IMG/VR virus record: IMGVR_UViG_3300042507_004106
Source: a virus
Lineage: Duplodnaviria > Caudoviricetes
Length of the DNA stretch: 64,000 nucleotides
Reading direction: 5' to 3' (one strand)
The position numbers and the translations under genes are program-made. Under the pieces are notes generated by a model that was not told the origin of the DNA, searched no databases, and saw only the letters and a list, made by a program, of their open reading frames with translations. Below are positions 1-64,000 of the stretch, one piece after another (position 1 is the first letter of the stretch; the number at the start of each line of letters is the position of its first letter).

Positions 1-161
1 CTCTGAACTTCGCGAGAGAGTGTCTCCATAGGATACATTCTTCCGTTACGGTTACAGATATCACCTTGAAGGAAAACACCTTCAATATACATTTTCTTTT
101 GAGATCCTTTTCCTTCGGTAATAAATTCTACCTTTGAAATTTCTTCTGTGATGAGTTTCAT
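1..161 (-). CDS. gp21: prohead core protease, N-terminal part (runs off window)
   Basis: Hand translation from ATG at 161: MKLITEEISKVEFITEGKGSQKKMYIEGVFLQGDICNRNGRMYPMETLSREV, matching the T4-like gp21 N-terminus (YIEGxFLQ..NRNGRxYP); syntenic downstream of gp20. Confidence 0.93.
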   Translation of the reverse strand, partial: MKLITEEISKVEFITEGKGSQKKMYIEGVFLQGDICNRNGRMYPMETLSREVQ

Positions 162-163
162 TT

Positions 164-691
164 TTATTCGGAAACTAGTTGAACGACTTCTGTAATACTT
201 AGATTTGTTGAACCGCCAACTGCAAGAGCTGAAACTTTTACACTTCTGGATAAAGTAGATCCTGTTGCTGTAATTACACCAACTACAGTTGAAGTATTTG
301 CGGCAATCGTAACTGTACTATCTGTTATAGAAGTTACTAATTGATGAACAGTATTAATACCTGCAGGTTGAGCATTTTCAATCGTTACATAATCTCCAAC
401 CAGGAATGGATTTCCTGCATTATTATCAAAAGTAACCACTGTTGTTGTTCCAGTAGTGATTCCAGCAATTTGCTGCTTTGCAAGTCTCTCTTTCAAAACT
501 TCATTTGCGAAAGGAGAAATAAGCAATGAATTAACAGTAGCTACAGGATCGCCACCAGTTTCTACATATGCTGCAGTGGATCCAGCAGCAACTCTAATGT
601 AACCACTTTTGAGGGCAATTGGATCACTTGTAGTCGCTGTGGAAACCGTTGGTGAAATTCTATTTACATTTTGAACGATTTTTATCGCCAT
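164..691 (-). CDS. conserved cyanophage hypothetical (probable virion) protein
   Basis: 175-aa Thr/Val-rich beta-type ORF between gp20 and gp21, in the same orientation as the operon. Confidence 0.75.
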   Translation of the reverse strand: MAIKIVQNVNRISPTVSTATTSDPIALKSGYIRVAAGSTAAYVETGGDPVATVNSLLISPFANEVLKERLAKQQIAGITTGTTTVVTFDNNAGNPFLVGDYVTIENAQPAGINTVHQLVTSITDSTVTIAANTSTVVGVITATGSTLSRSVKVSALAVGGSTNLSITEVVQLVSE

Positions 692-858
692 TACGCTTCA
701 TCTCCGGATTGATCTTCAGTACCAAACATTACTGCTGCTATTTCAGGTCTAGCAGCATCTACCTTATCTGCGGCTTTAGCATAAAGTAATTCTTTGATTT
801 TGTCGGAAACATCTGAAGGTGCTCCATCGGTCGCAATCAAATCGATAAGTTCTTCCAT
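691..858 (-). CDS. small acidic protein at the prohead-core (gp67/68) position
   Basis: Hand-found 55-aa ORF MEELIDLIATDGAPSDVSDKIKELLYAKAADKVDAARPEIAAVMFG..., whose stop overlaps the next ATG; late promoter just upstream. Confidence 0.7.
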   Translation of the reverse strand: MEELIDLIATDGAPSDVSDKIKELLYAKAADKVDAARPEIAAVMFGTEDQSGDEA

Positions 859-883
859 AAAAAAATGTGTGCTAATATAAGAT

Positions 884-891
884 TATTTATA
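884..891 (-). promoter_or_regulatory. T4-type late promoter TATAAATA
   Basis: Plus strand TATTTATA at 884-891, about 26 nt upstream of the ATG at 858. Confidence 0.75.
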
Positions 892-2581
892 TCTTCCCAC
901 CTTTGGGTTCTTTGATTTCTACTTCTGGGGCGCTAATAGTTGGTTCAATTGGAACTTCTCCACCTGCTCCTTGTTCTATAGCCTGCCCAGCAGATTCACC
1001 AGCTGGTGGTAATGGATTGCCCATTTCATCTACTGGAGCATTGGGATCTGGGAGAATACCTTTTTGGATCTCATCCTCAATTTGCTCATCGATTTCAATA
1101 ATTTCGGAATCAGTTTGGCGAAGAATTTTTCTACGAACATATTCTGTAGAATAATACTTACCAATATATGGTTCTACGGTAGTTAAGAGAGTTAGGCGAT
1201 TGGTGAGTAATTCTGCCTCTTTAAGTTCTGAGAAATGGTTATCATATAAGAAGTCATATTGAATATGATCCTCCATTCTTTCCCAATCTTCTGGAGTTAC
1301 TACGTTCTTCAGAAGAAGTTGTGTACGAAGCATGTCATTGAACATTTGAGCAAAACGCTTTCTCAAACGTCCAACGAACTTCGAAAACTTAAGTTCATCG
1401 CGAAGAATCTCAGATGAGCGACCTAAGTTAAATCCATCACCGGAACCGGTAATTCTTGATTCTGGAACATTTAAAGATCTATAAAGTTTTCTCTGGAAAT
1501 AATCAATATCACTAATTTCACCAAGATTTTGTCCACCAGGAAGAGTAGTAATTTCTGTACCTCTACCACCTTCACGGCGAGGAAGCCAGAAATCCTCAAG
1601 CATACTCATGAATTTCCGATCGTCACGGATTTCTCCAGTGTTTGCATCGTAGACGAGTTTGTTACGATAGCGACTCATTACCTCTTTAAGATATTGTTCC
1701 GCTTTAACTTTTGGGAGATTACCTACGTCAATATAAAAAATACGACGTTCTGGTGCTCTAGATAACCTATAGATAACTAATGAATCCTCAATCATTCTCA
1801 ATTGATTGAGTGCCTTAATTGCTTTATGGAGATATGAAAGAACCGTTCCCTTATTTCTATCTACAAGACCAGATGTGCAATAAGTAATAGAATCTTTTGC
1901 AATCTTAATCGATCCTTTTGATGCACCACTCAAAGAACCCATTGGATAGTTCGGCATTGGGCTATAGATAAAATACTCTTCAATATCTGAGTATGATGCT
2001 TCAGAATCTAAAGATTGTGCATTAGAAGTAAGCCTACTTACAATAGGTTCATTCTTAATGCCCGTCATTTTCTTCTCTTGACGAACATGTTTCATTTTCA
2101 TTGGATCAATATACCTGAGTTCTTTGATTCCCTCCTCAGGTTTTTTGATATCAATGACTTTTAGATAATATAAACGACCATCTACGTACCAATTTCTAAA
2201 AATTTCGTGACTTTTTCTATCAAAGTCCATCATCTCTTTGATAGACTTAAATTCCTCTCTTATAATTTTCTTTAATTTATCACTAGCATTTAAGTTTGAA
2301 AGTTCAATTTCTACTGGAGAATCATAGAGATCACTTACAATTGCTTCATTAACAACATCTTCAATGGCGCTATCGCATTCTGGGTGTAAAGCCATTTCGC
2401 GATAGCGACGCATCAAATCAAATTCAGTCCTATAAACACCCTCAATATCTACATATTGTCCATAAAATCCAGATTGAATATAATAATCAACCCCGTCCTC
2501 ATCGGTTGGAGGGACGGGGGAAACTATAGATTTGGATTTGTCTTCGTTATCTTCAATCGAAAAACCAAAAAGTTTCGCCAT
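887..2581 (-). CDS. gp20: portal vertex protein
   Basis: 564 aa; YRLSRAPERRIFYIDVGNLPKVKAEQYL and EDFWLPRREGGRGTEITTLPGGQNLG are T4-like gp20 signatures. Confidence 0.98.
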   Translation of the reverse strand: MAKLFGFSIEDNEDKSKSIVSPVPPTDEDGVDYYIQSGFYGQYVDIEGVYRTEFDLMRRYREMALHPECDSAIEDVVNEAIVSDLYDSPVEIELSNLNASDKLKKIIREEFKSIKEMMDFDRKSHEIFRNWYVDGRLYYLKVIDIKKPEEGIKELRYIDPMKMKHVRQEKKMTGIKNEPIVSRLTSNAQSLDSEASYSDIEEYFIYSPMPNYPMGSLSGASKGSIKIAKDSITYCTSGLVDRNKGTVLSYLHKAIKALNQLRMIEDSLVIYRLSRAPERRIFYIDVGNLPKVKAEQYLKEVMSRYRNKLVYDANTGEIRDDRKFMSMLEDFWLPRREGGRGTEITTLPGGQNLGEISDIDYFQRKLYRSLNVPESRITGSGDGFNLGRSSEILRDELKFSKFVGRLRKRFAQMFNDMLRTQLLLKNVVTPEDWERMEDHIQYDFLYDNHFSELKEAELLTNRLTLLTTVEPYIGKYYSTEYVRRKILRQTDSEIIEIDEQIEDEIQKGILPDPNAPVDEMGNPLPPAGESAGQAIEQGAGGEVPIEPTISAPEVEIKEPKGGKI

Positions 2582-2609
2582 TTTATAAACTTAATACCTT
2601 GTTATATAC

Positions 2610-2616
2610 TATTTAG
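2610..2616 (-). promoter_or_regulatory. late promoter CTAAATA
   Basis: Plus strand TATTTAG, about 30 nt upstream of the gp20 start. Confidence 0.65.
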
Positions 2617-3203
2617 TTGATATCAGAACCGCCTGCTGCTGAAGAAGTGCCCTTAACTGCTTCCCACCAGTGAACTTGAAGTTCAACTGTGAATTCCTGA
2701 ATAGAATCAGTTCCATAATCAAGAGGAATTGAACTGATGCTAGTTGGGAATAAATCGTACATATGATATGATCTTAGGATAGATCCATCACGATTTAATT
2801 GGTGGACATAAGCATCTGCTTCATATTGAGTTGGGTCTGTTTGTCCAGTGTTATCAGAAAGGCGGTTGATGTAGTTCATCCACTGCTCAAATGCAGATCT
2901 AATCGCAAAATCCGTGTCGTTAATGACGGTAATTGTCCAGGACTCAAAGCTGCGATCTCCAGCAAGTTTTAGAGTTCTCCCTCTAAATGCTACCTCAAGA
3001 GAGGTTACGTTTGATGATGGGATAGCAGCTGCCTTTACAAGAAATCTGGACTTATCAAGAACTACATTATCAACGTTGATTGCTGAAGGAAACGCTAATT
3101 CAACCTCAAAGAGGTTACTTCTAGTACCGCCACCGGTTAGTTTACTCTTGAAGTCAGTAATCTTCCTTAAAGGAATATTATTGATTTGTTCTCTGGTTGC
3201 CAT
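2613..3203 (-). CDS. gp19: tail tube protein
   Basis: 196 aa; FRGRTLKLAGDRSFESWTITVINDTDF and LFPTSISSIPLDY; directly follows gp18. Confidence 0.96.
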   Translation of the reverse strand: MATREQINNIPLRKITDFKSKLTGGGTRSNLFEVELAFPSAINVDNVVLDKSRFLVKAAAIPSSNVTSLEVAFRGRTLKLAGDRSFESWTITVINDTDFAIRSAFEQWMNYINRLSDNTGQTDPTQYEADAYVHQLNRDGSILRSYHMYDLFPTSISSIPLDYGTDSIQEFTVELQVHWWEAVKGTSSAAGGSDIN

Positions 3204-3225
3204 AGTTGTTAAACCTCTAGGTTAA

Positions 3226-5376
3226 TTAGAATGTTCCGATTACTTCTTCAAAGTCAACACCAGTCTTGGTGGCGATGAAGGTCAGACCGATGAAGTTAAT
3301 CGATCTGGAAGGTTTAATATAGATATCAGCAACGAATTCATTATTATCTATAATAGCAGCTGTGTTATTTGTTTCATCACAAACAACAACGTAATCAAAA
3401 ATACCTCTCTTAGCTTGAACATCACGGAGGAAAGGTTCAATAGTGTTTACAAAGTTCGTTCTAGTGATCTCGTCATTGAATTCAAAGAGTTGATCTTTTG
3501 CTGCCTGGGAAATAGCGTCCTCAAGATAAACAAAGAGACGACGAACATTGATTCTATCAAATGCTGATGCCTTAGCAAGAGCAGTTCTATCTCCAAAGAG
3601 AATAATTCCAGCACCTGGTGAGAAAATAACTGGATTAACTCTATTGCTATAGAGGCGATCTCTTTGTGATTTTGATGGGTTGTAAGGTAGTTTTACTGCG
3701 TTCAGAATTGCGCCTCTTGAAGTTCCTGCGGGCGAATACCAAGGGAAGTTATTGATATCATTACGAGCACAAAGACCTGCAATGTCTCCATTCAGAGGAA
3801 CATATCTGAAAGTATTTGAGAATCTATCATACATGTACTTATATCCACTATCAAATACTGCATATGACGAAGAAGCAATTGAAGAGTAGAATGATAGAAC
3901 GTTAGATGTGATAGTTTCTGCAGAATTTACTGTTACAGCAGTTTGTGATGATGTATCAGTAATTGCTGCTCCCCTATATGGTGAAATGAATGCGATCGAA
4001 TCTTTTCTAAGTTCTGCTACAGAGATTAACTTGTTTGCAAGTGCTTGAGCAGTTTCTTTACCATATCCAGCAGATCCCATTAAGAGGAAGTCTACCTTAA
4101 AGTTCTCTGTATTTTCAAAAAGATCATATCCAGCAGAGAGATTTGATAGATCTACAGTTAGAGCTCCTGCAGTTGTTAAACCTACTGATCCATCGTAATT
4201 TTTGCCGCCAGTTAATGTATTCGTTGTTGCTCCAGTAGCAGCAAAGGTAATTCCTTCAGCTGGTTGATCCCAACCGATATCGGTAACTTTGGCGAATCCA
4301 GAACTAAATCCTGTAGTTACAATACCTGCAGGTGCTCCGCCAGCGAAAACATACTCGGAATTAGTTGCAAGATACTTTCTCCAATAGGATGGAGATCCTG
4401 CAGAAAATTCAGCATCGGTTGCTTTAGAAAGACTTAAATGCTTTTCTAGAATGGTTCCTGCATTTCCAGTTACCTCTCCGATAGCATCAATAACTACAAC
4501 GTGAACTTCATCAAATCTGGAATTTCTTGCATCAGCGTATGCAGTGGTCGATGGTCTTGGTGCTACATTATTCCAGTTAATTGATGATGTGGTTGTTAGA
4601 CCAATTGTTTGTTGATCAAACCAATCAAACGATAAAGAAACTGCAGTAGTTGAAACTCCAACACTGCTGTTATTGATTACTGTTACATTACCTGTAGTTG
4701 TGAATGAATATAAACCATTTGGTTGATAATCAACTGCAGTTTCGGTTCCTGCAACAGATACCTGACTTAAAACTTTTACGCCGATCGTACCTGAACCAAT
4801 CTCAGTAATGATTCCTTTTAAATATCCAGATGCTGCAGAAGTTGCACCAACACCAGCAACGATACCGGTTAAAGCTTGGGTAATTCCGTAACCTACAACA
4901 GCTCCAGTTGTATTGATTCCGAGAATTTGGTCTGCCTTAGCATCAATAATCGCTACTTTGAGACCATTTGCCCAAGAACCAGGGTTCTTTGATGCAAATA
5001 CAACATCAGCAATAGTATTATCGTCGTAACCAAGTTCTTCGTAATGCTGTAAACTCTTAATTTTTACACTGGATGCAGTTCCAACGAAAGCATTTCTCAG
5101 TTGTGCATCATCAGCTCTTACAACTCTGAGTGAACCACCATAAGAAAGATATGATGATGCAACTAACCAATGCTCATAGTGCTTATCTACTGAGTATGGT
5201 TCTCCAAAATTGTTTAACAATGCATTTTCATTTTCTACCAAAGTTGGAGAATCTACAGGTCCTTTAGCAAATGGTGCTACAATTGCACCTATTTTGTTTG
5301 ATGAAGGAGTAGCTCTTCCAATTGTTAAATCAACTTCCCTTACTACAATTCCAGGAGATGCTAAATTTAGCGGCAT
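3226..5376 (-). CDS. gp18: tail sheath protein
   Basis: 716 aa; SPGIVVREVDLT N-terminus, PWYSPAGTSRG, FDRINVRRLF, FEFNDEITR. Confidence 0.98.
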   Translation of the reverse strand: MPLNLASPGIVVREVDLTIGRATPSSNKIGAIVAPFAKGPVDSPTLVENENALLNNFGEPYSVDKHYEHWLVASSYLSYGGSLRVVRADDAQLRNAFVGTASSVKIKSLQHYEELGYDDNTIADVVFASKNPGSWANGLKVAIIDAKADQILGINTTGAVVGYGITQALTGIVAGVGATSAASGYLKGIITEIGSGTIGVKVLSQVSVAGTETAVDYQPNGLYSFTTTGNVTVINNSSVGVSTTAVSLSFDWFDQQTIGLTTTSSINWNNVAPRPSTTAYADARNSRFDEVHVVVIDAIGEVTGNAGTILEKHLSLSKATDAEFSAGSPSYWRKYLATNSEYVFAGGAPAGIVTTGFSSGFAKVTDIGWDQPAEGITFAATGATTNTLTGGKNYDGSVGLTTAGALTVDLSNLSAGYDLFENTENFKVDFLLMGSAGYGKETAQALANKLISVAELRKDSIAFISPYRGAAITDTSSQTAVTVNSAETITSNVLSFYSSIASSSYAVFDSGYKYMYDRFSNTFRYVPLNGDIAGLCARNDINNFPWYSPAGTSRGAILNAVKLPYNPSKSQRDRLYSNRVNPVIFSPGAGIILFGDRTALAKASAFDRINVRRLFVYLEDAISQAAKDQLFEFNDEITRTNFVNTIEPFLRDVQAKRGIFDYVVVCDETNNTAAIIDNNEFVADIYIKPSRSINFIGLTFIATKTGVDFEEVIGTF

Positions 5377-5411
5377 CTTTATTCTCCGTCTATCCAGAAT
5401 TATTCTAAAAG

Positions 5412-5419
5412 TATTTATA
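5412..5419 (-). promoter_or_regulatory. T4-type late promoter TATAAATA
   Basis: Plus strand TATTTATA about 36 nt upstream of the gp18 start. Confidence 0.8.
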
Positions 5420-5436
5420 ATTTCCTATGGTTTAAT

Positions 5437-7131
5437 CTATCTGTAGTCCCACATATAAGATCTGTCTCCATACTCATCTAAATTCCAAACTTCTAGTGGT
5501 TTATTATCGGATGATCCTGCAAACATCCACCTGTCTCCAGTTCCGTGTTCTACAAGAATATCCATTTCATCTAATCCATCAGATATAAAACCGAATGGGG
5601 ACATATCTTGCTCAATTTGATTTTTCTGCTCTTCATAAATTCTTTTACGGACATCATTATCCGTCATTTCTTTGAAATAATCCTGAGCAACTAACCAAGA
5701 GAAGATTACAAGACACATCGCTAAGTCGTCATTACAACCTTCTTCTGCTTCAAATGAATTATGCTTTTGTGCAAATGTTGTTAATTCTGATATAATATCA
5801 TAATCTACCGTAAGGAGTTTATCATCCTCTAATAAAGTTTTGAGGTTGGAGCATCCCAACTTTTTAACTGCAGCAGTCATACGAACTCCGAGTTGGGATT
5901 TTTTACCACTAAATCCAGATCCAACAATTTGCCCAGCACGACCACGCATCGCACACATTAAAACATTATCATACTCAAGATCAAAATGAAGAATATTAGA
6001 TACCTGATCCCCAATATCATTAACTTCAATTAATAACCAAGCATCATTGTATCCTTTTGCTACCTCGTATATAATACTTGGAAATAGCATCGGTTTAATC
6101 TCATTATTTCTATACTTCGCTACAACTTTATATGGAAAGTTAGTTATATCAAAAACAATAAATGCAGAGTAGTCGTTTCCAAGACCTCTTGCAACGTCAA
6201 CTGTGATTAGGTAGTTATGCTCCTCTTTTGGATTTACATATACATCTAATCCAGCATTTCTCTTAATCGGATCTTCATAAACAAGATTTCTCAATTTTGA
6301 TGGATTAATAAGAGTATTAACCGATCCTAAAAACTCACACTCAAACTCAACTTTGAACTGTTGTTCGGAAGTGTTCGCAATCGTCTGTTCCTTCCACGCA
6401 GCGTCCCTTCCGGGCACTTCAGACCAATGAACATCAGTAGGTACATATTCGTTCTTGCCGCGTTCAGCGTCATGCCACATACGGTAGAAGTGGTTCATAC
6501 CGCGTGGTGTTGAAACGATGATTACCTTCGTGCTCTGTCCAGAAGAAATAGTAGGATAAACAGATGCAAAGAAGTCATCAGCAATGTGATTTGGAATGAA
6601 CGCGAATTCGTCAAGAAAGATGACATTATAGGATCCGCCTCGGACAGCAGATGAGGAAGTAGAGTTAGATGAAATTTTGGATCCATTTTCTAGTTCCAGA
6701 GATCCTTTATTCCAAGATATAATACCTTGTTGCATCCATTTTGGTAAGTTCTCATAAGCAAGTTGTAATCTACCAAGTAAATCTCTAGCAGTAGATGCTT
6801 TGTTTGCTAAAATAGCTATGTTTACATTATCGTTGAATACGGCATAATGTAGTAAGTATGAGACGCAAGTTGTAGATTTACCCGTCTGCCGGGGCATCTT
6901 ACAAATATTAAATCTGTTCTTGTGAAAGTTTTCAATCAACTTCTCTTGAAATGGATACATCTCAAAAGGAACTAGACCGTGATCAAGAGATACGATCTTA
7001 ATATAATTTCTAGCAAAATATACAGGATCTTCTTTACACTTTAAGAACTCAATAATTTGTTCTTCAGTGAATTGAATTTGTGTATTCGCTTTTTTCAGGT
7101 TTGGATTTCCCAAATAGATATTATCACTCAT
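5437..7131 (-). CDS. gp17: terminase large subunit
   Basis: 564 aa; Walker A RQTGKST, Walker B IFLDEFAF, nuclease TVDVARG and DDLAM. Confidence 0.98.
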   Translation of the reverse strand: MSDNIYLGNPNLKKANTQIQFTEEQIIEFLKCKEDPVYFARNYIKIVSLDHGLVPFEMYPFQEKLIENFHKNRFNICKMPRQTGKSTTCVSYLLHYAVFNDNVNIAILANKASTARDLLGRLQLAYENLPKWMQQGIISWNKGSLELENGSKISSNSTSSSAVRGGSYNVIFLDEFAFIPNHIADDFFASVYPTISSGQSTKVIIVSTPRGMNHFYRMWHDAERGKNEYVPTDVHWSEVPGRDAAWKEQTIANTSEQQFKVEFECEFLGSVNTLINPSKLRNLVYEDPIKRNAGLDVYVNPKEEHNYLITVDVARGLGNDYSAFIVFDITNFPYKVVAKYRNNEIKPMLFPSIIYEVAKGYNDAWLLIEVNDIGDQVSNILHFDLEYDNVLMCAMRGRAGQIVGSGFSGKKSQLGVRMTAAVKKLGCSNLKTLLEDDKLLTVDYDIISELTTFAQKHNSFEAEEGCNDDLAMCLVIFSWLVAQDYFKEMTDNDVRKRIYEEQKNQIEQDMSPFGFISDGLDEMDILVEHGTGDRWMFAGSSDNKPLEVWNLDEYGDRSYMWDYR

Positions 7132-7137
7132 AATAAG

Positions 7138-8448
7138 TTACCTACTAATTTCTTCCCAGTCCATAGACCCGTGAATATCTGCACCATTAGCATTGGAAGA
7201 AGCAACGAGAGAAAGTTCATAAGGTGTCCCATTTAATGCATCTCTTTCTAACTGAAACTTGAATAATGCCTCTTTAAGAATATCAACCGGTGTTGAACCT
7301 TGATTAGACCCGTACAAATATCCAGATGCTAATATTCTTCCACCAGTATAAGTTCCACCATCAATTTTATATTCAACAGAACTATCAAGACCAGCATCAT
7401 TCCAAGTTCCACCAACAGATGTTCCAGATGCTCTTACTTGCCAGTTATAAGTTGCATTATTTGTAATACCAAGAATTGAAAGTGCAGTTAGAATTACAAT
7501 TGCATCCAATCTATTTGGTGTTGCTTTAAGGCGAATTGATATAACTGTATAATAAGTTCCTGCCGTTGTTAAATCGACTGGTGTTTGAACAGGTGTTCCA
7601 ACTGCCTGCTGCAATCCACGCAGTTCATAACCACCTTCTGAGATAACAGTAGAACAAACCTGTTTGAGTGTGCTTGCACTAGTTGTAATTCCAGTGTTAG
7701 CAATCTCATATCTCAAAGGAAGAGATGCTGTTGTAATATAAGTTGATTGAATTAAGTTTGCGTGATGAAATGAGTGTGCATGAATAAACTTTCCATCAAT
7801 TACGAATCCAAGTCTTACTGTACCAAGTCCCAGCCACTCAATATCCATCCAAAGAATTTGTGCTTTGGAGATATCTAATGTAATACCAGAAACACCAGTT
7901 CCATCTAATTTATCAATATTCCAATCAGATTGTGCAACTGAAGTTGAAGTTCCAGTAGATAAACTTCTTTCTACAAAATAAGGTGTTGTTCCATTAATTT
8001 CAAAATACATTCCGTTATCAGCACCAAAATATCCAACTCTTTGTCTTAAGTTTGTTTTTGGTGTAGCAGGAATGAAAGTATTTAAAACAAGTAATGATTT
8101 CCCTGGTTGATAAGAGAATACTTTTGTAGTTTCTCTAATAACAGAATCACCACTTGTAGTTCCAATTCCAATATTGACTAATCCTTGAGCAGTTACAAAT
8201 CCAACTGTAGAACCAGTTCCTACAATCAAACTATTCCAAAGATTGTTGTCTCCATATCTATGAGAGGAATCAAATAAGGTAAGTGGTTGAGATGTTCTAG
8301 TTCTTCCAAAAGCATCTGGATTTACACTTACAGGAAATCTATTATAGTTATCAACAACATTTCCATCCCTCGTTGCGATTAAGGGAACCTCAAAAAGTGT
8401 TCTTTCTTGATTTAGAAAGTCTTGTTCATTTTTATTCCACTGTGCCAT
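7138..8448 (-). CDS. conserved cyanophage hypothetical virion-type protein
   Basis: 436-aa beta-rich ORF (DAFGRTRTSQPLTLFDS, YQPGKSLL, WLGLGTVRLGF) in the late cluster. Confidence 0.75.
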   Translation of the reverse strand: MAQWNKNEQDFLNQERTLFEVPLIATRDGNVVDNYNRFPVSVNPDAFGRTRTSQPLTLFDSSHRYGDNNLWNSLIVGTGSTVGFVTAQGLVNIGIGTTSGDSVIRETTKVFSYQPGKSLLVLNTFIPATPKTNLRQRVGYFGADNGMYFEINGTTPYFVERSLSTGTSTSVAQSDWNIDKLDGTGVSGITLDISKAQILWMDIEWLGLGTVRLGFVIDGKFIHAHSFHHANLIQSTYITTASLPLRYEIANTGITTSASTLKQVCSTVISEGGYELRGLQQAVGTPVQTPVDLTTAGTYYTVISIRLKATPNRLDAIVILTALSILGITNNATYNWQVRASGTSVGGTWNDAGLDSSVEYKIDGGTYTGGRILASGYLYGSNQGSTPVDILKEALFKFQLERDALNGTPYELSLVASSNANGADIHGSMDWEEISR

Positions 8449-8451
8449 AAA

Positions 8452-8760
8452 TTACTCACCCCACGATAATCTTTCTGGTCTGTATCTTTCTGCGTTTTTA
8501 ACTTTTATAGAAGTAGATTCTGCTGGATAGATATTATGAACTATCGCTCCAGGATATTCTTTTTGCAGTTGCTCTGCAAGTTGATTTTTATCCATCATCT
8601 TACCTTCAACTTCCATACGATATAATCTTCCTTGCCAAACTACATCTGCAAGAAAAGATTCGGTTGCTGTCTCTGGTTGAGATGAATTCATATAGAGATT
8701 TCCATTGAAATCTCCAGCAATATTGATACTTTCTGAAATGAATTGTTGAAAAGATTTCAT
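8452..8760 (-). CDS. hypothetical protein with T4 capsid-targeting-sequence-like N-terminus
   Basis: Begins MKSFQQFISE; compare the T4 internal-protein CTS MKTYQEFIAE. Confidence 0.7.
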   Translation of the reverse strand: MKSFQQFISESINIAGDFNGNLYMNSSQPETATESFLADVVWQGRLYRMEVEGKMMDKNQLAEQLQKEYPGAIVHNIYPAESTSIKVKNAERYRPERLSWGE

Positions 8761-8761
8761 T

Positions 8762-10186
8762 TTAGTTGCAGTTCCAACGACGGAGGGCTTTGTTGATTCT
8801 GGAATCTGGATCTCTTGCAGTTTTTGTGGAAGTCAGTTTTGATTTCATTCCAGACATACGACGGCAGAATGAAGCACGACGTTTTGCTCTTTTACCTTCT
8901 GGATTTTTTTCAGTTACTGCAGTTTGAAGTTTTGAACCTGGATTCTCGCGACGATATGCATTAACTGCTTTTTGACTTAAACCATCAGTCTTATCTTGAC
9001 GATTAACTTTTTGCCAGTCTTCCGATAATCCAAAGTCTGCTCTCCAGTTTGAATATTCCTCTACCTTCATTTCACCACTATCGATATAATCTGCGGCAGC
9101 ATCAATATAATCTGCTGCTTTAGTAATTTTTGATTGAACCCACGCTTCAATATTACCTTCGCCCTTCATTTTTTTACGAAGTCTCTTTGCAGCAGAGATG
9201 ATTGTAGAAATTTCTGAGCGAGCCATTGAGTGCTCATGATCATAAGACTCTGGAAAATTACCAGGATGTACAGTTGCGATATTATATTTTAATTGATTAG
9301 TTGTTAGTGCTGAAGGAATTGAGAACATATCCCAATACTTTGGTCCATATTTGCACTCACTTCTAGTTTCATCTTTTTTGCATTTTGGACAATATCTGAT
9401 CATTGATTGTTCCTCCTTTACTGGTACACAATTTGGGACCATTTTTTTACCTTTTTTCTTCATTCCTTCTTGCTTATATCCATCCCAACAATCTTCTGAT
9501 TTAGTTCCCCAGTTAGCAGCACCAACCTTACGGCACTTAACCAATGCTCCTGATGCATATGCACTTGGCCAAACATCATATCTAGATTTTACTTTTTGAT
9601 AACAAGCATCTTTCTTACCACTACCCTTGCCTGGTTTATCTTTAACTTCTTGTAAGTTCATTTCTTCAGTTCTTACGTTTGTTGGTTTAGCGCCACCAGT
9701 TTTTTCTGGTTGATTTGGATCTAATCTATTTTTTCTTCTTCTTGCCGCCTCTTCTTCATCTTTAGACAAAGATCTTTTCATTTTTGAACTTCCGCATTTT
9801 GGAGTAGAAGTTTGACCTGGTTGACGGGCACAAGGTTTACCTGCCCATTTTCCACCTAACTGAACCCACCCCCTTTTACCATCAGATGATTTAGATTTAT
9901 TAAACCAATCGTGAAGACCTTGATCCCCAGAAGTAGTTTCTTCTTTCACATCCTTAAACTTTTTATGATGCTTTTTAGCATCTGACTCCATTTTTTTCAA
10001 ACGAGTATAATAATCTGGAATTTCATCTAGATGTTGAAGAGCAATATCTGTAGCAAGATCTTTATCTCTAGTATGCTCGTGCTCAATAGGAATTCCCATT
10101 TCAAGTTGCTTTCTTATGAAAGAAGCATCTAAGCGATGTTTCTTCGCAATTTCTTCAACTGTTTTATGGGGTTTGACCTTATGCAC
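8762..10186 (-). CDS. modular basic protein, candidate head-internal polyprotein
   Basis: 474 aa made of short, distinct Lys/Arg/Cys-rich modules (e.g. DACYQKVKSRYDVWPSAYASGALVKCRK; RRASFCRRMSGMK) separated by x-x-E|E/D junctions. Confidence 0.7.
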   Translation of the reverse strand: MHKVKPHKTVEEIAKKHRLDASFIRKQLEMGIPIEHEHTRDKDLATDIALQHLDEIPDYYTRLKKMESDAKKHHKKFKDVKEETTSGDQGLHDWFNKSKSSDGKRGWVQLGGKWAGKPCARQPGQTSTPKCGSSKMKRSLSKDEEEAARRRKNRLDPNQPEKTGGAKPTNVRTEEMNLQEVKDKPGKGSGKKDACYQKVKSRYDVWPSAYASGALVKCRKVGAANWGTKSEDCWDGYKQEGMKKKGKKMVPNCVPVKEEQSMIRYCPKCKKDETRSECKYGPKYWDMFSIPSALTTNQLKYNIATVHPGNFPESYDHEHSMARSEISTIISAAKRLRKKMKGEGNIEAWVQSKITKAADYIDAAADYIDSGEMKVEEYSNWRADFGLSEDWQKVNRQDKTDGLSQKAVNAYRRENPGSKLQTAVTEKNPEGKRAKRRASFCRRMSGMKSKLTSTKTARDPDSRINKALRRWNCN

Positions 10187-10201
10187 AATAATAAAAAATT
10201 A

Positions 10202-10633
10202 TTACTCTTTATTATTTAGAAAACCTTGTTTGAGTAGTTTTGAAAGTTCTGATGTAGATCCAACAAATACCGCATTGTTTGTAACGTTATTGGTTGTTTT
10301 AACTACATCTTCTTCAACATCTTTAAGTTTCTTTTGAAGATCAATTAGTTTATCTGTAACATCTCCAACAGATTTAATTAACTGACCTGCAACTTCATAT
10401 GCTCTTGGACTCCCTCCCTCTCCAGCAAGTTCCATTATTCCATTAATCGCCTCTTGACCCTTCTCAATCAATGAATACAAATTTGCACGAGTGTATTCAT
10501 AGTCTTTTTTTATGTCGTCAGACTTTAATGGTGCAATATTTAATTGCTCTTTTACTTCGTCTACTTCGACTATTTTACTCTCGATGTTGAGAGCATCGTC
10601 CAATCCCTCATAATTATTCTTCATAATTCTCAA
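10202..10633 (-). CDS. gp16: terminase small subunit
   Basis: DYEYTRANLYSLIEKGQEAI, SPRAYEV, VFVGSTSEL; position between gp15 and gp17. Confidence 0.92.
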   Translation of the reverse strand: MRIMKNNYEGLDDALNIESKIVEVDEVKEQLNIAPLKSDDIKKDYEYTRANLYSLIEKGQEAINGIMELAGEGGSPRAYEVAGQLIKSVGDVTDKLIDLQKKLKDVEEDVVKTTNNVTNNAVFVGSTSELSKLLKQGFLNNKE

Positions 10634-11427
10634 ATATCAGTTTGTTGTGTTGGACTAAATGTTTTTGAGTCCGAAAAATCTAACCATTCCTCATCAAATC
10701 CAAAATTATCACCAGGTTCTGCATCGTAAGGATCTGGTTGAACAGTGTATCTAACTTCTCTCTTAGCAGTTTGTCTATTCGCATCGGTATACATATCAAC
10801 CTGAACCTTACGAATAAGACCATCAGTGGTATCTGCAATAGGACCAAACAGATATGCTTTTACTGTAAAATTGAAAGTATAGATCAAAATTCTTCTTGTA
10901 GAAAAATCACCTTCATAATCATCGGTAAAAGATACATTATCTAAAACAACAGGAATATCCCTCTTTTCCCCAATTGAATCAACTAAATCTACAGTTAGAT
11001 TAAATGAAGGTTGGAAATAAGGCAAAATTTGCTCAACAACTTGTAGAGCATCATCTTGAAGTTTGGTCATTAGATTCAATTGGAATCCAATATTATATGG
11101 AACTGGAAGAAAAACCTTCTTAAGATTTGACCCATCACATGCTCTAAATGTTTGTGTTACATTTGCTTTTCGAGTCGGATCATATTGAATGGAATTCATT
11201 TCAAATGCCAGTCTAGGCAAAGTCATGGCAATTGGTTTATTAAGTTCAGGTTGCTGCTCAATTCTTGCTAAGAATTTTTGAATGGGTCCATATGCTAACG
11301 GAACCTTCATCTCACTAATACTATCTCCAGAAGAATCTTTATGTCGTATATAAATTTCATTAAATAATGTGCCAAAGGCAATTACTGTTCTTCTTATTAT
11401 TTCATGATAATAATAGTTTCCTAACAT
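10630..11427 (-). CDS. gp15: tail sheath stabiliser / tail terminator
   Basis: YYYHEIIRRTVIAFGTLFN, VPLAYGPIQKFLARI, TLPRLAFEM. Confidence 0.95.
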   Translation of the reverse strand: MLGNYYYHEIIRRTVIAFGTLFNEIYIRHKDSSGDSISEMKVPLAYGPIQKFLARIEQQPELNKPIAMTLPRLAFEMNSIQYDPTRKANVTQTFRACDGSNLKKVFLPVPYNIGFQLNLMTKLQDDALQVVEQILPYFQPSFNLTVDLVDSIGEKRDIPVVLDNVSFTDDYEGDFSTRRILIYTFNFTVKAYLFGPIADTTDGLIRKVQVDMYTDANRQTAKREVRYTVQPDPYDAEPGDNFGFDEEWLDFSDSKTFSPTQQTDI

Positions 11428-12818
11428 TAGAAGGTCCCAAATGGATTAGATTCTGTGAAATCGATGATGCCGTCCGCAGCATTTTCAATTTCTATATTTT
11501 CACTATATTTATCATATAGATCCCAATTATTATAAGATTGTACCGAATATATTGCACTAGATGCTGCTCCAACAACAAGTTCTCCAGGATAGAATCCTTT
11601 AGTTGTGACGTTATCTACAAAAGAAACCTTAAGAATCTTAGTATCACTATCCCAATATTTAACACGAGCTCTTGTTCCAGAACTCGATCCAAATACTTCC
11701 TCATTAAACAGATAAGTTCCAATTCCAGATAAAACTGGTGGTGGAGCAATGATAACTGTTGGGGCAACAGTATATCCAGAACCAGGATTTACAATCCTAA
11801 TAGAACTAATTGATTGTCCAGCACCAACTATTGCGATAGCAGATGCTGTCTGTCCAGAACCAACAGATCCAACAATGCTCACTATTGGTGAATTTACATA
11901 TCCAATACCATTGTTTGTAACATCAAATTTCACAATTCCACTTCTAATAGTTTCAATAGAACAAGTGGCTAATGCATCAGATCCACCTCCTCCAACTATA
12001 GAAATTATTGGCGCAACTGTATATCCTGCACCAGCATTTGTAAGTTGAATAGACTGAATTGAATAAACTCCAGCTCTAGAGGTTGTAATTGCTACAGCAG
12101 ATGCATTTATGCCACCTATTGGTGCGGATGAAATTGCTACAGTTGGAGTAGTTGTATAATCATATCCATCATTGTTTAAAAATATTTGACGTATATATCC
12201 AGTACCAATTGTCGATGTAGCTTCTGCTGTAGATCCTAAACCAATTAATTGTAATGTGCTGATATATCCCTGATCTTCTATTTGCGTATCAATTTCATCA
12301 ATACTTGTATCAATGACCTCATCTTCATATTCAAATAGTTCACATCTCAATTCATAGACATATAACTTACCTAGTTGATAAAAATTGACTTCATGCTCTA
12401 CAAATTTTACTTCAAAAAGTCTTTGTCCCAATGGAAAATAAACCAAATCTCCTTCCCTTGGTCTTGAAGCAAGAACAATTTCATCATCATTTAAACCATC
12501 TAAAAATGGAGATATAAAGTCTTCAAAACGTTCTTTTGAAATAATCAGACTTAATTCATCCTTTAAACTAACACCAAATTTAGTTAATAAGTCTCCCTGA
12601 CCAGTATATCCATCATAGTTATTAATATATGCTTCAATTGCGAAATTATCATCAAATCTTGATGATTGGATTTCTTTTAAGATAGTTTGTTTCCTTACAA
12701 ATTTTCTGGGTATATAAGTCACCTCTATACCATAAATTCTCAACTGCTCGTTAATTAATTCTTGAACGAGTCTCTGTTCATTTTGTGATCCCTGTAAGAA
12801 AAATGGATTAAGAGTCAT
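11427..12818 (-). CDS. gp14: neck protein with inserted Gly-rich domains
   Basis: EQRLVQELINEQLRIYGIEVTYIPR, PREGDLVYFPL, FYQLGK.YVYELRCELFEY. Confidence 0.94.
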   Translation of the reverse strand: MTLNPFFLQGSQNEQRLVQELINEQLRIYGIEVTYIPRKFVRKQTILKEIQSSRFDDNFAIEAYINNYDGYTGQGDLLTKFGVSLKDELSLIISKERFEDFISPFLDGLNDDEIVLASRPREGDLVYFPLGQRLFEVKFVEHEVNFYQLGKLYVYELRCELFEYEDEVIDTSIDEIDTQIEDQGYISTLQLIGLGSTAEATSTIGTGYIRQIFLNNDGYDYTTTPTVAISSAPIGGINASAVAITTSRAGVYSIQSIQLTNAGAGYTVAPIISIVGGGGSDALATCSIETIRSGIVKFDVTNNGIGYVNSPIVSIVGSVGSGQTASAIAIVGAGQSISSIRIVNPGSGYTVAPTVIIAPPPVLSGIGTYLFNEEVFGSSSGTRARVKYWDSDTKILKVSFVDNVTTKGFYPGELVVGAASSAIYSVQSYNNWDLYDKYSENIEIENAADGIIDFTESNPFGTF

Positions 12819-13660
12819 TATCCAATAAAGTCGTAAGGTGGAAGTTCATAATCCATAGACATTCTCTGTCTAATACTTTCTATTTCTTTCTCAGCATCGT
12901 CATATATTTCTCTACCATTTAGTTCAATTCCTCCAGGAAGCTTAACTCCTCTGAATTTAATTAAATTTTGTCCCCATTGTCTTTTCATTAATGCAGTTAA
13001 ATAACGCTTCAAGAAACTATCGTTATAAACTCTAGTAAAATCATTTGGGTCTAAAATTCTATAGCAATCAATTACAATAAATGTATCTTTTGCCTTTGAA
13101 TCCCAATCTATATCCAAATATAATCTATCTTGCCTTTTATTAAATCTAATTTGTTTGTCAGTAGAAAGGAGGAAGTCAATATCTTCAAGGTAAGTTTTTA
13201 CCATTGCATATTGTAAAAGTTCAACGGAATTAAAATAATATAAATCATTTAGGAATAATTGATATTTAATGCTCCACATACCAGCGGAGATTGAACTAGT
13301 ATCAAATTTAAAGATTTTTTCTATACCTATAACACTATCAGGAACCTGAATGAAGTTAGAATTCTCATAAAAATTAAAAGTTGTTGAACCTATACCAGAT
13401 ATATTTCCAGTTGTTGTAGTTGTTACAATTCCAACTCCATTTGTACCTTTTGCTTTTCCTCTATCAATATCTTCTTGAGTGATTTTGTATTTCAAATACA
13501 TTCTTTCCACACCATCAAAGTGTCTTTCCTGGAAATATTGTAAAGCATCATCAACTAAGTCATCAATTTGTTCATCCGCCAAATTAATTTCTAGTACTGG
13601 AGCACCTAACTGTCTTAAGCAATAATCAATAAGTTGTTGTCTACTTGCCGGTTTTGACAT
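12818..13660 (-). CDS. gp13: neck protein
   Basis: Likely start MSKPASRQQLIDYCLRQLGAPVLEINL (ATG 13660); KRQWGQNLIKF.GVKLPGGIELNG. Confidence 0.95.
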   Translation of the reverse strand: MSKPASRQQLIDYCLRQLGAPVLEINLADEQIDDLVDDALQYFQERHFDGVERMYLKYKITQEDIDRGKAKGTNGVGIVTTTTTGNISGIGSTTFNFYENSNFIQVPDSVIGIEKIFKFDTSSISAGMWSIKYQLFLNDLYYFNSVELLQYAMVKTYLEDIDFLLSTDKQIRFNKRQDRLYLDIDWDSKAKDTFIVIDCYRILDPNDFTRVYNDSFLKRYLTALMKRQWGQNLIKFRGVKLPGGIELNGREIYDDAEKEIESIRQRMSMDYELPPYDFIG

Positions 13661-13662
13661 TT

Positions 13663-14115
13663 TTAATAGGATCCTCCATCTATAACACTTGCCCAAGAGG
13701 GAATTCCTGAGCTATTGGTTGAAAGTATATAGTTTGTTTCCGATATTGCTGAAAAAGTTGATGCAGTAGAAACGAGTTGATCATTGGCATCAAAATAAGC
13801 GATTCCATATGGTTCGCCCGCTGGATAATAAAATGATTGTCCAACAGTAAGAATACCTGTTACATTGGCGTTTCTAGCAGTAAATTCATCAAATCTTAAA
13901 TCATCGCTGATATATAAATCGCCATCAATATATACATCATTTTTAAAGGTTGCAACTCCAACAAATGTCGATATCCCACTCACATTTAATTGAGTGACGG
14001 ATGCTATACCACCAATAACATTAAATGATGTTGCAGATGAATCTGACGATCCTCCAAGACTCGAAACTACTTTAATTGTATTTTGTTGTCCAACTCTAAC
14101 TTTGATATCGGACAT
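13663..14115 (-). CDS. hypothetical virion-associated protein
   Basis: 150-aa ORF coupled to its neighbours, with fibre-like repeats (SVTQLNVSGISTFVG). Confidence 0.65.
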   Translation of the reverse strand: MSDIKVRVGQQNTIKVVSSLGGSSDSSATSFNVIGGIASVTQLNVSGISTFVGVATFKNDVYIDGDLYISDDLRFDEFTARNANVTGILTVGQSFYYPAGEPYGIAYFDANDQLVSTASTFSAISETNYILSTNSSGIPSWASVIDGGSY

Positions 14116-14456
14116 TATCGAGTAACTCCTTCTCTTACAAGAACCATTCCTTCAATTACTCTTGTTTTTACCCCAGATTTGGTAATCACAACATCATAAA
14201 CGTATCTTCCAGGTTTTAAACTTTCAGTTTGGCTGGAAGTTAGAGAAATGGTTATTTTACCCAAAGATGCTGGAGAAGAAATTAATGTTGTAAAAGTAGT
14301 TGCCGTCGAACTTCCAGCATATTTTCTCATTTGAGCAGAAACTGTATAGTCAGATAAATCAAGAGAGGAGTTTGAATCACTTTCTTCCAAATCGAATGTT
14401 TGATTAAAGTCTGCTCCAGAGTTAACTACAATATTACTGACATATACTGCCGCCAT
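14115..14456 (-). CDS. hypothetical beta-sandwich protein (BppU-N-like)
   Basis: 113 aa; GADFNQTF..DLSDYTVSAQMRK..GKITISLT..LKPGRYVYDVVI. Confidence 0.65.
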   Translation of the reverse strand: MAAVYVSNIVVNSGADFNQTFDLEESDSNSSLDLSDYTVSAQMRKYAGSSTATTFTTLISSPASLGKITISLTSSQTESLKPGRYVYDVVITKSGVKTRVIEGMVLVREGVTR

Positions 14457-14479
14457 TTATCTTTTTAAGCTCTACTTTT

Positions 14480-14487
14480 TATTTATA
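14480..14487 (-). promoter_or_regulatory. T4-type late promoter TATAAATA
   Basis: Plus strand TATTTATA about 24 nt upstream of the 14456 start. Confidence 0.75.
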
Positions 14488-14659
14488 TCTCGATAGAACC
14501 TATAGATTTAATAACCTCTTGTTGCTTTAAGTATAGTTTGCAATACATCTTTGAAAACTTTTTCAATTCTTCATGACTAAGTTCATCAATCATTCTTGAA
14601 TACTTTTCAAATTCAAACATTTTATCTATACATTCAAGTTCAATATCATTTAGATCCAT
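14483..14659 (-). CDS. nblA: NblA-like phycobilisome degradation adaptor (candidate)
   Basis: 58 aa; FEFEKYSRMIDELSHEELKKF...QQEVIKSI aligns by eye with cyanobacterial NblA (F(D/E)LQKY..QV..(I/M)SRE(D/Q)L....HEN..K). Confidence 0.6.
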   Translation of the reverse strand: MDLNDIELECIDKMFEFEKYSRMIDELSHEELKKFSKMYCKLYLKQQEVIKSIGSIEI

Positions 14660-14849
14660 TAATAATCTCCTTAAGTAATGATTTAATCTCATCAATATCT
14701 TTTTTCATTTGATCAAGCTCTCTTTTCTGAGAATCTCTATTGTTTAAACTATTTACGTACTGGGTGTATGAATAATTATCACAATTAATTATAGCACCCG
14801 AGATCTCATCGCGGTATAAGTTCGGGTGCCCTTTTACTGGTATCATCAT
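14646..14849 (-). CDS. small conserved hypothetical protein with coiled-coil C-terminus
   Basis: 67 aa; VKGHPNLYRD..SGAIIN, then a heptad-like tail. Confidence 0.7.
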   Translation of the reverse strand: MMIPVKGHPNLYRDEISGAIINCDNYSYTQYVNSLNNRDSQKRELDQMKKDIDEIKSLLKEIINGSK

Positions 14850-17800
14850 CTAATTGCAATACTCCTTAAATCTTTGAATCTTGGTGCATACGCTTGATTA
14901 GTTCCAGACATTACAATCTTAATTGTATATCCAGTGAACTCCCCAAGATTGTTAGCAGTAAAATCATATTCTAGGAACTGATTTTCCAAACTTGATGGTA
15001 CAAATGTATCTGGTAATCCGCTGTTATTTGCGGGATTAATTACATCTGGATATCCATCTTGGTTAGCATCAATAGTTAGATTATTATATCCAGGGAACAA
15101 TTCAAATGATTGTTCAACTTCACTAGAATCTGGTCTAATCAAACTGTATAGGACTCTAAAGTCCGCTGATGCGTGTCTGTATGCACCTATAATTACTTTC
15201 AGTGATGTTGCTGGTTGAGATAGTCTTACTGTATTTGAAACGTATACAGCAGCATGTGGATCGTCTAAGAAAGAGTTAACTCTATTATCCACAATGTAAT
15301 TAGAGACTGGACTATTCAATCTGCTGCTAAGAAGTTGTGCAAAACAATTCTTCCAGAAGATCATTGGTGAAAGATTATTATCAGATGTTGATAGATTTAT
15401 CTTCGCAGTAAATGATTTGTTTCTCAGTAATCCACCAAGATAAGTCTGCTCATTAACATTTGAGCAAATAATTCTTGTAGAAGAAAGTTTGTTTTCAACT
15501 CCAATTTCAACATCTTCGTATCCTTGATCTTGGAATGAAATTTCAGAACCATCCACACTTGTTCCACTTACAGATCTAATTTGTGCCGAAACTTCAGTTG
15601 ACGCTCCAGGAACCAATGTTGCTATTACGGGAATGATATTATCATATTGAATATTCTCTGTTGCCTGTACTAAACTTCCACCGCCAGAGTATTCTGCACT
15701 AAATGATAGTTGTGGTGTAGAATCTAAACTTGCGTCAGAACTTCTGTCAGTTACATTTGAATCAAAGTTTGATCTATCAAATTCAATGTAGTAACTATCA
15801 ATATCATTACCAACGTCACTGATATCATGAGTTTTATTAATTCTCCTCAGAGAAACTCCACTTACTTCATACTTGTAAACTGTAGAACCTGATGGATGAT
15901 CCAGGATCAGAGTGGAATCAACTCCTCTTGTGATAGTTAAGAGCTGTCCTACACCAATACTTTCATATCTTATGATTTCATTTTCAATCTTAATATAACC
16001 TGGATTGGTAGCACTAACTATTACTCCCTCAAATGTTGTGAAGTTTGATGTTGAAGCAACACTAACAGAAGTTCCAGTTGATTCAAGTGTTGCCGACAAT
16101 GTTGTTGGGGCAACGTCTGATTCTACATTATAAAGTGTTAGTTTATTGTTAGCTGCGTACATTCCATGATCAAAATGGTTTACTTTCATAAAGTTACCAT
16201 TATAAATTCCACCTACAGCAGTTGAAGATAAAATAGAAGTTCCTGCAGCAGATATTGCTGTATTGGAGTTATCATAATAGACCAATGTGGAAACACCGAC
16301 AGTTGTGAATGATTGACCTTGGACGTTGGAAATGTATAAAGTATCTAAACCAGTAATTCCAGTAATTGTTATTCTTGCATTATTTCCAGATGCTGGCGAA
16401 ACATCAGATGTTGTAATTCCAACAACATCACCAACTGAATACCCATTACCACGAGCAGTAGTAGGAGTTACTGCAGTAATAACTCCGTTTGTTGCAGTTA
16501 TGTTTAGTCTTAAACCAGACCCACTACCTGAGATAGCATAGGTTCCAACATTTGATGTTGTAGTGTAGTTTGATCCTCCAGTTGTAATACCAACAGTAGC
16601 TACTGAACTTCCGGTTCCAACAATATAACCATAATTGTATGGTTTAACAACTTCACCAATCTTTCTTCCAGTTGTAAGAATTCCAATCATATTACTATCG
16701 GTTGTGGTTGTTATGCCGATAGCAAATCTCTTAGGTAGAGTTGTGATTGGATTATTTTGAAGAGTAGGAACATATCCATTACTCTCATTAAGAGTTGGGT
16801 TGTGGAACAGCACACTTCCAGATGTTGCTACGAAGTCAGCTTTATAAAGTTTGAACTTAAGATCCTGATATTGATTTGCTGTCCAAATGGATCCGTTTTG
16901 TGACTTGAACAGACTTCCGATAGCGAACTGTCTGGTATAACGTACACTTTCTGCATCTGGTAATGTCGCAGTATTTACTGTTCTTTCACCCATTTCAGCA
17001 ATCCAAACTTCGTATTGATCGGATTGTGGTGCTAGAAGAACAATTGCATATTCTAAACCAGGGGACAGGTAGATTGGATAATCAAATGTAACTTTTGTTG
17101 CTACAGTCGCATCGCTAGAAGTTTCAATTTGCTCTGGCTTAAGGGTAACGGGATTTCCAATAACCGTTCTAGTTGGAGTGCCCAATTCAACTGTCCTAAC
17201 CTCAACAGTTAGTGGGGAATTATTTTGGTCCTTATTAGCAAAATAGATATCTACAGCAGTCAAGTATGCACCATTTGAATCATCATTTGGAGAATTTCCA
17301 TTTGTATCTTCTATGCTACCACCCACTGAGAATGATTGTGCTAGAGGATCAATAAAAGTTCTAGTAGTTATTAGCTGTCTAGTAATATTTGTTATTGTAT
17401 CAGTTGTTGTAATTATTCTTTGTCTACTTTCCCAGATTCCCTCTGCTCTATAAACTGTTTCTGCGGACGAAATTAAGTTACTACCAGGTAGGGGAATTTG
17501 GTTAGTTGAACTTGATGTTAACTTATAAACCTTTGATCCAGTTGCAATTCTTACTGGTGGTGTTGGATTTGTATTGGGATCTCTTAAGAAAAATGCCCCC
17601 TGAAGATCGCCATAATTATCAGAAATTAATCTGATATCCTTTACATATGCAACTGCGCCACTTGTCTGACCAACTAGTTTCATACCTGTGGTGATATATC
17701 CAGAGTATAGCCCTTGTGCTTCTTGGCACAGAGAATCAATATCAACATTCAAAATTTTCGATGTTGCACTATACGTCGATGGGATATTTTCACTCTTAAC

Positions 17801-20800
17801 ATATGGGTTGATATTATATGTGGTTGATGGGGAGCTAAATGGACCTTGCTTGTGATTAGGTGCAGCAACTCTAAACTGGATAAGAGGACTATATAAACCT
17901 GATGCAGATGAAATCCAACCAGTAACTGTTTCACCTACAGAGAATGCTTTTGAAGCACCATAGTTCTGTAAAGATGAATTAGTAGCAATTTCGATTAATT
18001 TTGGAACAAAATCAACTTGACTATTTCCATCTAAGAATTGATATACTCTTGTAAGTGGTTTCAGATTAACCGCATCAAATGCGGTATTACGAGATCTCAT
18101 AAAGAGTTCTGTGCCACTAGATACAAGTATATCTTCAATATTGGTACTAGATTCTATATTAGTAGTAGTTTCAGTATCAATAGTAGTTCCAGCTCTGCCT
18201 CTGCGAGGACCCCTAACTCTTCTTCTTCGACGTTCAACAGAACTTAACCACAGCAAATTAGTTTGGTTAATAGTTACATCACCAAGTCTAATTGTTCTTA
18301 CCCAACTATCACTTGATGGATTGAGTTTAACTGTTCCACTATAAGAAACGACATGGAATGGGTTTACATTCTCCACCCTTGTTGCTAATGGTTGCTCAAT
18401 CCAACCAATAGAATTATACTTTAACGTAATCACATCGTTTGTTTTTTGAACATTAGGATCGTAAAGTGTAAAGTTAGTACTTAAGTCCAATGTTTCATTA
18501 GTAAATGCTTCTGCAGATACTGGAAGAAGATTGATACTATTTCTACTAATTTGAGGTATTAGTTCCGAATTAACACTATCAACCTCTATAGAAGACGCTG
18601 CAACATTTATCAGGTCACTATTCTTAAAGTCATCGACAAAAAATCCCGTTTTGAATCTATTAAATCCTTGAGCATCTTGAATTTGTAGAGTTTGAGTGTT
18701 TAATTCAAGAAGAGACAATGAAGTAACTCTTTCAAGATTTTCTACCCTATTCTCAATTAACCCAATATCTCGCATTGTGTATCTTCTATTATCCACAAGA
18801 GAAACAGAAGCATCCTTTGGATTGTATAGGTATGGTGGAAGAGCAATAGTGGCAATTTCCATCACATCATCCGATTTTGATGGTGCTTTTGGATCTATAG
18901 ATGGAGTTCCCTGAAGAACTATAAAATTGCCCAGTTTATCCAGATACAATTTATCAATTCTTCCTAAGTAGAAACTATAACCAACTAGAGCACCTTCATT
19001 TGGTGAAAGAATTAATTTTGGATCTGTTCCAAAAGATCTTGATGCAAAATCAAATGGGGAGGAAGTTGCTGAAGTGAAAGGAGATACTCTTGGTCTGAAA
19101 TCTAAAGTATCAGAAGCTCTTAGGTTATTTGCCCCAATAGTTGGAATATCAGATCCATATCTTGCGGCATCATAACTATTAACTGTAAATACATCCCCTG
19201 TATCTCCAGTTGGTACTTCATAATAATCAAAAACTACCAACATTTTCTTTGTTGGGGCAGACTCTCCTGCGTTTCTTATAAGTTTCGAATAGTCGTAATA
19301 TTGTTCTTTTTGACCCTTATCCAGGGTAAATTTACTGGTAATATTTTTATAACTACCTGCAGTTATTGATTGTAACTGAGTATTGATATTAGACTCTTCA
19401 AATTTAATATTTTCTCCTTCAACAAATCTATTAGTATTCAGATATACGATACCCAAAGTATTTGCTGAAGGCTTAGATACAATTCTAGCAATTGCCTTAC
19501 TAGATTCTCCCGTTATATTTTCACCAATAATTGCATTTGTATCAACATTAGAAATAGAACTAAACGTAACAGTATCTAAAGTTGGGGTAGATGTGTTTAA
19601 TGACTCATAAACTGCTATGACTTTAACAACGTCTGGATAATTTAAAGAGATCTCCTCATCCTGAACTCGCAATCCATAGAATTGATTATAATCCAATCCA
19701 TCATTAATCGATGTGCTGATTCCAGTTCCGGATTCTGGATACTTAGAATACACTACATTGATAGTTTTACTTCTAGTGAATTGCTTTAACTTACTTTGAA
19801 CGCCGTTTTTAATAAATGTTGCATTAATAGCAGCAATATCTTTATTTTCAATATTTGAAAATGTTACCTGATTATTTGATAGAGTTACTTTATCTGGGGT
19901 TAAGCTTTCGGTAGTTCCATCAGAGTAGTGAATGGAATATCTTTCCTCATCAAATGGTTGGAATCTAGCAATCGATGAAGTTATTCCCAAATCAAAGTTA
20001 CCTGTATCAACAGTAAGAGTATTCGATGAAGGAGTCAATACAGAATTAGATTGTGCAGTAAATGTTAATAATGAATCACTTAAATTTGTAGAAGAAATAT
20101 TCGAGTTTGGTAATTGGGCATAGAGATATCCTTTATCTTCATTTCTAATCTTTGGTGCACCAATTGAAAAAGTAGTGGTTGTTTGTGAAATTGGAAGCCC
20201 ACCATCACATATTCCAGATACCGAACTTATACCAACAAGAGTCATTCTTGTTCCATCGGCAGATACTGACTGAACTCTGTTATAAGTTTCAGTATTAAAT
20301 CCTACTCTTTGATACCTGATAATTGCATCTGAAGAAATTCCAGAGAAAATCTTACCTGCTGCAGAAACAGAACCATTGGACTCAATAGTAATTGTATCTG
20401 TCGGAGAAAATCCAAAAGCTGGTGCTTTATCAAGTTGAGTATCTGCTACGAATGCAGTTGAGAAACCAGAAACAGAAGTTGACTGGAAAACCGATTTAAT
20501 ATCGCTTGATGAATATGTTTTTATTGATTTGATAGATCTTGGATATAGTTCTAACCCATTGATTAAAATTTGCTCGCCAACAATAAAACTACCAGAAGTT
20601 TGTCTAATAGAAATGGTATCTGATCCAGACCCAGCAGCAGTTGCATATCCACTAGCACCGCTACTCTTACCTTTAATAATAGAAGTTGCTGGAAGTTGTA
20701 CTGCAGAAACACCTTGATTTAATACTAACTGTGTATACGTCTGAATATCATACAGATACAAATCCCAATTTGTAGAACTTCCGCTATATGCAGCATCAGT

Positions 20801-22138
20801 TAAATTGCAAGAATATACTCTTGCATCTCCAATTTTTACTCCAGTTCCAGATATTGTAGATTGCTTTCTATTGTTATAAAGTTCAACAGATTCCTTTAAT
20901 TTTGGTGCACCAGTGATATTGTTAATTATAACCAAATTACCCATTTCAAATGGAATGTTCACATCAGAAATAGTTTGAGTAGTTCTTGGTTTAGGAACGT
21001 CTACAACTTCTATTCCTGTCTTTTCAATATCATATCCTCTAACATATGCCTTTCCGGGAGAAAACTTAATACACATTAAGTCATCTGATGGAGTATTTCC
21101 TTGTTCTGTCTTTTCATCACTGAAATATACACCATCATTACCAAGTCTATTATTCAGAGAATTATTTAAAGAAAATTCAAAAGGATCAACTACATAGTCT
21201 CCAGATTCATCATAAGTTCTCTGTGCAAGATAATCTCTTATAACCGAATATTGGGACTTAGTTTCAATCTTCTTTATATTTCCATCTTGAACTCTTAAAA
21301 GTTCTATAAAGTTTGTATCAGATGCAATATCAGTTAAAAGTTTCTTTTGTAGTACTAGAGATATTTTAAATCTATCTGCTCCAGGTGCAGCATAATTTGT
21401 AAATCCCTTAGCGTTATCATACAGGGATGGATCATCTTTTGCAGTAATGATCTCTTCATTAACTATTAATCCAACTCTATAAGATGGAGTATTGGCATAA
21501 TAATCCAATACAATTGTCTGTTTAGGAACTCTTACAAAAGTTCCCCTAACAAAATAGATACCTTCACCAATAGATGCGGCAGATCCAGTTGCCGTTGCAC
21601 CATTTGTAATTGTTGTTGCGAAGGTGGTTCCTGCAGTTATAACGTTTCCGTTATATTCTACGTTTTCGGATGCGGTTAAAGACTCACCATTTTGAAATTG
21701 GCTAAAAGTAAAATCGTTATTAGAATCTTGATATTTTACATACAGCGTAGTATATTCTACTTCTGAATTAGGAAGTTGGACTAATTGTATTGTAGCAGTT
21801 ACGCCAGAAATACTTCCCGTAATTTTTTTACCTACAAAATTATTAATATAGTCTGAAATATTAACACCAAATGCCGTTGGATTCAATTTAACAGCATAAA
21901 ACTGCCCATCGTAAACTATATTTCCAGGGATCACCATTGACCCCTCTTTAAAGATATGACTTCCGAAAGATTCTATTTGATCCTGGAGTATTGATTGTAA
22001 AGTGTTTAATTCCCTTACCTGTACAGGTCTTCCAGGATTAAACAAAACTTTATAATAATTCTTGTCTTTAGCACCAATATTGGGCTCATTAAAATCATCA
22101 TAATAAGGACTTACATTAAGATTAGTTTTTTGAGCCAT
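14846..22138 (-). CDS. large virion structural protein (DUF4815 / VrlC-like)
   Basis: 2430 aa; N-terminus TNLNVSPYYDDF..YKVLFNPGRPVQVRELNTLQSILQ, NYAAPGADRFKI, DPLAQSF, QYQDLKFKLY. Confidence 0.9.
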   Translation of the reverse strand: MAQKTNLNVSPYYDDFNEPNIGAKDKNYYKVLFNPGRPVQVRELNTLQSILQDQIESFGSHIFKEGSMVIPGNIVYDGQFYAVKLNPTAFGVNISDYINNFVGKKITGSISGVTATIQLVQLPNSEVEYTTLYVKYQDSNNDFTFSQFQNGESLTASENVEYNGNVITAGTTFATTITNGATATGSAASIGEGIYFVRGTFVRVPKQTIVLDYYANTPSYRVGLIVNEEIITAKDDPSLYDNAKGFTNYAAPGADRFKISLVLQKKLLTDIASDTNFIELLRVQDGNIKKIETKSQYSVIRDYLAQRTYDESGDYVVDPFEFSLNNSLNNRLGNDGVYFSDEKTEQGNTPSDDLMCIKFSPGKAYVRGYDIEKTGIEVVDVPKPRTTQTISDVNIPFEMGNLVIINNITGAPKLKESVELYNNRKQSTISGTGVKIGDARVYSCNLTDAAYSGSSTNWDLYLYDIQTYTQLVLNQGVSAVQLPATSIIKGKSSGASGYATAAGSGSDTISIRQTSGSFIVGEQILINGLELYPRSIKSIKTYSSSDIKSVFQSTSVSGFSTAFVADTQLDKAPAFGFSPTDTITIESNGSVSAAGKIFSGISSDAIIRYQRVGFNTETYNRVQSVSADGTRMTLVGISSVSGICDGGLPISQTTTTFSIGAPKIRNEDKGYLYAQLPNSNISSTNLSDSLLTFTAQSNSVLTPSSNTLTVDTGNFDLGITSSIARFQPFDEERYSIHYSDGTTESLTPDKVTLSNNQVTFSNIENKDIAAINATFIKNGVQSKLKQFTRSKTINVVYSKYPESGTGISTSINDGLDYNQFYGLRVQDEEISLNYPDVVKVIAVYESLNTSTPTLDTVTFSSISNVDTNAIIGENITGESSKAIARIVSKPSANTLGIVYLNTNRFVEGENIKFEESNINTQLQSITAGSYKNITSKFTLDKGQKEQYYDYSKLIRNAGESAPTKKMLVVFDYYEVPTGDTGDVFTVNSYDAARYGSDIPTIGANNLRASDTLDFRPRVSPFTSATSSPFDFASRSFGTDPKLILSPNEGALVGYSFYLGRIDKLYLDKLGNFIVLQGTPSIDPKAPSKSDDVMEIATIALPPYLYNPKDASVSLVDNRRYTMRDIGLIENRVENLERVTSLSLLELNTQTLQIQDAQGFNRFKTGFFVDDFKNSDLINVAASSIEVDSVNSELIPQISRNSINLLPVSAEAFTNETLDLSTNFTLYDPNVQKTNDVITLKYNSIGWIEQPLATRVENVNPFHVVSYSGTVKLNPSSDSWVRTIRLGDVTINQTNLLWLSSVERRRRRVRGPRRGRAGTTIDTETTTNIESSTNIEDILVSSGTELFMRSRNTAFDAVNLKPLTRVYQFLDGNSQVDFVPKLIEIATNSSLQNYGASKAFSVGETVTGWISSASGLYSPLIQFRVAAPNHKQGPFSSPSTTYNINPYVKSENIPSTYSATSKILNVDIDSLCQEAQGLYSGYITTGMKLVGQTSGAVAYVKDIRLISDNYGDLQGAFFLRDPNTNPTPPVRIATGSKVYKLTSSSTNQIPLPGSNLISSAETVYRAEGIWESRQRIITTTDTITNITRQLITTRTFIDPLAQSFSVGGSIEDTNGNSPNDDSNGAYLTAVDIYFANKDQNNSPLTVEVRTVELGTPTRTVIGNPVTLKPEQIETSSDATVATKVTFDYPIYLSPGLEYAIVLLAPQSDQYEVWIAEMGERTVNTATLPDAESVRYTRQFAIGSLFKSQNGSIWTANQYQDLKFKLYKADFVATSGSVLFHNPTLNESNGYVPTLQNNPITTLPKRFAIGITTTTDSNMIGILTTGRKIGEVVKPYNYGYIVGTGSSVATVGITTGGSNYTTTSNVGTYAISGSGSGLRLNITATNGVITAVTPTTARGNGYSVGDVVGITTSDVSPASGNNARITITGITGLDTLYISNVQGQSFTTVGVSTLVYYDNSNTAISAAGTSILSSTAVGGIYNGNFMKVNHFDHGMYAANNKLTLYNVESDVAPTTLSATLESTGTSVSVASTSNFTTFEGVIVSATNPGYIKIENEIIRYESIGVGQLLTITRGVDSTLILDHPSGSTVYKYEVSGVSLRRINKTHDISDVGNDIDSYYIEFDRSNFDSNVTDRSSDASLDSTPQLSFSAEYSGGGSLVQATENIQYDNIIPVIATLVPGASTEVSAQIRSVSGTSVDGSEISFQDQGYEDVEIGVENKLSSTRIICSNVNEQTYLGGLLRNKSFTAKINLSTSDNNLSPMIFWKNCFAQLLSSRLNSPVSNYIVDNRVNSFLDDPHAAVYVSNTVRLSQPATSLKVIIGAYRHASADFRVLYSLIRPDSSEVEQSFELFPGYNNLTIDANQDGYPDVINPANNSGLPDTFVPSSLENQFLEYDFTANNLGEFTGYTIKIVMSGTNQAYAPRFKDLRSIAIR

Positions 22139-22141
22139 TTT

Positions 22142-23701
22142 TTAAAATTCCAGGATAATTTTAACGTCTTCTTTTTGTCTAGAACTTCTTGTTACAGTGG
22201 GTCTATTATCAATATAAATTATGTCCCCTGACTTATTATTTATCTCAGGATTGGAAAGACCGTTTGTAAATTGAACTCCAAGATTTATAATTTTGTTTGA
22301 AATTGTTGTGGTAATTCCCGAGAAAGAACTATCAACAGATGCATTGAACCCACCACCAACTTTAACTATCTGATTTACATTATTAAAATCTAAAACTTTT
22401 CCTGTAGTGCTTAGACCAATATAGTCTGTCTGATCAAAAGTATTTGGGTTGAAATATAGTGAGCGATCTCTATAATATTTTAAAACTTTCGTTTCCGAGT
22501 CATATGAAGCAACGTATCCAACTGCAGTTCCATTAGTTACTGCTTGTTGAATTTTATCTCCTACAGAAATAGTTCCAGTTGGAGTTCCACTTAACCTTAA
22601 TGCATAAGTTCCAGAAAACTCATTTGATGTAAAATTAGTCGTGTTTATTCCAGTAGTATCAAAAACTTTTGGATTCTTTAAGATTCCTACCTGAGCAAAT
22701 TTGCTATCAATTGGAAAATCCTTTGTCGAATCATCAAATCTAGCATAAATTAAAATTTTATCTGCACCCAGTTCTTTGTAAATATCAAATCCGTGCCCTT
22801 TTGAGGGGGGAATAACTGGGATTAGTTCTGCGTATTGTCCAGGAACTGTCGATGTTCCTAAGTCAACTAAACCATAAGTATAATTTTTTCCACCAGAAGT
22901 TACTATAGTATCAGTAATTTTTCCAGATGAATCAACTTCTACAGTGACTGTAGCGCCTGTTCCATCTCCAATAATATTACATGATTGTCCTGATTGGAGA
23001 GAATAACCAGAACCGCCAGATTGAATGTAAACCTTCTTTATTTGATTATCATTTAAACTAGAATTTCCATTTTCCCTAACCGCAACAACTTGAGGATCTG
23101 TAGAAGTATCCCAATCATTTGGAACTGTAATATACTCAATTGAGTCGAATTTTATAATATCACTTGGTGAAATAGTATAAAGATACTTCCAAACATAACC
23201 ATCTCCACTTTCTCCTGCGGGAGATGGTTCTAAATCGGTAAAGGTTGGTTCATCTTGGGATGCATTTCCAGTTGTATTAATTCCAGATGATCCATTATCA
23301 ATACAAATGTAAACTCTGTAATCTGAGTTTACAACATAGTAATTAGCATCATACAATCTCATAGACCCAGTTATGGGTGATGGATTTACCACACTATAAT
23401 CTGGGCGATACATTTCGTATTTTGTACCTTCAACCCAATCTATTCTTTTTACTACTCTTCTTACGTTTGCACTAGTAATTTTTTTACCAAAAAGAATCGT
23501 TGATTCATAATGATTTAGATAATCAATATTATCAGTTGGATTTGGTGGTGTAGTATTCCAGTTGGAGTTCCTACCAAATCCAGAAGCGGTTGGATTTGAT
23601 AATCCAACAAAAACATAATATGAATTTGAAGAATCCTGAACGGAATCCACAAAACTGGATGCGTTCAGAATTCTAAACTGATCTGTTACAAGTGCAGACA
23701 T
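22142..23701 (-). CDS. gp8: baseplate wedge subunit
   Basis: 519 aa; YVVNSDYRVYICIDN, GDGYVWKYLYTI, GDIIYIDNR..TRS..QKEDVKIILEF. Confidence 0.93.
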   Translation of the reverse strand: MSALVTDQFRILNASSFVDSVQDSSNSYYVFVGLSNPTASGFGRNSNWNTTPPNPTDNIDYLNHYESTILFGKKITSANVRRVVKRIDWVEGTKYEMYRPDYSVVNPSPITGSMRLYDANYYVVNSDYRVYICIDNGSSGINTTGNASQDEPTFTDLEPSPAGESGDGYVWKYLYTISPSDIIKFDSIEYITVPNDWDTSTDPQVVAVRENGNSSLNDNQIKKVYIQSGGSGYSLQSGQSCNIIGDGTGATVTVEVDSSGKITDTIVTSGGKNYTYGLVDLGTSTVPGQYAELIPVIPPSKGHGFDIYKELGADKILIYARFDDSTKDFPIDSKFAQVGILKNPKVFDTTGINTTNFTSNEFSGTYALRLSGTPTGTISVGDKIQQAVTNGTAVGYVASYDSETKVLKYYRDRSLYFNPNTFDQTDYIGLSTTGKVLDFNNVNQIVKVGGGFNASVDSSFSGITTTISNKIINLGVQFTNGLSNPEINNKSGDIIYIDNRPTVTRSSRQKEDVKIILEF

Positions 23702-23720
23702 TTGAATATAGTTTTTTCTA

Positions 23721-23728
23721 TATTTATA
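23721..23728 (-). promoter_or_regulatory. T4-type late promoter TATAAATA
   Basis: Plus strand TATTTATA about 20 nt upstream of the gp8 start. Confidence 0.8.
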
Positions 23729-23733
23729 TTAGG

Positions 23734-26700
23734 TTACAAAGTCTTTTCAATTGGACCAATATTTCTAAGACCATAACCTCTTCTTTGGATAGTTGGGAAT
23801 GTTGATAATCCAGAGTCAACTCTATAAGAGGAAACAGTCAGAGATATTGGTGAAGAAGATCTAGAGAATCCAGATAACTTACCCCAGGAGAATTTACCAA
23901 CAGATGGTCCTGTTGTTGCGATTCCAACTAAGGTTGATGTAGATGCAACGTTGCAAGTAATAATTCCAACAGAAGAGTTAAATGCGCTAATATGGTAAAC
24001 ATTATCTAAGAAAGATGTTCCAACACCAACTACATTAGAGTCATTATTAATGATCGATGTTACTCCCTGACCAACAAATGTATTAAAGATGTAGATTGGT
24101 TGCCCAGTTGAAAGATTTGTAAATGGTGATAATGTAGGATCTAAAGTAAACTTAATCGCCAAATCCGTTCCAATTCCAGAAGTAGTTTGAATTCCGGTAA
24201 TATCTCCAGAGAATCCTTGAACAGTAGTTATATTAGATACATTTTCATATACGGGATCTGATAATGGAACTAAAACTTGAGGAATAATAGTTGTGGTATA
24301 TCCAAAACCAGGATTTGTAATTGATACTGTTGAAAGAGATCCATTTACTATGCTTATAGATGCAGTTGCAGTGATTCCAACCCCAACATTAACTGATGGT
24401 GGTGCAGAAATACTTACAGTTACTGCCGATCCAACGTATCCACTACCTGCATTATTAATTACCAGAGATGAGATTGTTCCTGCGGAAGAAACAATAGCGG
24501 TTACAGCGGCAGACACTGGATCTGCTGCCCCAGATACGATAAATGCATCAAATTGAATGTTTCCTGGCGACACATTTTCATAATTAAAGAACTGTGCGTC
24601 ATCAACATAAACTAAACTATCTGAAGAACTGAAATTACCAATAATCTTTGCTGTGGGATAAATTTGTGGTTCTATAGAATCTCTTGCTTTGGAGACTATT
24701 CCACCATCAATAACCTTATCAACTTTTTGCTTAGTCCAACTAATTGGTTTTTGATTTACAGTATCAATTCCCTGTAAAGTGTACAGATTCGTTTGAATCT
24801 TATCCGATGATGAAATATCAGTAATTACTCTTGTGTCTTGAGTAACGGTGGATTGTAGTAGAGAGTTATTACTATAAACTCGGACATCATCACCAATCTT
24901 TAGAGTTTCATTTACATCGCGATAAACGCTATCAGAAGAACTTCCTCTGTAGAAGAATATTGAAATGTTATCTTCTGGTTTTGGTGCTTCAGTGAATGTA
25001 AATGAAGTTCCACCTGTGAACTGATATGCAGTTTTTGGTTCCTGTAGAATTCCATTAATAAAGATAACTAATAGTGCATCAAAATCAATTAGTTGTGAAT
25101 CGGGATCTGAAGAATTCTTTTCAAAACTGAGAAGTTGGGAGTTATAGAAGAGTGGGAATCTTGTTCTAGATCCATCTTGATAATCCTTAACAGAATCAAT
25201 ATAATCTAACTCACCAAATTGCCATGCTCCAAATGAATCAGTAAATGTGTCTAAAATTGTTAATTGGAATTCAGATACTGGTGATGGTAAACCGAAGTCT
25301 GTAACTAGTCCCACTGGAGTAATTACATCACCCTTCTTAAATCCATATCCAGATCTAGAAATGCTAAATCCAGTAACTTCAAATAGAGTAGATCCAACAC
25401 CAACGGTAGAACTTGCACCAACTTCAACATTTAGAAGTAGTCCAACTCCAGTTTCAGTTGTTGTACCAATTCCTGCTCTAGAAACTCCAATTACAGGAAG
25501 ATTTTCATAATTTGGTGCGGAAATATTGATAGTTGGAGTTGTATACCCAGAACCACCACCAACAATATTAAATGCTAGAGTTCCGCCAGCACCAACTGTT
25601 GCGCTAATAGTTGCTGCAGTTCCTGTATGACCAAATTCAGTGATAGCAATAGAAACAGGGTTTCTATAACCAGATCCATAATTACCAGTTGAACCTATAC
25701 CGATAGCGACAATAGATCCACCAGCGCCAACTATTGCAGTAACCGATGCACCAACCAGAGGTGCATATCCAACACCTGGAGTTGATCCAAGTGATACAAT
25801 AACTCCACCCCTTGGGAGTTGGTTCATATTTACATCAGATTCCGAAATAATAATTGATCCGTTAGTAGATGTAATTCCAGAGAAAACAATGCTACTAATT
25901 CCAACGTTAGTATTTTCAATAATGCTATAGTTATTACTCAAGTTATTTGATGTGGTTGGTGTTTGGAAGACACCATTTATAAGCACAATACCATTTCCAC
26001 CAGTTGTACCGAATCCAACTGTGCTTATTCCTTGAGTAGATAATGTGTAAGTTTGACCTACACCTGTGAAGTTTTCTGAAATATCATCGAATAATTGATT
26101 TGTACTATAATCTTTTCTAAGGAAAACTCTTCCATTAAATGTAGACCTTGCTTCAGCAAGATTATCTACATCAGGTCCCAGTTGGTCCTCAATAATACCT
26201 TGTGGGGGACTGACGAAGAAAATTTCATTTCCAGAAATATTGAAAGATCCACGATAAACATCTACTGTAGAAGAATCTGCGTGTGTGGTTGCAGATGACC
26301 CAACAAATCCTCTTTGTACTTGTACAAGAGGTACAGATCCAGTGAATGAAATCGGTCCAGACGTGGTTGTACCAAGTCCAACACTATTTACTTTCATATA
26401 TTCATTATCAACTTTGATAATATCGTTAATATTAATGGAACTAATTCCACTCAAAGCAAAAATGCTAGAAGCAGATCCAATAGGGGAACCATTGTTTATG
26501 GTCTTACTAATCAGTGCATATGAGATTGGATATTGAATGATATTATCAAGTGAAATTATTGACTTTTCATTCTTCTTAGCCATCTCTAACTGGTGAGCAT
26601 TTCCTTCACCAAGAGAAGTAAATGTTACGCATATTCCAGCAAAAGCATATTCTCTTCTGGTTGATAATTTAAATGTATCATTATTAACCTTATATGCAAA

Positions 26701-29700
26701 AACTGTGGTTGGTAATCTATCAGTGACTACACCAACGGAATTTAAGGTAGACCCAATTCCAACTGATGTTGCACCTACACCTAAGAATGTAGATGTTGGT
26801 CTGTAGATAAGTTCTTCTCCAGTATTGAAGAAGTGATTATCAATAGAGAACTCACCAGTTGCTGCATTTAAAATTGTGGAGTCTTTTGGATCAAACTCCT
26901 TCATAAAGATTGGATATCCTTGATAGGTTAAATCAAAATTAAGTCTGTTTAGATTTTCACTATTTAATCCATAATAATTTGCAGTATGAAGAGAATTGAT
27001 TATACTTGCATACTCTAAATTATTTGGTTGATTGATTTCATCAGCAATTTTATAGAACTTCTCATTGAAAGAGAGAATTTCAAATGATCCAGAAAGATTT
27101 TGGTCTGGATAGAATACCAGACTTGCTGTTGATCCGGAAATGTTTCCACCAAAAGATCCTATTCCTGAGGTGCTTCCTACAGATAAGAATGGATATTGTA
27201 CTGTATAAGTATCAGATCCATCAGAAATCATCATTATCTGATGTAAAGCACTTGTTTCTCCAATACTTACCTTTACAACAGATTTTACTGATGTGAATAG
27301 AGTCGTATCAAGAGAAATAATTGTGGATGCTGAAGAGACAGTTGAAAAATCAGAAACATAGTTTACAGTTCTTTCAAATCCATCAATTTGCCCTGTCTTC
27401 TTAAATCTATAAGTTCCTATTCCAGATGCTGTGGTATTGAATCCAATATTCTTACTTCTAACAATAACATTATTGGAAGATGTATTTGTGTAATTGAGAG
27501 TTAGCACTCCACCCGAAATTGAAGCACCGAAGGATCCAATAAAGTTTCCAGTATATTCGCTATTGGAATCAAAGTAAAACTCAGTTAAGTTTGTATTGGT
27601 ACCATCATGATCAACATATAGTTCAACATAATTCATCTCATTGGTTATTGTGTCTAATACGTGAATATTAGAATAGAGGGTTTCAAACGATGAAATATTT
27701 TTTGAAATCAGAGAAGTTGTTATTCCTGAAGATACGTTTGCATTGGATCCAATTAGATCAACAAATCCTACAGAATATGTTCCAATTCCTGAGAAGAATG
27801 TTGAGAAATTATCAGATAGAATCTTAATCTTATAATCTGTATTATATGGATCATAAGGTGTAAATTTGAGGTTGAATTCTCCAGTCTGATCAACATATCC
27901 TTCAACATCACCAACCTTACCTTCTAAGTTGCTGATACTTGCCTTCTCTAAAGTATAAACATCTTCATCATCGTTGATAACAACCAATTCTGTAAATTGA
28001 ACCTGACTATAATCTAGGCTTGTAATCTGAACAAGATAGTTATTGTATTTGGTTGATTTGTTTATGGGAAGGATGTTAGCAAAAGTTTGAACATCACCTT
28101 CAGAGCTAGAGAATTGTGAACTAATATCATCAATTGAAAGAACACGATTAGTTCTACACTCAACATAGTCTGCTAATTTTATGTTGCTGAATTTCAAGAA
28201 TCTTGAAGTGGATCCTACAGTATCAATATCAACAACTAGGTCAATATTATTAATTGTATCCACTCTACTTTCATCGATGATATCATATAAAATTGTAGTA
28301 GATTCTGTTACATTGGTAGATCCGCTACCGACACTTTGAGTAATTGTTGTATCTGCGAAATTTTTTAATCCAATTGGGTGTAGAATACTATTAACTGGGC
28401 TAACAATATCAACCCACTCTTGATTACTTCTAACTGAGTAGGAAAGATTTTGGTAATAATCATTATCTGGAGTTACTTGACTATCTTCATCTAATTTTCC
28501 AGTATTATCAGACCAACCAATTTCTTGAGTTGATCCATAACCAACACTGAAGTTTCCAGTATTTGTTCCTACATTATCAATAGTAGCAATATTTCCCGAC
28601 TGAACTCCACGAACTACTTGTCCAGAAGCAATTTTATAACTTCCAGATACTTTAATATAATTTTGATCATCTTGGGTTACTCTTAGATCCTGTATTTCAA
28701 ATCCAGTTTCATTTCTAACAGATAATTGCTCACCAATAATGAAAGGTGAATAAGTCTGAGTAACTTCAAATTGTGGATAGTTATTAGAATTTATTATAAA
28801 GCTGGAAGAATCTTGGACGGTCTTAGCAATACCTACATTTGTAGAAAGACCCGCCAGATTATATTCTAATTTTCTTGGTAAGAGAGTTCCTGCATTTTCA
28901 TAGACACTAACAGTGAAAAATTCATATCCATAATCTTCAGAATTAAATCCATCGCCATCAGTGCCGTACTTCTGAACACCCTCTACGTAGATTTTATCTC
29001 CGACAGAGAAAGGTTCAGTTCCAAATCCACTCAGAGGAGTTACAAGATAGCAAGTAATTATTCCCGAAGAAGATCCTGTTATAGTTTGAATACCAATACC
29101 ATTGGTATTGTTGATTGCTTTAATTGTAACTGGGGTAGATGGGAGTCCTTTTGGTTCCTGTTCAATATCTACAGAGATAACAGATGTTCCTGAAAGATTT
29201 GCTACAAGGAGACCAGAATCAATTTTAGAACCAGTCTCACTATCAACAATAATTAAGTTTGGAGCACTGGTGTAATTTCTTCCATTATTGGTTATTTCAA
29301 TAGAAGAAATTGTATTTGAGTTTTTAATTGTAAGTAGGGATGGTATTGTAGCAGTTGGTCTTAAAGTTTTGTCGGACGGATACTCAAATCCTTCATTTAC
29401 AATTCTTGTTTGATTTACTTTTCCAACTGAGTCTGATTTTGCGATTACATAGGCACCCTTTCCATTAGCGGAGTCTGATCCTACAAATGATGGAATCTTT
29501 TTAAATCCTATTCCTGACGATATGGATCTAATTTTAGAAATACCACCAGAAGCAGTGCTAGAAGTAGTTCTATATTCAATAACATCACAATCTGAATAAT
29601 TATAGTTCAGATTTTCTGGTAACTGCTGAAGGGATACTACAAAGGTGGTTTCACCAACACCAGAAATATTGTATGAACCATTATAAACACTATCTACAAA

Positions 29701-32700
29701 TGCAATTTGAGAGTAATTAGTAACTTCAGTGTCTGCAGTGCTAATATAACCAGACTTTTCTAAGTTATAGAACAACTTAGAGGGAAGTTCATTGTTATAG
29801 TTTATAGTCAACGATGCTGTTGAAGATAAACCTACTGTCCCAACTCCAGAAACAGAGAAAGAATTCGTAGATCCAATAGAAACAAATTCATCTTTAAAAG
29901 TTTGATCGTAGAATACTTTAAACTTATATCCAGATAAAGAACTATCTGATAAGTCAAATACTACATTATTATTAGCAACTACATTTAATGGTGGGTTAAT
30001 TGGAGATAATTGATGAGTAGCTGCTGGAGCATTTGTTATATCAATAAAGAGTGGATCCGTAGTTGTAGCATCTACTAAAGTATCACATAACTTAATGTTA
30101 TCGTTATCAACTTTATAAACATAGTAGAATCCAGTTGTTAATCCAGTAGCAGGTGCTGTACTTGAATATATGACCTTATCACCAGTATTAAAGATATGAT
30201 TTTGTATTGTAATTTGATTTGTTACCGTATTGATTCCCGCAGAATCAAATGATACTGGATTAATTATGATTCTTTCTCTAACGGAATCATATTTTACCTT
30301 GATTGATGTTGAAGTTCCAATACCAACCGAAAGATTTGGTTTTACTTCCAAATCAACCTTGTCTCCAGATAGTAGACCATGTGAGGTAGAAATTGAAACA
30401 GTTGATTTAATGCTATCAATATCTCCTTTTATCTGCTCAAAATTAGACTGAATTGAATATTGATAATTATCATCACCATTACTTCTAAAGAATAGACCAT
30501 TTGTTGAAGTGGTTAATCCAATTTGAGTAACAATTCCAATATGATCAACAGATTTTTTAATCACATATACTACTTGCTGATCTCCAGAACTTGGGAGATT
30601 AAATGTAGCACTTGTAGATGTATTAGATACTGAGATTGGTGAAGAGGATGATAATTTTCTAAAAATTACTTGCTGATTATTTGCAAATGGATGATTGGGT
30701 AGGTAAATGGATTGTGTTGGGATTGAGGTTGGAATATTGCGGGTTCCAATTACAAAAGTGGTTGAGAATCCAACTCCAGAAGTGGTTCCTAAACCAACAG
30801 ATTGTTTGGGGTTGAAGTAATAGGTGTCATTTACTTTAGAATCAAAATAAGAAACTGATTTATTAATTGTAAATGTATTTGGTATATAATTTACCGTTGT
30901 CGTTGCAGTATGTGCAGATCCAGTAGACTCTCTCACAACTCTCAGAACACTATCTTCATTGAAGATGTTGAGAACTGATAAAGTCTCTCCTTCAATCTTT
31001 ATAGAACTTCCTATGGAAATATTGTCAGGAATTCTATTAACGTAAATATCCGTAACTACTCCAGCAACACTGTATACTGGGATATCTTTTGATAGTGAAG
31101 AAGTATAAGATGTAACTCCTATTTGAGTAAAACCATTTAATGGAGAAAGTTCTGTTGAGAAACCAGAAACTGTTACATAATCCAAGTTATTCAATGAATG
31201 ATATGGGTCAACTGTTACTTTTACTTGTGCCCCACTATCCCAAGTGAAAACAACATCATCGTAAGAAGTTACATTAGTGTTAATGTTATCAATTCTCTTA
31301 CCAGTTAACTCAGAAATTTGAGCAGAAAGTCCAGATCCTCCAGTATTGTCTTGGTTGAATTCTACAGAATCTCCAACCTTATATTCATCACCTTCATTGA
31401 TTATTTCATATGAAGTAATTGAACCAGAAGATACTGACTCCACAATTGTTAGTTGATCAATAACATCATTAGATTCAATAATGAAATCATTACCAGCAAA
31501 TTCTTCATTTACTTTGTATGGTAGTGTATTTCTAATCAGACCAGATTCATTGAAATCAAAAGTTTGATCTAGATTACTATTCTCCGAGATAAACTTAGAT
31601 CTGTACTTATTACCAATAAAATATGGGAATTGTCCAACAACATCTCCGTAGATATCCTCTTCAGAAGTAGCAAAGTATGCATAAACACCATTTGGAAACT
31701 CTGGGGTTACACAATATCTTCCATTATATTCATCAAGATCTCCAGTATTAGTAAATACATAGTCTTCTACGAAGAATCCAGGATCAAAACCATTTGGTCT
31801 ATTTTGAACATTTGTTGTGTTCAAAGAATATCCAGATATTAATCTCTTAATTTCTGAGTTATCATCACTAGCATTAGAATATCCATAAGAACCATAAATT
31901 GGGTTTCCATCATATGCCCATCCAATAATTGGTGAGTGTTGAACTCCACTATCCGCAAATTCATCTTGAATCTTTTGTGAATATCCAGATACCGTATACT
32001 GTAAATTATTCAGTGATGAAATAAGGATATCATCAGCAAGTTCTCTTATATCATCTTCTTGTCCATATAAAACATTCTTATTAACAGTTAATGATCTTAC
32101 TTGTGCATTTAAAACTTCATTTCTTCCAGATGATTCAACAACAAGTGTAGTATTGGATGCACCATATCCCGTACCTGGATTTATGATAACAACATCTACA
32201 AGTTTATTATTAACAATGACTGGTTTAATAGTAGCACCAGTACCACTACCATAGATCTTAATTTCTGGTGTGGAATAATATTCTGACCCACTATATTGGA
32301 CATTAACATCTTCGATGCGTCCATTTACAACAACAGGTTTTAACTGAGCGTTTTTACCATTCTTAATAAGAATTTTTGGTTTCTTGTGTAGATTTAAAAT
32401 ATTTGATCCATAATCAGATCCATTTTCATAAACATAAACGTCAACGATACTACCCTTTACAATTGGAGTAGATACAATTTGACCAACGAATTGTGTGCTT
32501 CCAATACCAGCAGTGCTGTATTGAACCGATAGGGAAATTTCTGGATAACTGAAAATTTGATAACCCGATCCAGTGCTTTCAAACTTTACGTAATTCTTTC
32601 TCAAGTAGTTTGACGTGTTTGTTCCTGCTACTCCAGCATTTGCAATTTTAAAAGTATCATTATCTACTTTGAGAATGTAGTATTGATTTGATGTAGATAC

Positions 32701-35649
32701 TCCAGAAATAGCAACAGGAACAGTTGTACCAACTCCAACAGTAGTAGAGTATATAACTAGATCTCCATCAGAAAAACCATGATTCTTAAAGTATACTGTG
32801 CTATTAACAGTTGAAATTCCAGATGGACTTACCAGAAGTCTTCTGTTCTCATATCCACTTCCTGGATTAGTAACCTTAATCTGAGTTAAGGTCTTTTTAA
32901 GATCAGTTTCAAATTTGTGAATACCAGAATTTCCTATGGTGGTGAATCCTACAGTATTAATTCCTGCTAGGTAATCAGATACAGTTTGATAAATCTGGAT
33001 AGTGGTATCACTAATATATTTTGTAAAATATGTGGCTCCCTTTTTCAGGGTAATACCACTATCAGCATCAGATCCATTAAATGTACCTATACCTATTGAT
33101 TGGTTGTTTACTGGATTATATGTTATTTGTTGCCCATTAACAAGACCATGAGCCTTTGTAAAGGTTATAGTTTCGCTGGAAGTATCTAAACCGCCACCAA
33201 ATCCAATCTGTCTAGCATCAAATTCTATTGCTCTTTTTCTTGTTTCAATTACTGGTTCAAATGTTGCACCCTTACCATTTCCACCTGTAACTGCAATTGA
33301 TACGATTGCATCAACATCAAAGTCTTGGGGATTTACATAAACCTTCTCAAAGGATCCTCTAACAACAGGTTGGAGGAGAGCATTGCCTGAAGATGGTTCT
33401 AATAAAGGTGGGTTTATTACATCAAAATTTGTCCCACCATTTAAAACCTGAACCGATTCTAATGAACCGTAGTAAACCTTATCGTTTGTTTTATATCCAC
33501 TAATTTCAACACCATTGACTAACATTCCAACGAATGATACTGGTGTTGGATCTGAATCCCCATCCGCAATATTAACATTCAGTGGGAATTTTCTTAGAAT
33601 CTTTTGTGGAGAGATAACCGATTCTTTTTGACTATTTAAAGTGAAATTATGAGTTCCTGATGTAAGAGGACCAAATTGAACATAATTATCAGACCCTATA
33701 AAGGATCTTGATATGTACAATCTAATTTGACGCTTATCATTAATTACTTCGACATAATAAGTTCCCTCAGATAATCCTGAGATTGGAGTTTCTGATGGTT
33801 TGTAGTAGATCTCAGATCCTGTCTGGAAGGAAACTTTATCCAAAAAGTTCAGAATGGAATAATTTCCCGTTGTTACATCTTGACCAGAAACCGAAGATGC
33901 ATTGTAACTGAATATTCCAATAGAAATCTGATAAGATGGAAGCGAGTTAGAGGCTACGTAAATGTATTCATCACCTTCAGTATAAACATTCTGAACATCA
34001 CTGGTTAGATCAGAATACTCTAAAGGTACCTGAGAAGAAGTTGCAACTGATAATTTTCTTCTAATATCGTAATTGAAACTTTGATTGAGTGTGAATGTTC
34101 CGTTTGTTGTGATTTGTTTACCATTAATTTGAGTTACAACCAAATCGGAAGCATCTAGAGTCTCACTATTTCTACTTAAGATATCAATAACATCTCCAAC
34201 TTTCAAGCTGGACTTATCCACATCACTCTTTAAAGTGACTTGTGATATGGTTCCAGATGCAAAAGTAGAAATTTGATATCTTGAACTGGTGTTATATGTC
34301 CAACTATTAGCAAAAATTTCTTTATATGTTGGATTGTCTACTGGGTTCTCAATAATTTCACCCAAATTTTTAACTGAAATTTCTTCACCAGCATCAATTG
34401 GTGATGATTGTGATATAGAGTTAAAGTCTGATAGAACTCCAGTGATCCTTAACTCAACAAGATTTTCTGAATTGCCGTCTTCAAATCCATAATAAGTTTC
34501 ATCCGAACGAATATTTTCTGTAGGATTTATTTGCTCAACGATACCCGAGCATCCAAAAAATTGATTTATGCTCTTGCTAGTGTATTCAATTACATTATTT
34601 CCAGAATAAAGTTTTCCCGATTGTGGGAATCCAATAGTGGAATCTACAGTAATAACTTCGGATCCAATTGGAGCACGCTGAACTACTTTGGTACTTCCAG
34701 TAATTCCAAATTTTCCAGTAATGGTTGGGAAAGAATCATCATAACCAATGAAGAGTAAAAGTTTATAATAAACTTTATCTCCTCTCCTGATGACTTCTAC
34801 TTCAGATACGGATGCGCTTGTATTAGCATCTGTACTTTTCTTAATCGTTTGTCCTGCTAGTAGAACAGGATTACCTGAAATTCTTTCTGCAACAACTACT
34901 AATCTTCTTACATAAGTTGCTGAAGATGGTTTAATCAGTGAATTTTCAAGATTAATAATCTTTGGAGTTTCTCCAAATAAAACATTGAATAGAATTCTAA
35001 ATGATTCTTCAGTACCTTTTGATTGATATAATGTTCTTGCTTCCTTTACAAAATTTCCTACGTTTAACTCAGGAGCAAAATCTAAGTTTTCTAGTCCTGG
35101 TGTAAATGTATACTTGAGATTATTATAAAACTCTTTTAAAAATAATGAACTTAAATTAATTACTGAAGTATTTGAATTGTGCTCCGAACCATTAGAAGTT
35201 TCAAAAATCAGATCGCCAACATAGTTTGATGTATTGTTGGGAGTAATACCTGCATTATATGTTGTAATTCCACTAAATCCACGGATACAACCAGTAAAAG
35301 TATTTGTTGTAATACCAGTGTATGTGATGATCTCATCATCAATCTTTAACAAACCGTAGGACTGTGGAAATCCTTTTGTACTGGATACTTGAATCGTTGC
35401 AGAAGATGCTGAAATATCCGAACTTAAAGTAGTTGATCCAACTACAACCTCCGGAGTCAGATTGTCTAATTTGATATATTCGTCTAAATTCTCAGCAATA
35501 TCTACAGGACCGCCTTGGTATTCCTGAGAAATGTAATATTGCTTTAAAAATTCGGCAGCCTTTGGACTTTCATCTAATATAAATTCTGGAAGTTGACTAT
35601 CAATAACTTGCTGTATTTTTACCCTAGATTCAAAACCAGTTTGTATCAT
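23734..35649 (-). CDS. gp7: baseplate wedge initiator, giant cyanophage form
   Basis: 3971 aa between gp6 and gp8; N-terminus QLPEFI..FLKQYYISQE, YQSKGTEESFRILFNVLFG, HSPIIGWAYDGNPIYGSYGY, LHPIGLKNF. Confidence 0.88.
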   Translation of the reverse strand: MIQTGFESRVKIQQVIDSQLPEFILDESPKAAEFLKQYYISQEYQGGPVDIAENLDEYIKLDNLTPEVVVGSTTLSSDISASSATIQVSSTKGFPQSYGLLKIDDEIITYTGITTNTFTGCIRGFSGITTYNAGITPNNTSNYVGDLIFETSNGSEHNSNTSVINLSSLFLKEFYNNLKYTFTPGLENLDFAPELNVGNFVKEARTLYQSKGTEESFRILFNVLFGETPKIINLENSLIKPSSATYVRRLVVVAERISGNPVLLAGQTIKKSTDANTSASVSEVEVIRRGDKVYYKLLLFIGYDDSFPTITGKFGITGSTKVVQRAPIGSEVITVDSTIGFPQSGKLYSGNNVIEYTSKSINQFFGCSGIVEQINPTENIRSDETYYGFEDGNSENLVELRITGVLSDFNSISQSSPIDAGEEISVKNLGEIIENPVDNPTYKEIFANSWTYNTSSRYQISTFASGTISQVTLKSDVDKSSLKVGDVIDILSRNSETLDASDLVVTQINGKQITTNGTFTLNQSFNYDIRRKLSVATSSQVPLEYSDLTSDVQNVYTEGDEYIYVASNSLPSYQISIGIFSYNASSVSGQDVTTGNYSILNFLDKVSFQTGSEIYYKPSETPISGLSEGTYYVEVINDKRQIRLYISRSFIGSDNYVQFGPLTSGTHNFTLNSQKESVISPQKILRKFPLNVNIADGDSDPTPVSFVGMLVNGVEISGYKTNDKVYYGSLESVQVLNGGTNFDVINPPLLEPSSGNALLQPVVRGSFEKVYVNPQDFDVDAIVSIAVTGGNGKGATFEPVIETRKRAIEFDARQIGFGGGLDTSSETITFTKAHGLVNGQQITYNPVNNQSIGIGTFNGSDADSGITLKKGATYFTKYISDTTIQIYQTVSDYLAGINTVGFTTIGNSGIHKFETDLKKTLTQIKVTNPGSGYENRRLLVSPSGISTVNSTVYFKNHGFSDGDLVIYSTTVGVGTTVPVAISGVSTSNQYYILKVDNDTFKIANAGVAGTNTSNYLRKNYVKFESTGSGYQIFSYPEISLSVQYSTAGIGSTQFVGQIVSTPIVKGSIVDVYVYENGSDYGSNILNLHKKPKILIKNGKNAQLKPVVVNGRIEDVNVQYSGSEYYSTPEIKIYGSGTGATIKPVIVNNKLVDVVIINPGTGYGASNTTLVVESSGRNEVLNAQVRSLTVNKNVLYGQEDDIRELADDILISSLNNLQYTVSGYSQKIQDEFADSGVQHSPIIGWAYDGNPIYGSYGYSNASDDNSEIKRLISGYSLNTTNVQNRPNGFDPGFFVEDYVFTNTGDLDEYNGRYCVTPEFPNGVYAYFATSEEDIYGDVVGQFPYFIGNKYRSKFISENSNLDQTFDFNESGLIRNTLPYKVNEEFAGNDFIIESNDVIDQLTIVESVSSGSITSYEIINEGDEYKVGDSVEFNQDNTGGSGLSAQISELTGKRIDNINTNVTSYDDVVFTWDSGAQVKVTVDPYHSLNNLDYVTVSGFSTELSPLNGFTQIGVTSYTSSLSKDIPVYSVAGVVTDIYVNRIPDNISIGSSIKIEGETLSVLNIFNEDSVLRVVRESTGSAHTATTTVNYIPNTFTINKSVSYFDSKVNDTYYFNPKQSVGLGTTSGVGFSTTFVIGTRNIPTSIPTQSIYLPNHPFANNQQVIFRKLSSSSPISVSNTSTSATFNLPSSGDQQVVYVIKKSVDHIGIVTQIGLTTSTNGLFFRSNGDDNYQYSIQSNFEQIKGDIDSIKSTVSISTSHGLLSGDKVDLEVKPNLSVGIGTSTSIKVKYDSVRERIIINPVSFDSAGINTVTNQITIQNHIFNTGDKVIYSSTAPATGLTTGFYYVYKVDNDNIKLCDTLVDATTTDPLFIDITNAPAATHQLSPINPPLNVVANNNVVFDLSDSSLSGYKFKVFYDQTFKDEFVSIGSTNSFSVSGVGTVGLSSTASLTINYNNELPSKLFYNLEKSGYISTADTEVTNYSQIAFVDSVYNGSYNISGVGETTFVVSLQQLPENLNYNYSDCDVIEYRTTSSTASGGISKIRSISSGIGFKKIPSFVGSDSANGKGAYVIAKSDSVGKVNQTRIVNEGFEYPSDKTLRPTATIPSLLTIKNSNTISSIEITNNGRNYTSAPNLIIVDSETGSKIDSGLLVANLSGTSVISVDIEQEPKGLPSTPVTIKAINNTNGIGIQTITGSSSGIITCYLVTPLSGFGTEPFSVGDKIYVEGVQKYGTDGDGFNSEDYGYEFFTVSVYENAGTLLPRKLEYNLAGLSTNVGIAKTVQDSSSFIINSNNYPQFEVTQTYSPFIIGEQLSVRNETGFEIQDLRVTQDDQNYIKVSGSYKIASGQVVRGVQSGNIATIDNVGTNTGNFSVGYGSTQEIGWSDNTGKLDEDSQVTPDNDYYQNLSYSVRSNQEWVDIVSPVNSILHPIGLKNFADTTITQSVGSGSTNVTESTTILYDIIDESRVDTINNIDLVVDIDTVGSTSRFLKFSNIKLADYVECRTNRVLSIDDISSQFSSSEGDVQTFANILPINKSTKYNNYLVQITSLDYSQVQFTELVVINDDEDVYTLEKASISNLEGKVGDVEGYVDQTGEFNLKFTPYDPYNTDYKIKILSDNFSTFFSGIGTYSVGFVDLIGSNANVSSGITTSLISKNISSFETLYSNIHVLDTITNEMNYVELYVDHDGTNTNLTEFYFDSNSEYTGNFIGSFGASISGGVLTLNYTNTSSNNVIVRSKNIGFNTTASGIGTYRFKKTGQIDGFERTVNYVSDFSTVSSASTIISLDTTLFTSVKSVVKVSIGETSALHQIMMISDGSDTYTVQYPFLSVGSTSGIGSFGGNISGSTASLVFYPDQNLSGSFEILSFNEKFYKIADEINQPNNLEYASIINSLHTANYYGLNSENLNRLNFDLTYQGYPIFMKEFDPKDSTILNAATGEFSIDNHFFNTGEELIYRPTSTFLGVGATSVGIGSTLNSVGVVTDRLPTTVFAYKVNNDTFKLSTRREYAFAGICVTFTSLGEGNAHQLEMAKKNEKSIISLDNIIQYPISYALISKTINNGSPIGSASSIFALSGISSININDIIKVDNEYMKVNSVGLGTTTSGPISFTGSVPLVQVQRGFVGSSATTHADSSTVDVYRGSFNISGNEIFFVSPPQGIIEDQLGPDVDNLAEARSTFNGRVFLRKDYSTNQLFDDISENFTGVGQTYTLSTQGISTVGFGTTGGNGIVLINGVFQTPTTSNNLSNNYSIIENTNVGISSIVFSGITSTNGSIIISESDVNMNQLPRGGVIVSLGSTPGVGYAPLVGASVTAIVGAGGSIVAIGIGSTGNYGSGYRNPVSIAITEFGHTGTAATISATVGAGGTLAFNIVGGGSGYTTPTINISAPNYENLPVIGVSRAGIGTTTETGVGLLLNVEVGASSTVGVGSTLFEVTGFSISRSGYGFKKGDVITPVGLVTDFGLPSPVSEFQLTILDTFTDSFGAWQFGELDYIDSVKDYQDGSRTRFPLFYNSQLLSFEKNSSDPDSQLIDFDALLVIFINGILQEPKTAYQFTGGTSFTFTEAPKPEDNISIFFYRGSSSDSVYRDVNETLKIGDDVRVYSNNSLLQSTVTQDTRVITDISSSDKIQTNLYTLQGIDTVNQKPISWTKQKVDKVIDGGIVSKARDSIEPQIYPTAKIIGNFSSSDSLVYVDDAQFFNYENVSPGNIQFDAFIVSGAADPVSAAVTAIVSSAGTISSLVINNAGSGYVGSAVTVSISAPPSVNVGVGITATASISIVNGSLSTVSITNPGFGYTTTIIPQVLVPLSDPVYENVSNITTVQGFSGDITGIQTTSGIGTDLAIKFTLDPTLSPFTNLSTGQPIYIFNTFVGQGVTSIINNDSNVVGVGTSFLDNVYHISAFNSSVGIITCNVASTSTLVGIATTGPSVGKFSWGKLSGFSRSSSPISLTVSSYRVDSGLSTFPTIQRRGYGLRNIGPIEKTL

Positions 35650-35650
35650 A

Positions 35651-37573
35651 TTACGACCTCGTTAATTCTCCGTTTGAATAGCTTGACCTGTAAGAATCTT
35701 GTGTAAACACAACTCCAGATATATCGTCACCAGAAGCAATTACGTCCTTAACCATATTTATTGTGCTTTTTGAAACATCAAATGAGACATAAAGATTCTT
35801 CAATCCAATGATATCGTTTGATTCTGGGAATGCCTGTATTTCAATAATATCGTCTTGAATATCGGTTGAAGTGATATTCAGTGTACCTAATAATATCTCT
35901 CCAGTTTCATAATTAACTGTTCCTGCAGATTGAACAATAACGGATGTTTTAATTGTAGAATCTGTGCCTACTCCTGAAAGAACAGTATAGGGTTTAACAA
36001 TAGAAATAATTCCAGTCTTAAGATCGGAGTTTGGAGTATCTGTGAGATAAACGGTATCGGATTCTCCAAAAATCTTGAATCCAGTTGATTTGATATTATA
36101 TCCTGCAGGATTTACATGGAATCTGTTTCCATAGCATATTTCATACTGAGCAAGTTGATTCAGTTTTGCTTTCAGATCTCTTCTAATTCTAACTTTTGTA
36201 ATGTTAGATGTGATCGCACTATCTGTAGAATCAATTACTTGTAAAATCTTACTGTACTTAAATCTACCACCAAATGCATTTAGATTTGGTGAACCTGCAT
36301 AAGTTGTGAGGGAATTTACAACTCTGTTCTTAAGATCTTCTACAGTTGAAACTTGTGAATAGTTGTAGTAGATTGATGAATCTATTTCAACATATAAAAC
36401 TTGAAGATCTACGATTTGTGGTTCAATTCCCGCTACCGTATATTGCTTAAGTTTATTTTGAATTTGTTGCTTATTAAAGTCCGATACATAAGTACCATTT
36501 TTTGGTTTAATACTGATCAAGACTTTTCCATATTGTGGTGGATCCAAATCTTCACCACCAACAACTGCTACTGATTCTGTATCTGGGTATATTTTAGATT
36601 TTAATATTGCCTCATAATCTCTTCCAGTTACAGCTCTATATTGAGATGAATAGATTCTTGGTGCGAAATATTTTACAGAGTCTATACTTTCAATATCAGA
36701 TCCATTTTGGGATCTTTGATTTGTTGTAACTGTAATTGTGTTTGTTGGAATAATTGTATTCCCACTAGCATCCTTTAAAGATCCTGCGAAGGAGAAACCA
36801 CTCACGCCGTTGCCTTCTTTTCCATCAGTCACAATATAGGTAACTGTAATTACGGACCCATTTTCAAGTTTCTTACCAAAAAATCCATCACCAAAAAGAA
36901 TCTGATATTTCTCATCCTGCACTTCTTGAAGCAGATAGATCTCTGAAGTTGAATTAATATCAAAGATATTATCTGCTAGAGAATATTCTCTACCTAAACC
37001 AGTATCGCTGGTACCCTTCACATAAACAACAATTGTTGATGAATCGATGAATGAATTATCTAAAATAAATTTCTGATCAAGAGAACCATCAACGACAAAT
37101 TGCTTACGAAGGAACGTTCCTTCGCTAATTGTGAGGTTGCTAAACGTTGCAGTTCCATTGACTACTGATGAAGATATATTCTCCGAAACTGAGAAAGTAT
37201 ATGATGTTCCTTCTGCACTACCAGTGCATACCAGACCCGCCTGTAAGGTTAGTGTTGGGGTTGTTGAAGAAGTACTAACCTGAAAGGAAACAACTGCCTT
37301 AGAGGCGGTTCTGGAACGTGGTACATATCCAATATTTCTTGCTAGAGATACAACATTCTCTCTTACTGTTGCAGAATCTAAGAAAGATTCATTTACAACT
37401 AAGTTAGAGTTGAACGCTGTGATATATGTGTTATATGCTAACGTATCAATCAGAACTGAGAAATTGGAACCCTCAAAGTCAAAATCTGTAAAGGAAGAAT
37501 TTGCCCTAAGGTAATCCTTAATTGAAGTTCTGATCTGATCAAAGTCTAAATTTGAAAACTTAGTAAAAGGCAT
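35651..37573 (-). CDS. gp6: baseplate wedge subunit
   Basis: 640 aa; LDFDQIRTSIKDYLR..FTDFDFEGSNFSVLIDTLAYNT, QYRAVTGRDYEAI. Confidence 0.96.
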   Translation of the reverse strand: MPFTKFSNLDFDQIRTSIKDYLRANSSFTDFDFEGSNFSVLIDTLAYNTYITAFNSNLVVNESFLDSATVRENVVSLARNIGYVPRSRTASKAVVSFQVSTSSTTPTLTLQAGLVCTGSAEGTSYTFSVSENISSSVVNGTATFSNLTISEGTFLRKQFVVDGSLDQKFILDNSFIDSSTIVVYVKGTSDTGLGREYSLADNIFDINSTSEIYLLQEVQDEKYQILFGDGFFGKKLENGSVITVTYIVTDGKEGNGVSGFSFAGSLKDASGNTIIPTNTITVTTNQRSQNGSDIESIDSVKYFAPRIYSSQYRAVTGRDYEAILKSKIYPDTESVAVVGGEDLDPPQYGKVLISIKPKNGTYVSDFNKQQIQNKLKQYTVAGIEPQIVDLQVLYVEIDSSIYYNYSQVSTVEDLKNRVVNSLTTYAGSPNLNAFGGRFKYSKILQVIDSTDSAITSNITKVRIRRDLKAKLNQLAQYEICYGNRFHVNPAGYNIKSTGFKIFGESDTVYLTDTPNSDLKTGIISIVKPYTVLSGVGTDSTIKTSVIVQSAGTVNYETGEILLGTLNITSTDIQDDIIEIQAFPESNDIIGLKNLYVSFDVSKSTINMVKDVIASGDDISGVVFTQDSYRSSYSNGELTRS

Positions 37574-37574
37574 T

Positions 37575-37976
37575 TTATCTTGCTGCCTCTAAGATAAATG
37601 AATATTGCTGCGTAGGAATTTCCTGCCCAATAATATCAAAAGATACAGTAACATCGAAGTTATTAGTATCTGGGGACGGTTCCACAATTACTCTAACATC
37701 AGTGACTCTTGGTTCAAAATTCCGAACAGTATTGATAATTTGATCTCTGATTACACTCGCAGTACCATAATCAACGAAATCAAATAAACTTGAACGAACT
37801 TTTGAACCAAGAACAGAATTAAAGAATCTTTCAGTTGGAATTGTTTCGACCAAATTACGAATAGAACGCATGATCGCACGTTCATTCTTCAGAACCGGCA
37901 GGTCCTTAGTAACAGGATGCGGTTCAAAGGATAAACTAATATCTTTGAAGGATCTAGATATCCTTGTAACGGTCAT
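37575..37976 (-). CDS. gp25: baseplate wedge / sheath initiator
   Basis: 133 aa; FKDISLSFEPHPVTKD, ERFFNSVLGS, NFEPRV. Confidence 0.95.
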   Translation of the reverse strand: MTVTRISRSFKDISLSFEPHPVTKDLPVLKNERAIMRSIRNLVETIPTERFFNSVLGSKVRSSLFDFVDYGTASVIRDQIINTVRNFEPRVTDVRVIVEPSPDTNNFDVTVSFDIIGQEIPTQQYSFILEAAR

Positions 37977-38006
37977 TGGACATAAAATTTCTTTATTTAT
38001 TTATGA

Positions 38007-38249
38007 CTATTTCCAGGGAGAACCGTACATTGCATCGGTTCCATACTCCCAGTCATCATAATCTTCATCGTTTCTAATTTTCTCATGCAACTCAACTTGT
38101 TTTTTGAGATCATGCTTTGGTGCTAGATCGTGCATAACCTCTTGAATGATTCTTTTTTGTTGTGGGTAATTGTAATCTGTGATGAGTTTTGAGGTTCCCC
38201 ACATCTCATACATGTAATTTGAATCTCTATCTACGGGTAGATTTGACAT
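38007..38249 (-). CDS. small conserved hypothetical protein
   Basis: 80-aa ORF with acidic C-terminus (DEDYDDWEYG). Confidence 0.65.
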   Translation of the reverse strand: MSNLPVDRDSNYMYEMWGTSKLITDYNYPQQKRIIQEVMHDLAPKHDLKKQVELHEKIRNDEDYDDWEYGTDAMYGSPWK

Positions 38250-38292
38250 TGTGTTAGCTCCTGTTTTACAAATATAAAACAGAACTTTTATA

Positions 38293-38312
38293 AAGGAGGT
38301 TGCTATCTCCTT
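38293..38312 (-). terminator. stem-loop downstream of speD (possible terminator)
   Basis: AAGGAGA-TAGCAA-CCTCCTT inverted repeat right after the speD stop; same TAGCAA loop as the terminator at 55675. Confidence 0.5.
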
Positions 38313-38320
38313 ATTTCTAT

Positions 38321-38662
38321 TTAACGCTCTACTTCTCTCAGAGAATAAGAGTCCGTGTCAAGATATTTAAGTATCTCTAACGCAATCAAACGTGGATTTC
38401 CTTCGCCACAAGTGTAAACATCTACCGCTAGACAACCATTCTCTGGCCAAGTGTGGCAAGAAACATGACTTTCTGCAAGTGCGATCACAACAGTACATCC
38501 TTGTGGAAGAAAGCAATGAGAAAAAGTGTTCAAAATCGTCATCTTAGCGCGATTTATGCCTTTGATCATGACGTTTTGTAGAGATTCAACGTCATTGATC
38601 AGATCAAATTTAACATTATACACCTCTAACAGAAGGTGCTTACCCATTGAAAACTTTTCCAA
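38321..38662 (-). CDS. speD: pyruvoyl-dependent S-adenosylmethionine decarboxylase-like proenzyme
   Basis: 113 aa; GKHLLLEVY, HCFLPQGCTVVIALAE|SHVSCHTWPE (self-cleavage ESH), AVDVYTCG. Confidence 0.92.
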   Translation of the reverse strand: MEKFSMGKHLLLEVYNVKFDLINDVESLQNVMIKGINRAKMTILNTFSHCFLPQGCTVVIALAESHVSCHTWPENGCLAVDVYTCGEGNPRLIALEILKYLDTDSYSLREVER

Positions 38663-38686
38663 CTCAAATTTCTGTTAAAAATTTAT

Positions 38687-39280
38687 TTATTGTACATAAA
38701 AACCCTGTCTAAAGTAGTCAGGATCCTCAATGAAGGGCATATTTTCTATCTTTTCACCATCCCAAACAGGAATCGCAACTGAATTACCGTACCTAAAATC
38801 AGGATTTCTTCGAAAATGTACTTCAATTAGATTTTTACCAATAAATTCGCAGTTTATCCACTCATAATTGCCCTTTAAGTCTTTTAAAATGTCGGGAAAT
38901 TCAACATTTCTATCAACTTTTTCCCATTTTTTCCACTTATAGTAAGGATCATTGGGGTCACGAGTGCCAAGTACGATTAAATCCGCCTTTTGATGGTGAA
39001 AATCAACACTTAAATGCTCTCCTTCAAAGATCTCACACCAAAATTCAGAAGGATGTATGTGATCCGTGTATTGTTCTAACCATTCTTTACGAGCAAAACG
39101 CCCCATGCCCATCAAATTGAAGGATGGGCGCACAATATAAAAGTCGGGTCTGGGAACTGTGGTACCAACAGGACCACAAGTATAACCCAAAACCCGACTT
39201 AGAAATAATTTATTGTAAACCCAGAGGTCTGATGGATGTATTTGATTCCATTCATCATTACCATCTAGGTAATACATCAT
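38687..39280 (-). CDS. hypothetical protein, ATP-grasp-like motifs
   Basis: IVRPSFNLMGMG, FWCEIFEGEHLSVDF and INCEFIG..LIEVHFR resemble ATP-grasp loop and EVNxR motifs. Confidence 0.5.
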   Translation of the reverse strand: MMYYLDGNDEWNQIHPSDLWVYNKLFLSRVLGYTCGPVGTTVPRPDFYIVRPSFNLMGMGRFARKEWLEQYTDHIHPSEFWCEIFEGEHLSVDFHHQKADLIVLGTRDPNDPYYKWKKWEKVDRNVEFPDILKDLKGNYEWINCEFIGKNLIEVHFRRNPDFRYGNSVAIPVWDGEKIENMPFIEDPDYFRQGFYVQ

Positions 39281-39432
39281 CCTTTCCCCTGCCCTCTATA
39301 TTTTTTACGAGCTTTATTACGAGAAGACGCAGCATACTTAGTTCCGTATCCATTTCCTTGACGAGATTTCTTAGGAGGTCCAGGATTATAAGAACCGTTC
39401 TTAGTTGGTCCAACCTTTGATTTTACAGCCAT
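39277..39432 (-). CDS. small basic conserved protein
   Basis: Hand-found 51 aa MAVKSKVG...KKSRQGNGYGTKYAASSRNKARKKYRGQGKG, overlapping both neighbours. Confidence 0.7.
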   Translation of the reverse strand: MAVKSKVGPTKNGSYNPGPPKKSRQGNGYGTKYAASSRNKARKKYRGQGKG

Positions 39433-39596
39433 TAATTTTCTCCAATAATTTCAGTTTCAATTTCTTCAGGGCGTGGAGAACCTGTCTGATAAAATTCAAT
39501 CGCCAGGTCCTCCATAATATCGAAATATTCTTGCTCTGTAAGACTTGAGTAAATCTTTCTCCCCTTACAGATAATATTGTAAGAATCGTTAGACAT
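39432..39596 (-). CDS. small hypothetical protein
   Basis: Likely start MSNDSYNIICKG (ATG 39596), coupled to the upstream stop. Confidence 0.65.
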   Translation of the reverse strand: MSNDSYNIICKGRKIYSSLTEQEYFDIMEDLAIEFYQTGSPRPEEIETEIIGEN

Positions 39597-40354
39597 CAAA
39601 TAATCCTTGATTTTTCGTGACCGACTCTGATGCGAGGATCGCACCAAATTTCAAATCCTGCTTCTTTTGCATCCAAACAGAACGATACATCTTCTCCACA
39701 CATATCCTGAACTTGACCAGACTCAAAGACTTGCATCTTAGGAGCAAACCATGGATACTTCATCTCCGAATGTTCAAATACACCGTTTTTAATCAGAACC
39801 CAACCAAAACCAGTGTAGTCAACTGTGAAAGGCTTACGACGCTTTGAGATGCTATCAACGGTTTCATGATTCATCACTCCACCATTACCACGGAAATCAT
39901 CTTCATCCAACCAGTGCGCCACTGAGGTTGTGTGACCGTCCTCTGTAGCATACCAACCAGCAGCGATATCCTTTTCCATTAGAACTAATTGCCAGAATTT
40001 TTCTGTATTGAAAACAATATCAGAATCAATCCAAAGTTGCCAATCATATTTAAGTTTTCCATCCCAGGGAATCTGATCAGGTCCACGCAGTACATTCGCA
40101 CCTAAACATTTGCATCGAGCAAAGTTTACCATCGATGAATAGTCCTGCGAGATCTGAATGCTTGCCCCCGATTGCACAAGGTCAAAACACAGTTGCACGA
40201 AGTTCTTTAAGTATGTGTAAGATACACCTCTACCAGGAAGACAAAAAACAATTGACTTTCCTTTTACCATTTCTTTTGCCAGATCATAGTCCCATTCTTG
40301 TGTGGGTGATGCGACTACGGGCGATTTTGCTTTTACTGTAAATCCTTTAGCCAT
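39596..40354 (-). CDS. GT-A-fold glycosyltransferase-like protein
   Basis: 252 aa; DxD motif WIDSDIVF, VDYTGFGWVLIK, GEDVSFC, VGHEK. Confidence 0.7.
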   Translation of the reverse strand: MAKGFTVKAKSPVVASPTQEWDYDLAKEMVKGKSIVFCLPGRGVSYTYLKNFVQLCFDLVQSGASIQISQDYSSMVNFARCKCLGANVLRGPDQIPWDGKLKYDWQLWIDSDIVFNTEKFWQLVLMEKDIAAGWYATEDGHTTSVAHWLDEDDFRGNGGVMNHETVDSISKRRKPFTVDYTGFGWVLIKNGVFEHSEMKYPWFAPKMQVFESGQVQDMCGEDVSFCLDAKEAGFEIWCDPRIRVGHEKSRII

Positions 40355-40376
40355 AAGATAAGTTGTTTACTTCAGT

Positions 40377-40405
40377 ATCATACTCTATTATGTAGAAGAA
40401 GTCAA
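40377..40405 (-). promoter_or_regulatory. sigma70-type promoter TTGACT-17-TATGAT
   Basis: -35 at 40405-40400, 17-nt spacer, -10 at 40382-40377, upstream of the GT-like gene. Confidence 0.8.
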
Positions 40406-40576
40406 TCAGTCTCTTTCTGATAAAACGACTTCGTTACCCTCTAAGGTAAACTTAACTTCTGTGTCTTCGTACCATGAAAGATCGTTTATGATCTGCTCAG
40501 GTATTACAAGGTAGTATTCACCGTTAATTGGATCGACTTGTATCGTCTCAAAAATATCTCCGGAATTTTTTTTCAT
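40406..40576 (-). CDS. small AbrB/MazE-like protein
   Basis: Hand-found 56 aa: ...GEYYLVIPEQIINDLSWYEDTEVKFTLEGNEVVLSERD (swapped-hairpin pattern xIPxxxxxxLxxxxxxxVxxxxxGxxxxL). Confidence 0.55.
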   Translation of the reverse strand: MKKNSGDIFETIQVDPINGEYYLVIPEQIINDLSWYEDTEVKFTLEGNEVVLSERD

Positions 40577-40773
40577 TTCAGTATATGATTGAACCTTTTC
40601 TGCTATTATATATTCTCCGGGATTTTTTGAATAGAGAGATATTGAAAGGTCGATCTGGGTCGTTTATAGCTTATGGGGACCCATTCATTATAACACGGGG
40701 GCGGGGTAGGGGACCGCAACCCCCCACCCACTGCCGATCACGAACGAATAAGACTGCCCCCACGAACAGCGGG

Positions 40774-40944
40774 TCACCCCCGCCCCGCGAATGCCTCAGA
40801 GTACTGGGCGGCGATGGCGACGGCGGGCAGACCCCAGTGGATGTAGGCGGAGGGGCGGGAACCGTTCTTCAGTTGGTCGTGGCGGGAGATCCATTTGATC
40901 TGGCGGGTCTCCAGGTCAGAGCACATGCAGAGGGGGAAGCGCAT
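40774..40944 (-). CDS. small early hypothetical protein
   Basis: 56 aa from MRFPLCMCSDLETRQIKW; preceded by TTGCGA-17-TACAAT. Confidence 0.65.
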   Translation of the reverse strand: MRFPLCMCSDLETRQIKWISRHDQLKNGSRPSAYIHWGLPAVAIAAQYSEAFAGRG

Positions 40945-40969
40945 CGGTCTGGGGTGGTGAACTGAGAGA

Positions 40970-40998
40970 ATTGTACAGCATCGGGGGGCGGATCGCAA
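40970..40998 (-). promoter_or_regulatory. early promoter TTGCGA-17-TACAAT
   Basis: -35 at 40998-40993, -10 at 40975-40970. Confidence 0.75.
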
Positions 40999-41014
40999 CC
41001 CACCCCCTCACGAA

Positions 41015-41275
41015 TCAGATGCCTGCCATTGCGGCGACCAGCCGATCACGCTTGCGGATCGCTTCGGGCAGGATGAACCACTCATCACGCTTGCCGTTGG
41101 CGTGGCAGGTGGCGGCGAGGATGCGCTCCTGCTCCATGTCCACCATCAGGGCATGGATGGTGCCCTTGTGGCGGCGGGGGTCAAGACCCATAGAGCGCAC
41201 CAGGTCGGAGCAGGTCATGGGGCCATCGTTGATCAGGTGAGTGCGGATGGCGGCGCAGATGATGGAGGTGAGCAT
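41015..41275 (-). CDS. winged-helix-like small protein
   Basis: 86 aa; AIRTHLINDGPMTCSDLVRSMGLD...TIHALMVDMEQERIL..(wing)..WFI follows the wHTH pattern. Confidence 0.55.
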   Translation of the reverse strand: MLTSIICAAIRTHLINDGPMTCSDLVRSMGLDPRRHKGTIHALMVDMEQERILAATCHANGKRDEWFILPEAIRKRDRLVAAMAGI

Positions 41276-41289
41276 GGTTCGGGGTCCTG

Positions 41290-41311
41290 TGAACTGAGAG
41301 TATTGTAGCAG
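41290..41311 (-). promoter_or_regulatory. extended -10 early promoter TGCTACAAT
   Basis: Minus strand CTGCTACAATACTCTCAGTTCA; same motif at 41497-41519 and 41971-41993. Confidence 0.75.
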
Positions 41312-41312
41312 G

Positions 41313-41480
41313 TCAAAAGGCGACCTCATGATCCCAGTAGAGATGCCACAGGGCGGTCAGAGTCTCCCGCTCCCGCTGCTGACGGTAGTGTGCCCAGGAC
41401 TCGTGCTCAAAGGGACGCAGGGCGGCAGCGCGGGCAGCGGCGCAGCGCATCGCGTTGTCGGCCCAGGTGTGGTTGGTCAT
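41313..41480 (-). CDS. small early hypothetical protein
   Basis: 55 aa from MTNHTWADNAMRC; own promoter at 41507-41512. Confidence 0.6.
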   Translation of the reverse strand: MTNHTWADNAMRCAAARAAALRPFEHESWAHYRQQRERETLTALWHLYWDHEVAF

Positions 41481-41496
41481 CGGTGGGGGAGGTGTC

Positions 41497-41519
41497 GGTT
41501 GAGAGTATTGTAGCAGATC
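41497..41519 (-). promoter_or_regulatory. extended -10 early promoter, 23-nt repeat copy
   Basis: Plus strand GGTTGAGAGTATTGTAGCAGATC, identical to 41971-41993. Confidence 0.75.
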
Positions 41520-41530
41520 GGGGGGGGGGC

Positions 41531-41692
41531 TCACTGCCCGTTGGTGTAGTCTCCGATGATGACCCCGTTGCAGCGGACCTGAGCGTAACCGTACTCTTCA
41601 GAGAGGTCCAGGCACAGGAGCCAGGCGCGGTCGGCGTCGGTGGTGGTGTTCTCCCAAGGAGCGGAGGGGCAGAACACGTCGTAGCGGGTCAT
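41531..41692 (-). CDS. small early hypothetical protein
   Basis: Hand-found 53 aa MTRYDVFCPSAPWENTTTDADRAWLLCLDLSEEYGYAQVRCNGVIIGDYTNGQ; TATACT box at 41716-41721. Confidence 0.7.
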   Translation of the reverse strand: MTRYDVFCPSAPWENTTTDADRAWLLCLDLSEEYGYAQVRCNGVIIGDYTNGQ

Positions 41693-41760
41693 GAGAGGTT
41701 GTCTGAACTGAAGTCAGTATAGCGGGTCGGTGGGGGGCATCGCGGCCCCCAGTGTGCGGT

Positions 41761-41958
41761 TCAGGAATTGGGCCAGAGGGCGTTGGCGATCTTATCAGCA
41801 GCGCCCTGCAGGTTGTCGCGGACGATCAGGCGGAGGATCTCAGCACCGTCAGGGGTGGCGTGCATCTGGCGGATCATGCTAGGGGTGAAGCAATCCCAGG
41901 TGATCACATCAGCAGTCTGCAGGAGTTGGGCGTCGGCGTTGGAGATGGTGTGAGTCAT
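41761..41958 (-). CDS. small early hypothetical protein
   Basis: 65-aa ORF directly after the promoter at 41971-41993. Confidence 0.7.
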   Translation of the reverse strand: MTHTISNADAQLLQTADVITWDCFTPSMIRQMHATPDGAEILRLIVRDNLQGAADKIANALWPNS

Positions 41959-41970
41959 GGGGTTCGTTGC

Positions 41971-41993
41971 GGTTGAGAGTATTGTAGCAGATC
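41971..41993 (-). promoter_or_regulatory. extended -10 early promoter, 23-nt repeat copy
   Basis: Identical to 41497-41519. Confidence 0.75.
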
Positions 41994-42213
41994 AGGCGTC
42001 CCGTGCTGCTAGGAGCAGGGCATGAAATTTGTGGAATTCGTGGGTCATGCCAGGGGAGAGAGTCGGGCGTCCCTTGCTGCCGTGAGTCGGAAGGTGGAAG
42101 GTCTGGGGGATGCTAGGATGGGTCACCTTGTCGTGACTGCCCCCTGATTTGATGGTTGCTCCTGCCTTCAGGAACTGGCGGCGGGCGTCGCGTACCTTGA
42201 TTGGGGATGCCAT
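41992..42213 (-). CDS. hicA: HicA-like (dsRBD-fold) mRNA interferase, solo
   Basis: 73 aa MASPIKVRDARRQFLKAGATIKSGGSHDKVTHPSIPQTFHLPTHG..TLSPGM; has the HicA GSH catalytic His and the HP..T.P.H...L.PG pattern. Confidence 0.72.
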   Translation of the reverse strand: MASPIKVRDARRQFLKAGATIKSGGSHDKVTHPSIPQTFHLPTHGSKGRPTLSPGMTHEFHKFHALLLAARDA

Positions 42214-42226
42214 AGGAGGGTCGGGG

Positions 42227-42394
42227 TCAGTGGCGGTCGCTGATGTCCCACACGCCCCAGCCGCCGTTGGCGTGAGCGTCGCGGACTTCGATCGCCTGCT
42301 GCCTCTGGGCGCTGGTGTAGGTTGCCCAACCATCGCTGTTGAGGTCGTCGCCGTAGCAGGCATTCCAGATTAGGTTCGCTTCGGTCAGGGTCAT
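42227..42394 (-). CDS. small early hypothetical protein upstream of hicA
   Basis: Hand-found 55 aa MTLTEANLIWNACYGDDLNSDGWATYTSAQRQQAIEVRDAHANGGWGVWDISDRH; TATACT box at 42418-42423. Confidence 0.65.
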   Translation of the reverse strand: MTLTEANLIWNACYGDDLNSDGWATYTSAQRQQAIEVRDAHANGGWGVWDISDRH

Positions 42395-42463
42395 GAGTCG
42401 TTTGCTTTGGTTCCCATAGTATAAGACCCCCAGCGGCGAACCGTGGGGGTCTGGTGGTCAGAT

Positions 42464-42631
42464 TCAGAACTGGATCGGATCGGCGGTCGGGGCGCTGATT
42501 GCCGCATAATGGGCGGCGCAGTCAGCGATGCCTGCCTGCTCAACGTCGCTGGTGATGGTATCCAGGATCTGCAGGATGCTGTCCCCGTTGCTACCTTGGC
42601 GGAGCAGGGACAGGGCAAGGTCGCGGGTCAT
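42464..42631 (-). CDS. small early hypothetical protein
   Basis: 55 aa from MTRDLALSLLRQGSNGDSILQILDTI. Confidence 0.7.
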   Translation of the reverse strand: MTRDLALSLLRQGSNGDSILQILDTITSDVEQAGIADCAAHYAAISAPTADPIQF

Positions 42632-42689
42632 TTGGAATTCGGGTAGAAAGGTTGGCGGAGTCTTTAGGGGCGCTGCCGTTCCCATTGTA

Positions 42690-42851
42690 TCAGCGTTCGA
42701 GTTGCGCCAGACTGCTAGGGGCGATGTGAGAGGGAGAACCACAGGAGCGGTAGAAGTCTACCATGCGGTCTGCCTCCTCTTTACTGGTGAACCACTGCGA
42801 CCGCCACTCACAAGCGTTGTAGGGGGTCTGGTAACGGACTTCGAAGCGCAT
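42690..42851 (-). CDS. small early hypothetical protein
   Basis: Hand-found 53 aa MRFEVRYQTPYNACEWRSQWFTSKEEADRMVDFYRSCGSPSHIA; TAGAAT box upstream. Confidence 0.7.
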   Translation of the reverse strand: MRFEVRYQTPYNACEWRSQWFTSKEEADRMVDFYRSCGSPSHIAPSSLAQLER

Positions 42852-42887
42852 GGGGTCGTTTGCTTGGTATGGAAGAATTCTACAGGG

Positions 42888-43004
42888 TCAGCGGGAGACG
42901 ATATCGCCTGCGGTGTGCAGTGCGCTTGCCGTCACACTGCGGATCGGTTCCAGCGGACCCCAGAGAGTGTAAGCGACGCAACCCAGAACCAGCAGTTTAA
43001 ACAT
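42888..43004 (-). CDS. small membrane-anchored peptide
   Basis: Hand-found 38 aa MFKLLVLGCVAYTLWGPLEPIRSVTASALHTAGDIVSR. Confidence 0.5.
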   Translation of the reverse strand: MFKLLVLGCVAYTLWGPLEPIRSVTASALHTAGDIVSR

Positions 43005-43037
43005 CAGAAATTTGCGATGGGAAAGTGAGAATCAGAA

Positions 43038-43298
43038 TCAGAAATCAAACACGTCGCCGTTAATCTCAGCGCGGTTGATCTTAGGGTCGTTCCACTTCAC
43101 ACCATCGGGAGTTTCTTTGGTGCCGAACTCATAGAATGCCTCAAGCAGATCCTCATAGCAGCAGATATCATTCTCACGGATGAAGGTATAAATGCCCTCA
43201 TCATTCTCAATCCAGAGCACAACATTCCAGGTCTCATAATTCGTCCAACCGTTATAGGTGCGGTCGGTGAGGTTGGTCTGGTAGGTGGTGGCGGGCAT
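43038..43298 (-). CDS. conserved phage hypothetical protein (YNGWTNYETW family)
   Basis: YNGWTNYETWNVVLWIEND..Y and TPDGVKW motifs; start MPATTY at 43298. Confidence 0.75.
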   Translation of the reverse strand: MPATTYQTNLTDRTYNGWTNYETWNVVLWIENDEGIYTFIRENDICCYEDLLEAFYEFGTKETPDGVKWNDPKINRAEINGDVFDF

Positions 43299-43356
43299 TG
43301 GGTTCGTTTGAACTGAAGTTAGTATAGGGGCAGGGAGGGGGGTCTGTGCCCCCCTG

Positions 43357-43380
43357 GTGGACAGTTCAGTAAGCGTCACA
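43357..43380. promoter_or_regulatory. 24-bp palindromic promoter-upstream box (copy)
   Basis: GTGGACAGTT-CAGT-AAGCGTCACA, 30 nt from the TATACT box at 43321-43326. Confidence 0.75.
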
Positions 43381-44118
43381 GCGGGCGTTGACTTCCTGCA
43401 GAAGTTTACCTACCTTGTCCTGCTGCAGTTTGATGACAACTTGACTGTTACGGTTTGCCTTACTGGCGCCCAGAAATGCATTGATGCCGTTGTTACTGGT
43501 CACCCGCAAACGCAGACCGCAATCATACACATTCCCTTCAGCATCTACAAAGTACACCATGCGGGAAGATTTGCCGTTGCCTTTGAGAACAACAGAGTAA
43601 CCCTTCTGAATGTAACCGACTGCAGGATGTTGCTCTGCAGCGAACACATAAAGTTCAGAAGTCTTGGTGTCGTTGATCACCAGATCAAACCCAGCATTGT
43701 GCTCAATCAGACCACGCTGCAGAATCTCAATCACTTGTGCAGAGGTGAGAGAATCCAGGGAAAGTTCGCAGAGAGCATTGAAACTGTCGCGAATCTTCAG
43801 CACAAATTCTTCATCAGAACGCAGCGATTCGGGCATCTGACGGAGTTCTTTCATGTTAGAAAGAAAGTGGTCAAAGGTATCACCCAGCACGTCATTGTAG
43901 GCGCTGGTGTTGAACCAATCAAACGAACCGTTGCTGATGCCTTCCTTACGCTTGATGCTGATCTTCTTATCACCAGCGACGGCATCTTCCTTACACTTAG
44001 TGCCGCCACGCTTCTCTACAGTTTCGCTGTAGATTTGCTTTTCATTCAGGATTTGAACGGTGAGGTCCTCATTCTTCACACCACCGTGATGAACAGAACC
44101 GTCAGTTTTGTAGGTCAT
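43366..44118 (-). CDS. PD-(D/E)xK-like endonuclease (restriction- or homing-type)
   Basis: 250 aa from MTYKTDG; N-terminal G.KNE helix, GGTKCKED..ISIK (D...SxK), C-terminal LRLRVTSNNG and IKLQQD. Confidence 0.5.
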   Translation of the reverse strand: MTYKTDGSVHHGGVKNEDLTVQILNEKQIYSETVEKRGGTKCKEDAVAGDKKISIKRKEGISNGSFDWFNTSAYNDVLGDTFDHFLSNMKELRQMPESLRSDEEFVLKIRDSFNALCELSLDSLTSAQVIEILQRGLIEHNAGFDLVINDTKTSELYVFAAEQHPAVGYIQKGYSVVLKGNGKSSRMVYFVDAEGNVYDCGLRLRVTSNNGINAFLGASKANRNSQVVIKLQQDKVGKLLQEVNARCDAY

Positions 44119-44212
44119 TTGTTTACCGTGATCGACACGGGCGAATAGAGTAGGTTGGGCAGTCCTCACCTCTGCCCTTGGGGGGTCCTCCTTCCTCCCC
44201 CCTGGTGAACAT

Positions 44213-44241
44213 AGAATACCCTGGATTGGGGGGCAGGTCAA
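44213..44241 (-). promoter_or_regulatory. sigma70-type promoter TTGACC-17-TATTCT
   Basis: -35 at 44241-44236, -10 at 44218-44213, about 95 nt upstream of the nuclease ATG. Confidence 0.7.
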
Positions 44242-44263
44242 CCCCCTGACCCATTAGCGTCGC

Positions 44264-45157
44264 TTATGCGACCTGAAACCGTCCGCTGTTGAAATTATGA
44301 TAAGCGAACACCTCACGATTCACCAGTTTGAACATACCAAACTCATTGGTCATCACATAACCTTCGGCATCAATACGGTTGCCATTGATGTATGCTGCAG
44401 GTCCGTCATTGCGGCAGATAAACAGGCAGTCATCTTTGATGCTCTTTACCAATGCCCACAAACGAATCAGGTTAGCGTCACAATCGAAATCTTCTGCGAC
44501 GATCTGATCACCCGAACGGATGCAAGCGTTGATCTGCTGTTTGATCTTTGCTGCTTCCTTCTCACTCACGAACTGAGCAGTAGTAGACATTTGACGGGCA
44601 AAATCTACAACCTCTTTTACATCAGCGAACGACTCTTGATTGTGCAGAATGTAAGCATCAGGTTTGATGAACTTCACCGTTTCAGTATCATTCCAGACGG
44701 CACGATCAGGCATTGCGACTGCATCACGAAGGTCGCTCTCAGCATAATAGCAAGTGTGAGGAGCGATGATAATCTCTTGAGAAACTACCTCACCAAACTT
44801 GTAAGTGATCGTATTGGGGCAATACTCATCACTACCGCCAAAACCAATAAAATCACCTTGAATGATAGCATTTGCGCGAGGCAGATAATCAAAGCAAGAA
44901 TGCAGAATACGCGCAACTTCACCCTGATAGAATGCATCAATCTCTTCATGATTGTGTGCAATACGAATCTTTTTCTTGTTAAAGACTGCCTTGGTTCCTA
45001 CAAAGAATTCACCACAGGCAGGGTCGATGCCCCATACAATGGCGGGAGCACCGTCGATCTTAACGGACAGGGAACCAGGATTCACGAACCAATCCAGAAC
45101 GGACAGGTCGCCCGTGAGGATGGTATCTTCGGGGTGTTCGAGGTGGGTGTTCTTCAT
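44264..45157 (-). CDS. conserved cyanophage protein with covalent nucleotidyltransferase (ligase-like) motifs
   Basis: 297 aa from MKNTHLEHPED; SVKIDGAP (KxDG), IQGDF, EGYV, FKLVN. Confidence 0.65.
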   Translation of the reverse strand: MKNTHLEHPEDTILTGDLSVLDWFVNPGSLSVKIDGAPAIVWGIDPACGEFFVGTKAVFNKKKIRIAHNHEEIDAFYQGEVARILHSCFDYLPRANAIIQGDFIGFGGSDEYCPNTITYKFGEVVSQEIIIAPHTCYYAESDLRDAVAMPDRAVWNDTETVKFIKPDAYILHNQESFADVKEVVDFARQMSTTAQFVSEKEAAKIKQQINACIRSGDQIVAEDFDCDANLIRLWALVKSIKDDCLFICRNDGPAAYINGNRIDAEGYVMTNEFGMFKLVNREVFAYHNFNSGRFQVA

Positions 45158-45199
45158 GCTCTTAAGATACCAGGGATTCAGGGGCAGCACAAGCGGTAG

Positions 45200-45223
45200 G
45201 GTGCCACCTTACGAACTGGCACA
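45200..45223. promoter_or_regulatory. 24-bp palindromic box shared by divergent -10 elements
   Basis: GGTGCCACCT-TACG-AACTGGCACA; 30 nt from minus-strand TATCTT (45164-45169) and 30 nt from plus-strand TATACT (45254-45259). Confidence 0.75.
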
Positions 45224-45348
45224 GGGTGACCCTCTACGGGGTCTGTGGCGTCTTATACTAAGGTCACAAGCGAAGGAGGGGCGGGGTAGCCCTGAAGACG
45301 AAAAAGGTCGCCACTGGGGCAGCTTTGAAATAGTAAGAAAGAAAGTAT

Positions 45349-45373
45349 AAAAAAAGGGAGGCAATCGCCCCCC
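45349..45373 (-). terminator. intrinsic terminator
   Basis: Minus strand GGGGGGC-GATT-GCCTCCC followed by a T7 run, just after the 45380 stop. Confidence 0.8.
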
Positions 45374-45379
45374 GATTCT

Positions 45380-45727
45380 TTATGCGAACATGAACCCATC
45401 TTGGAATTCGTATTCATTGTAGACAGGAGAAGTTCCTGCCTGCCCGATGAACTTGTGGACGAACCAATTGAAGTTGCGTTGAAACACACATTCGCCCTTG
45501 ATTCCATGCTCTTGAAGAATAGCATTCAGGCGCGATTTGGTGGTCACAGACTGATAACCACCGTCAAAGATTTGCACGAAGTCATCACCAATGGTGGCGA
45601 TGTGATTGCCGTGCAGGAACACTTTAGACTCTTGAGTTTCAGGGTCAAAGGTAACCTCAGTGTTGCCAGACTTCCAGTTGATGGAGTCACGAATGGCGGC
45701 GTTCATCTGCTGTTCGATCTTACGCAT
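45380..45727 (-). CDS. conserved cyanophage hypothetical protein
   Basis: 115 aa from MRKIEQQMNAAI; VFLHGNHIA, QSVTTKSRLNAIL; promoter TTGCAA-17-CATACT upstream. Confidence 0.75.
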   Translation of the reverse strand: MRKIEQQMNAAIRDSINWKSGNTEVTFDPETQESKVFLHGNHIATIGDDFVQIFDGGYQSVTTKSRLNAILQEHGIKGECVFQRNFNWFVHKFIGQAGTSPVYNEYEFQDGFMFA

Positions 45728-45788
45728 TGGGGGTTTCCCTCTCAACAAATACAGTATGGATCAGATCGGGGGCAATTGCAAGGGGTCT

Positions 45789-45812
45789 TGTGCCACCTTG
45801 TGGACTGTCACA
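45789..45812. promoter_or_regulatory. 24-bp palindromic box (copy)
   Basis: TGTGCCACCT-TGTG-GACTGTCACA, 30 nt from CATACT at 45753-45758. Confidence 0.8.
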
Positions 45813-45816
45813 TGGT

Positions 45817-45966
45817 TCAGGAAGTGTAGAGTGCGAAGTTGTACTGTTGCTGCAAACGAGTCAGAATGTCATCCCAGAACTCTTTATCCTCATCGTCATT
45901 GTATTGGTTGTTATCTTCAACCAAACGAATCAGATTGTTAAGATCGTCAGGAGTGAGATAGTTCAT
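45817..45966 (-). CDS. small acidic protein
   Basis: Hand-found 49 aa MNYLTPDDLNNLIRLVEDNNQYNDDEDKEFWDDILTRL; TGATG coupling to the upstream gene. Confidence 0.7.
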   Translation of the reverse strand: MNYLTPDDLNNLIRLVEDNNQYNDDEDKEFWDDILTRLQQQYNFALYTS

Positions 45967-46121
45967 CAGACTTCATCCCTCATTTCAGAAAGTTTGTCAT
46001 ACAATGCAGAAACATCTACATTCAGTTGTTCACTCACGAAACTCCAATCATCATGAAACTCAATGAGTGCCAGAATGGCATCCAGTTCCTCAAATGTCAA
46101 CGAAGTGAGAGTCATTGTCAT
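45966..46121 (-). CDS. small acidic protein
   Basis: Hand-found 51 aa MTMTLTSLTFEELDAILALIEFHDDWSFVSEQL; TGATG coupling. Confidence 0.7.
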   Translation of the reverse strand: MTMTLTSLTFEELDAILALIEFHDDWSFVSEQLNVDVSALYDKLSEMRDEV

Positions 46122-46246
46122 CAGTAATCGTAGTTTGCGTTCAGGTACTCATTCACATCGAACTTTTCATCTTTCAGTTCGGGAATGTCCATGTCAAAGA
46201 TCTCACCAGGAGCATCTTGAATCTCAGACCAGAGTTCATCAAACAT
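46121..46246 (-). CDS. small acidic protein
   Basis: Hand-found 41 aa MFDELWSEIQDAPGEIFDMDIPELKDEKFDVNEYLNANYDY. Confidence 0.7.
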   Translation of the reverse strand: MFDELWSEIQDAPGEIFDMDIPELKDEKFDVNEYLNANYDY

Positions 46247-46283
46247 GGTTTGTCTCTCAGGAACGAATGTAATGTAGCAGGAA

Positions 46284-46541
46284 TCAGGAACGCTTGGTGC
46301 GCTTCTGTGCCACTTTCACAGGCGGCACATCAGCATTCAGTTGTGCCAGCAGTTGATCCACAATGGTATCAACGAACTGCAGAACAGTTTGCATCATCTT
46401 ACGGGTCTTTTCTTTGCCATTGTTCTCATTGAACGAACGCACAGCAAACTGTACAATTCCCACAACGATTGCGGAGATGGTAGCAACGTTGAAGATCAAC
46501 GTGTCGATGAAAGTCCAGTAGAAAGTGTTGGTGGTTTTCAT
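46284..46541 (-). CDS. small membrane protein
   Basis: 85 aa from MKTTNTFYW, with hydrophobic segment LIFNVATISAIVVGIVQFAV. Confidence 0.65.
   Translation of the reverse strand: MKTTNTFYWTFIDTLIFNVATISAIVVGIVQFAVRSFNENNGKEKTRKMMQTVLQFVDTIVDQLLAQLNADVPPVKVAQKRTKRS
46306..46329. promoter_or_regulatory. 24-bp palindromic box (copy, inside a CDS tail)
   Basis: TGTGCCACTT-TCAC-AGGCGGCACA, 29 nt from TACATT at 46271-46276. Confidence 0.75.
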
Positions 46542-46626
46542 AACAAATGGTGTGGGAGGTTGGTGTAGAGAATTCCTCAACCACGAATCAAACATAACAG
46601 GGGGGCAGCACGAATGCAACCCCCCT

Positions 46627-46650
46627 TGTACCACTATCCCAACTGTCCCA
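46627..46650. promoter_or_regulatory. 24-bp palindromic box (copy)
   Basis: TGTACCACTA-TCCC-AACTGTCCCA, 30 nt from TATGTT at 46591-46596. Confidence 0.65.
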
Positions 46651-46780
46651 CGAACTCCTGAATATAATAATCCAGCGGCAATTCCAGACGGTTTGCCTCA
46701 CTTTCCCATTCTTTCCATTCGGCTTCCGAAGCATCATTAATGAAGTCTTCGAAAGTATATTCAAAAGCGGGACCGCACAT
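46634..46780 (-). CDS. small acidic protein (LxxYYxQEFV family)
   Basis: 48 aa from MCGPAFEYTFEDF. Confidence 0.65.
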   Translation of the reverse strand: MCGPAFEYTFEDFINDASEAEWKEWESEANRLELPLDYYIQEFVGQLG

Positions 46781-46840
46781 AATCAAAAACTCAGGAACGA
46801 ATGCAATGTAGGACGGATTGGGCAGGAAGTCTAGGGGTCT

Positions 46841-46864
46841 TGTGCCACCTTGTAGACTGTCACA
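46841..46864. promoter_or_regulatory. 24-bp palindromic box (copy)
   Basis: TGTGCCACCT-TGTA-GACTGTCACA, 30 nt from TACATT at 46805-46810. Confidence 0.8.
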
Positions 46865-47066
46865 CCTCCGCCAATTGATTAATAATATTGCGGGCAAACT
46901 TCATGAAATCATAAGCAGTCACACCACCTTTGTGATTGTCGATAGCATAACCATCCAAAACATCGGTTTGATTATACGTGTTCACAATCAGCAGGCAAGC
47001 ATCATACAGTGCTGCAGAATGTTCTTCCTTGGAGTTAAACTGGAGAGCGTTGAAGGAAGGAAGCAT
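46860..47066 (-). CDS. small hypothetical protein
   Basis: 68 aa from MLPSFNALQF; its TGA lies inside the palindrome. Confidence 0.65.
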   Translation of the reverse strand: MLPSFNALQFNSKEEHSAALYDACLLIVNTYNQTDVLDGYAIDNHKGGVTAYDFMKFARNIINQLAEV

Positions 47067-47124
47067 CAGGAATCTCAGCGACGAATGTAACATAACCGAT
47101 TTCCGCCCCCACCACAAGGGGGAT

Positions 47125-47148
47125 TGTGCCACTTCTAGAATCGTCACA
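47125..47148. promoter_or_regulatory. 24-bp palindromic box (copy)
   Basis: TGTGCCACTT-CTAG-AATCGTCACA, 30 nt from TATGTT at 47089-47094. Confidence 0.8.
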
Positions 47149-47186
47149 TATAACGCTAGCATTATATTGTATTATAATATTATAAC

Positions 47187-47210
47187 TGGTCCAGTTATAA
47201 AAGTGTCACA
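47187..47210. promoter_or_regulatory. 24-bp palindromic box (orphan copy)
   Basis: TGGTCCAGTT-ATAA-AAGTGTCACA; no -10 found at the usual 28-30 nt distance. Confidence 0.5.
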
Positions 47211-47213
47211 ATA

Positions 47214-47363
47214 TCAGAATGGATCAAATTCCTTGGTGCTAGCATAGACTTCTTCGTCACCTTCAAGATCTAATAATTCTTTCCAGTCTATATGTTCTAC
47301 ATCTAGATCATCATAACACATGATGTCTAAATGTACACGTACTAGGCGTTTCTGTGCTATCAT
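47214..47363 (-). CDS. small acidic protein
   Basis: Hand-found 49 aa MIAQKRLVRVHLDIMCYDDLDVEHIDWKELLDLEGDEEVYASTKEFDPF. Confidence 0.7.
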   Translation of the reverse strand: MIAQKRLVRVHLDIMCYDDLDVEHIDWKELLDLEGDEEVYASTKEFDPF

Positions 47364-47394
47364 AGTACTAGATGCATATGTGTACTAGATTGTA

Positions 47395-47535
47395 TCATGC
47401 ATAATGACGATACGCGAGATCTTGATAATCATGCGCGTCTCGTGCATAGTCCTCGTCGAGCTCTTGTGTATAATACTCTTCGAGATCCGCATAATCGTTT
47501 GTGTATGTGTAGTCGAGATCGTAATCGTCGTACAT
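47395..47535 (-). CDS. Tyr/Asp-rich microprotein
   Basis: Hand-found 46 aa MYDDYDLDYTYTNDYADLEEYYTQELDEDYARDAHDYQDLAYRHYA; TGCTACAAT box upstream. Confidence 0.6.
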   Translation of the reverse strand: MYDDYDLDYTYTNDYADLEEYYTQELDEDYARDAHDYQDLAYRHYA

Positions 47536-47619
47536 AACTCGTCGAGCTTATTGAATACTAGTATATTGTAGCATAAAGCTCGACGAGATGCAAACTAGAT
47601 GTGAGTTCTCGTCGAGCTT
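47452..47619. repeat. four copies of CTCGTCGAGCT(T), two forming a 12-bp inverted repeat
   Basis: Copies at 47452, 47538 and 47608 (direct) and 47576-47587 (inverted). Confidence 0.85.
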
Positions 47620-47680
47620 CTAGTACATATATATGCAATCTAGTTGATTTCTAGTCTAGCTTTATGTTAGAATACAAATA

Positions 47681-48049
47681 ATGTTTAGACTAGATTTTAT
47701 AATGAGATCTCTACGAGAATTAAATCCACTTCTAGAAGGATATTGTGCGACTTATGATGGTAAGGTAATATCTAGAAAAAATAAAGTACTTAAGCAATTC
47801 AGAAGGAACAAACAGTCTAGGTGTCCCTATTTAAGTATCAGTGTGTGGGATAAGACCTCTGGTTTTGCAAGACAATTCTTTGTACATCGACTTGTAGCGT
47901 ATCAATATTGTGATTTAAATCTTGAAGATATAACAGGTCTTGTGGTTAATCATATCGATGGTAACCCTCATAATAACCATGCAAAAAACTTAGAGTGGGT
48001 TACGCAAAAAGAAAACGTACTTAAGTATCACAGTAACGTTATAACATAA
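47681..48049 (+). CDS. HNH homing-type endonuclease (NUMOD4/HNH_3-like)
   Basis: FFVHRLVAY..VVNHIDGNPHNNHAKNLEWVTQKENV; the only clear plus-strand gene in the window. Confidence 0.85.
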   Translation: MFRLDFIMRSLRELNPLLEGYCATYDGKVISRKNKVLKQFRRNKQSRCPYLSISVWDKTSGFARQFFVHRLVAYQYCDLNLEDITGLVVNHIDGNPHNNHAKNLEWVTQKENVLKYHSNVIT

Positions 48050-48107
48050 TTGCATGAGGTCTGTGTGAATTTTTGTGTCGGTCTGGGGATATTTGCGGGG
48101 GTGGGGC

Positions 48108-48136
48108 TTGACGAACTGCGAGTCTTATGCTACGCT
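48108..48136 (+). promoter_or_regulatory. plus-strand sigma70-type promoter TTGACG-17-TACGCT (extended -10)
   Basis: -35 at 48108-48113, 17-nt spacer ending in TGC, -10 at 48131-48136; no ORF downstream. Confidence 0.6.
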
Positions 48137-48149
48137 CGCTTAGCTCACA

Positions 48150-48259
48150 AGACCTGGAGGGGTTTATAAGGTACTGGAGGCATTTATAAGCATTTAGAGC
48201 ACTTAGACCTGGAGGGGTTTATAAGGTACTGGAGGCATTTATAAGCATTTAGAGCACTT
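48150..48259. repeat. perfect 55-bp tandem duplication with internal CTGGAGGnnTTTATAAG subrepeats
   Basis: AGACCTGGAGGGGTTTATAAGGTACTGGAGGCATTTATAAGCATTTAGAGCACTT x2 (48150-48204, 48205-48259). Confidence 0.9.
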
Positions 48260-48325
48260 AATTCAAATAATACAAGGATATAACACTAACATTATACAAC
48301 CAAACAAATCACACAAATATATTTT

Positions 48326-48538
48326 TTAATACATTTTTAATTGATTTTGTTGTTGAACAGTATCACAATCATTCCAATGTCTAACTACTCCAGCAATGAT
48401 AAAACAGTTGGTAATCAGATAGGTTGCGAAGATAATAGTACGAATGATTGCGATTCTATCAGACTCTTTATCACACTTGGATGCTTTCTCACCTAATGAC
48501 TTTGCCCACCATCTCCACAGTGTTTTTTTCTTTTTCAT
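48326..48538 (-). CDS. small membrane protein
   Basis: 70 aa; WRWWAKSLGEKA..D, then hydrophobic IRTIIFATYLITNCFIIAGVVRHW. Confidence 0.7.
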   Translation of the reverse strand: MKKKKTLWRWWAKSLGEKASKCDKESDRIAIIRTIIFATYLITNCFIIAGVVRHWNDCDTVQQQNQLKMY

Positions 48539-48783
48539 ACCTTACACATAACCTCTGAATACTTATCCTTTCTATATCCTATAACCTTTAATTCATCCCA
48601 TTGATAAGGATAACATAAGACAAGCACTCGGTTATTCTTATGAAGTGAACACGCTTGAAGATTAAGTTCATCTTTGGGAATAACTCTTGTCTCAATGGTA
48701 ATATAAGATTGATCTACAAAGTAAACCCATCCTTCTACTCCTTTAGTCCATTGAACATAATCATTCAAACGTGGTTTATACAT
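48535..48783 (-). CDS. hypothetical protein
   Basis: 82-aa ORF overlapping both neighbours. Confidence 0.7.
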   Translation of the reverse strand: MYKPRLNDYVQWTKGVEGWVYFVDQSYITIETRVIPKDELNLQACSLHKNNRVLVLCYPYQWDELKVIGYRKDKYSEVMCKV

Positions 48784-49066
48784 AAGCAGCTTCTAATGGT
48801 GTGAGTTTAAGTTGCATTGCAGAGTATGGAGTTGTATCTTCAATCTTTACGCACTTACCAACGGTCTTACTATTAACTGGGGCGAAGTATTCTTTTGTCT
48901 TTGAATTATAGAATCCCCAAATACACCGAACAGAAGCACCAAGGTTATAATCAAACTTACGAGTGTTGTGAATCCAGATTGCGGTAACATTACGCTTGAA
49001 TGGAACTTGTTCATAATAATAACCTTTGGGTGCTTGATGTGGAAATTCAGGAATCACGGACTGCAC
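48776..49066 (-). CDS. hypothetical protein
   Basis: 96 aa; FPHQAPKGYYYE, IWGFYNSKTK. Confidence 0.7.
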   Translation of the reverse strand: MQSVIPEFPHQAPKGYYYEQVPFKRNVTAIWIHNTRKFDYNLGASVRCIWGFYNSKTKEYFAPVNSKTVGKCVKIEDTTPYSAMQLKLTPLEAAYV

Positions 49067-49208
49067 GGAGATACTTTGGATTGTAACCTAAAGACAGATA
49101 ATTGTTTAACATTAGATCACACTGTTCTTTCGTCAGATTCTTTGCATCCTCTTCAATCAATGCCCAACCGTGAGAGAACAGTTCTTCAATACGATACAGT
49201 TGTGTCAT
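49047..49208 (-). CDS. small hypothetical protein
   Basis: Hand-found 53 aa MTQLYRIEELFSHGWALIEEDAKNLTKEQCD..GYNPKYLRAVRDS. Confidence 0.65.
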   Translation of the reverse strand: MTQLYRIEELFSHGWALIEEDAKNLTKEQCDLMLNNYLSLGYNPKYLRAVRDS

Positions 49209-49435
49209 GTGGTAAATGCCTCCAGAAGTCCAGACTCATATTCATCAACCAAAGCGAACTTTTGAGCGTTCACGACTCTTTCCATAATGCGATCAGTGTA
49301 ACGATCATCAAACATTTGCTCTCGTGAAAGAATCTCAAATGCTTCAGTATCAGACTCGGCAATCAGATTGATCAGACCTCCATATTCGGAAGAAGGGAAC
49401 GGCACCCAGTAGTCAACAATATACAGTGATTTCAT
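49205..49435 (-). CDS. small hypothetical protein
   Basis: 76 aa; YIVDYWVPFPSSEYGG. Confidence 0.7.
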   Translation of the reverse strand: MKSLYIVDYWVPFPSSEYGGLINLIAESDTEAFEILSREQMFDDRYTDRIMERVVNAQKFALVDEYESGLLEAFTT

Positions 49436-49436
49436 T

Positions 49437-49628
49437 TCAGTTTGTTTTGGACTCCTTTATTTTAGTATAGGGATTAGTGTTTGTCAAGCAGGTGAGTTGT
49501 CTTTCAATTTCAAACTTAATAGGCAGTAGATGAGAAGCAAAGAAACCAGCATACTCTCCCTCTTGTAAAAGATTGTAGATATTTTCAGTTTGTTGCAGTG
49601 CAAAGATTAACCGAGTACGTTTATTCAT
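49437..49628 (-). CDS. small hypothetical protein
   Basis: 63-aa ORF in tight tandem with neighbours. Confidence 0.65.
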   Translation of the reverse strand: MNKRTRLIFALQQTENIYNLLQEGEYAGFFASHLLPIKFEIERQLTCLTNTNPYTKIKESKTN

Positions 49629-49810
49629 TAAACAAACTCCTGAAGATAATACGTTAAAGATACATTCAATTCTTTTGCTTTCTGCTCATAAAAAGAATGT
49701 GTATACGACCGTGCTTCTTGCCATTTCAAATAAGAATCAATCTCAGTTTCAGAATGTTTCATAAAGTCTTCATAAGCATTCAGAAATTGTGCGATGTCTT
49801 CTTCACTCAT
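49628..49810 (-). CDS. small acidic protein (LxxYYxQEFV family)
   Basis: 60 aa ending KAKELNVSLTYYLQEFV. Confidence 0.65.
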   Translation of the reverse strand: MSEEDIAQFLNAYEDFMKHSETEIDSYLKWQEARSYTHSFYEQKAKELNVSLTYYLQEFV

Positions 49811-49934
49811 TGTTGTTTTTGAATGGATTGGTCGTAAGACTTGATCAGTTGCTCATCCCGTTGAATGAGAAAACCATTATACAACAGAATAAGCACAAAG
49901 CAACAGATTCCTGTGATTACAAACTTATCTTTCA

Positions 49935-50162
49935 TCAGCAGCACACCATCATTTTAATACGGGGAGTAGTGTGAAACTTCATTACTTGATAACCATAACC
50001 ATGAATGCGAGCATTTGCTTCATCCACCATATCACGTTTGGAAATCAGACGCTCGCTCATTTCCTTATTCTGAAAGGACGTGACTTGTACAAACTTTCCA
50101 GTCAGTCCCGCAGCAGGATAGAAATCAACCATCATGTTGCCGTCTTTTGAAATCAGTTGCAT
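49935..50162 (-). CDS. small hypothetical protein
   Basis: 75 aa; own TATAAT box at 50187-50192. Confidence 0.7.
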   Translation of the reverse strand: MQLISKDGNMMVDFYPAAGLTGKFVQVTSFQNKEMSERLISKRDMVDEANARIHGYGYQVMKFHTTPRIKMMVCC

Positions 50163-50194
50163 GGGGTGTCTCCCGATTACCTCTGTATTATAGA

Positions 50195-50398
50195 TCAGAA
50201 GGACGGCACCACGTCGTAGCGTAGACCAGTTTGCGAAGTGTCCATCTGCTCCCAGATCGTGTAAAGTTTATTATACAGTGCAGGAACACTTCCAAATTCC
50301 CGTGCGATTCGGTTCTCTTCACGCAGGTTAAGTTCCTGCAGTGCAGATAGAATTACACCAATTTCATGAACATTCAATTGTACAGTCATTTCAGTCAT
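50195..50398 (-). CDS. small hypothetical protein
   Basis: 67 aa; last codons carry a palindrome copy. Confidence 0.65.
   Translation of the reverse strand: MTEMTVQLNVHEIGVILSALQELNLREENRIAREFGSVPALYNKLYTIWEQMDTSQTGLRYDVVPSF
50222..50245. promoter_or_regulatory. 24-bp palindromic box (copy, inside a CDS tail)
   Basis: TAGACCAGTT-TGCG-AAGTGTCCAT, 29 nt from TATAAT at 50187-50192. Confidence 0.65.
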
Positions 50399-50402
50399 TT
50401 AA

Positions 50403-50768
50403 TCAGTCCCAAGATACATTTTCAAGAATAAAACCAGGCATCACATAAGTCCACCCAGATCCACCAGGTTTATAATCCCACTTATATTCAAATTGATTGT
50501 GACTATCCCAAGTCATATATCCTTTCTCTTTATCAAAACGACCTTTGATCGTCAGACTATGCTTATTAGAGAAAATGTTACGAGTGCGAAGTGCTCCGTT
50601 CGGTTCACGGGTTTCAATCACTACACAGACATCAGGATAGGTTTGAATTCCGTATTCCAAAATACAATTCGTTTCATACCGAAACGGACGGTATACTTTA
50701 GATTCAGTTTGCGCGAACGTAGGAGTCGCAAACAGAAGTGCAGCAGCAAGAAGAAGTTTTTTCATCAA
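50403..50768 (-). CDS. secreted/periplasmic hypothetical protein
   Basis: 121 aa with signal peptide MMKKLLLAAALLFATPTFA. Confidence 0.7.
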   Translation of the reverse strand: MMKKLLLAAALLFATPTFAQTESKVYRPFRYETNCILEYGIQTYPDVCVVIETREPNGALRTRNIFSNKHSLTIKGRFDKEKGYMTWDSHNQFEYKWDYKPGGSGWTYVMPGFILENVSWD

Positions 50769-50992
50769 TAGTGTGCCTCGGAATAATCAAGTTGAGTAGA
50801 GTATTCAGCAATCTTATTATAGCATTTCACTCGCATTTCGTCATCAGCACCTTTCATAAAGGAAAAGCAATACTTCATACGCTGTTCAGGATGTGCATTG
50901 ATTCGTGCGATCTCTGCTTGTTGCTTTTCACGATAAGAGTTGTAGGCAAACATCTCACGATCAGCGAAGGGCATGGTGCGAGAGGGGTGCAT
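50765..50992 (-). CDS. small hypothetical protein
   Basis: 75 aa; TATGAT box at 51018-51023. Confidence 0.65.
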   Translation of the reverse strand: MHPSRTMPFADREMFAYNSYREKQQAEIARINAHPEQRMKYCFSFMKGADDEMRVKCYNKIAEYSTQLDYSEAHY

Positions 50993-51018
50993 CTGGTGTT
51001 CTCTTGATTACCTTGTAA

Positions 51019-51498
51019 TCATACTGCCTGCAGCAGGCGATTGGGAAAGAACTGTGCCACTTGTGAATCTGTCCACCCGTTCTTCTCAAACAGATACTCA
51101 AGATATAAGGTTTCTTCCTGTTCCCGTGCTTCTATTTCATGTGGTTGATACCAATAGTCAATATCTTCCACACATTCTTTACCATAACACATTTTTCCGC
51201 GACGCATTCGCAGCGAACCGACCACCCACTGTCGCAGATGGACCAGTTCATGCAAAAGAGTTTTTATATACAACTCCTCCTCCATATGAGTCTGGAGTTC
51301 AATTATAAAGTGACGTGGGCGATAAAACTCACCAGCAACATCACAATACCCATAAACTCCTTCACGCTTTAGACCTCTATGAATAATATCCACATCGATC
51401 TGATGGCGTGGAAAGAATTTATTCAGAAACCAAGTGGTAACGTCCTCACAGAGGAGTTTAGAATAACCATATCCAGAAGTGTAAATGCTACTTTGCAT
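51019..51498 (-). CDS. zincin-like HExxH metallopeptidase-family protein
   Basis: TLLHELVHLRQW and YWYQPHEIEA; likely start MQSSIY. Confidence 0.7.
   Translation of the reverse strand: MQSSIYTSGYGYSKLLCEDVTTWFLNKFFPRHQIDVDIIHRGLKREGVYGYCDVAGEFYRPRHFIIELQTHMEEELYIKTLLHELVHLRQWVVGSLRMRRGKMCYGKECVEDIDYWYQPHEIEAREQEETLYLEYLFEKNGWTDSQVAQFFPNRLLQAV
51053..51076. promoter_or_regulatory. 24-bp palindromic box (copy, inside a CDS tail)
   Basis: TGTGCCACTT-GTGA-ATCTGTCCAC, 29 nt from TATGAT. Confidence 0.75.
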
Positions 51499-51553
51499 GA
51501 CCAATGAGAAAACCAAACAAAAGATGAAACAAAGAGAAGTTTCTCTCTACCAG

Positions 51554-51790
51554 TCATCGTGCGATCACATCAAGAGTTTCCATCATCATCAGCGAAAGTT
51601 CCATACGATTGTCTTCGTCAACTACAGGAATGTTTGTCTCAACAAACTCACTCACAAGTTCTTGAAGCAACTCAGTCATACGTTGGTCAGCATACACATA
51701 AGTAGCAAGTTCTCTCTTGAAACCATCACGCAGCAGTCGCAGAGACTTGGTAACAGTCAGTTCTTTGATTTCTTGAGCAGCGTCAAACAT
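51554..51790 (-). CDS. small hypothetical protein
   Basis: 78 aa from MFDAAQEIKELTVTKSLRLLRDGF. Confidence 0.65.
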   Translation of the reverse strand: MFDAAQEIKELTVTKSLRLLRDGFKRELATYVYADQRMTELLQELVSEFVETNIPVVDEDNRMELSLMMMETLDVIAR

Positions 51791-51816
51791 TGGAGGAAAA
51801 TAATAAAGTTGAACAA

Positions 51817-52167
51817 TCAGCGAGCGTAGAGATAACCACCTGCCCAATCTGCCTTTGCATACAACCATTCACGCTGTTCAATCAGACGCAGATCGTAGCG
51901 AACACCTTTAGCAGGAGATTTCCAAGAAGCAGACTTGTACAATTCACCAGTCTTACGGTCAACAAAAGCGTGAACAGAGCGACCACCAGCAGAATCAATC
52001 ATAATGACTTTGTGATACTTGCGACCCGACTCGATAATGTAGTCATAACCTTTAGGAGCGGCGTCCCTGAGAGCGTCACAGAGCATCAGAGTCCACTTGG
52101 TAACATTCAACTGGATGGTGTTCCTAGCGTCTTGCTGGGCAGCGTAGTCAGCGAAGGTTGCAGTCAT
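51817..52167 (-). CDS. conserved T4-like hypothetical protein
   Basis: 116 aa from MTATFADY; GRKYHKV, SVHAFVD.KTGELYKSASWKSPAKGVRY. Confidence 0.75.
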   Translation of the reverse strand: MTATFADYAAQQDARNTIQLNVTKWTLMLCDALRDAAPKGYDYIIESGRKYHKVIMIDSAGGRSVHAFVDRKTGELYKSASWKSPAKGVRYDLRLIEQREWLYAKADWAGGYLYAR

Positions 52168-52220
52168 CGGTTGGTTGCGTATGTGCTTATTATAGCGGCA
52201 CCTAGGCACCGCTCAGAGCG

Positions 52221-52346
52221 TCACTGTGCCAGTTCTGTATCTGGCACCCAGTAGTCATCATCATACAGGTATCCCATCCAATCTACAGGGTCAGAACCAT
52301 AGATCTCAATCTCACGCAGTTCTTCAATCAGTTCAGACAGATCCAT
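52221..52346 (-). CDS. small acidic protein
   Basis: Hand-found 41 aa MDLSELIEELREIEIYGSEPVDWMGYLYDDDYWVPDTELAQ. Confidence 0.65.
   Translation of the reverse strand: MDLSELIEELREIEIYGSDPVDWMGYLYDDDYWVPDTELAQ
52225..52248. promoter_or_regulatory. 24-bp palindromic box (copy, inside a CDS tail)
   Basis: TGTGCCAGTT-CTGT-ATCTGGCACC, 30 nt from TATAAT at 52189-52194. Confidence 0.8.
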
Positions 52347-52403
52347 CAGAAACCCTCAGATACTTTGGTATTATAGCAGAAAACCCGCCTTGTGGGCGGG
52401 TCT

Positions 52404-52427
52404 TGTGACGGTTCAGAAAGCGTCAGA
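52404..52427. promoter_or_regulatory. 24-bp palindromic box (copy)
   Basis: TGTGACGGTT-CAGA-AAGCGTCAGA, 28 nt from TATAAT at 52370-52375; overlaps the stop of the ParB-like gene. Confidence 0.75.
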
Positions 52428-53427
52428 GAGAAACGACGCCACCATCAGGATCGATATTAACTAACTGAGAGGGACGTACACCAAACTCAAAAGGCATCCA
52501 ATTTTTATCTGCTTTAATGAGAACTGCCATTTCTTGAATTGCCTCGGCAAGTTCAAGAAACTCTCTCTTTTGTTCTTCAATCATTTTTTCAACGTCTTTT
52601 GCCTTAGTGCCATTTGGTGCAAAAAGATTCACGCGAGTGCGCCTTCCAGTTTCTTTAAAGTCTTTAAGAATATGGCAGAAGTTACGAGGTCCATGAGTGG
52701 CATTTGCAGTAGCAGCAAAGGTACGACCGTGAAGACCATCTTCGTCCAGTTTGCCTTTTGAAGCATATCCTTTCTGTTGAAGATATTCTGCTGCCTTTGC
52801 TTCCGAAAAAGTGGCAACAGAAGTGTCTGGATATGCCTTATCAAAGATACGATCAGTAATCGTATTTACTTGGTCATTGGTAAAGGTGTGTTCGATGTTA
52901 TTAATCCAACCTTTAATATCGACCTTGGAAACTGTCCGATTTGGATGACGTTTCACCCAAAGAATTCCTTTGGTAATAAAGTCATCGCGGGTTGCTTTCT
53001 TAGCTTGTGCATGGTTATTTGCTCCAAGACCAATCTCATCTTCAAGATCTTCTAAACAATATCCTTCTTCCAATTCATAAACATCAAAAACCCAAGATTC
53101 TTGTTTACGAATTTTGAGAGCAGAAACGCGAGTGAATCCATCAATCAACTTATAGACTGCACCAACTTTTACAACAATAGGAGGAAGTTGATCGTAACGA
53201 ATACCTTTAGCAAACTCACCGACCAGAGCATCAGTGTGTACAGTATCTGTACCTTCTGAACGTGCAGTATTCTTTTCAGTACCTCCACCAACATCAATTC
53301 TATCAATTTCAGAAATGATTGTGTTTACATATTTTCCAGACTTAAATTTTCGACGTGCTTCACGATTAGGAAGCATATCGATATTGGGAACTTCGCAACG
53401 AGCGATAGGAGTGTGATTTTGAGACAT
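52423..53427 (-). CDS. ParB/Srx-N-like domain protein
   Basis: 334 aa; LPPIVVK...YKLIDGFTRVSALK matches the ParB-N P.I.V...Y.L.DG.HR pattern. Confidence 0.6.
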   Translation of the reverse strand: MSQNHTPIARCEVPNIDMLPNREARRKFKSGKYVNTIISEIDRIDVGGGTEKNTARSEGTDTVHTDALVGEFAKGIRYDQLPPIVVKVGAVYKLIDGFTRVSALKIRKQESWVFDVYELEEGYCLEDLEDEIGLGANNHAQAKKATRDDFITKGILWVKRHPNRTVSKVDIKGWINNIEHTFTNDQVNTITDRIFDKAYPDTSVATFSEAKAAEYLQQKGYASKGKLDEDGLHGRTFAATANATHGPRNFCHILKDFKETGRRTRVNLFAPNGTKAKDVEKMIEEQKREFLELAEAIQEMAVLIKADKNWMPFEFGVRPSQLVNIDPDGGVVSL

Positions 53428-53484
53428 AGTAAAAGTGCAATTTGACTTAATTCAATAGGGCATCTGCCCTTCTGAACTGAATAC

Positions 53485-53513
53485 ACTATAACCGATTGCT
53501 GGTCCCCCGTCAA
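53485..53513 (-). promoter_or_regulatory. sigma70-type promoter TTGACG-17-TATAGT
   Basis: -35 at 53513-53508, -10 at 53490-53485, upstream of the ParB-like gene. Confidence 0.7.
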
Positions 53514-53518
53514 GGGTC

Positions 53519-54232
53519 TTATTCGATTGTCACAGAATCTTCATACAACTGGAAAACGTCTCTCTTCTCACCGATTCCACGTACCGCCTTCTTCACACGC
53601 TCTTGCGTAATGTCAAAATACTGCTTGTCCATTTCAACACCAATAAACTTTCTACTGGTTTTCTTCGCAGCAATACCTACAGCACCACTACCCATACAAG
53701 GATCAAAAACAGTATCACCTCTCTGAGAACTTGCTTGAATTAATCTTTCCATTAATTCAATAGGTTTAGGTGTTGGGTGCCCTTTGTATTTTTCTGTAGC
53801 ACATTTCCAAACTGCAGACTTGCACCTTTCATTAGGATTAAAATATGCTCCTTGCTTTCTAGCAAAAACACAATTCTCTATGCTTGAAATCCACATATAC
53901 TGCCCATTCATGGGAGAAGGATTAGTTTTCTCCCATATACAGTGTCTCACAGATAGACCATGATCTATCAATCTGTTGCGAATATGTGAGACTTGAACTG
54001 ATCCACAAAAGATATAGATGCTTCCAGAAGTCACGCGCACGACTTCATCAATGAAATCATCTAATGGAAATGTAATAATATCTGCATGACTTTTATCCAG
54101 ATTTCTTAATCCACTACTCTTACGATTCACTTCATCGTATGGTATATCTGTAAGAGTAAGCGAAATGCTCCCATCAGCAAGTGAAGGGAGCACATTCATA
54201 CAATCATCGTTATATAATTTTACATCGGTCAT
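53519..54232 (-). CDS. beta-class N4-C/N6-A DNA methyltransferase
   Basis: 237 aa; motif IV LTDIPY, HPTPKPIEL, motif I FDPCMGSG. Confidence 0.88.
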   Translation of the reverse strand: MTDVKLYNDDCMNVLPSLADGSISLTLTDIPYDEVNRKSSGLRNLDKSHADIITFPLDDFIDEVVRVTSGSIYIFCGSVQVSHIRNRLIDHGLSVRHCIWEKTNPSPMNGQYMWISSIENCVFARKQGAYFNPNERCKSAVWKCATEKYKGHPTPKPIELMERLIQASSQRGDTVFDPCMGSGAVGIAAKKTSRKFIGVEMDKQYFDITQERVKKAVRGIGEKRDVFQLYEDSVTIE

Positions 54233-54247
54233 AGATTTTTTACTTAT

Positions 54248-54634
54248 TTACACAGCAAGGGCACCAGAAGGAATTTCAACGATTTCGGGCAGTTTGGTAT
54301 CATCAAACTGATGCATATTATAGCACACCCACTCACCATTACGGAAGACATAAGCATATTCTTCACTATTATCAGGAAGAAGATACTCACAGAGGTCAGC
54401 ATCAAGGCGAGGAGGGCAATTCTCACCACGGGCAGAATAATACTCAGGTTGCTTATCTTCACCCCAGCAGACAGACATATCGCCACCATCAATCAGTTCG
54501 GAGGCAAGTTCTTTGCTGTTGTAGTGCGTCTTCAGAATGCGACCCAACCAGGACTCATAACCATCCCAGTGGTGATAGGCAGAGAGAATAGAACCATCAC
54601 GAAGTTCAATACCGATGCGAGCGCGGGTAGCCAT
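54248..54634 (-). CDS. conserved cyanophage hypothetical protein
   Basis: 128 aa; MATRARIGI..SAYHHWDGYESWLG..EEYAYVF. Confidence 0.75.
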   Translation of the reverse strand: MATRARIGIELRDGSILSAYHHWDGYESWLGRILKTHYNSKELASELIDGGDMSVCWGEDKQPEYYSARGENCPPRLDADLCEYLLPDNSEEYAYVFRNGEWVCYNMHQFDDTKLPEIVEIPSGALAV

Positions 54635-54657
54635 CAGTGGTTTTCTTGAGTACCTTG

Positions 54658-55635
54658 TTAGTATAGGGCATCCATCAGGGCATTTGACTGCTGCTGTGCC
54701 AGTTCATCAACTGTCTCTTGAGCGATCCGAATTGCGTCTGGATTCACATCCATCGTGATACAATTTCGCCCCAAACCAAAAGCAGAAATTGCTGTCGTTC
54801 CAGATCCACAGAAGGGGTCCAGAACCCATCCATCAGGCGGACAAGACGACTTTATGATACGTTCTAACAGTTTTAGGGGCTTTTGTGTGGGATATTTACG
54901 CTTATTCTGCTCACTTCTACTGATAAAGTATACATCATCCCATAAATTTTGCACTGGGACACCCTTAGACTCATGAGAATAGATTTTTTTGTAAATGTTG
55001 TTGCTGCCGAAATGCAATAGACCCTGCTGGTCCAGATTTTCAAGTTTTTCCCTTGTTATACGAAACCCATACTGAGGATTATAACCTTTATATTCATATC
55101 GGGCACATGGACGACTCTTTTCACCTGTTACTTTTGCGAGTGCGTAGTATCCTACCTCATCTTTATTTTTAAAAGAGTTTGCAGCATAAACTGGATCAAG
55201 ATCACCATACTCAACTTCAAAATATGGTTTTCCTTTTTGAAATACAACAATGCTGTCTACAATATTACCCCAACCATTCTTTAGATTATTCTTTGGTCCA
55301 CTTCTCTTCCAGGAAATGTTTGTGTAAAAAGCATCACGAACTTTACGATCTACTTTAGAAAGAACCAAAGCATTACCAATGAAGTTATTATGTGCATATA
55401 ACCAACCATTCTTATTCAGTTTATCAAAACTGTTATTGATAACCTCAGCATACCAATCAATATAATCATCAAAGGAACTCCAAGTATCTGAGAATCCTTT
55501 CTCTTGACCGTCTTCTTCTTGCATTGTAAAGTCACGCTGCAAACCAAAGGGGGGATCCATATAAACCAGATCAAATGTCTGATTAACCGTATTCAATTCT
55601 TCAACGGGTTTCTGGAGAATCTTAATTTCAGGCAT
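54658..55635 (-). CDS. beta-class N6-A/N4-C DNA methyltransferase
   Basis: 325 aa; YMDPPF, NLWDD, YPTQKP.KLLERII, LDPFCGSGTT. Confidence 0.9.
   Translation of the reverse strand: MPEIKILQKPVEELNTVNQTFDLVYMDPPFGLQRDFTMQEEDGQEKGFSDTWSSFDDYIDWYAEVINNSFDKLNKNGWLYAHNNFIGNALVLSKVDRKVRDAFYTNISWKRSGPKNNLKNGWGNIVDSIVVFQKGKPYFEVEYGDLDPVYAANSFKNKDEVGYYALAKVTGEKSRPCARYEYKGYNPQYGFRITREKLENLDQQGLLHFGSNNIYKKIYSHESKGVPVQNLWDDVYFISRSEQNKRKYPTQKPLKLLERIIKSSCPPDGWVLDPFCGSGTTAISAFGLGRNCITMDVNPDAIRIAQETVDELAQQQSNALMDALY
54695..54718. promoter_or_regulatory. 24-bp palindromic box (copy, inside the MTase tail)
   Basis: TGTGCCAGTT-CATC-AACTGTCTCT, 29 nt from TATACT at 54660-54665. Confidence 0.7.
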
Positions 55636-55667
55636 CAGCGAATCATTCTATCAATTCATTTTATCAT

Positions 55668-55692
55668 AAAAAAAGGAGGGTAGCAACCCTCC
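55668..55692 (-). terminator. intrinsic terminator after CP12
   Basis: Minus strand GGAGGG-TTGCTA-CCCTCC followed by a T7 run. Confidence 0.85.
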
Positions 55693-55697
55693 CAAAA

Positions 55698-55910
55698 TCA
55701 ATCTTCGTAAATTCTACATTCAAGTGCATCAGGATTAGCATCACAATAGAGCTCAAATGCGTTTGGATCATAATCATCATCAGGATGATTTGCCTTATAT
55801 GCCTTCAATGACTCTAATTCTTCTTCTGTATGTCTCCGTGCTTGTGGAGAAATTGTAGGGTCACTCAGAAGATCCTCATCCTTCTGAATGTGTTGATCTA
55901 TGTTGTCCAT
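55698..55910 (-). CDS. cp12: CP12 Calvin-cycle inhibitor (phage type)
   Basis: 70 aa; C-terminal FELYCDANPDALECRIYED is the CP12 CxxxPxxxxC..Y(E/D)D signature. Confidence 0.9.
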   Translation of the reverse strand: MDNIDQHIQKDEDLLSDPTISPQARRHTEEELESLKAYKANHPDDDYDPNAFELYCDANPDALECRIYED

Positions 55911-55939
55911 TGGTTTGTATCGTGTTGAGAGTATTTATT

Positions 55940-56116
55940 TTATCGGGGAGTGCAATCACCCTTACCTTCCAAAGATCTTACCATCAATTCAGCAAACTTT
56001 TCCATCTTTTGTGCAGAAACAGTCTGTGGAGCATAAGTAATTGCGTCTTTCAGGGCAATGAGTTCATTCCATTCATCTGTTGAAAGGAGTTCAGTGCCTG
56101 TTTTTGCGAGAGTCAT
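55940..56116 (-). CDS. small hypothetical protein
   Basis: Hand-found 58 aa MTLAKTGTELLSTDEWNELIALKDAITYAPQTVSAQKMEKFAELMVRSL. Confidence 0.65.
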   Translation of the reverse strand: MTLAKTGTELLSTDEWNELIALKDAITYAPQTVSAQKMEKFAELMVRSLEGKGDCTPR

Positions 56117-56200
56117 AAGTTTCTTGCGATGTGTCCCAATGTTAGCATTTCAATATATGATTATCTATAAACTTAATGTTTTCTTTGGGATCGCGTAATA

Positions 56201-56596
56201 TTACTTTACAAAGTCATCAAGTGCCTCAAGGTCATCTTTGAGTTCTTTTTCTTTTTTCTGATCATGATAGAAAGACCAAAGGGCGTTATGCACTTCCATC
56301 AGATGATCAACCCAGAAACCTGATGGATAGATTCCTAGAGCATCTTGAAGTCCACGGTGACTAGTTCCTTCCTCTTCTGCCTTACACATAATGTAGCAGA
56401 TTGCCTGAACCATATCAAGTTTATCTTCTTCGGAAAGCATAAAATACTTTCCTACAGCACGTTGCTTTCCTTCCTCAAGGTCCTTCTGAAGTTGTTTGCA
56501 AGCATCAGAGTCCCACCACTCTTGTAGTGCTTTACCAAGGTTATTTGGTTTTTGTAGTTCTTCTGGATTTACCAGTGGTTTTTCTTCAGTCATCAT
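56201..56596 (-). CDS. hypothetical protein
   Basis: 131-aa ORF in a tandem operon. Confidence 0.7.
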   Translation of the reverse strand: MMTEEKPLVNPEELQKPNNLGKALQEWWDSDACKQLQKDLEEGKQRAVGKYFMLSEEDKLDMVQAICYIMCKAEEEGTSHRGLQDALGIYPSGFWVDHLMEVHNALWSFYHDQKKEKELKDDLEALDDFVK

Positions 56597-56823
56597 TCTC
56601 CAAACATAGTTCTAAAGAATCCAGAGTCTCCCAATTTGCGGTTCTCCAGTTTATCAAGAATAGAATCAGTTGTTTGCAGAGTCTCAATACGACTAATCAT
56701 ATCAGCAATTACACTACAAACCATTGGACGTTCTTGACGAGCAGCATATGCTAGTGCATTACGCAACGATTGTTCTGCTTCTTTCAAACTGGTTTCTACA
56801 CTTTCAGATAACGCCATCAGCAT
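56593..56823 (-). CDS. hypothetical protein
   Basis: 76 aa; SLKEAEQSLRNALAYAARQERP. Confidence 0.7.
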   Translation of the reverse strand: MLMALSESVETSLKEAEQSLRNALAYAARQERPMVCSVIADMISRIETLQTTDSILDKLENRKLGDSGFFRTMFGE

Positions 56824-57395
56824 TCCTCCATTCCAATAGGTTTAGTTACTTTACGCAAGATATATGACCCATCACCTTGGTCTACCCACTCAACTTGGTC
56901 TCCCTCTTTCAAATCTGCTGCTTCTAGCAAGTCATCTGGGAAAGACACAAAGTATTCAGTTTCATCAGTTTCTGCAATTTTAGTTTCTTCAACAGGAAGA
57001 ACCCACTTTTTCACCTTATCTTCTTTTTTAGTTTCTTTCCACCAGAAACCATCAGCAGTCATTTCCCAACCATCAGCAACAATTTCATCATAAGTTGCAG
57101 GTTTTCCATTATAAGTCCACTGCGAAGAATCTGTACCAAAAGGAGTCTGGACACTGCTTACGGTTGAACCATTATACTCACTGTTATTATCTGCAACAGG
57201 ACGATTACCACTTAGAAGTTCAAGTAGTCCAGAAGCGCGACTAATGTAGTCTTTGTGATAATAATAATCTTCACGCACTGCTTCACGAATCGCAGAATAG
57301 ATTTCATGCGGCGAAGCATCACTACTCATCGCATCATGAACCCAATCTTGAAGTTTTTCAAGAGAATATTTTTTGTAATCAAAGTCAGAGGTCAT
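56817..57395 (-). CDS. hypothetical protein with C-terminal AbrB/MazE-like domain
   Basis: YFVSFPDDLLEAADLKEGDQVEWVDQGDGSYILRKV. Confidence 0.65.
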   Translation of the reverse strand: MTSDFDYKKYSLEKLQDWVHDAMSSDASPHEIYSAIREAVREDYYYHKDYISRASGLLELLSGNRPVADNNSEYNGSTVSSVQTPFGTDSSQWTYNGKPATYDEIVADGWEMTADGFWWKETKKEDKVKKWVLPVEETKIAETDETEYFVSFPDDLLEAADLKEGDQVEWVDQGDGSYILRKVTKPIGMEEC

Positions 57396-57567
57396 CGAGT
57401 TTACTTTGAATTGCTTGTTGTACTATAACCTGAATTTCTTTGGAAGTCAACCCATTGAGCCACTTCCAATTTGGATCTTCTGGATCCCAGTTCATCGTGA
57501 ACGACCCATCCTCATTTTGTGTGATCTTTAGGGAATCATTCCCTTGGTTTAGGTTTGGAACATTCAT
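57385..57567 (-). CDS. small hypothetical protein
   Basis: 60 aa; LKITQNEDGSFTMNWDPEDP. Confidence 0.65.
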   Translation of the reverse strand: MNVPNLNQGNDSLKITQNEDGSFTMNWDPEDPNWKWLNGLTSKEIQVIVQQAIQSKLDDL

Positions 57568-57739
57568 TACAATAAAAACTAAATTTTTCCTTGAAGTATT
57601 TTACAACTTGATAGTGGTCTGAGTCAAGTGGTTTTTCTTCACCACATTTACTACACATCCTTGTCTTTTTTGAGGGACTTTCGGATTCGTTTGAGTTCCT
57701 TGAGTTCCATTTTAATATTTTTGTAAGCAGTGTCCGCAT
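57536..57739 (-). CDS. small Cys-motif (zinc-binding-like) protein
   Basis: CSKCGEEKPL....YCNEC; start uncertain. Confidence 0.55.
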   Translation of the reverse strand: MRTLLTKILKWNSRNSNESESPSKKTRMCSKCGEEKPLDSDHYQVVKYFKEKFSFYCNECSKPKPRE

Positions 57740-57857
57740 CTAACTTATCTCCCATTTCAAGGGCGATGATGATTTCCACTCGTGTACCAAAGTGTGCGAG
57801 TGCTTTTTCAAAGTTATCAAGTTCATACATTGAAATCAGTCCTACAATGTTCCGCAA
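57651..57857 (-). CDS. small hypothetical protein
   Basis: FEKALAHFGTRVEIIIALEMGDK..AYKNIK. Confidence 0.6.
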   Translation of the reverse strand: MRNIVGLISMYELDNFEKALAHFGTRVEIIIALEMGDKLDADTAYKNIKMELKELKRIRKSLKKDKDV

Positions 57858-58038
57858 GAATATCTATGCGAGCATCAAGGGAGTTTTCCATACGATAGAG
57901 TTCGTTGCTTAACGATACATTTTCTTCCTCAAGTCTTTCAACCCTTGCCTTTAATTCGTAAAGTATATTGAAAATATCATCAACAGGAGTATCATCTAAT
58001 TTACCCCACTTTTTTTGAAACCAGTTTGGGTCGCTCAT
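57823..58038 (-). CDS. small coiled-coil protein
   Basis: 71 aa with heptad pattern. Confidence 0.6.
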   Translation of the reverse strand: MSDPNWFQKKWGKLDDTPVDDIFNILYELKARVERLEEENVSLSNELYRMENSLDARIDILAEHCRTDFNV

Positions 58039-58169
58039 AATCCAACAGACCTCAGATAATTTTGATACCTCATAAATCTTTGAAGTGATGGAGTGACTCC
58101 AAGACTTTCACAGCACCTACAATATGAAATAAATTCATACCAAGGTGCTGTTGGGTCAGTGTCGCTCAC
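58035..58169 (-). CDS. small hypothetical protein
   Basis: Hand-found 44 aa with GTG start: VSDTDPTAPWYEFISYCRCCESLGVTPSLQRF. Confidence 0.55.
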   Translation of the reverse strand: MSDTDPTAPWYEFISYCRCCESLGVTPSLQRFMRYQNYLRSVGL

Positions 58170-58375
58170 AACTTACCACCTACAGTGCCTTCGTGAACTT
58201 TTTCGGGTTCAGAGAAACCTTCCTGCCGTCCTTTAAGATAAAAACGTGTTGCTGCAACACATTGCTCTTCAGTGAGAGATGTAACCAATCCCTTTCCTTC
58301 AAGGTCAGTGGAATCCCAGAGTCCATACTTTTTTTGCTCCACATAAAAGCAATCATCAATTAGTTTCTTTTCCAT
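58166..58375 (-). CDS. small hypothetical protein
   Basis: 69 aa; LVTSLTEEQCVAATRFYLKG..VGGKL. Confidence 0.7.
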   Translation of the reverse strand: MEKKLIDDCFYVEQKKYGLWDSTDLEGKGLVTSLTEEQCVAATRFYLKGRQEGFSEPEKVHEGTVGGKL

Positions 58376-58547
58376 TTGTCAAATCAGGATGAGGTGCATA
58401 AAGAGGTCCTTGATAATTACCAGCAAATTTTTTCTCATTTACTTGCTTTACGGTTTCATGAAGTTGTTTCAGTGCTTCAATGGTTTCAGGAGTTTCTTCC
58501 CACTCCCAGGAATTACCATTCTTATCTACAAATGTGCGTGTCGTCAT
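58356..58547 (-). CDS. small hypothetical protein
   Basis: 63-aa ORF overlapping neighbours. Confidence 0.65.
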   Translation of the reverse strand: MTTRTFVDKNGNSWEWEETPETIEALKQLHETVKQVNEKKFAGNYQGPLYAPHPDLTNGKETN

Positions 58548-59572
58548 AGAGTAATCCAGCGTTCGTTTTCAAGAGTCCATTTAGTAACTTCTGCAATGCG
58601 TTCCCGAACAGATTTAGCAGGAACCCATCCCAGTTCTTTCATTTTATCACCACACAAGGCATAACGCAAGTCGTGCCCAGGGCGTGAAGAATGAAAGTCT
58701 ACAAGTTCATAATTCAATTCTCTTCCTTGGGCTTCGGCAATGATTTGTGCCAGTTCCAAGTTGTTGAGTTCTTCCGAACCAACAATGTTAAACTTAGGGC
58801 ATTTAGCGTTACCCCAAGTAGGTTCAAACTTACCCTCATAATTCAAAAGAAATAGAATTGCGGATGAAACATCTTCTGCGTGAATATAATGCCTAGACCC
58901 AGGAATAGTTCGTGTAGAATCACTATGAATCGTTACGGTCTCACCATCACGAATCCTACGAATACACATCGGAATGTACTTCTCTGGATGCTGACGCTCT
59001 CCAAATACATTCATTGTGTGAGTGATATAAATGGGAAGACCATAAGTATTCTCATATGCTACAGCAAGTTCTTCACCACCTGCTTTTGTTGCACTATAAG
59101 GATTGGTAGAATTGTAGCGATCATTCTCTTTGTATTTGATACCATTTGGTGCAGGACCAAATACTTCATCGGTGCTGAAGTAAATAAACCTTTCAAGATT
59201 GTCTTTTTGAAGACGTGCAAACTCAAGAATATTGCAGGTTGCAACTACATTATCAAGTACAAACTCCATAGGATACTCAATACTGCGGTCAACGTGAGAC
59301 CCAGCAGCAAGATGGAGAATGTAATCAACCTTACCAACTTCAGAACGAACAAGTGGATTGAGTTCTGCTTTCAGATCGTGATGAACAATTTTAACACGCT
59401 TACGAACTTCAGGATCAAAGGAAAGCATCAAATCGTGAAGACGATTGAGATTTCCACTATAATCCAAACGATCAAGTGTAACAACTTCCCAATCAGTGGT
59501 TTCAAGAATTTGCCCAATAAGATGATGAGCAATAAATCCAGCACCACCAGTAATCAATGCTCGTTTAGTCAT
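58544..59572 (-). CDS. NAD-dependent nucleotide-sugar dehydratase (dTDP-glucose 4,6-dehydratase-like)
   Basis: 342 aa; LITGGAGFI, HLAAGSHVDRSI, STDEVFG, YSATK, RPGHDLRYA. Confidence 0.92.
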   Translation of the reverse strand: MTKRALITGGAGFIAHHLIGQILETTDWEVVTLDRLDYSGNLNRLHDLMLSFDPEVRKRVKIVHHDLKAELNPLVRSEVGKVDYILHLAAGSHVDRSIEYPMEFVLDNVVATCNILEFARLQKDNLERFIYFSTDEVFGPAPNGIKYKENDRYNSTNPYSATKAGGEELAVAYENTYGLPIYITHTMNVFGERQHPEKYIPMCIRRIRDGETVTIHSDSTRTIPGSRHYIHAEDVSSAILFLLNYEGKFEPTWGNAKCPKFNIVGSEELNNLELAQIIAEAQGRELNYELVDFHSSRPGHDLRYALCGDKMKELGWVPAKSVRERIAEVTKWTLENERWITL

Positions 59573-59771
59573 ACTTATAACTCAGTTTAATTTCGTTCTT
59601 TTTAAGTTTGTAGCGATCAATGTGCTTTTTACGATGCTCTTCAGATTGAAAATAGCACTTGCGAGTTTCTTTTCCGTCTTTGTGAATCAATCTCCATGGA
59701 AATTGATCAAATGGAAATTCTTCTTCCCTATTTTGAGGAACTGATTGGTCACTTTTCTTTGGTCGTCCCAT
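59565..59771 (-). CDS. small basic hypothetical protein
   Basis: 68-aa ORF overlapping the dehydratase start. Confidence 0.65.
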   Translation of the reverse strand: MGRPKKSDQSVPQNREEEFPFDQFPWRLIHKDGKETRKCYFQSEEHRKKHIDRYKLKKNEIKLSYKYD

Positions 59772-59774
59772 AAT

Positions 59775-59936
59775 TTAAGTAGGTTGCTCCACCTTTTGAG
59801 TATACACGGTATCAAACAGTTCGTCAAGTATCTCATTGCACTCTTGATACTCTGAACTGTTCAGGATTGTTTTTTCAATCTGGTATCTGCGAACAGCAGC
59901 GTAGATAAGTTTATATTGTTCTGGTGTGAATTTCAT
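59775..59936 (-). CDS. small hypothetical protein
   Basis: Hand-found 53 aa MKFTPEQYKLIYAAVRRYQ..ILDELFDTVY. Confidence 0.6.
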   Translation of the reverse strand: MKFTPEQYKLIYAAVRRYQIEKTILNSSEYQECNEILDELFDTVYTQKVEQPT

Positions 59937-60118
59937 CTTAGATAATTTGGTTTTTCCGTATCAAACTGATAGAACTTTACATCTTTCATGTTCAGACACA
60001 TACGCACAGTTTCATGCTCTCTGTGTTCTCTTTCAGTTCCTTTATATAGTCCTCTGCGTTGATAGGCACAACACCAGACATTATAGAAGATCTTTGATTT
60101 TTCATTCATTTGGAACAA
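59933..60118 (-). CDS. small hypothetical protein
   Basis: 61-aa ORF overlapping neighbours. Confidence 0.6.
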   Translation of the reverse strand: MFQMNEKSKIFYNVWCCAYQRRGLYKGTEREHREHETVRMCLNMKDVKFYQFDTEKPNYLR

Positions 60119-60348
60119 TGTAGAAAATAAGAATACCTTGCAGAATTTGTGGGAGTATATTGTACCACATTACAACCTTGGTATGTATCCACAACTTCAA
60201 ATGATGGTTCCAATGGTTTACCACCTTTATAAAGATTAATAATCACAAGAAAGATTATACAGAAAACAACAAAGACACCAGCAGTAACACCAACAGCACG
60301 GAGAAACTCTTTGAGAGCATACTTATCATCTTCAGTCATCATTATCAT
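60106..60348 (-). CDS. small membrane protein
   Basis: 80 aa with TM helix AVGVTAGVFVVFCIIFLVII. Confidence 0.65.
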   Translation of the reverse strand: MIMMTEDDKYALKEFLRAVGVTAGVFVVFCIIFLVIINLYKGGKPLEPSFEVVDTYQGCNVVQYTPTNSARYSYFLHCSK

Positions 60349-60682
60349 CCCAAGGTGCTTTACGGGTTAAAACTCTTTTAATCTTTTCTATAACTTCAGG
60401 ATCTGGTGGTTGATTCAAGCGTTCTACAAGGGCATCAAAGTCCTTCGCAGGCAATACAATGCGTTCGGGTTTTGCACCTTTTCCCCAGAACTTCTCAAAC
60501 TCCCACTTATAGTTCATATCCAACCAACCAGCGTTCACATTTATCCAAAAATCCCAATATCTTTGATGGTCGTCCATTCGCCAATTATCATGATTGATAA
60601 GGCGAAACCAATACCAAAAGACAGTATATTTGATTGGTATGAAACCAATTACAAATTTGTTTATGAATGTTGGAAAGTCCAT
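60332..60682 (-). CDS. hypothetical protein with DUF1778/TacA-like C-terminal motif
   Basis: C-terminus ERIVLPAKDFDALVERLNQPPDPEVIEKIKRVL. Confidence 0.55.
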   Translation of the reverse strand: MDFPTFINKFVIGFIPIKYTVFWYWFRLINHDNWRMDDHQRYWDFWINVNAGWLDMNYKWEFEKFWGKGAKPERIVLPAKDFDALVERLNQPPDPEVIEKIKRVLTRKAPWDDNDD

Positions 60683-60912
60683 TACTTACTCATCACATAA
60701 GAATAATAGGGATCTCTACCTGATAGGTTATATGGGTCAAATCCTGGTTGAGACATTAGATACTCACTTTCCATCTGCATAAACCCCCACGATAAACTTT
60801 CCCAGAAGTCATCAGGAAAGTGCTCAACTGTCTCATAAGAGTCAAGAATATACAGGACATTACGAAATCCATCAAGGAAGATTTCCCATTTTGTTGGGTT
60901 TTCAAATCTCAT
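60682..60912 (-). CDS. small hypothetical protein
   Basis: 76-aa aromatic/acidic ORF. Confidence 0.6.
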   Translation of the reverse strand: MRFENPTKWEIFLDGFRNVLYILDSYETVEHFPDDFWESLSWGFMQMESEYLMSQPGFDPYNLSGRDPYYSYVMSK

Positions 60913-60971
60913 AACCTATTTACCTGTAAAAGTATTATAGCACGTCTTTGAGGATTATGGTATGGAAAGTG

Positions 60972-61670
60972 TTAGATGCCGTAGCGTGAGCGAGTTGCGT
61001 TGAAGTTTTGTGAGATTTCTGATGCTGTGAGGAATCTATTATAGCATTTAACAAAACTCAAATCAATATTTGTAAAATATCCAGTTCCTGCATTAATTCC
61101 ACCAATCCAGAAATTATTATCATATCCAAAAATATTATATGTTGTTAAATTAATTGAACCAGCATTAATATAAGAACCATTTAAATATGTAAATGTAGTT
61201 CCATTATTATAAACCATTGTGGTATGATACCAATTTCCAGCAGTCATTGTAGTTGCTGTTACTGCGGTATGTCCAGTCCAACATTGATCAGTTTTAATTG
61301 CATGTTGTAACGTATTATCCGTATTCATATAAATTCCACCATGACATCCTTGCCGCCCAGCAACAACTGCCTCAGTTGTTGCTGGTGCTGAAATGTATTT
61401 AAAAAATGCTTCAATTGTCCAACTACCTGCTTCATTTGTGTTTTTCAATAAACCTTCACTAAAACTACAAGTTGCATAATTGGATGAAGCAACTCTAAAT
61501 TGAAGAGTATTATTTGAAAAAGTTGGAGAATTGAAGAGTGTCGCATTATATCCTTTACCACTTAAATCAGTCCAAGTTGTTCCAGAACCAGAATAAGACT
61601 TTCTATTTCCAGCATCCAGTGCTAATACAAGACCATTTTCTGCAATGTCTGGTCCAGAAAATACTCCCAT
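60972..61670 (-). CDS. LamG/concanavalin A-like domain protein
   Basis: GLVLALDAGNRKSYSGSGTTWTDLSG, WYHTTMVY..YLNG, YNRFLTASEISQNFNA; CTAAATA at 61691-61697. Confidence 0.85.
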   Translation of the reverse strand: MGVFSGPDIAENGLVLALDAGNRKSYSGSGTTWTDLSGKGYNATLFNSPTFSNNTLQFRVASSNYATCSFSEGLLKNTNEAGSWTIEAFFKYISAPATTEAVVAGRQGCHGGIYMNTDNTLQHAIKTDQCWTGHTAVTATTMTAGNWYHTTMVYNNGTTFTYLNGSYINAGSINLTTYNIFGYDNNFWIGGINAGTGYFTNIDLSFVKCYNRFLTASEISQNFNATRSRYGI

Positions 61671-61693
61671 CTTACTTTCTATTTTTTAGGTAT

Positions 61694-62374
61694 TTAGATT
61701 CCAAACCTTCCTCTTGTAGCGTTGAAGTTTTGTTGGATTTCTTGTGGTGTGAGTGCTCTGTTGTAGAGTTTATGAGAGTACATATTTAATTTACCATAAT
61801 CAATATTTCCAGCATCACTCCTTACCAAATAATAATTTCCAGTAGTCAAAATATTTCCTGATATTGTATTCGTATTGGTATTTCTTAAAGTTCCATTCAC
61901 ATATATTCTATTATTTGAACCATCATAAGTTCCAACAACATTTATTATACTATTGGTTGTGGTAAGATTTGCTCCAACAGGAGTTCCTGTCGTATACCAC
62001 CCATTATTTACAGTAGCACAGACCCACTGAAATGATGAACTATCATATGTAAGTCTATAAGAACCTTCTCTACCGAGTATCCACCCATTTCCGTTAGGTG
62101 TAGTAGCAGTTAGATTAACCCAAGCATCAACAGTTATTTGATTTGTTAAAGATGGATTGGAACTAAAAGAAATATAATCATTACTCCCATCAAAACTCAA
62201 AGACCCTAAATTACTTCCCGAATACCCAACACCATTCACAAGAGTTCCATTATTCCCACGACCACTCAAATCAGTCCAAGTGGTTCCAGAACCAGGATAA
62301 GACTTTGGATTTCCTGCATCAAGACACAGAACCAGACCATCAGTAATTGTGCGTGGATTATAAGCAATTCCCAT
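61694..62374 (-). CDS. LamG/concanavalin A-like domain protein
   Basis: Same N- and C-terminal blocks; VVGTYDGS..IYVNG; CTAAATA at 62401-62407. Confidence 0.85.
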   Translation of the reverse strand: MGIAYNPRTITDGLVLCLDAGNPKSYPGSGTTWTDLSGRGNNGTLVNGVGYSGSNLGSLSFDGSNDYISFSSNPSLTNQITVDAWVNLTATTPNGNGWILGREGSYRLTYDSSSFQWVCATVNNGWYTTGTPVGANLTTTNSIINVVGTYDGSNNRIYVNGTLRNTNTNTISGNILTTGNYYLVRSDAGNIDYGKLNMYSHKLYNRALTPQEIQQNFNATRGRFGI

Positions 62375-62403
62375 ATTCTCTCAGTTTCTCCTCGTTTTTG
62401 TAT

Positions 62404-63114
62404 TTAGGTTGTGTAGCGTCCTTTGAGAGCATTGTAGTTTTGTAAGACTTCTGCTGATGTAAGACCTTTGCCTTTGTATAATCTAACATTAGAGATTCTT
62501 CCAGACCAATTAACAACTGTACCTCGATTTACACCAACTCTAAGTGCAGTATTAGAATATGAACCACTATCAGTCATTGAATCAACTTCAACCGCATTAG
62601 TATATAATCTAACTGTCGTTCCTATTCTTGTTGCTGCAACATAAGTCCAAGTATTTAATTGAATCGTATTTACGGAATCGAAAATACAAAACGATTCATT
62701 TGATGGTCCTCTAGTGAATTCTATCCTATTCGTATGATTCTCACCATCAGCATTTCCACCTCTACCAAGTTGAAAAGCCGTAGTATCAGTACCACCACTC
62801 TGTCCATTTACAACTAGTCCAGAATAATTAGAACTACCATTATCATAAAACCAACATTCAACAGCAAAATCACCTGTTCCAAAATTAGCATCTTGTCTAC
62901 TACCAAAATTGATGAAATCATTATTCCCATCAAACACAATAGAACCGCCATTAGCACTACTATAAGTCGGTCCATTCGTGAGTGTTCCAGTATTACCACG
63001 ACCACTCAAATCTCTCCAAGTGGTTCCAGAACCAGGATAAGACTTTGCATTACCGGCATCCAAACATAATACCAATCCATTTGTTACGATGGATGGTGAG
63101 TGTGATAATCCCAC
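62404..63114 (-). CDS. LamG/concanavalin A-like domain protein
   Basis: Same N-terminal block; NTWTYVAATR..RLYTN; ATAAATA at about 63143-63149. Confidence 0.85.
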   Translation of the reverse strand: MGLSHSPSIVTNGLVLCLDAGNAKSYPGSGTTWRDLSGRGNTGTLTNGPTYSSANGGSIVFDGNNDFINFGSRQDANFGTGDFAVECWFYDNGSSNYSGLVVNGQSGGTDTTAFQLGRGGNADGENHTNRIEFTRGPSNESFCIFDSVNTIQLNTWTYVAATRIGTTVRLYTNAVEVDSMTDSGSYSNTALRVGVNRGTVVNWSGRISNVRLYKGKGLTSAEVLQNYNALKGRYTT

Positions 63115-63144
63115 TGTATAACAACTACCTAAACATAAGAATAT

Positions 63145-63327
63145 TTATCCACAGTTGGGCATCCATAAGGTACTAAGTTTCTTTCCTTTTGCTGTAATGT
63201 TGAAGTGGTCAACCTGCCCATTCTTATGATAGATTCCACACCAGAGGAACCCATCATCCATCATCTCAAAATGAACCATATCAATATCCCTGACGACAAT
63301 CTCATCAGGGTTCTTTTCGTCTTTCAT
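63145..63327 (-). CDS. small hypothetical protein
   Basis: 60 aa; VHFEMMDDGFLWCGIY. Confidence 0.6.
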   Translation of the reverse strand: MKDEKNPDEIVVRDIDMVHFEMMDDGFLWCGIYHKNGQVDHFNITAKGKKLSTLWMPNCG

Positions 63328-63803
63328 TATGCAACACCATCAGCACTATCTTTGAATTCTTGTACTCGTTCAAGAAATGCAGTTGCCTGCTCATCAAGTC
63401 GTTGAATCAAATCTTCAATATCAGAAATAGCAATCTCATTATACTCACGATTGAGATATTCACAACGAATAGCATCAATCATAGATTGTAGAGTAATCAT
63501 TTGTTGATGTTCTGGTGTGATAGGCGTACCGTGAGGCATACCAGAACATTCCATATTGTAGTAGTTATTATATCTTTGAAGAACACGATTACTTTTTTCT
63601 CTCCTTTCGGCAACCTCAAACATCTCATCAGGGTATGGTTCTTGGTTTCTCATAAGTTGTAATGCCTCATTATACTTGGAAATGCCCTCTTTTGCGAGTT
63701 CTCTCAACTTCTGTTTTCCATATTCCGTTAATTCGTGTTTTTTATTGCGGAGTTCTTCTACTTCTTCTTGTGTGAGATTGACCCACGGCATATCATCGTT
63801 CAT
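63327..63803 (-). CDS. hypothetical protein
   Basis: 158-aa ORF; starts MNDDMPWVNLTQEEVEELR. Confidence 0.7.
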   Translation of the reverse strand: MNDDMPWVNLTQEEVEELRNKKHELTEYGKQKLRELAKEGISKYNEALQLMRNQEPYPDEMFEVAERREKSNRVLQRYNNYYNMECSGMPHGTPITPEHQQMITLQSMIDAIRCEYLNREYNEIAISDIEDLIQRLDEQATAFLERVQEFKDSADGVA

Positions 63804-64000
63804 CGTAGTTTCTCCTTTATCATCCTAATACACTCATTCCATTTGTAAGAGTTAGTATCGTGTTCTTTAGGCAACCAATCTTCAACAATACTACAAATAT
63901 GCTCCCTATCAACATTAGAGTAGGGGTCAAGATTAGCAAAAAGAGTAGTAGGTTTTGGTTTATAATAATCATCTTCTCTTACCTTCTCTTCATATGCTGC
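63800..64000 (-). CDS. hypothetical protein, C-terminal part (starts beyond window)
   Basis: Open frame ...ICSIVEDWLPKEHDTNSYKWNECIRMIKEKLR* with ATGA overlap onto the next gene. Confidence 0.6.
   Translation of the reverse strand, partial: AAYEEKVREDDYYKPKPTTLFANLDPYSNVDREHICSIVEDWLPKEHDTNSYKWNECIRMIKEKLR

Follow-up and report, generated by a model that had tools for sequence, protein, structure and literature searches.

HicA proteins are small RNases with a dsRBD-like fold that catalyse by means of a histidine, and HicA is the toxin half of bacterial hicAB modules. A first-pass annotation of IMG/VR virus record IMGVR_UViG_3300042507_004106, made from the DNA letters, proposed that a short gene encodes a HicA-like mRNA interferase, with no HicB-like gene beside it. 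This raises the questions of whether the phage carries a genuine HicA, whether this HicA stands alone, and what it would do during infection. We addressed them for the whole stretch of DNA that was analysed, which is 64,000 nucleotides long and is called the window here. The features of the window are collected in Table 1.

Table 1. Positions of the features discussed, in window coordinates.
Feature	Position	Strand	Description
High-GC island	40690..43000	.	Promoter-bearing mini-cassettes; 57-66% GC vs genome ~35%
orfX (motif SDL.TRQI.W)	40774..40944	(-)	Some 1 kb past hicA, downstream; possible functional partner, from co-occurrence only
Extended -10-like module CTGCTACAATACTCTCA	41974..41990	(-)	Promoter-like element of next cassette (orf65); starts 2 nt past hicA stop
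hicA-like gene	41992..42213	(-)	ORF with Pfam/PHROG matches, predicted HicA fold, invariant His27
orf55	42227..42394	(-)	Small acidic gene between promoter/leader module and hicA; stop 13 nt before hicA ATG
TATACT hexamer + shared leader module TATACTATGGGAACCAAAGCAA	42402..42423	(-)	Single exact copy in window
GC-rich hairpin	42424..42452	(-)	Closes preceding cassette; followed directly by -10-like hexamer
orf92-like gene, 55-aa core	42464..42631	(-)	Usual upstream neighbour of hicA in relatives
DUF6267 gene, 308-aa protein	44264-45190	(-)	E 1.8e-76; conserved among relatives

The gene encodes a predicted HicA-fold protein

The hicA-like ORF runs from an ATG at 42213 to a TGA at 41992-41994 and is intact, encoding a strongly basic protein of 73 aa with a G-S-H motif that contains His27. 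A 123-aa version starting at an ATG at 42363 was rejected; the homologues start with MASP or MQP. The HicA signature quoted in the first-pass annotation is present in the protein, including K-S-G-G-S-H, and only its spacing needed correction: seven residues, not four, separate 'LPTH' from 'L.PG'.

The protein was compared with profiles of the HicA family. The Pfam HicA_toxin model (PF07927) matched residues 8-47 over profile positions 2-42 of 58 with an E value of 1.9e-4 and 21.9 bits, which falls under the gathering score of 27 for this model; the clade members P0075, P0081 and P0084 exceeded that threshold (27.6-31.1 bits). PHROG 18430, labelled 'toxin', matched with an E value of 1.7e-15, and the general HicA PHROG 353 (E 4.5e-5) and the PADLOC HicA-like model (E 0.033) also matched. 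When the sequences of PDB chains were searched with the single sequence P0001 or with the narrower family profile, no match was found. The broader family profile returned weak matches to two HicA-family chains (1whz and 9svk), and in these HMMER aligned His27 to the histidine of the G-x-H motif, 'GGH' in 1whz and 'GSH' in 9svk.

The structure of the protein was modelled with AlphaFold2 using 41 homologues as input. The model (pLDDT 87.9) has the order alpha-beta-beta-beta-alpha, with helices at residues 7-16 and 54-72 and strands at 20-22, 27-32 and 35-42. When the model was compared with the PDB using VIA-align, the top six structures were all HicA toxins (6G26, 1WHZ, 5YRZ, 6HPB, 4P78 and 4C26; Z 8.2-5.5, rmsd 1.9-3.6 A); the top five superposed with an rmsd of about 2 A across 56-62 residues, and the first unrelated structure had a Z of 4.8. 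Foldseek against the PDB likewise gave HicA entries as four of its five best matches. The modelled protein thus superposes on solved HicA structures, and its residues G24-G25-S26-H27 place a histidine preceded by glycine, as in the G-x-H active site of HicA, at the start of strand 2. Taken together, and judged by sequence and model, the window gene encodes a genuine, though strongly diverged, HicA-fold protein. Of the comparisons with HicA that had been proposed beforehand, the one with Foldseek came out in favour of the assignment, and the one with the Pfam HMM was borderline, its match remaining under the gathering score.

The gene is under purifying selection

We collected 77 homologous ORFs from phage contigs, which reduced to 48 distinct sequences with identities down to 44%. 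All 77 extracted copies are intact ORFs of conserved length, and the median pairwise dN/dS was 0.17, so that the hicA-like gene is under purifying selection. Seven residues were invariant in the 48 distinct homologues (G18, H27, K29, H32, P42, G45 and G55). The histidine singled out as catalytic in the first-pass annotation was accordingly present in 48 of 48, and the preceding G24 was kept in 47. The P-x-H motif is followed by a clade-specific loop, HGSKGRPTLSPG (H-G-S-K-G-R-P-T-L-S-P-G), which is highly conserved and longer than the corresponding loop of canonical HicA.

The HicA clade occurs almost exclusively in T4-like cyanophages

The window comes from a T4-like cyanomyovirus of the Kyanoviridae type. 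Its genes lie almost without exception on the minus strand. Baseplate genes resembling gp6 and gp25, a gene for AdoMet decarboxylase and giant ORFs of structural type occupy the lower coordinates, and genes for Kyano_Gp96, DUF6267 and DUF7249 lie just above the high-GC island. In DNA comparisons, Synechococcus phages S-SRM01 and S-CREM1 came closest among isolates. The sequencing runs found to contain the window stretch were 19 runs of lake-water DNA, with no RNA run among them.

We determined how far the HicA-like family extends. With clustering at 90% identity, it accounted for 67 of the 5.8 billion clusters of the collection searched, and all of these that were sampled lay on phage-like contigs; IMG/VR contained 68 loci. 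A profile search of 1.84 billion representatives returned 19 clusters at E<=1e-3, several of which were spurious repeat proteins. Apparent long or fused HicA forms were also rejected as spurious, these profile matches being Ig-repeat, RHS-type and other unrelated proteins. Among 185,579 prokaryote species genomes, the sole match was one 2.6-kb contig of a metagenome-assembled genome (MAG). Every HicA context inspected, including those of the most distant members, consisted of strings of small phage ORFs with cyanomyovirus markers, and the clade has low-GC versions in marine phages and high-GC versions in freshwater phages. From this distribution the clade can be described, as far as sequence comparison goes, as phage-restricted and old; it is small and found almost only in T4-like cyanophages. 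The word 'domesticated', which the first-pass annotation had used for this toxin, fits so tiny and phage-restricted a distribution.

The single MAG contig (L013, CAYYXC010000180.1, 'uncultured Chitinophaga') carries a HicA of 84% identity together with a cyanophage promoter module and an orf92-like gene, and is most likely a phage fragment misbinned into the MAG. Among cultured phages the HicA carriers, at 48% identity, are S-RIM8, in which the gene is annotated as 'toxin', KBS-M-1A and S-RIM50. In S-RIM50 the HicA-like ORF of 76 aa is intact and without annotation (L002 2483-2713; NC_031242.1 ~41050-41280), and the deposited CDS gp183 (41010-41195) overlaps it in another frame.

The family is nevertheless patchy within its phages. 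When complete islands were sampled without bias by way of the backbone gene orf252, four of 19 had HicA, and hicA is an accessory gene.

hicA is carried as a promoter cassette in a high-GC island

The high-GC island (62% GC) has a sharp edge at ~40.65-40.70 kb, and intermediate GC continues onward to ~47.1 kb. The island is a hyperplastic region upstream of the baseplate module, with a GC content about 25 points above that of the backbone. Because the same high-GC architecture occupies the same slot in the independent contigs L003 and L007, the island is not an assembly artefact. A recent capture from a sequenced host was rejected, since only one short MAG contig among the 185,579 species genomes carries a relative; for the same reason the high GC content is unexplained by any known donor.

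The island is an array of mini-cassettes in which a promoter-like module of one of two kinds precedes each tiny ORF. The first kind is the 17-nt extended -10-like module CTGCTACAATACTCTCA (TGn plus TACAAT), of which the window has three exact copies on the minus strand (41295-41311, 41500-41516 and 41974-41990) with 0.19 expected by chance. Each copy lies just upstream of a small ORF, and the motif flanks cassettes in many related contigs. The second kind is the TATACT/leader module, which in the window directly follows the GC-rich hairpin; a 76-nt stretch with this hairpin folded with an MFE of -24.7 kcal/mol (z -2.4), and the same arrangement of hairpin and -10-like hexamer precedes hicA in the related contig L008. 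The order in the window is therefore hairpin/TATACT module, orf55, 13 nt, hicA, 2 nt and the extended -10 module, and orf55 and hicA are probably co-transcribed in this phage.

The relatives are arranged more simply. A module of the CTGCTACAATACTCTCA type ends 14-15 nt ahead of the hicA ATG in about 14 related loci, and the TATACT/leader module ends 5-11 nt ahead of the hicA start in 13 related loci; a promoter-like module thus stands 5-15 nt ahead of the hicA ATG in at least 27 loci, with the next module after the hicA stop. Because hicA lies directly behind a module in these relatives, the comparison of loci suggests that the ancestral unit is a one-gene hicA cassette and that orf55 looks like an insertion.

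The first letters of the shared leader are an ATG that lies within the TATACT module. This ATG begins, in the window (42402-42394), an 8-codon mini-ORF whose stop overlaps the ATG of orf55 (ATGA); in L008 (5001-5030) the leader ATG is in frame with hicA, and the resulting call is 82 aa long. The leader ATG is probably untranscribed if TATACT serves as the -10 element.

Where the small-gene region is lower in GC, a different element was found, a 24-bp palindrome (TGTGCCR-N10-TGKCACA) that occurs in at least 10 copies with up to two mismatches (45200-54718). It is absent from the high-GC part that contains hicA, including the vicinity of hicA itself, and the region therefore has two promoter architectures. 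The hicA cassette thus has none of the palindromic boxes that mark its neighbours at 45.2-54.7 kb, whose promoters are putatively early. The first-pass annotation had placed hicA in the 'earliest region', which is plausible because its promoters are of the type used by the host polymerase. An Rfam scan of 39.5-48.5 kb gave no match at E<=0.1.

Between the island and orf252 lies a conserved 56-aa gene (40406-40576, minus strand) that was present in 58 fetched loci. Its homologue in S-SRM01 is annotated as containing a DNA-binding domain; Pfam gave no match, and judged by eye the predicted protein may be a swapped hairpin of the AbrB/MazE type.

No HicB is detectable beside the HicA-like gene

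We asked whether a HicB is encoded near hicA or elsewhere. Pfam gave no HicB signal on eight neighbouring ORFs, PADLOC gave none on seven of these eight and one further neighbour, and the neighbours of related HicA loci were likewise without a HicB signal. The immediate neighbours of hicA differ between lineages. The HicB models PF15919 and PF05534 had no match at E<=1 in S-RIM8, S-RIM50 and two IMG/VR relatives of 236 and 234 kb that are 100% complete according to CheckV. In three of these four complete genomes the Pfam HicA model detected a single copy, and it missed the copy in the 234-kb relative. These data agree with the earlier statement that no HicB-like gene is adjacent: the window locus is without a recognisable adjacent HicB as in a type II hicAB module, and no cognate hicB was detected elsewhere in the four complete HicA-bearing relatives. 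A very divergent or minimal HicB could escape the HicB models, just as the window toxin is nearly missed by the HicA model.

Two neighbours of hicA were considered as partners and rejected. Of the 82 loci, 53 have the orf92-like gene upstream of hicA, often at a distance of 72-76 nt. The orf92-like gene also occurs in many HicA-less isolates and in nine of 15 HicA-less islands, and it is missing from several fully flanked HicA loci. The downstream orf65 has no homologue at any other HicA locus and occurs in HicA-less islands.

The 55-aa ORF upstream of hicA had been put forward as a possible novel antitoxin, and several features speak for this. It shares one promoter/leader with hicA and ends 13 nt before the hicA ATG, and it is acidic in contrast to the basic HicA. 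Its C-terminal tail shows conservation and predicted disorder. The window and L056/58 are two lineages in which it adjoins HicA, and in a third (L084-86) it is one gene away. The distribution of orf55, however, does not follow that of HicA. It adjoins hicA in three of 82 HicA loci, with three more (L084-86) in which another gene intervenes, and it is missing from about 76 of the 82, including the closest ones, in which HicA is 96% and 95% identical. At least four lineages have orf55 in islands that are without HicA, and among the 19 complete islands of the unbiased sample none had both genes, four had HicA only and one had orf55 only. Its order relative to HicA also varies by lineage, and in relatives hicA stands directly behind the same leader, so that orf55 looks like an inserted cassette gene. 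The earlier remark that orf55 has no HicB pattern was borne out, since Pfam and PADLOC were negative and the predicted structure (pLDDT 76) shows a helical hairpin whose conserved tail is disordered, and not a HicB fold. A complex prediction of HicA with orf55 scored 0.00, which gives no verdict and carries no weight either way. By these comparisons orf55 is not a conserved HicA partner, and we regard an antitoxin role for it as very improbable.

A candidate of another kind is orfX, which encodes a family of about 55-70 aa with the N-terminal motif S-D-L-x-T-R-Q-x-x-W. By iterative HMM searches of all fetched loci, 63 of the 82 HicA loci contain orfX, and its position is nearly always downstream. 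We examined co-occurrence in 72 loci that had been gathered in two different ways and that cover orf252 together with 3 kb or more on its upstream side. Both genes were present in 45 loci and both absent in 14; orfX occurred without HicA in 13, and HicA without orfX in none. Thus orfX was present in 45 of 45 freshwater HicA islands in which the 3' part is covered, compared with 13 of 27 HicA-less islands. The raw Fisher p value was 7e-8, a number that ignores the relatedness of the loci and the differing ways in which they were collected. On the backbone tree, nine independent pairs differ in HicA, and orfX differed in the same way in three to four of them and in the opposite way in none, which is not significant in a sign test (p 0.125-0.25).

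These observations allow a reading in which HicA is not solo: orfX would be a partner unrelated to HicB that neutralises or modulates HicA, the two being carried on separate promoter cassettes that can drift apart. The asymmetry of the counts is the one that a toxin and its antidote predict, with the toxin never found without orfX in these islands and orfX often found alone, and none of the nine independent pairs ran the other way. In addition, orfX lies immediately beside HicA, in either order, in four of the more divergent sets of HicA loci (L084-86, 3 nt apart; L180-182, ~15 nt; L177-179, ~60 nt; L176, 48 nt). Against this reading, the association falls short of significance once relatedness is taken into account, and cassettes with orfX are common towards the 3' end of the island, with or without HicA. 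The marine HicA branch (S-RIM8, S-RIM50 and L072-79) has no detectable orfX, its downstream genes being unrelated, and orfX gave no informative match to Pfam, PDB sequences or the ESM Atlas, thus resembling no known family or structure. In the window, hicA and orfX are ~1 kb and four cassettes apart, and a 4-nt gap relative to L020, L023 and L180 shifts the frame at the 3' end of orfX, so that the conserved C-terminus (H..EA...LP.W) is replaced by a short unrelated tail; the window copy may be decaying or a variant. We therefore consider such a partnership doubtful. Were orfX to replace HicB, as this co-occurrence tentatively suggests, the two would form a new phage-borne pair of toxin and partner in which HicA is held in check or directed, and the orfX genes of HicA-less phages could be stand-alone anti-HicA, that is, anti-defence, factors.

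Proposed role of the HicA-like protein

The reading that we favour, with moderate confidence, is that the gene encodes a solo HicA-fold protein, a putative RNase adapted to the phage, in a self-contained promoter cassette without HicB. We infer RNase activity, expression timing and target of the protein as follows. During infection, host RNA polymerase would transcribe the hicA cassette from its -10-type promoter, and the basic protein would bind RNA and cleave it via the conserved G-x-H histidine, His27. Cleavage could aid the takeover of the cell, either through decay of host mRNA and recycling of nucleotides or through processing of transcripts; alternatively, the protein could disable a competitor. 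The first-pass annotation had named host mRNA shut-off and the pre-empting of abortive defence as putative roles. A classical antitoxin would not be needed, because a virulent phage kills its host anyway. Some control, by specificity, timing or an unknown partner, may still be required, because the HicA of mycobacteriophage Adephagia, in the absence of its 65-aa HicB, harms the phage's own lytic growth (PMC11373665). The presence of orfX in all 45 freshwater HicA islands hints at such control.

It is also conceivable that the protein has kept the HicA/dsRBD-like fold and binds RNA as a regulator without cleaving it, for instance to control translation or the stability of transcripts. The dsRBD-like fold and the strongly basic surface would suit such a regulator, the long conserved loop HGSKGRPTLSPG is missing from canonical HicA, and the protein is tolerated without an antitoxin. 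However, the catalytic-type histidine, the glycine before it and the P-x-H motif are conserved down to 44% identity, so that retained catalysis is the simplest account, and we regard the regulator as improbable. A further explanation is that hicA has no function and is carried along, decaying or neutral, in an array of shuffling cassettes. Its patchy presence (four of 19 islands) and its high turnover, with at least 16 changes of state on the backbone tree, would speak for this. The low dN/dS, the intact length of all 77 copies, the invariance of the key HicA residues and the retention of the gene in both the low-GC marine and the high-GC freshwater lineages make this explanation barely credible.

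If the solo HicA-fold protein is an active RNase, it would be a phage-encoded enzyme used while infecting picocyanobacteria and could serve in host mRNA decay or in competition between phages. The virus type concerned includes the T4-like cyanophages that are abundant in lakes and oceans. Such an RNase would then join RegB of phage T4 as the second example of a toxin fold that works alone in a T4-type phage. The system also offers a tractable case for how a lytic phage tolerates an unrestrained toxin of a toxin-antitoxin (TA) module, whether by specificity, by timing or by a partner such as orfX.

Comparison with known systems

The closest structural relatives are the HicA toxins of bacterial hicAB modules, namely those of E. 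coli (6HPB), B. pseudomallei (6G26 and 4C26), Y. pestis (HicA3, 4P78), S. pneumoniae (5YRZ) and T. thermophilus (TTHA1913, 1WHZ). The window protein shares with them a length of ~60-75 aa, the a-b-b-b-a dsRBD-like fold as modelled, the histidine of G-x-H where strand 2 begins, the P-x-H motif and basic character. Unlike them, it has about 20% identity, a Pfam score under the threshold, a loop 4-5 residues longer and no HicB partner, and it is carried by virulent T4-like cyanophages in a promoter cassette and not in a TA operon or defence island. HicA is also a domain of anti-phage defence systems, and the survey of HicA contexts by Gerdes covers bacterial and archaeal modules (PMC10865869).

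Among phages, gp91 of Adephagia is likewise a HicA-like protein, of about 71 aa, with a catalytic histidine and an upstream glycine; its toxicity depends on the equivalent histidine, showing that phage HicA proteins can be strongly toxic (PMC11373665). Adephagia differs from the window phage in its temperate lifestyle and in the recognisable HicB of 65 aa, gp90, that is encoded directly upstream and is required for the normal growth of the phage (PMC11373665), whereas the window phage is of a virulent type and has no detectable HicB-like gene. The S-RIM8 protein (YP_007518140, PHROG 18430) and its S-RIM50 homologue are members of the same clade and, like the window gene, are solo in a run of small genes of a T4-like cyanophage. 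They differ from it in being marine and low in GC, in lying beside a helicase gene among other neighbours, and in having no orfX.

RegB of phage T4 is an early endoribonuclease with a toxin fold like that of RelE/YoeB, with no known antitoxin and with specificity for GGAG. It is similar to the window protein in concept, as a toxin-fold endoribonuclease used alone by a T4-type phage. This is a functional analogy only: the folds and families are unrelated (RelE-like versus HicA-like), and the specificity and role of RegB are known.

The cassettes themselves recall the PeSL cassettes of promoter and stem-loop described from hyperplastic regions of T4-like coliphages and vibriophages (PMC2839356, PMC4122927). 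In both, a stem-loop and a conserved motif resembling a promoter border the small ORFs and the content varies between close relatives, as seen here in the repeated modules that flank small ORFs and in the variable presence of hicA (four of 19 islands). The window differs in its motifs, which are CTGCTACAATACTCTCA or a hairpin followed by TATACT, and in a cassette GC content about 25 points above that of the backbone.

Our literature search on HicA in T4-like cyanophages, including the S-RIM8/S-RIM50 gene, found no paper; the existing database labels are 'toxin' for the S-RIM8 homologue and 'HicA-like' for one JGI cluster. What is new here, relative to these systems, is a phage-restricted, HicB-less HicA clade that is carried as a shuffling cassette.

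Follow-up and report, generated by a model that had tools for sequence, protein, structure and literature searches.

A family of candidate small RNA genes on probable shuffling promoter/terminator cassettes of lake cyanomyoviruses

To our knowledge, few small RNAs encoded by phages are known, and very few of them come from cyanophages. Work from the Kreuzer laboratory on phage T4 reportedly established oriF and oriG as R-loop origins that lie at MotA-dependent middle promoters; we know of no MotA middle-mode system in T4-like cyanophages and of no replication origin that has been located in them. The non-coding RNAs that have been described in cyanophages include the CfrI antisense RNA of S-PM2 and the wcaG, manA, glnA, PhotoRC-II, and abiF motifs (PMC9964418). 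A further type of element, the PeSL (promoter-early stem-loop) cassette, has been described in T4-type phages (Arbiol et al. 2010, PMC2839356; Comeau et al. 2014, PMC4122927), and the searched text of the second of these papers contains no mention of cyanophages.

The DNA stretch analyzed here (the window; 64,000 nucleotides) is from a T4-like freshwater cyanomyovirus: the region from 43 to 50 kb resembles Synechococcus and Prochlorococcus myoviruses, with the freshwater phage S-SRM01 as the top match at about 70% identity, and nearly all of the long ORFs of the window are carried by the minus strand. Two minus-strand early genes, encoding proteins of the phrog_455 (297 amino acids; 44264-45157) and phrog_554 (115 amino acids; 45380-45727) families, are separated by a gap of 222 nt. 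A first-pass annotation had proposed that this gap holds a divergent promoter with one common palindrome and a short non-coding RNA, either a small RNA (sRNA) or an R-loop primer, on the plus strand. The phrog_455 gene would be driven by the minus-side promoter, and the phrog_554 gene is convergent with the RNA gene. Comparison with related phages indicates that the locus belongs to a real family, not described before, of predicted transcription units that contain no ORF and are read in the plus sense in lake cyanomyoviruses.

Divergent promoters around a common palindrome

The palindromic box (ggtgccaccttacgaactggcaca, GTGCCA-N10-TGGCAC) occupies positions 45200-45223, with arms at 45201-45206 (GTGCCA) and 45217-45222 (TGGCAC), and is common to both divergent promoters. 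The coordinates given in the first-pass annotation were right on both sides: exactly 30 nt (45170-45199) separate the box from the minus-strand -10 element TATCTT (45164-45169), and another 30 nt (45224-45253) separate it from the plus-strand -10 element TATACT (45254-45259). The proposal of a single palindrome serving two promoters also stood, as in most relatives the plus-strand unit shares the box with a divergent early-gene promoter. On the minus side, a -35 element, TTGTGC (45187-45192), precedes the -10 with a 17-nt spacer and is TTGCGA in many relatives, and the -10 itself is kept at positions -12 to -7 from the ATG. The phrog_455 start codon, which has no Shine-Dalgarno (SD) sequence, lies 7 nt past the -10, a spacing that is kept in most of 80 related loci, and the phrog_455 mRNA is thus probably leaderless.

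These 80 IMG/VR loci (L002-L081), which encode a phrog_455 protein at 78 to 89% identity, formed the comparison set for the box; most of them carry it, with the consensus TGTGNCAG-N8-CTGNCACA, at a constant distance from the TTGCGA -35 and from the -10 at -12 to -7. Within the window, the box sequence AAGGTGGCAC is found at 45201, 45790, 46307, and 46842 in a single orientation, and on alignment every copy has the same layout, in which the box is followed by a -35 and then by a -10. Judged as a PeSL element, the box thus recurs ahead of promoters with variable cargo, as expected, but its arms do not co-vary by eye as those of a hairpin would. At position 4, the relatives carry A or C in the left arm and G or T in the right, A.G being the commonest combination, and informal inspection by eye found no compensatory change at this position among them, which favours a putative protein site, such as the dimeric-factor site envisaged in the first-pass annotation, over a hairpin.

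CRP/NtcA-type sites read TGTGA-N6-TCACA or GTA-N8-TAC and are centred near -41.5 or -61.5. The box does not fit an activator site of that type: its arms, GTGNCAG and CTGNCAC, lie 8 nt apart (GTG-N16-CAC), and its centre falls at about -54.5 relative to both predicted starts. In two contigs (L212:6872-7099 and L258:2233-2450), two members of the RNA family point towards each other and are not separated by a GC terminator; the gap holds two overlapping palindromic boxes, so the box may also stop or block transcription.

The RNA family appears to have its own promoter on the RNA-sense strand. A TAnnnT hexamer stands at the same position in 53/53 copies examined, with T1, A2, and T6 invariant and positions 3 to 5 free, so that TATACT, TATAAT, TATGAT, TACAAT, TAGAAT, TATCTT, and others occur; read on the opposite strand, the first position of the hexamer is not always T. 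The -35 position (45231-45237) is poor in the window copy (CTCTAC, with a 16-nt spacer), and many relatives have TTGnnn 16 to 17 nt upstream of the -10. Distant members that are without a box have consensus promoters or come near the consensus; they include L254 and L242, in which TTGACA is followed after 17 to 18 nt by TATAAT, facing in the RNA sense, and the copy in the cultured phage DSL-LC03, which has a TTGACG-16-TAGAAT promoter on the RNA-sense strand. The intervening stretch of roughly 30 nt, from the -10 to the box, is free to vary across the family.

Occurrence and setting of the unit

The family is well populated. The 75-nt core (45259-45333) is represented by 111 distinct variants, scoring 29 to 99 bits, in IMG/VR cyanomyovirus contigs, with up to four copies per contig, and the family extends to two cultured isolates. 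Membership was enlarged from 13 to 52 and then to 111 variants by means of two IMG/VR pattern scans, an nhmmer HMM, and a covariance model (R1) that was built on the MAFFT alignment A3. In the 53-sequence seed alignment, the mean column identity of the core is 74%, and conservation peaks beside the plus-strand -10 and falls off towards the hairpin. Because the core, the TAnnnT hexamer, and the spacing of about 30 nt are found together again in more than 100 related loci, the arrangement of box, -10, and RNA is beyond chance. In some contigs, two to four copies lie within a few kilobases of each other, in both orientations. The phages that carry the family are those of lakes and reservoirs: in whole-record searches of isolates, DSL-LC03 had one copy and S-SRM01 two weak ones, all in unannotated intergenic DNA on the strand opposite to the flanking genes, and S-CRM01, S-CREM1, and S-PM2 had none. 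Against isolate phages, blastn recovered DSL-LC03 alone, and weakly, and the S-SRM01 copies needed the covariance model. An exact 22-base pattern, which covers canonical-type copies only, had no match in 185,579 prokaryote genomes.

The order of parts within the unit is always the same, namely, terminator hairpin, A-rich linker, core, TAnnnT, some 30 variable nucleotides, and box. Its position varies: in some relatives the element precedes the phrog_455 gene, in others it lies several hundred bases beyond it, and the upstream genes differ. Some relatives that have the gene pair of the window are without the element, the terminator being followed by 16 nt and then by the box, and others carry the element elsewhere. 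The first ORFs flanking 109 copies (174 ORFs) fall into 66 clusters, the commonest being a phrog_554-like one next to the terminator (19) and a phrog_455-like one next to the promoter (11), a diversity that speaks against action in cis on one particular gene. This behaviour would fit a shuffled cassette, like the PeSL cassettes of other T4-type phages.

The GC-rich hairpin that bounds the unit (45356-45373) is strong when read on the minus strand; read on the plus strand, it has an A.C mismatch in the stem and is followed by the tail GATTCTTTAT (45374-45383). The hairpin had been described as bidirectional-looking; it is indeed present, but the terminator scan calls it on the minus strand only, where it has a T7 tail. 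In nearly all copies, the hairpin stands 25 to 50 nt past the core, and the A-tract before it and the U-rich stretch after it often pair into an extended stem. In the RNA sense, the 9 nt after the GC stem contain on average 3.98 T residues, which is twice background, whereas the 9 nt before it contain 6.6 A residues; this imbalance suggests that the hairpin is built mainly for the gene strand and that it is usable, less well, as a terminator for the RNA.

Two groups of members depart from this pattern. A diverged subfamily (L020:1089-1214, L043:1015-1140, L151:6016-6141, and L182:7580-7705) has a 1-nt insertion and a TATCTT -10 and terminates in a long, perfect hairpin rich in A and U (UCUCAAUAAGG...CCUUAUUGAGA), directly followed by a palindromic box. 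In L254:4174-4240, L242:2827-2870, and L211 (after 207-281), the plain linker gives way to short tandem repeats (GAGTTATGGCATT, three to four times) or to a run of about 55 nt of the ATAAAATA type.

A second ORF-less plus-strand unit lies at about 48100-48330 of the window and comprises a TTGACG-17-TACGCT promoter, two 55-bp repeats, and a tail rich in A and T. Dozens of related loci have kept this unit, and an HNH endonuclease gene (phrog_59/959; 47681-48049, plus strand), the sole clear plus-strand protein gene in this stretch, lies just upstream of it. The first-pass annotation had likened the start of the RNA to that of a plus transcript at 48140. The likeness of the 5' ends is not random, as the 18-nt motif TCACAAG-N4-GGAGGGG occurs again, exactly, at 48145, with 0.01 occurrences expected by chance; it does not extend to the RNA as a whole, since the RNA model finds no match there. 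In the related loci that have kept the 48.1-kb unit, the motif is the repeat unit.

Structure and coding potential of the predicted RNA

The predicted RNA, of about 110 nt, would run from 45266 to 45378 on the plus strand, its start being placed 7 nt after the -10 and its end at the hairpin. It would open with a purine-rich single-stranded segment, ACAAGCGAAGGA (45266-45277), leading into an SD-like GGAGG that lies partly inside the 5-bp hairpin P2 (45278-45293), in which the arms GGGGC (45278-45282) and GCCCU (45289-45293) enclose the loop GGGGUA. P2 is the best-supported structure of the family: pairing reaches 99% over 111 sequences, and three of the pairs show compensatory changes, the innermost being CG in 61 sequences, AU in 31, UA in 8, and UG in 8, and the two others having 7 double changes each. 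Its covariation score is 0.251, compared with 0.100 in shuffles, and none of 500 shuffles reaches it; controls with slid partners score 0.071 at most, with just 37 to 57% of cells paired. The A4 alignment was fitted to the structure of the model, which favours P2; the picture is the same in the MAFFT alignment A3, and RNAalifold recovers P2 unaided. The first-pass annotation had called for a check of covariation in cyanophage genomes; the core recurs and P2 covaries.

The closing G.U pair of P2 is formed in 110/110 sequences when these are read on the plus strand and in 8/110 when they are read on the minus strand, and standard pairs overall amount to 96.7% on plus versus 82.2% on minus. The covariation and this wobble-pair asymmetry together support the plus strand as the functional strand of the element; P2 could form in displaced single-stranded DNA too.

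Downstream of P2, the RNA is less constrained. A weak hairpin, P3 (45297-45312), in which CGA (45299-45301) would pair with TCG (45308-45310), is 92% paired, one of its pairs having 23/110 unpaired cells, and no double change was found in either of the two registers tried. A conserved CAC is followed by a variable segment of 9 nt, TGGGGCAGC (45315-45323), which is G-rich, C-rich, or mixed in relatives, and then by the A-rich linker (45324-45355). Among near-identical members, the variable segment alternates between a G-run (GGGGCAG) and a C-run (CCCCCUG) in the A4 columns and is able to pair with either arm of P2; a consistent partner for it was found neither in the element nor in the spacer nor in the terminator.

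The GGC/GCC three-way junction that had been envisaged for the transcript is not conserved, P2 alone being well supported, and RNAalifold consensus structures of 52 and 113 sequences likewise yield only P2. The multibranch fold of the window copy is not kept family-wide, nor, as judged from the columns by eye, are the long hairpin of members with a G-rich segment and a helix between the 5' arm and a C-rich segment. A de novo helix scan over all column pairs was swamped by low-complexity C/A runs. A hammerhead core (CUGAUGA...GAAA) was also rejected, the position equivalent to the invariant A6 being variable.

The statement that the plus transcript is without an ORF held good: 45266-45380 contains no ATG or GTG, and its lone TTG opens a frame of two codons. 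Across the family, there is no conserved reading frame. The Rfam search called for earlier returned no family; the whole window has no match to Rfam 15 at gathering score, and the element matches no family even at E values of up to 10, the best local scores being 13.4 and 9.4 bits against cutoffs of 50 and 44. A crude duplex scan of 90 start regions in the window gave no significant phage-internal target, as 7/60 shuffles did equally well, and a search for 16-nt complements gave one site with three mismatches, which was not significant, in an ORF of 53 amino acids (42690-42851, minus strand). The 5' end of the RNA can pair with codons 9 to 15 of this ORF (9 bp and 5 bp around a 4-nt mismatch), a degree of complementarity that was not significant against the shuffle control. 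A G/A-rich seed is unusual among sRNAs that mask ribosome-binding sites and counts against an sRNA.

Proposed role and comparison with known systems

We suggest that the plus strand at 45254-45378 holds a free-standing gene whose product is a non-coding RNA of about 110 nt. A host RNA polymerase of the sigma-70 type would start near 45266 from the -10 TATACT, with the upstream palindromic box making up for the weak -35 and serving also the divergent promoter of the neighbouring early gene; as the box is common to the promoter of an early gene, the RNA would be made early, together with the small early genes. The transcript would consist of a purine-rich 5' arm with the SD-like GGAGG, the 5-bp hairpin, the weak second hairpin, the variable segment, and the A-rich linker, and it would stop at the GC hairpin, which doubles as the terminator of the convergent upstream gene. 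Because its sequence and hairpin persist in changing gene neighbourhoods, the likeliest mode of action of the RNA is in trans, whether as a regulator, a decoy, or a partner of a protein, and the unit of promoter, RNA, and terminator would move by the same shuffling as the cassettes of small early ORFs. What the sequences show is the conservation, the promoter signature, the covariation, the strand, the lack of an ORF, and the changing context; that the RNA is transcribed, and early, where it begins and ends, and that it works in trans are inferred. We consider it reasonably probable that the element is such an early, independently transcribed phage sRNA on a shuffling promoter/terminator cassette, a reading whose weak points are the poor -35 (CTCTAC) and the mismatched terminator of the window copy and the presence of a single well-supported hairpin.

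The first-pass annotation had left the choice between an sRNA and an R-loop primer undecided; a conserved ORF-less plus-strand unit with its own -10 was recovered, and both readings fit it. As an R-loop primer or origin module, the plus transcript would stay hybridized to its template, beside an A/T-rich tract that unwinds, and prime leading-strand synthesis, as in T4 oriF and oriG. The idea stays alive because the transcript is purine rich (73% on the transcript strand here, against 48% for the whole window, with a family mean of 61%) and has an A-rich tract after it: G clusters at the 5' end are followed by an A-rich tract of 32 nt, which is short and runs into the terminator. It is also favoured by the unit at about 48.1 kb, which opens with the identical motif and has repeats and an AT-rich tail, and by the short tandem repeats or long A/T tracts that follow some members (L254, L242, and L211). 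Against it, the compensated changes within the GGGG run preserve the hairpin and not the sequence, as expected of a nucleic acid that folds more than of a site in duplex DNA or of a plain hybrid; moreover, most copies stop at a terminator 25 to 50 nt past the core, some contigs hold two to four copies within a few kilobases in both orientations, and the promoter is of the ordinary sigma-70 type. We regard a primer as unlikely, and we offer only tentatively, with low confidence, a broader proposal in which the RNA and the 48.1-kb unit, which have ACAAG-N4-GGAGGGG in common, are both replication-priming or ribosome-directed RNAs on mobile promoter/terminator cassettes. In its replication-priming version, they may be R-loop primers and would then mark the origins at which T4-like cyanophages start replication, and if the RNA does prime replication, it would locate these origins; in its ribosome-directed version, they may be SD-mimic decoys that engage the 16S anti-SD sequence or a phage RNA-binding protein early in infection.

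Three further explanations were considered. The transcript might be a by-product of a symmetric promoter cassette, in which the box recruits polymerase both ways and a short divergent transcript is merely terminated, the DNA being conserved because the promoter/stem-loop cassette is a PeSL-like recombination module. Such a view would accommodate the many minus-strand promoters of the window that the box precedes without any RNA gene, the dispensability of the element, which is missing in relatives of equal gene order, and the changes in cassette position among close relatives; we think it improbable, given that 111 variants preserve the 75-nt core, in contrast to the variable 30 nt that separate the box from the -10, that the hairpin covaries, and that members without a box retain the core behind consensus promoters. 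An element of the minus strand, in the form of a read-through 3' untranslated region, a leader, or an attenuator with an anti-SD-like CCUCCUU, would account for a terminator that is strongest on that strand, for a P3 pair that is slightly better there (109 versus 106), and for the outer A.C positions of P3, which are G.U on the minus strand. It would leave the closing pair of P2 formed in so few minus-strand readings, with consensus TTGACA/TATAAT promoters pointing the opposite way and conservation greatest beside the plus-strand -10 and decaying towards the hairpin, and it would have to sit past a strong terminator and before the next promoter without an end of its own, all of which makes it very unlikely. 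Least credible of all is a tiny protein gene, a frame of 12 codons (e.g., MTKKVVTGAALK) downstream of the SD-like GGAGG, with the hairpin bringing the two close together. An ATG does stand right after P2 in 36/109 copies, and 29 copies have a closed frame of 12 codons; the window copy, however, has AAG in place of this ATG, 22/109 copies have no closed frame, dozens of members carry a mid-element 1-nt indel that shifts the frame, and G-runs swap with C-runs within the supposed codons. The small-ORF reading was rejected on the frameless copies, the indels, and the swaps.

If the element is an early sRNA gene, T4-type shuffling promoter/stem-loop cassettes can carry RNA genes besides small ORFs, and a widespread palindromic promoter box would be linked to divergent transcription. 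The known cyanophage non-coding RNAs are, like this one, phage-borne, ORF-less, and present in T4-like cyanophages; unlike them, it has no fixed gene as an antisense partner or as the gene of which it would be the 5' leader. With T4 oriF and oriG it shares a promoter that reads into an ORF-less A/T-rich tract and a purine-rich transcript, and it differs from them in its ordinary -35/-10 promoter, in the terminator that most copies have, and in its conserved, covarying hairpin. Its 3' end resembles the bidirectional intrinsic terminators between convergent genes, with an A-tract, a GC hairpin, and a T-rich tract placed between a minus-strand gene and the plus-strand RNA gene, but it is asymmetric, the minus-strand tail having seven to eight T residues and the RNA-sense tail about 4 in 9, and in the window the RNA-sense stem carries an A.C mismatch. 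The PeSL cassettes come close in general architecture: an early promoter of the sigma-70 type is preceded, at a fixed distance, by a stem-loop or palindrome, many copies of this motif occur within a hyperplastic region of small early genes, and the cargo between motifs differs among close relatives, which is consistent with modular shuffling. In contrast to PeSL elements, the palindrome here is 22 to 24 bp long, is without compensation at arm position 4, and resembles a protein site more than the stem of a terminator, and the cargo would be a non-coding RNA gene on the opposite strand rather than an ORF.
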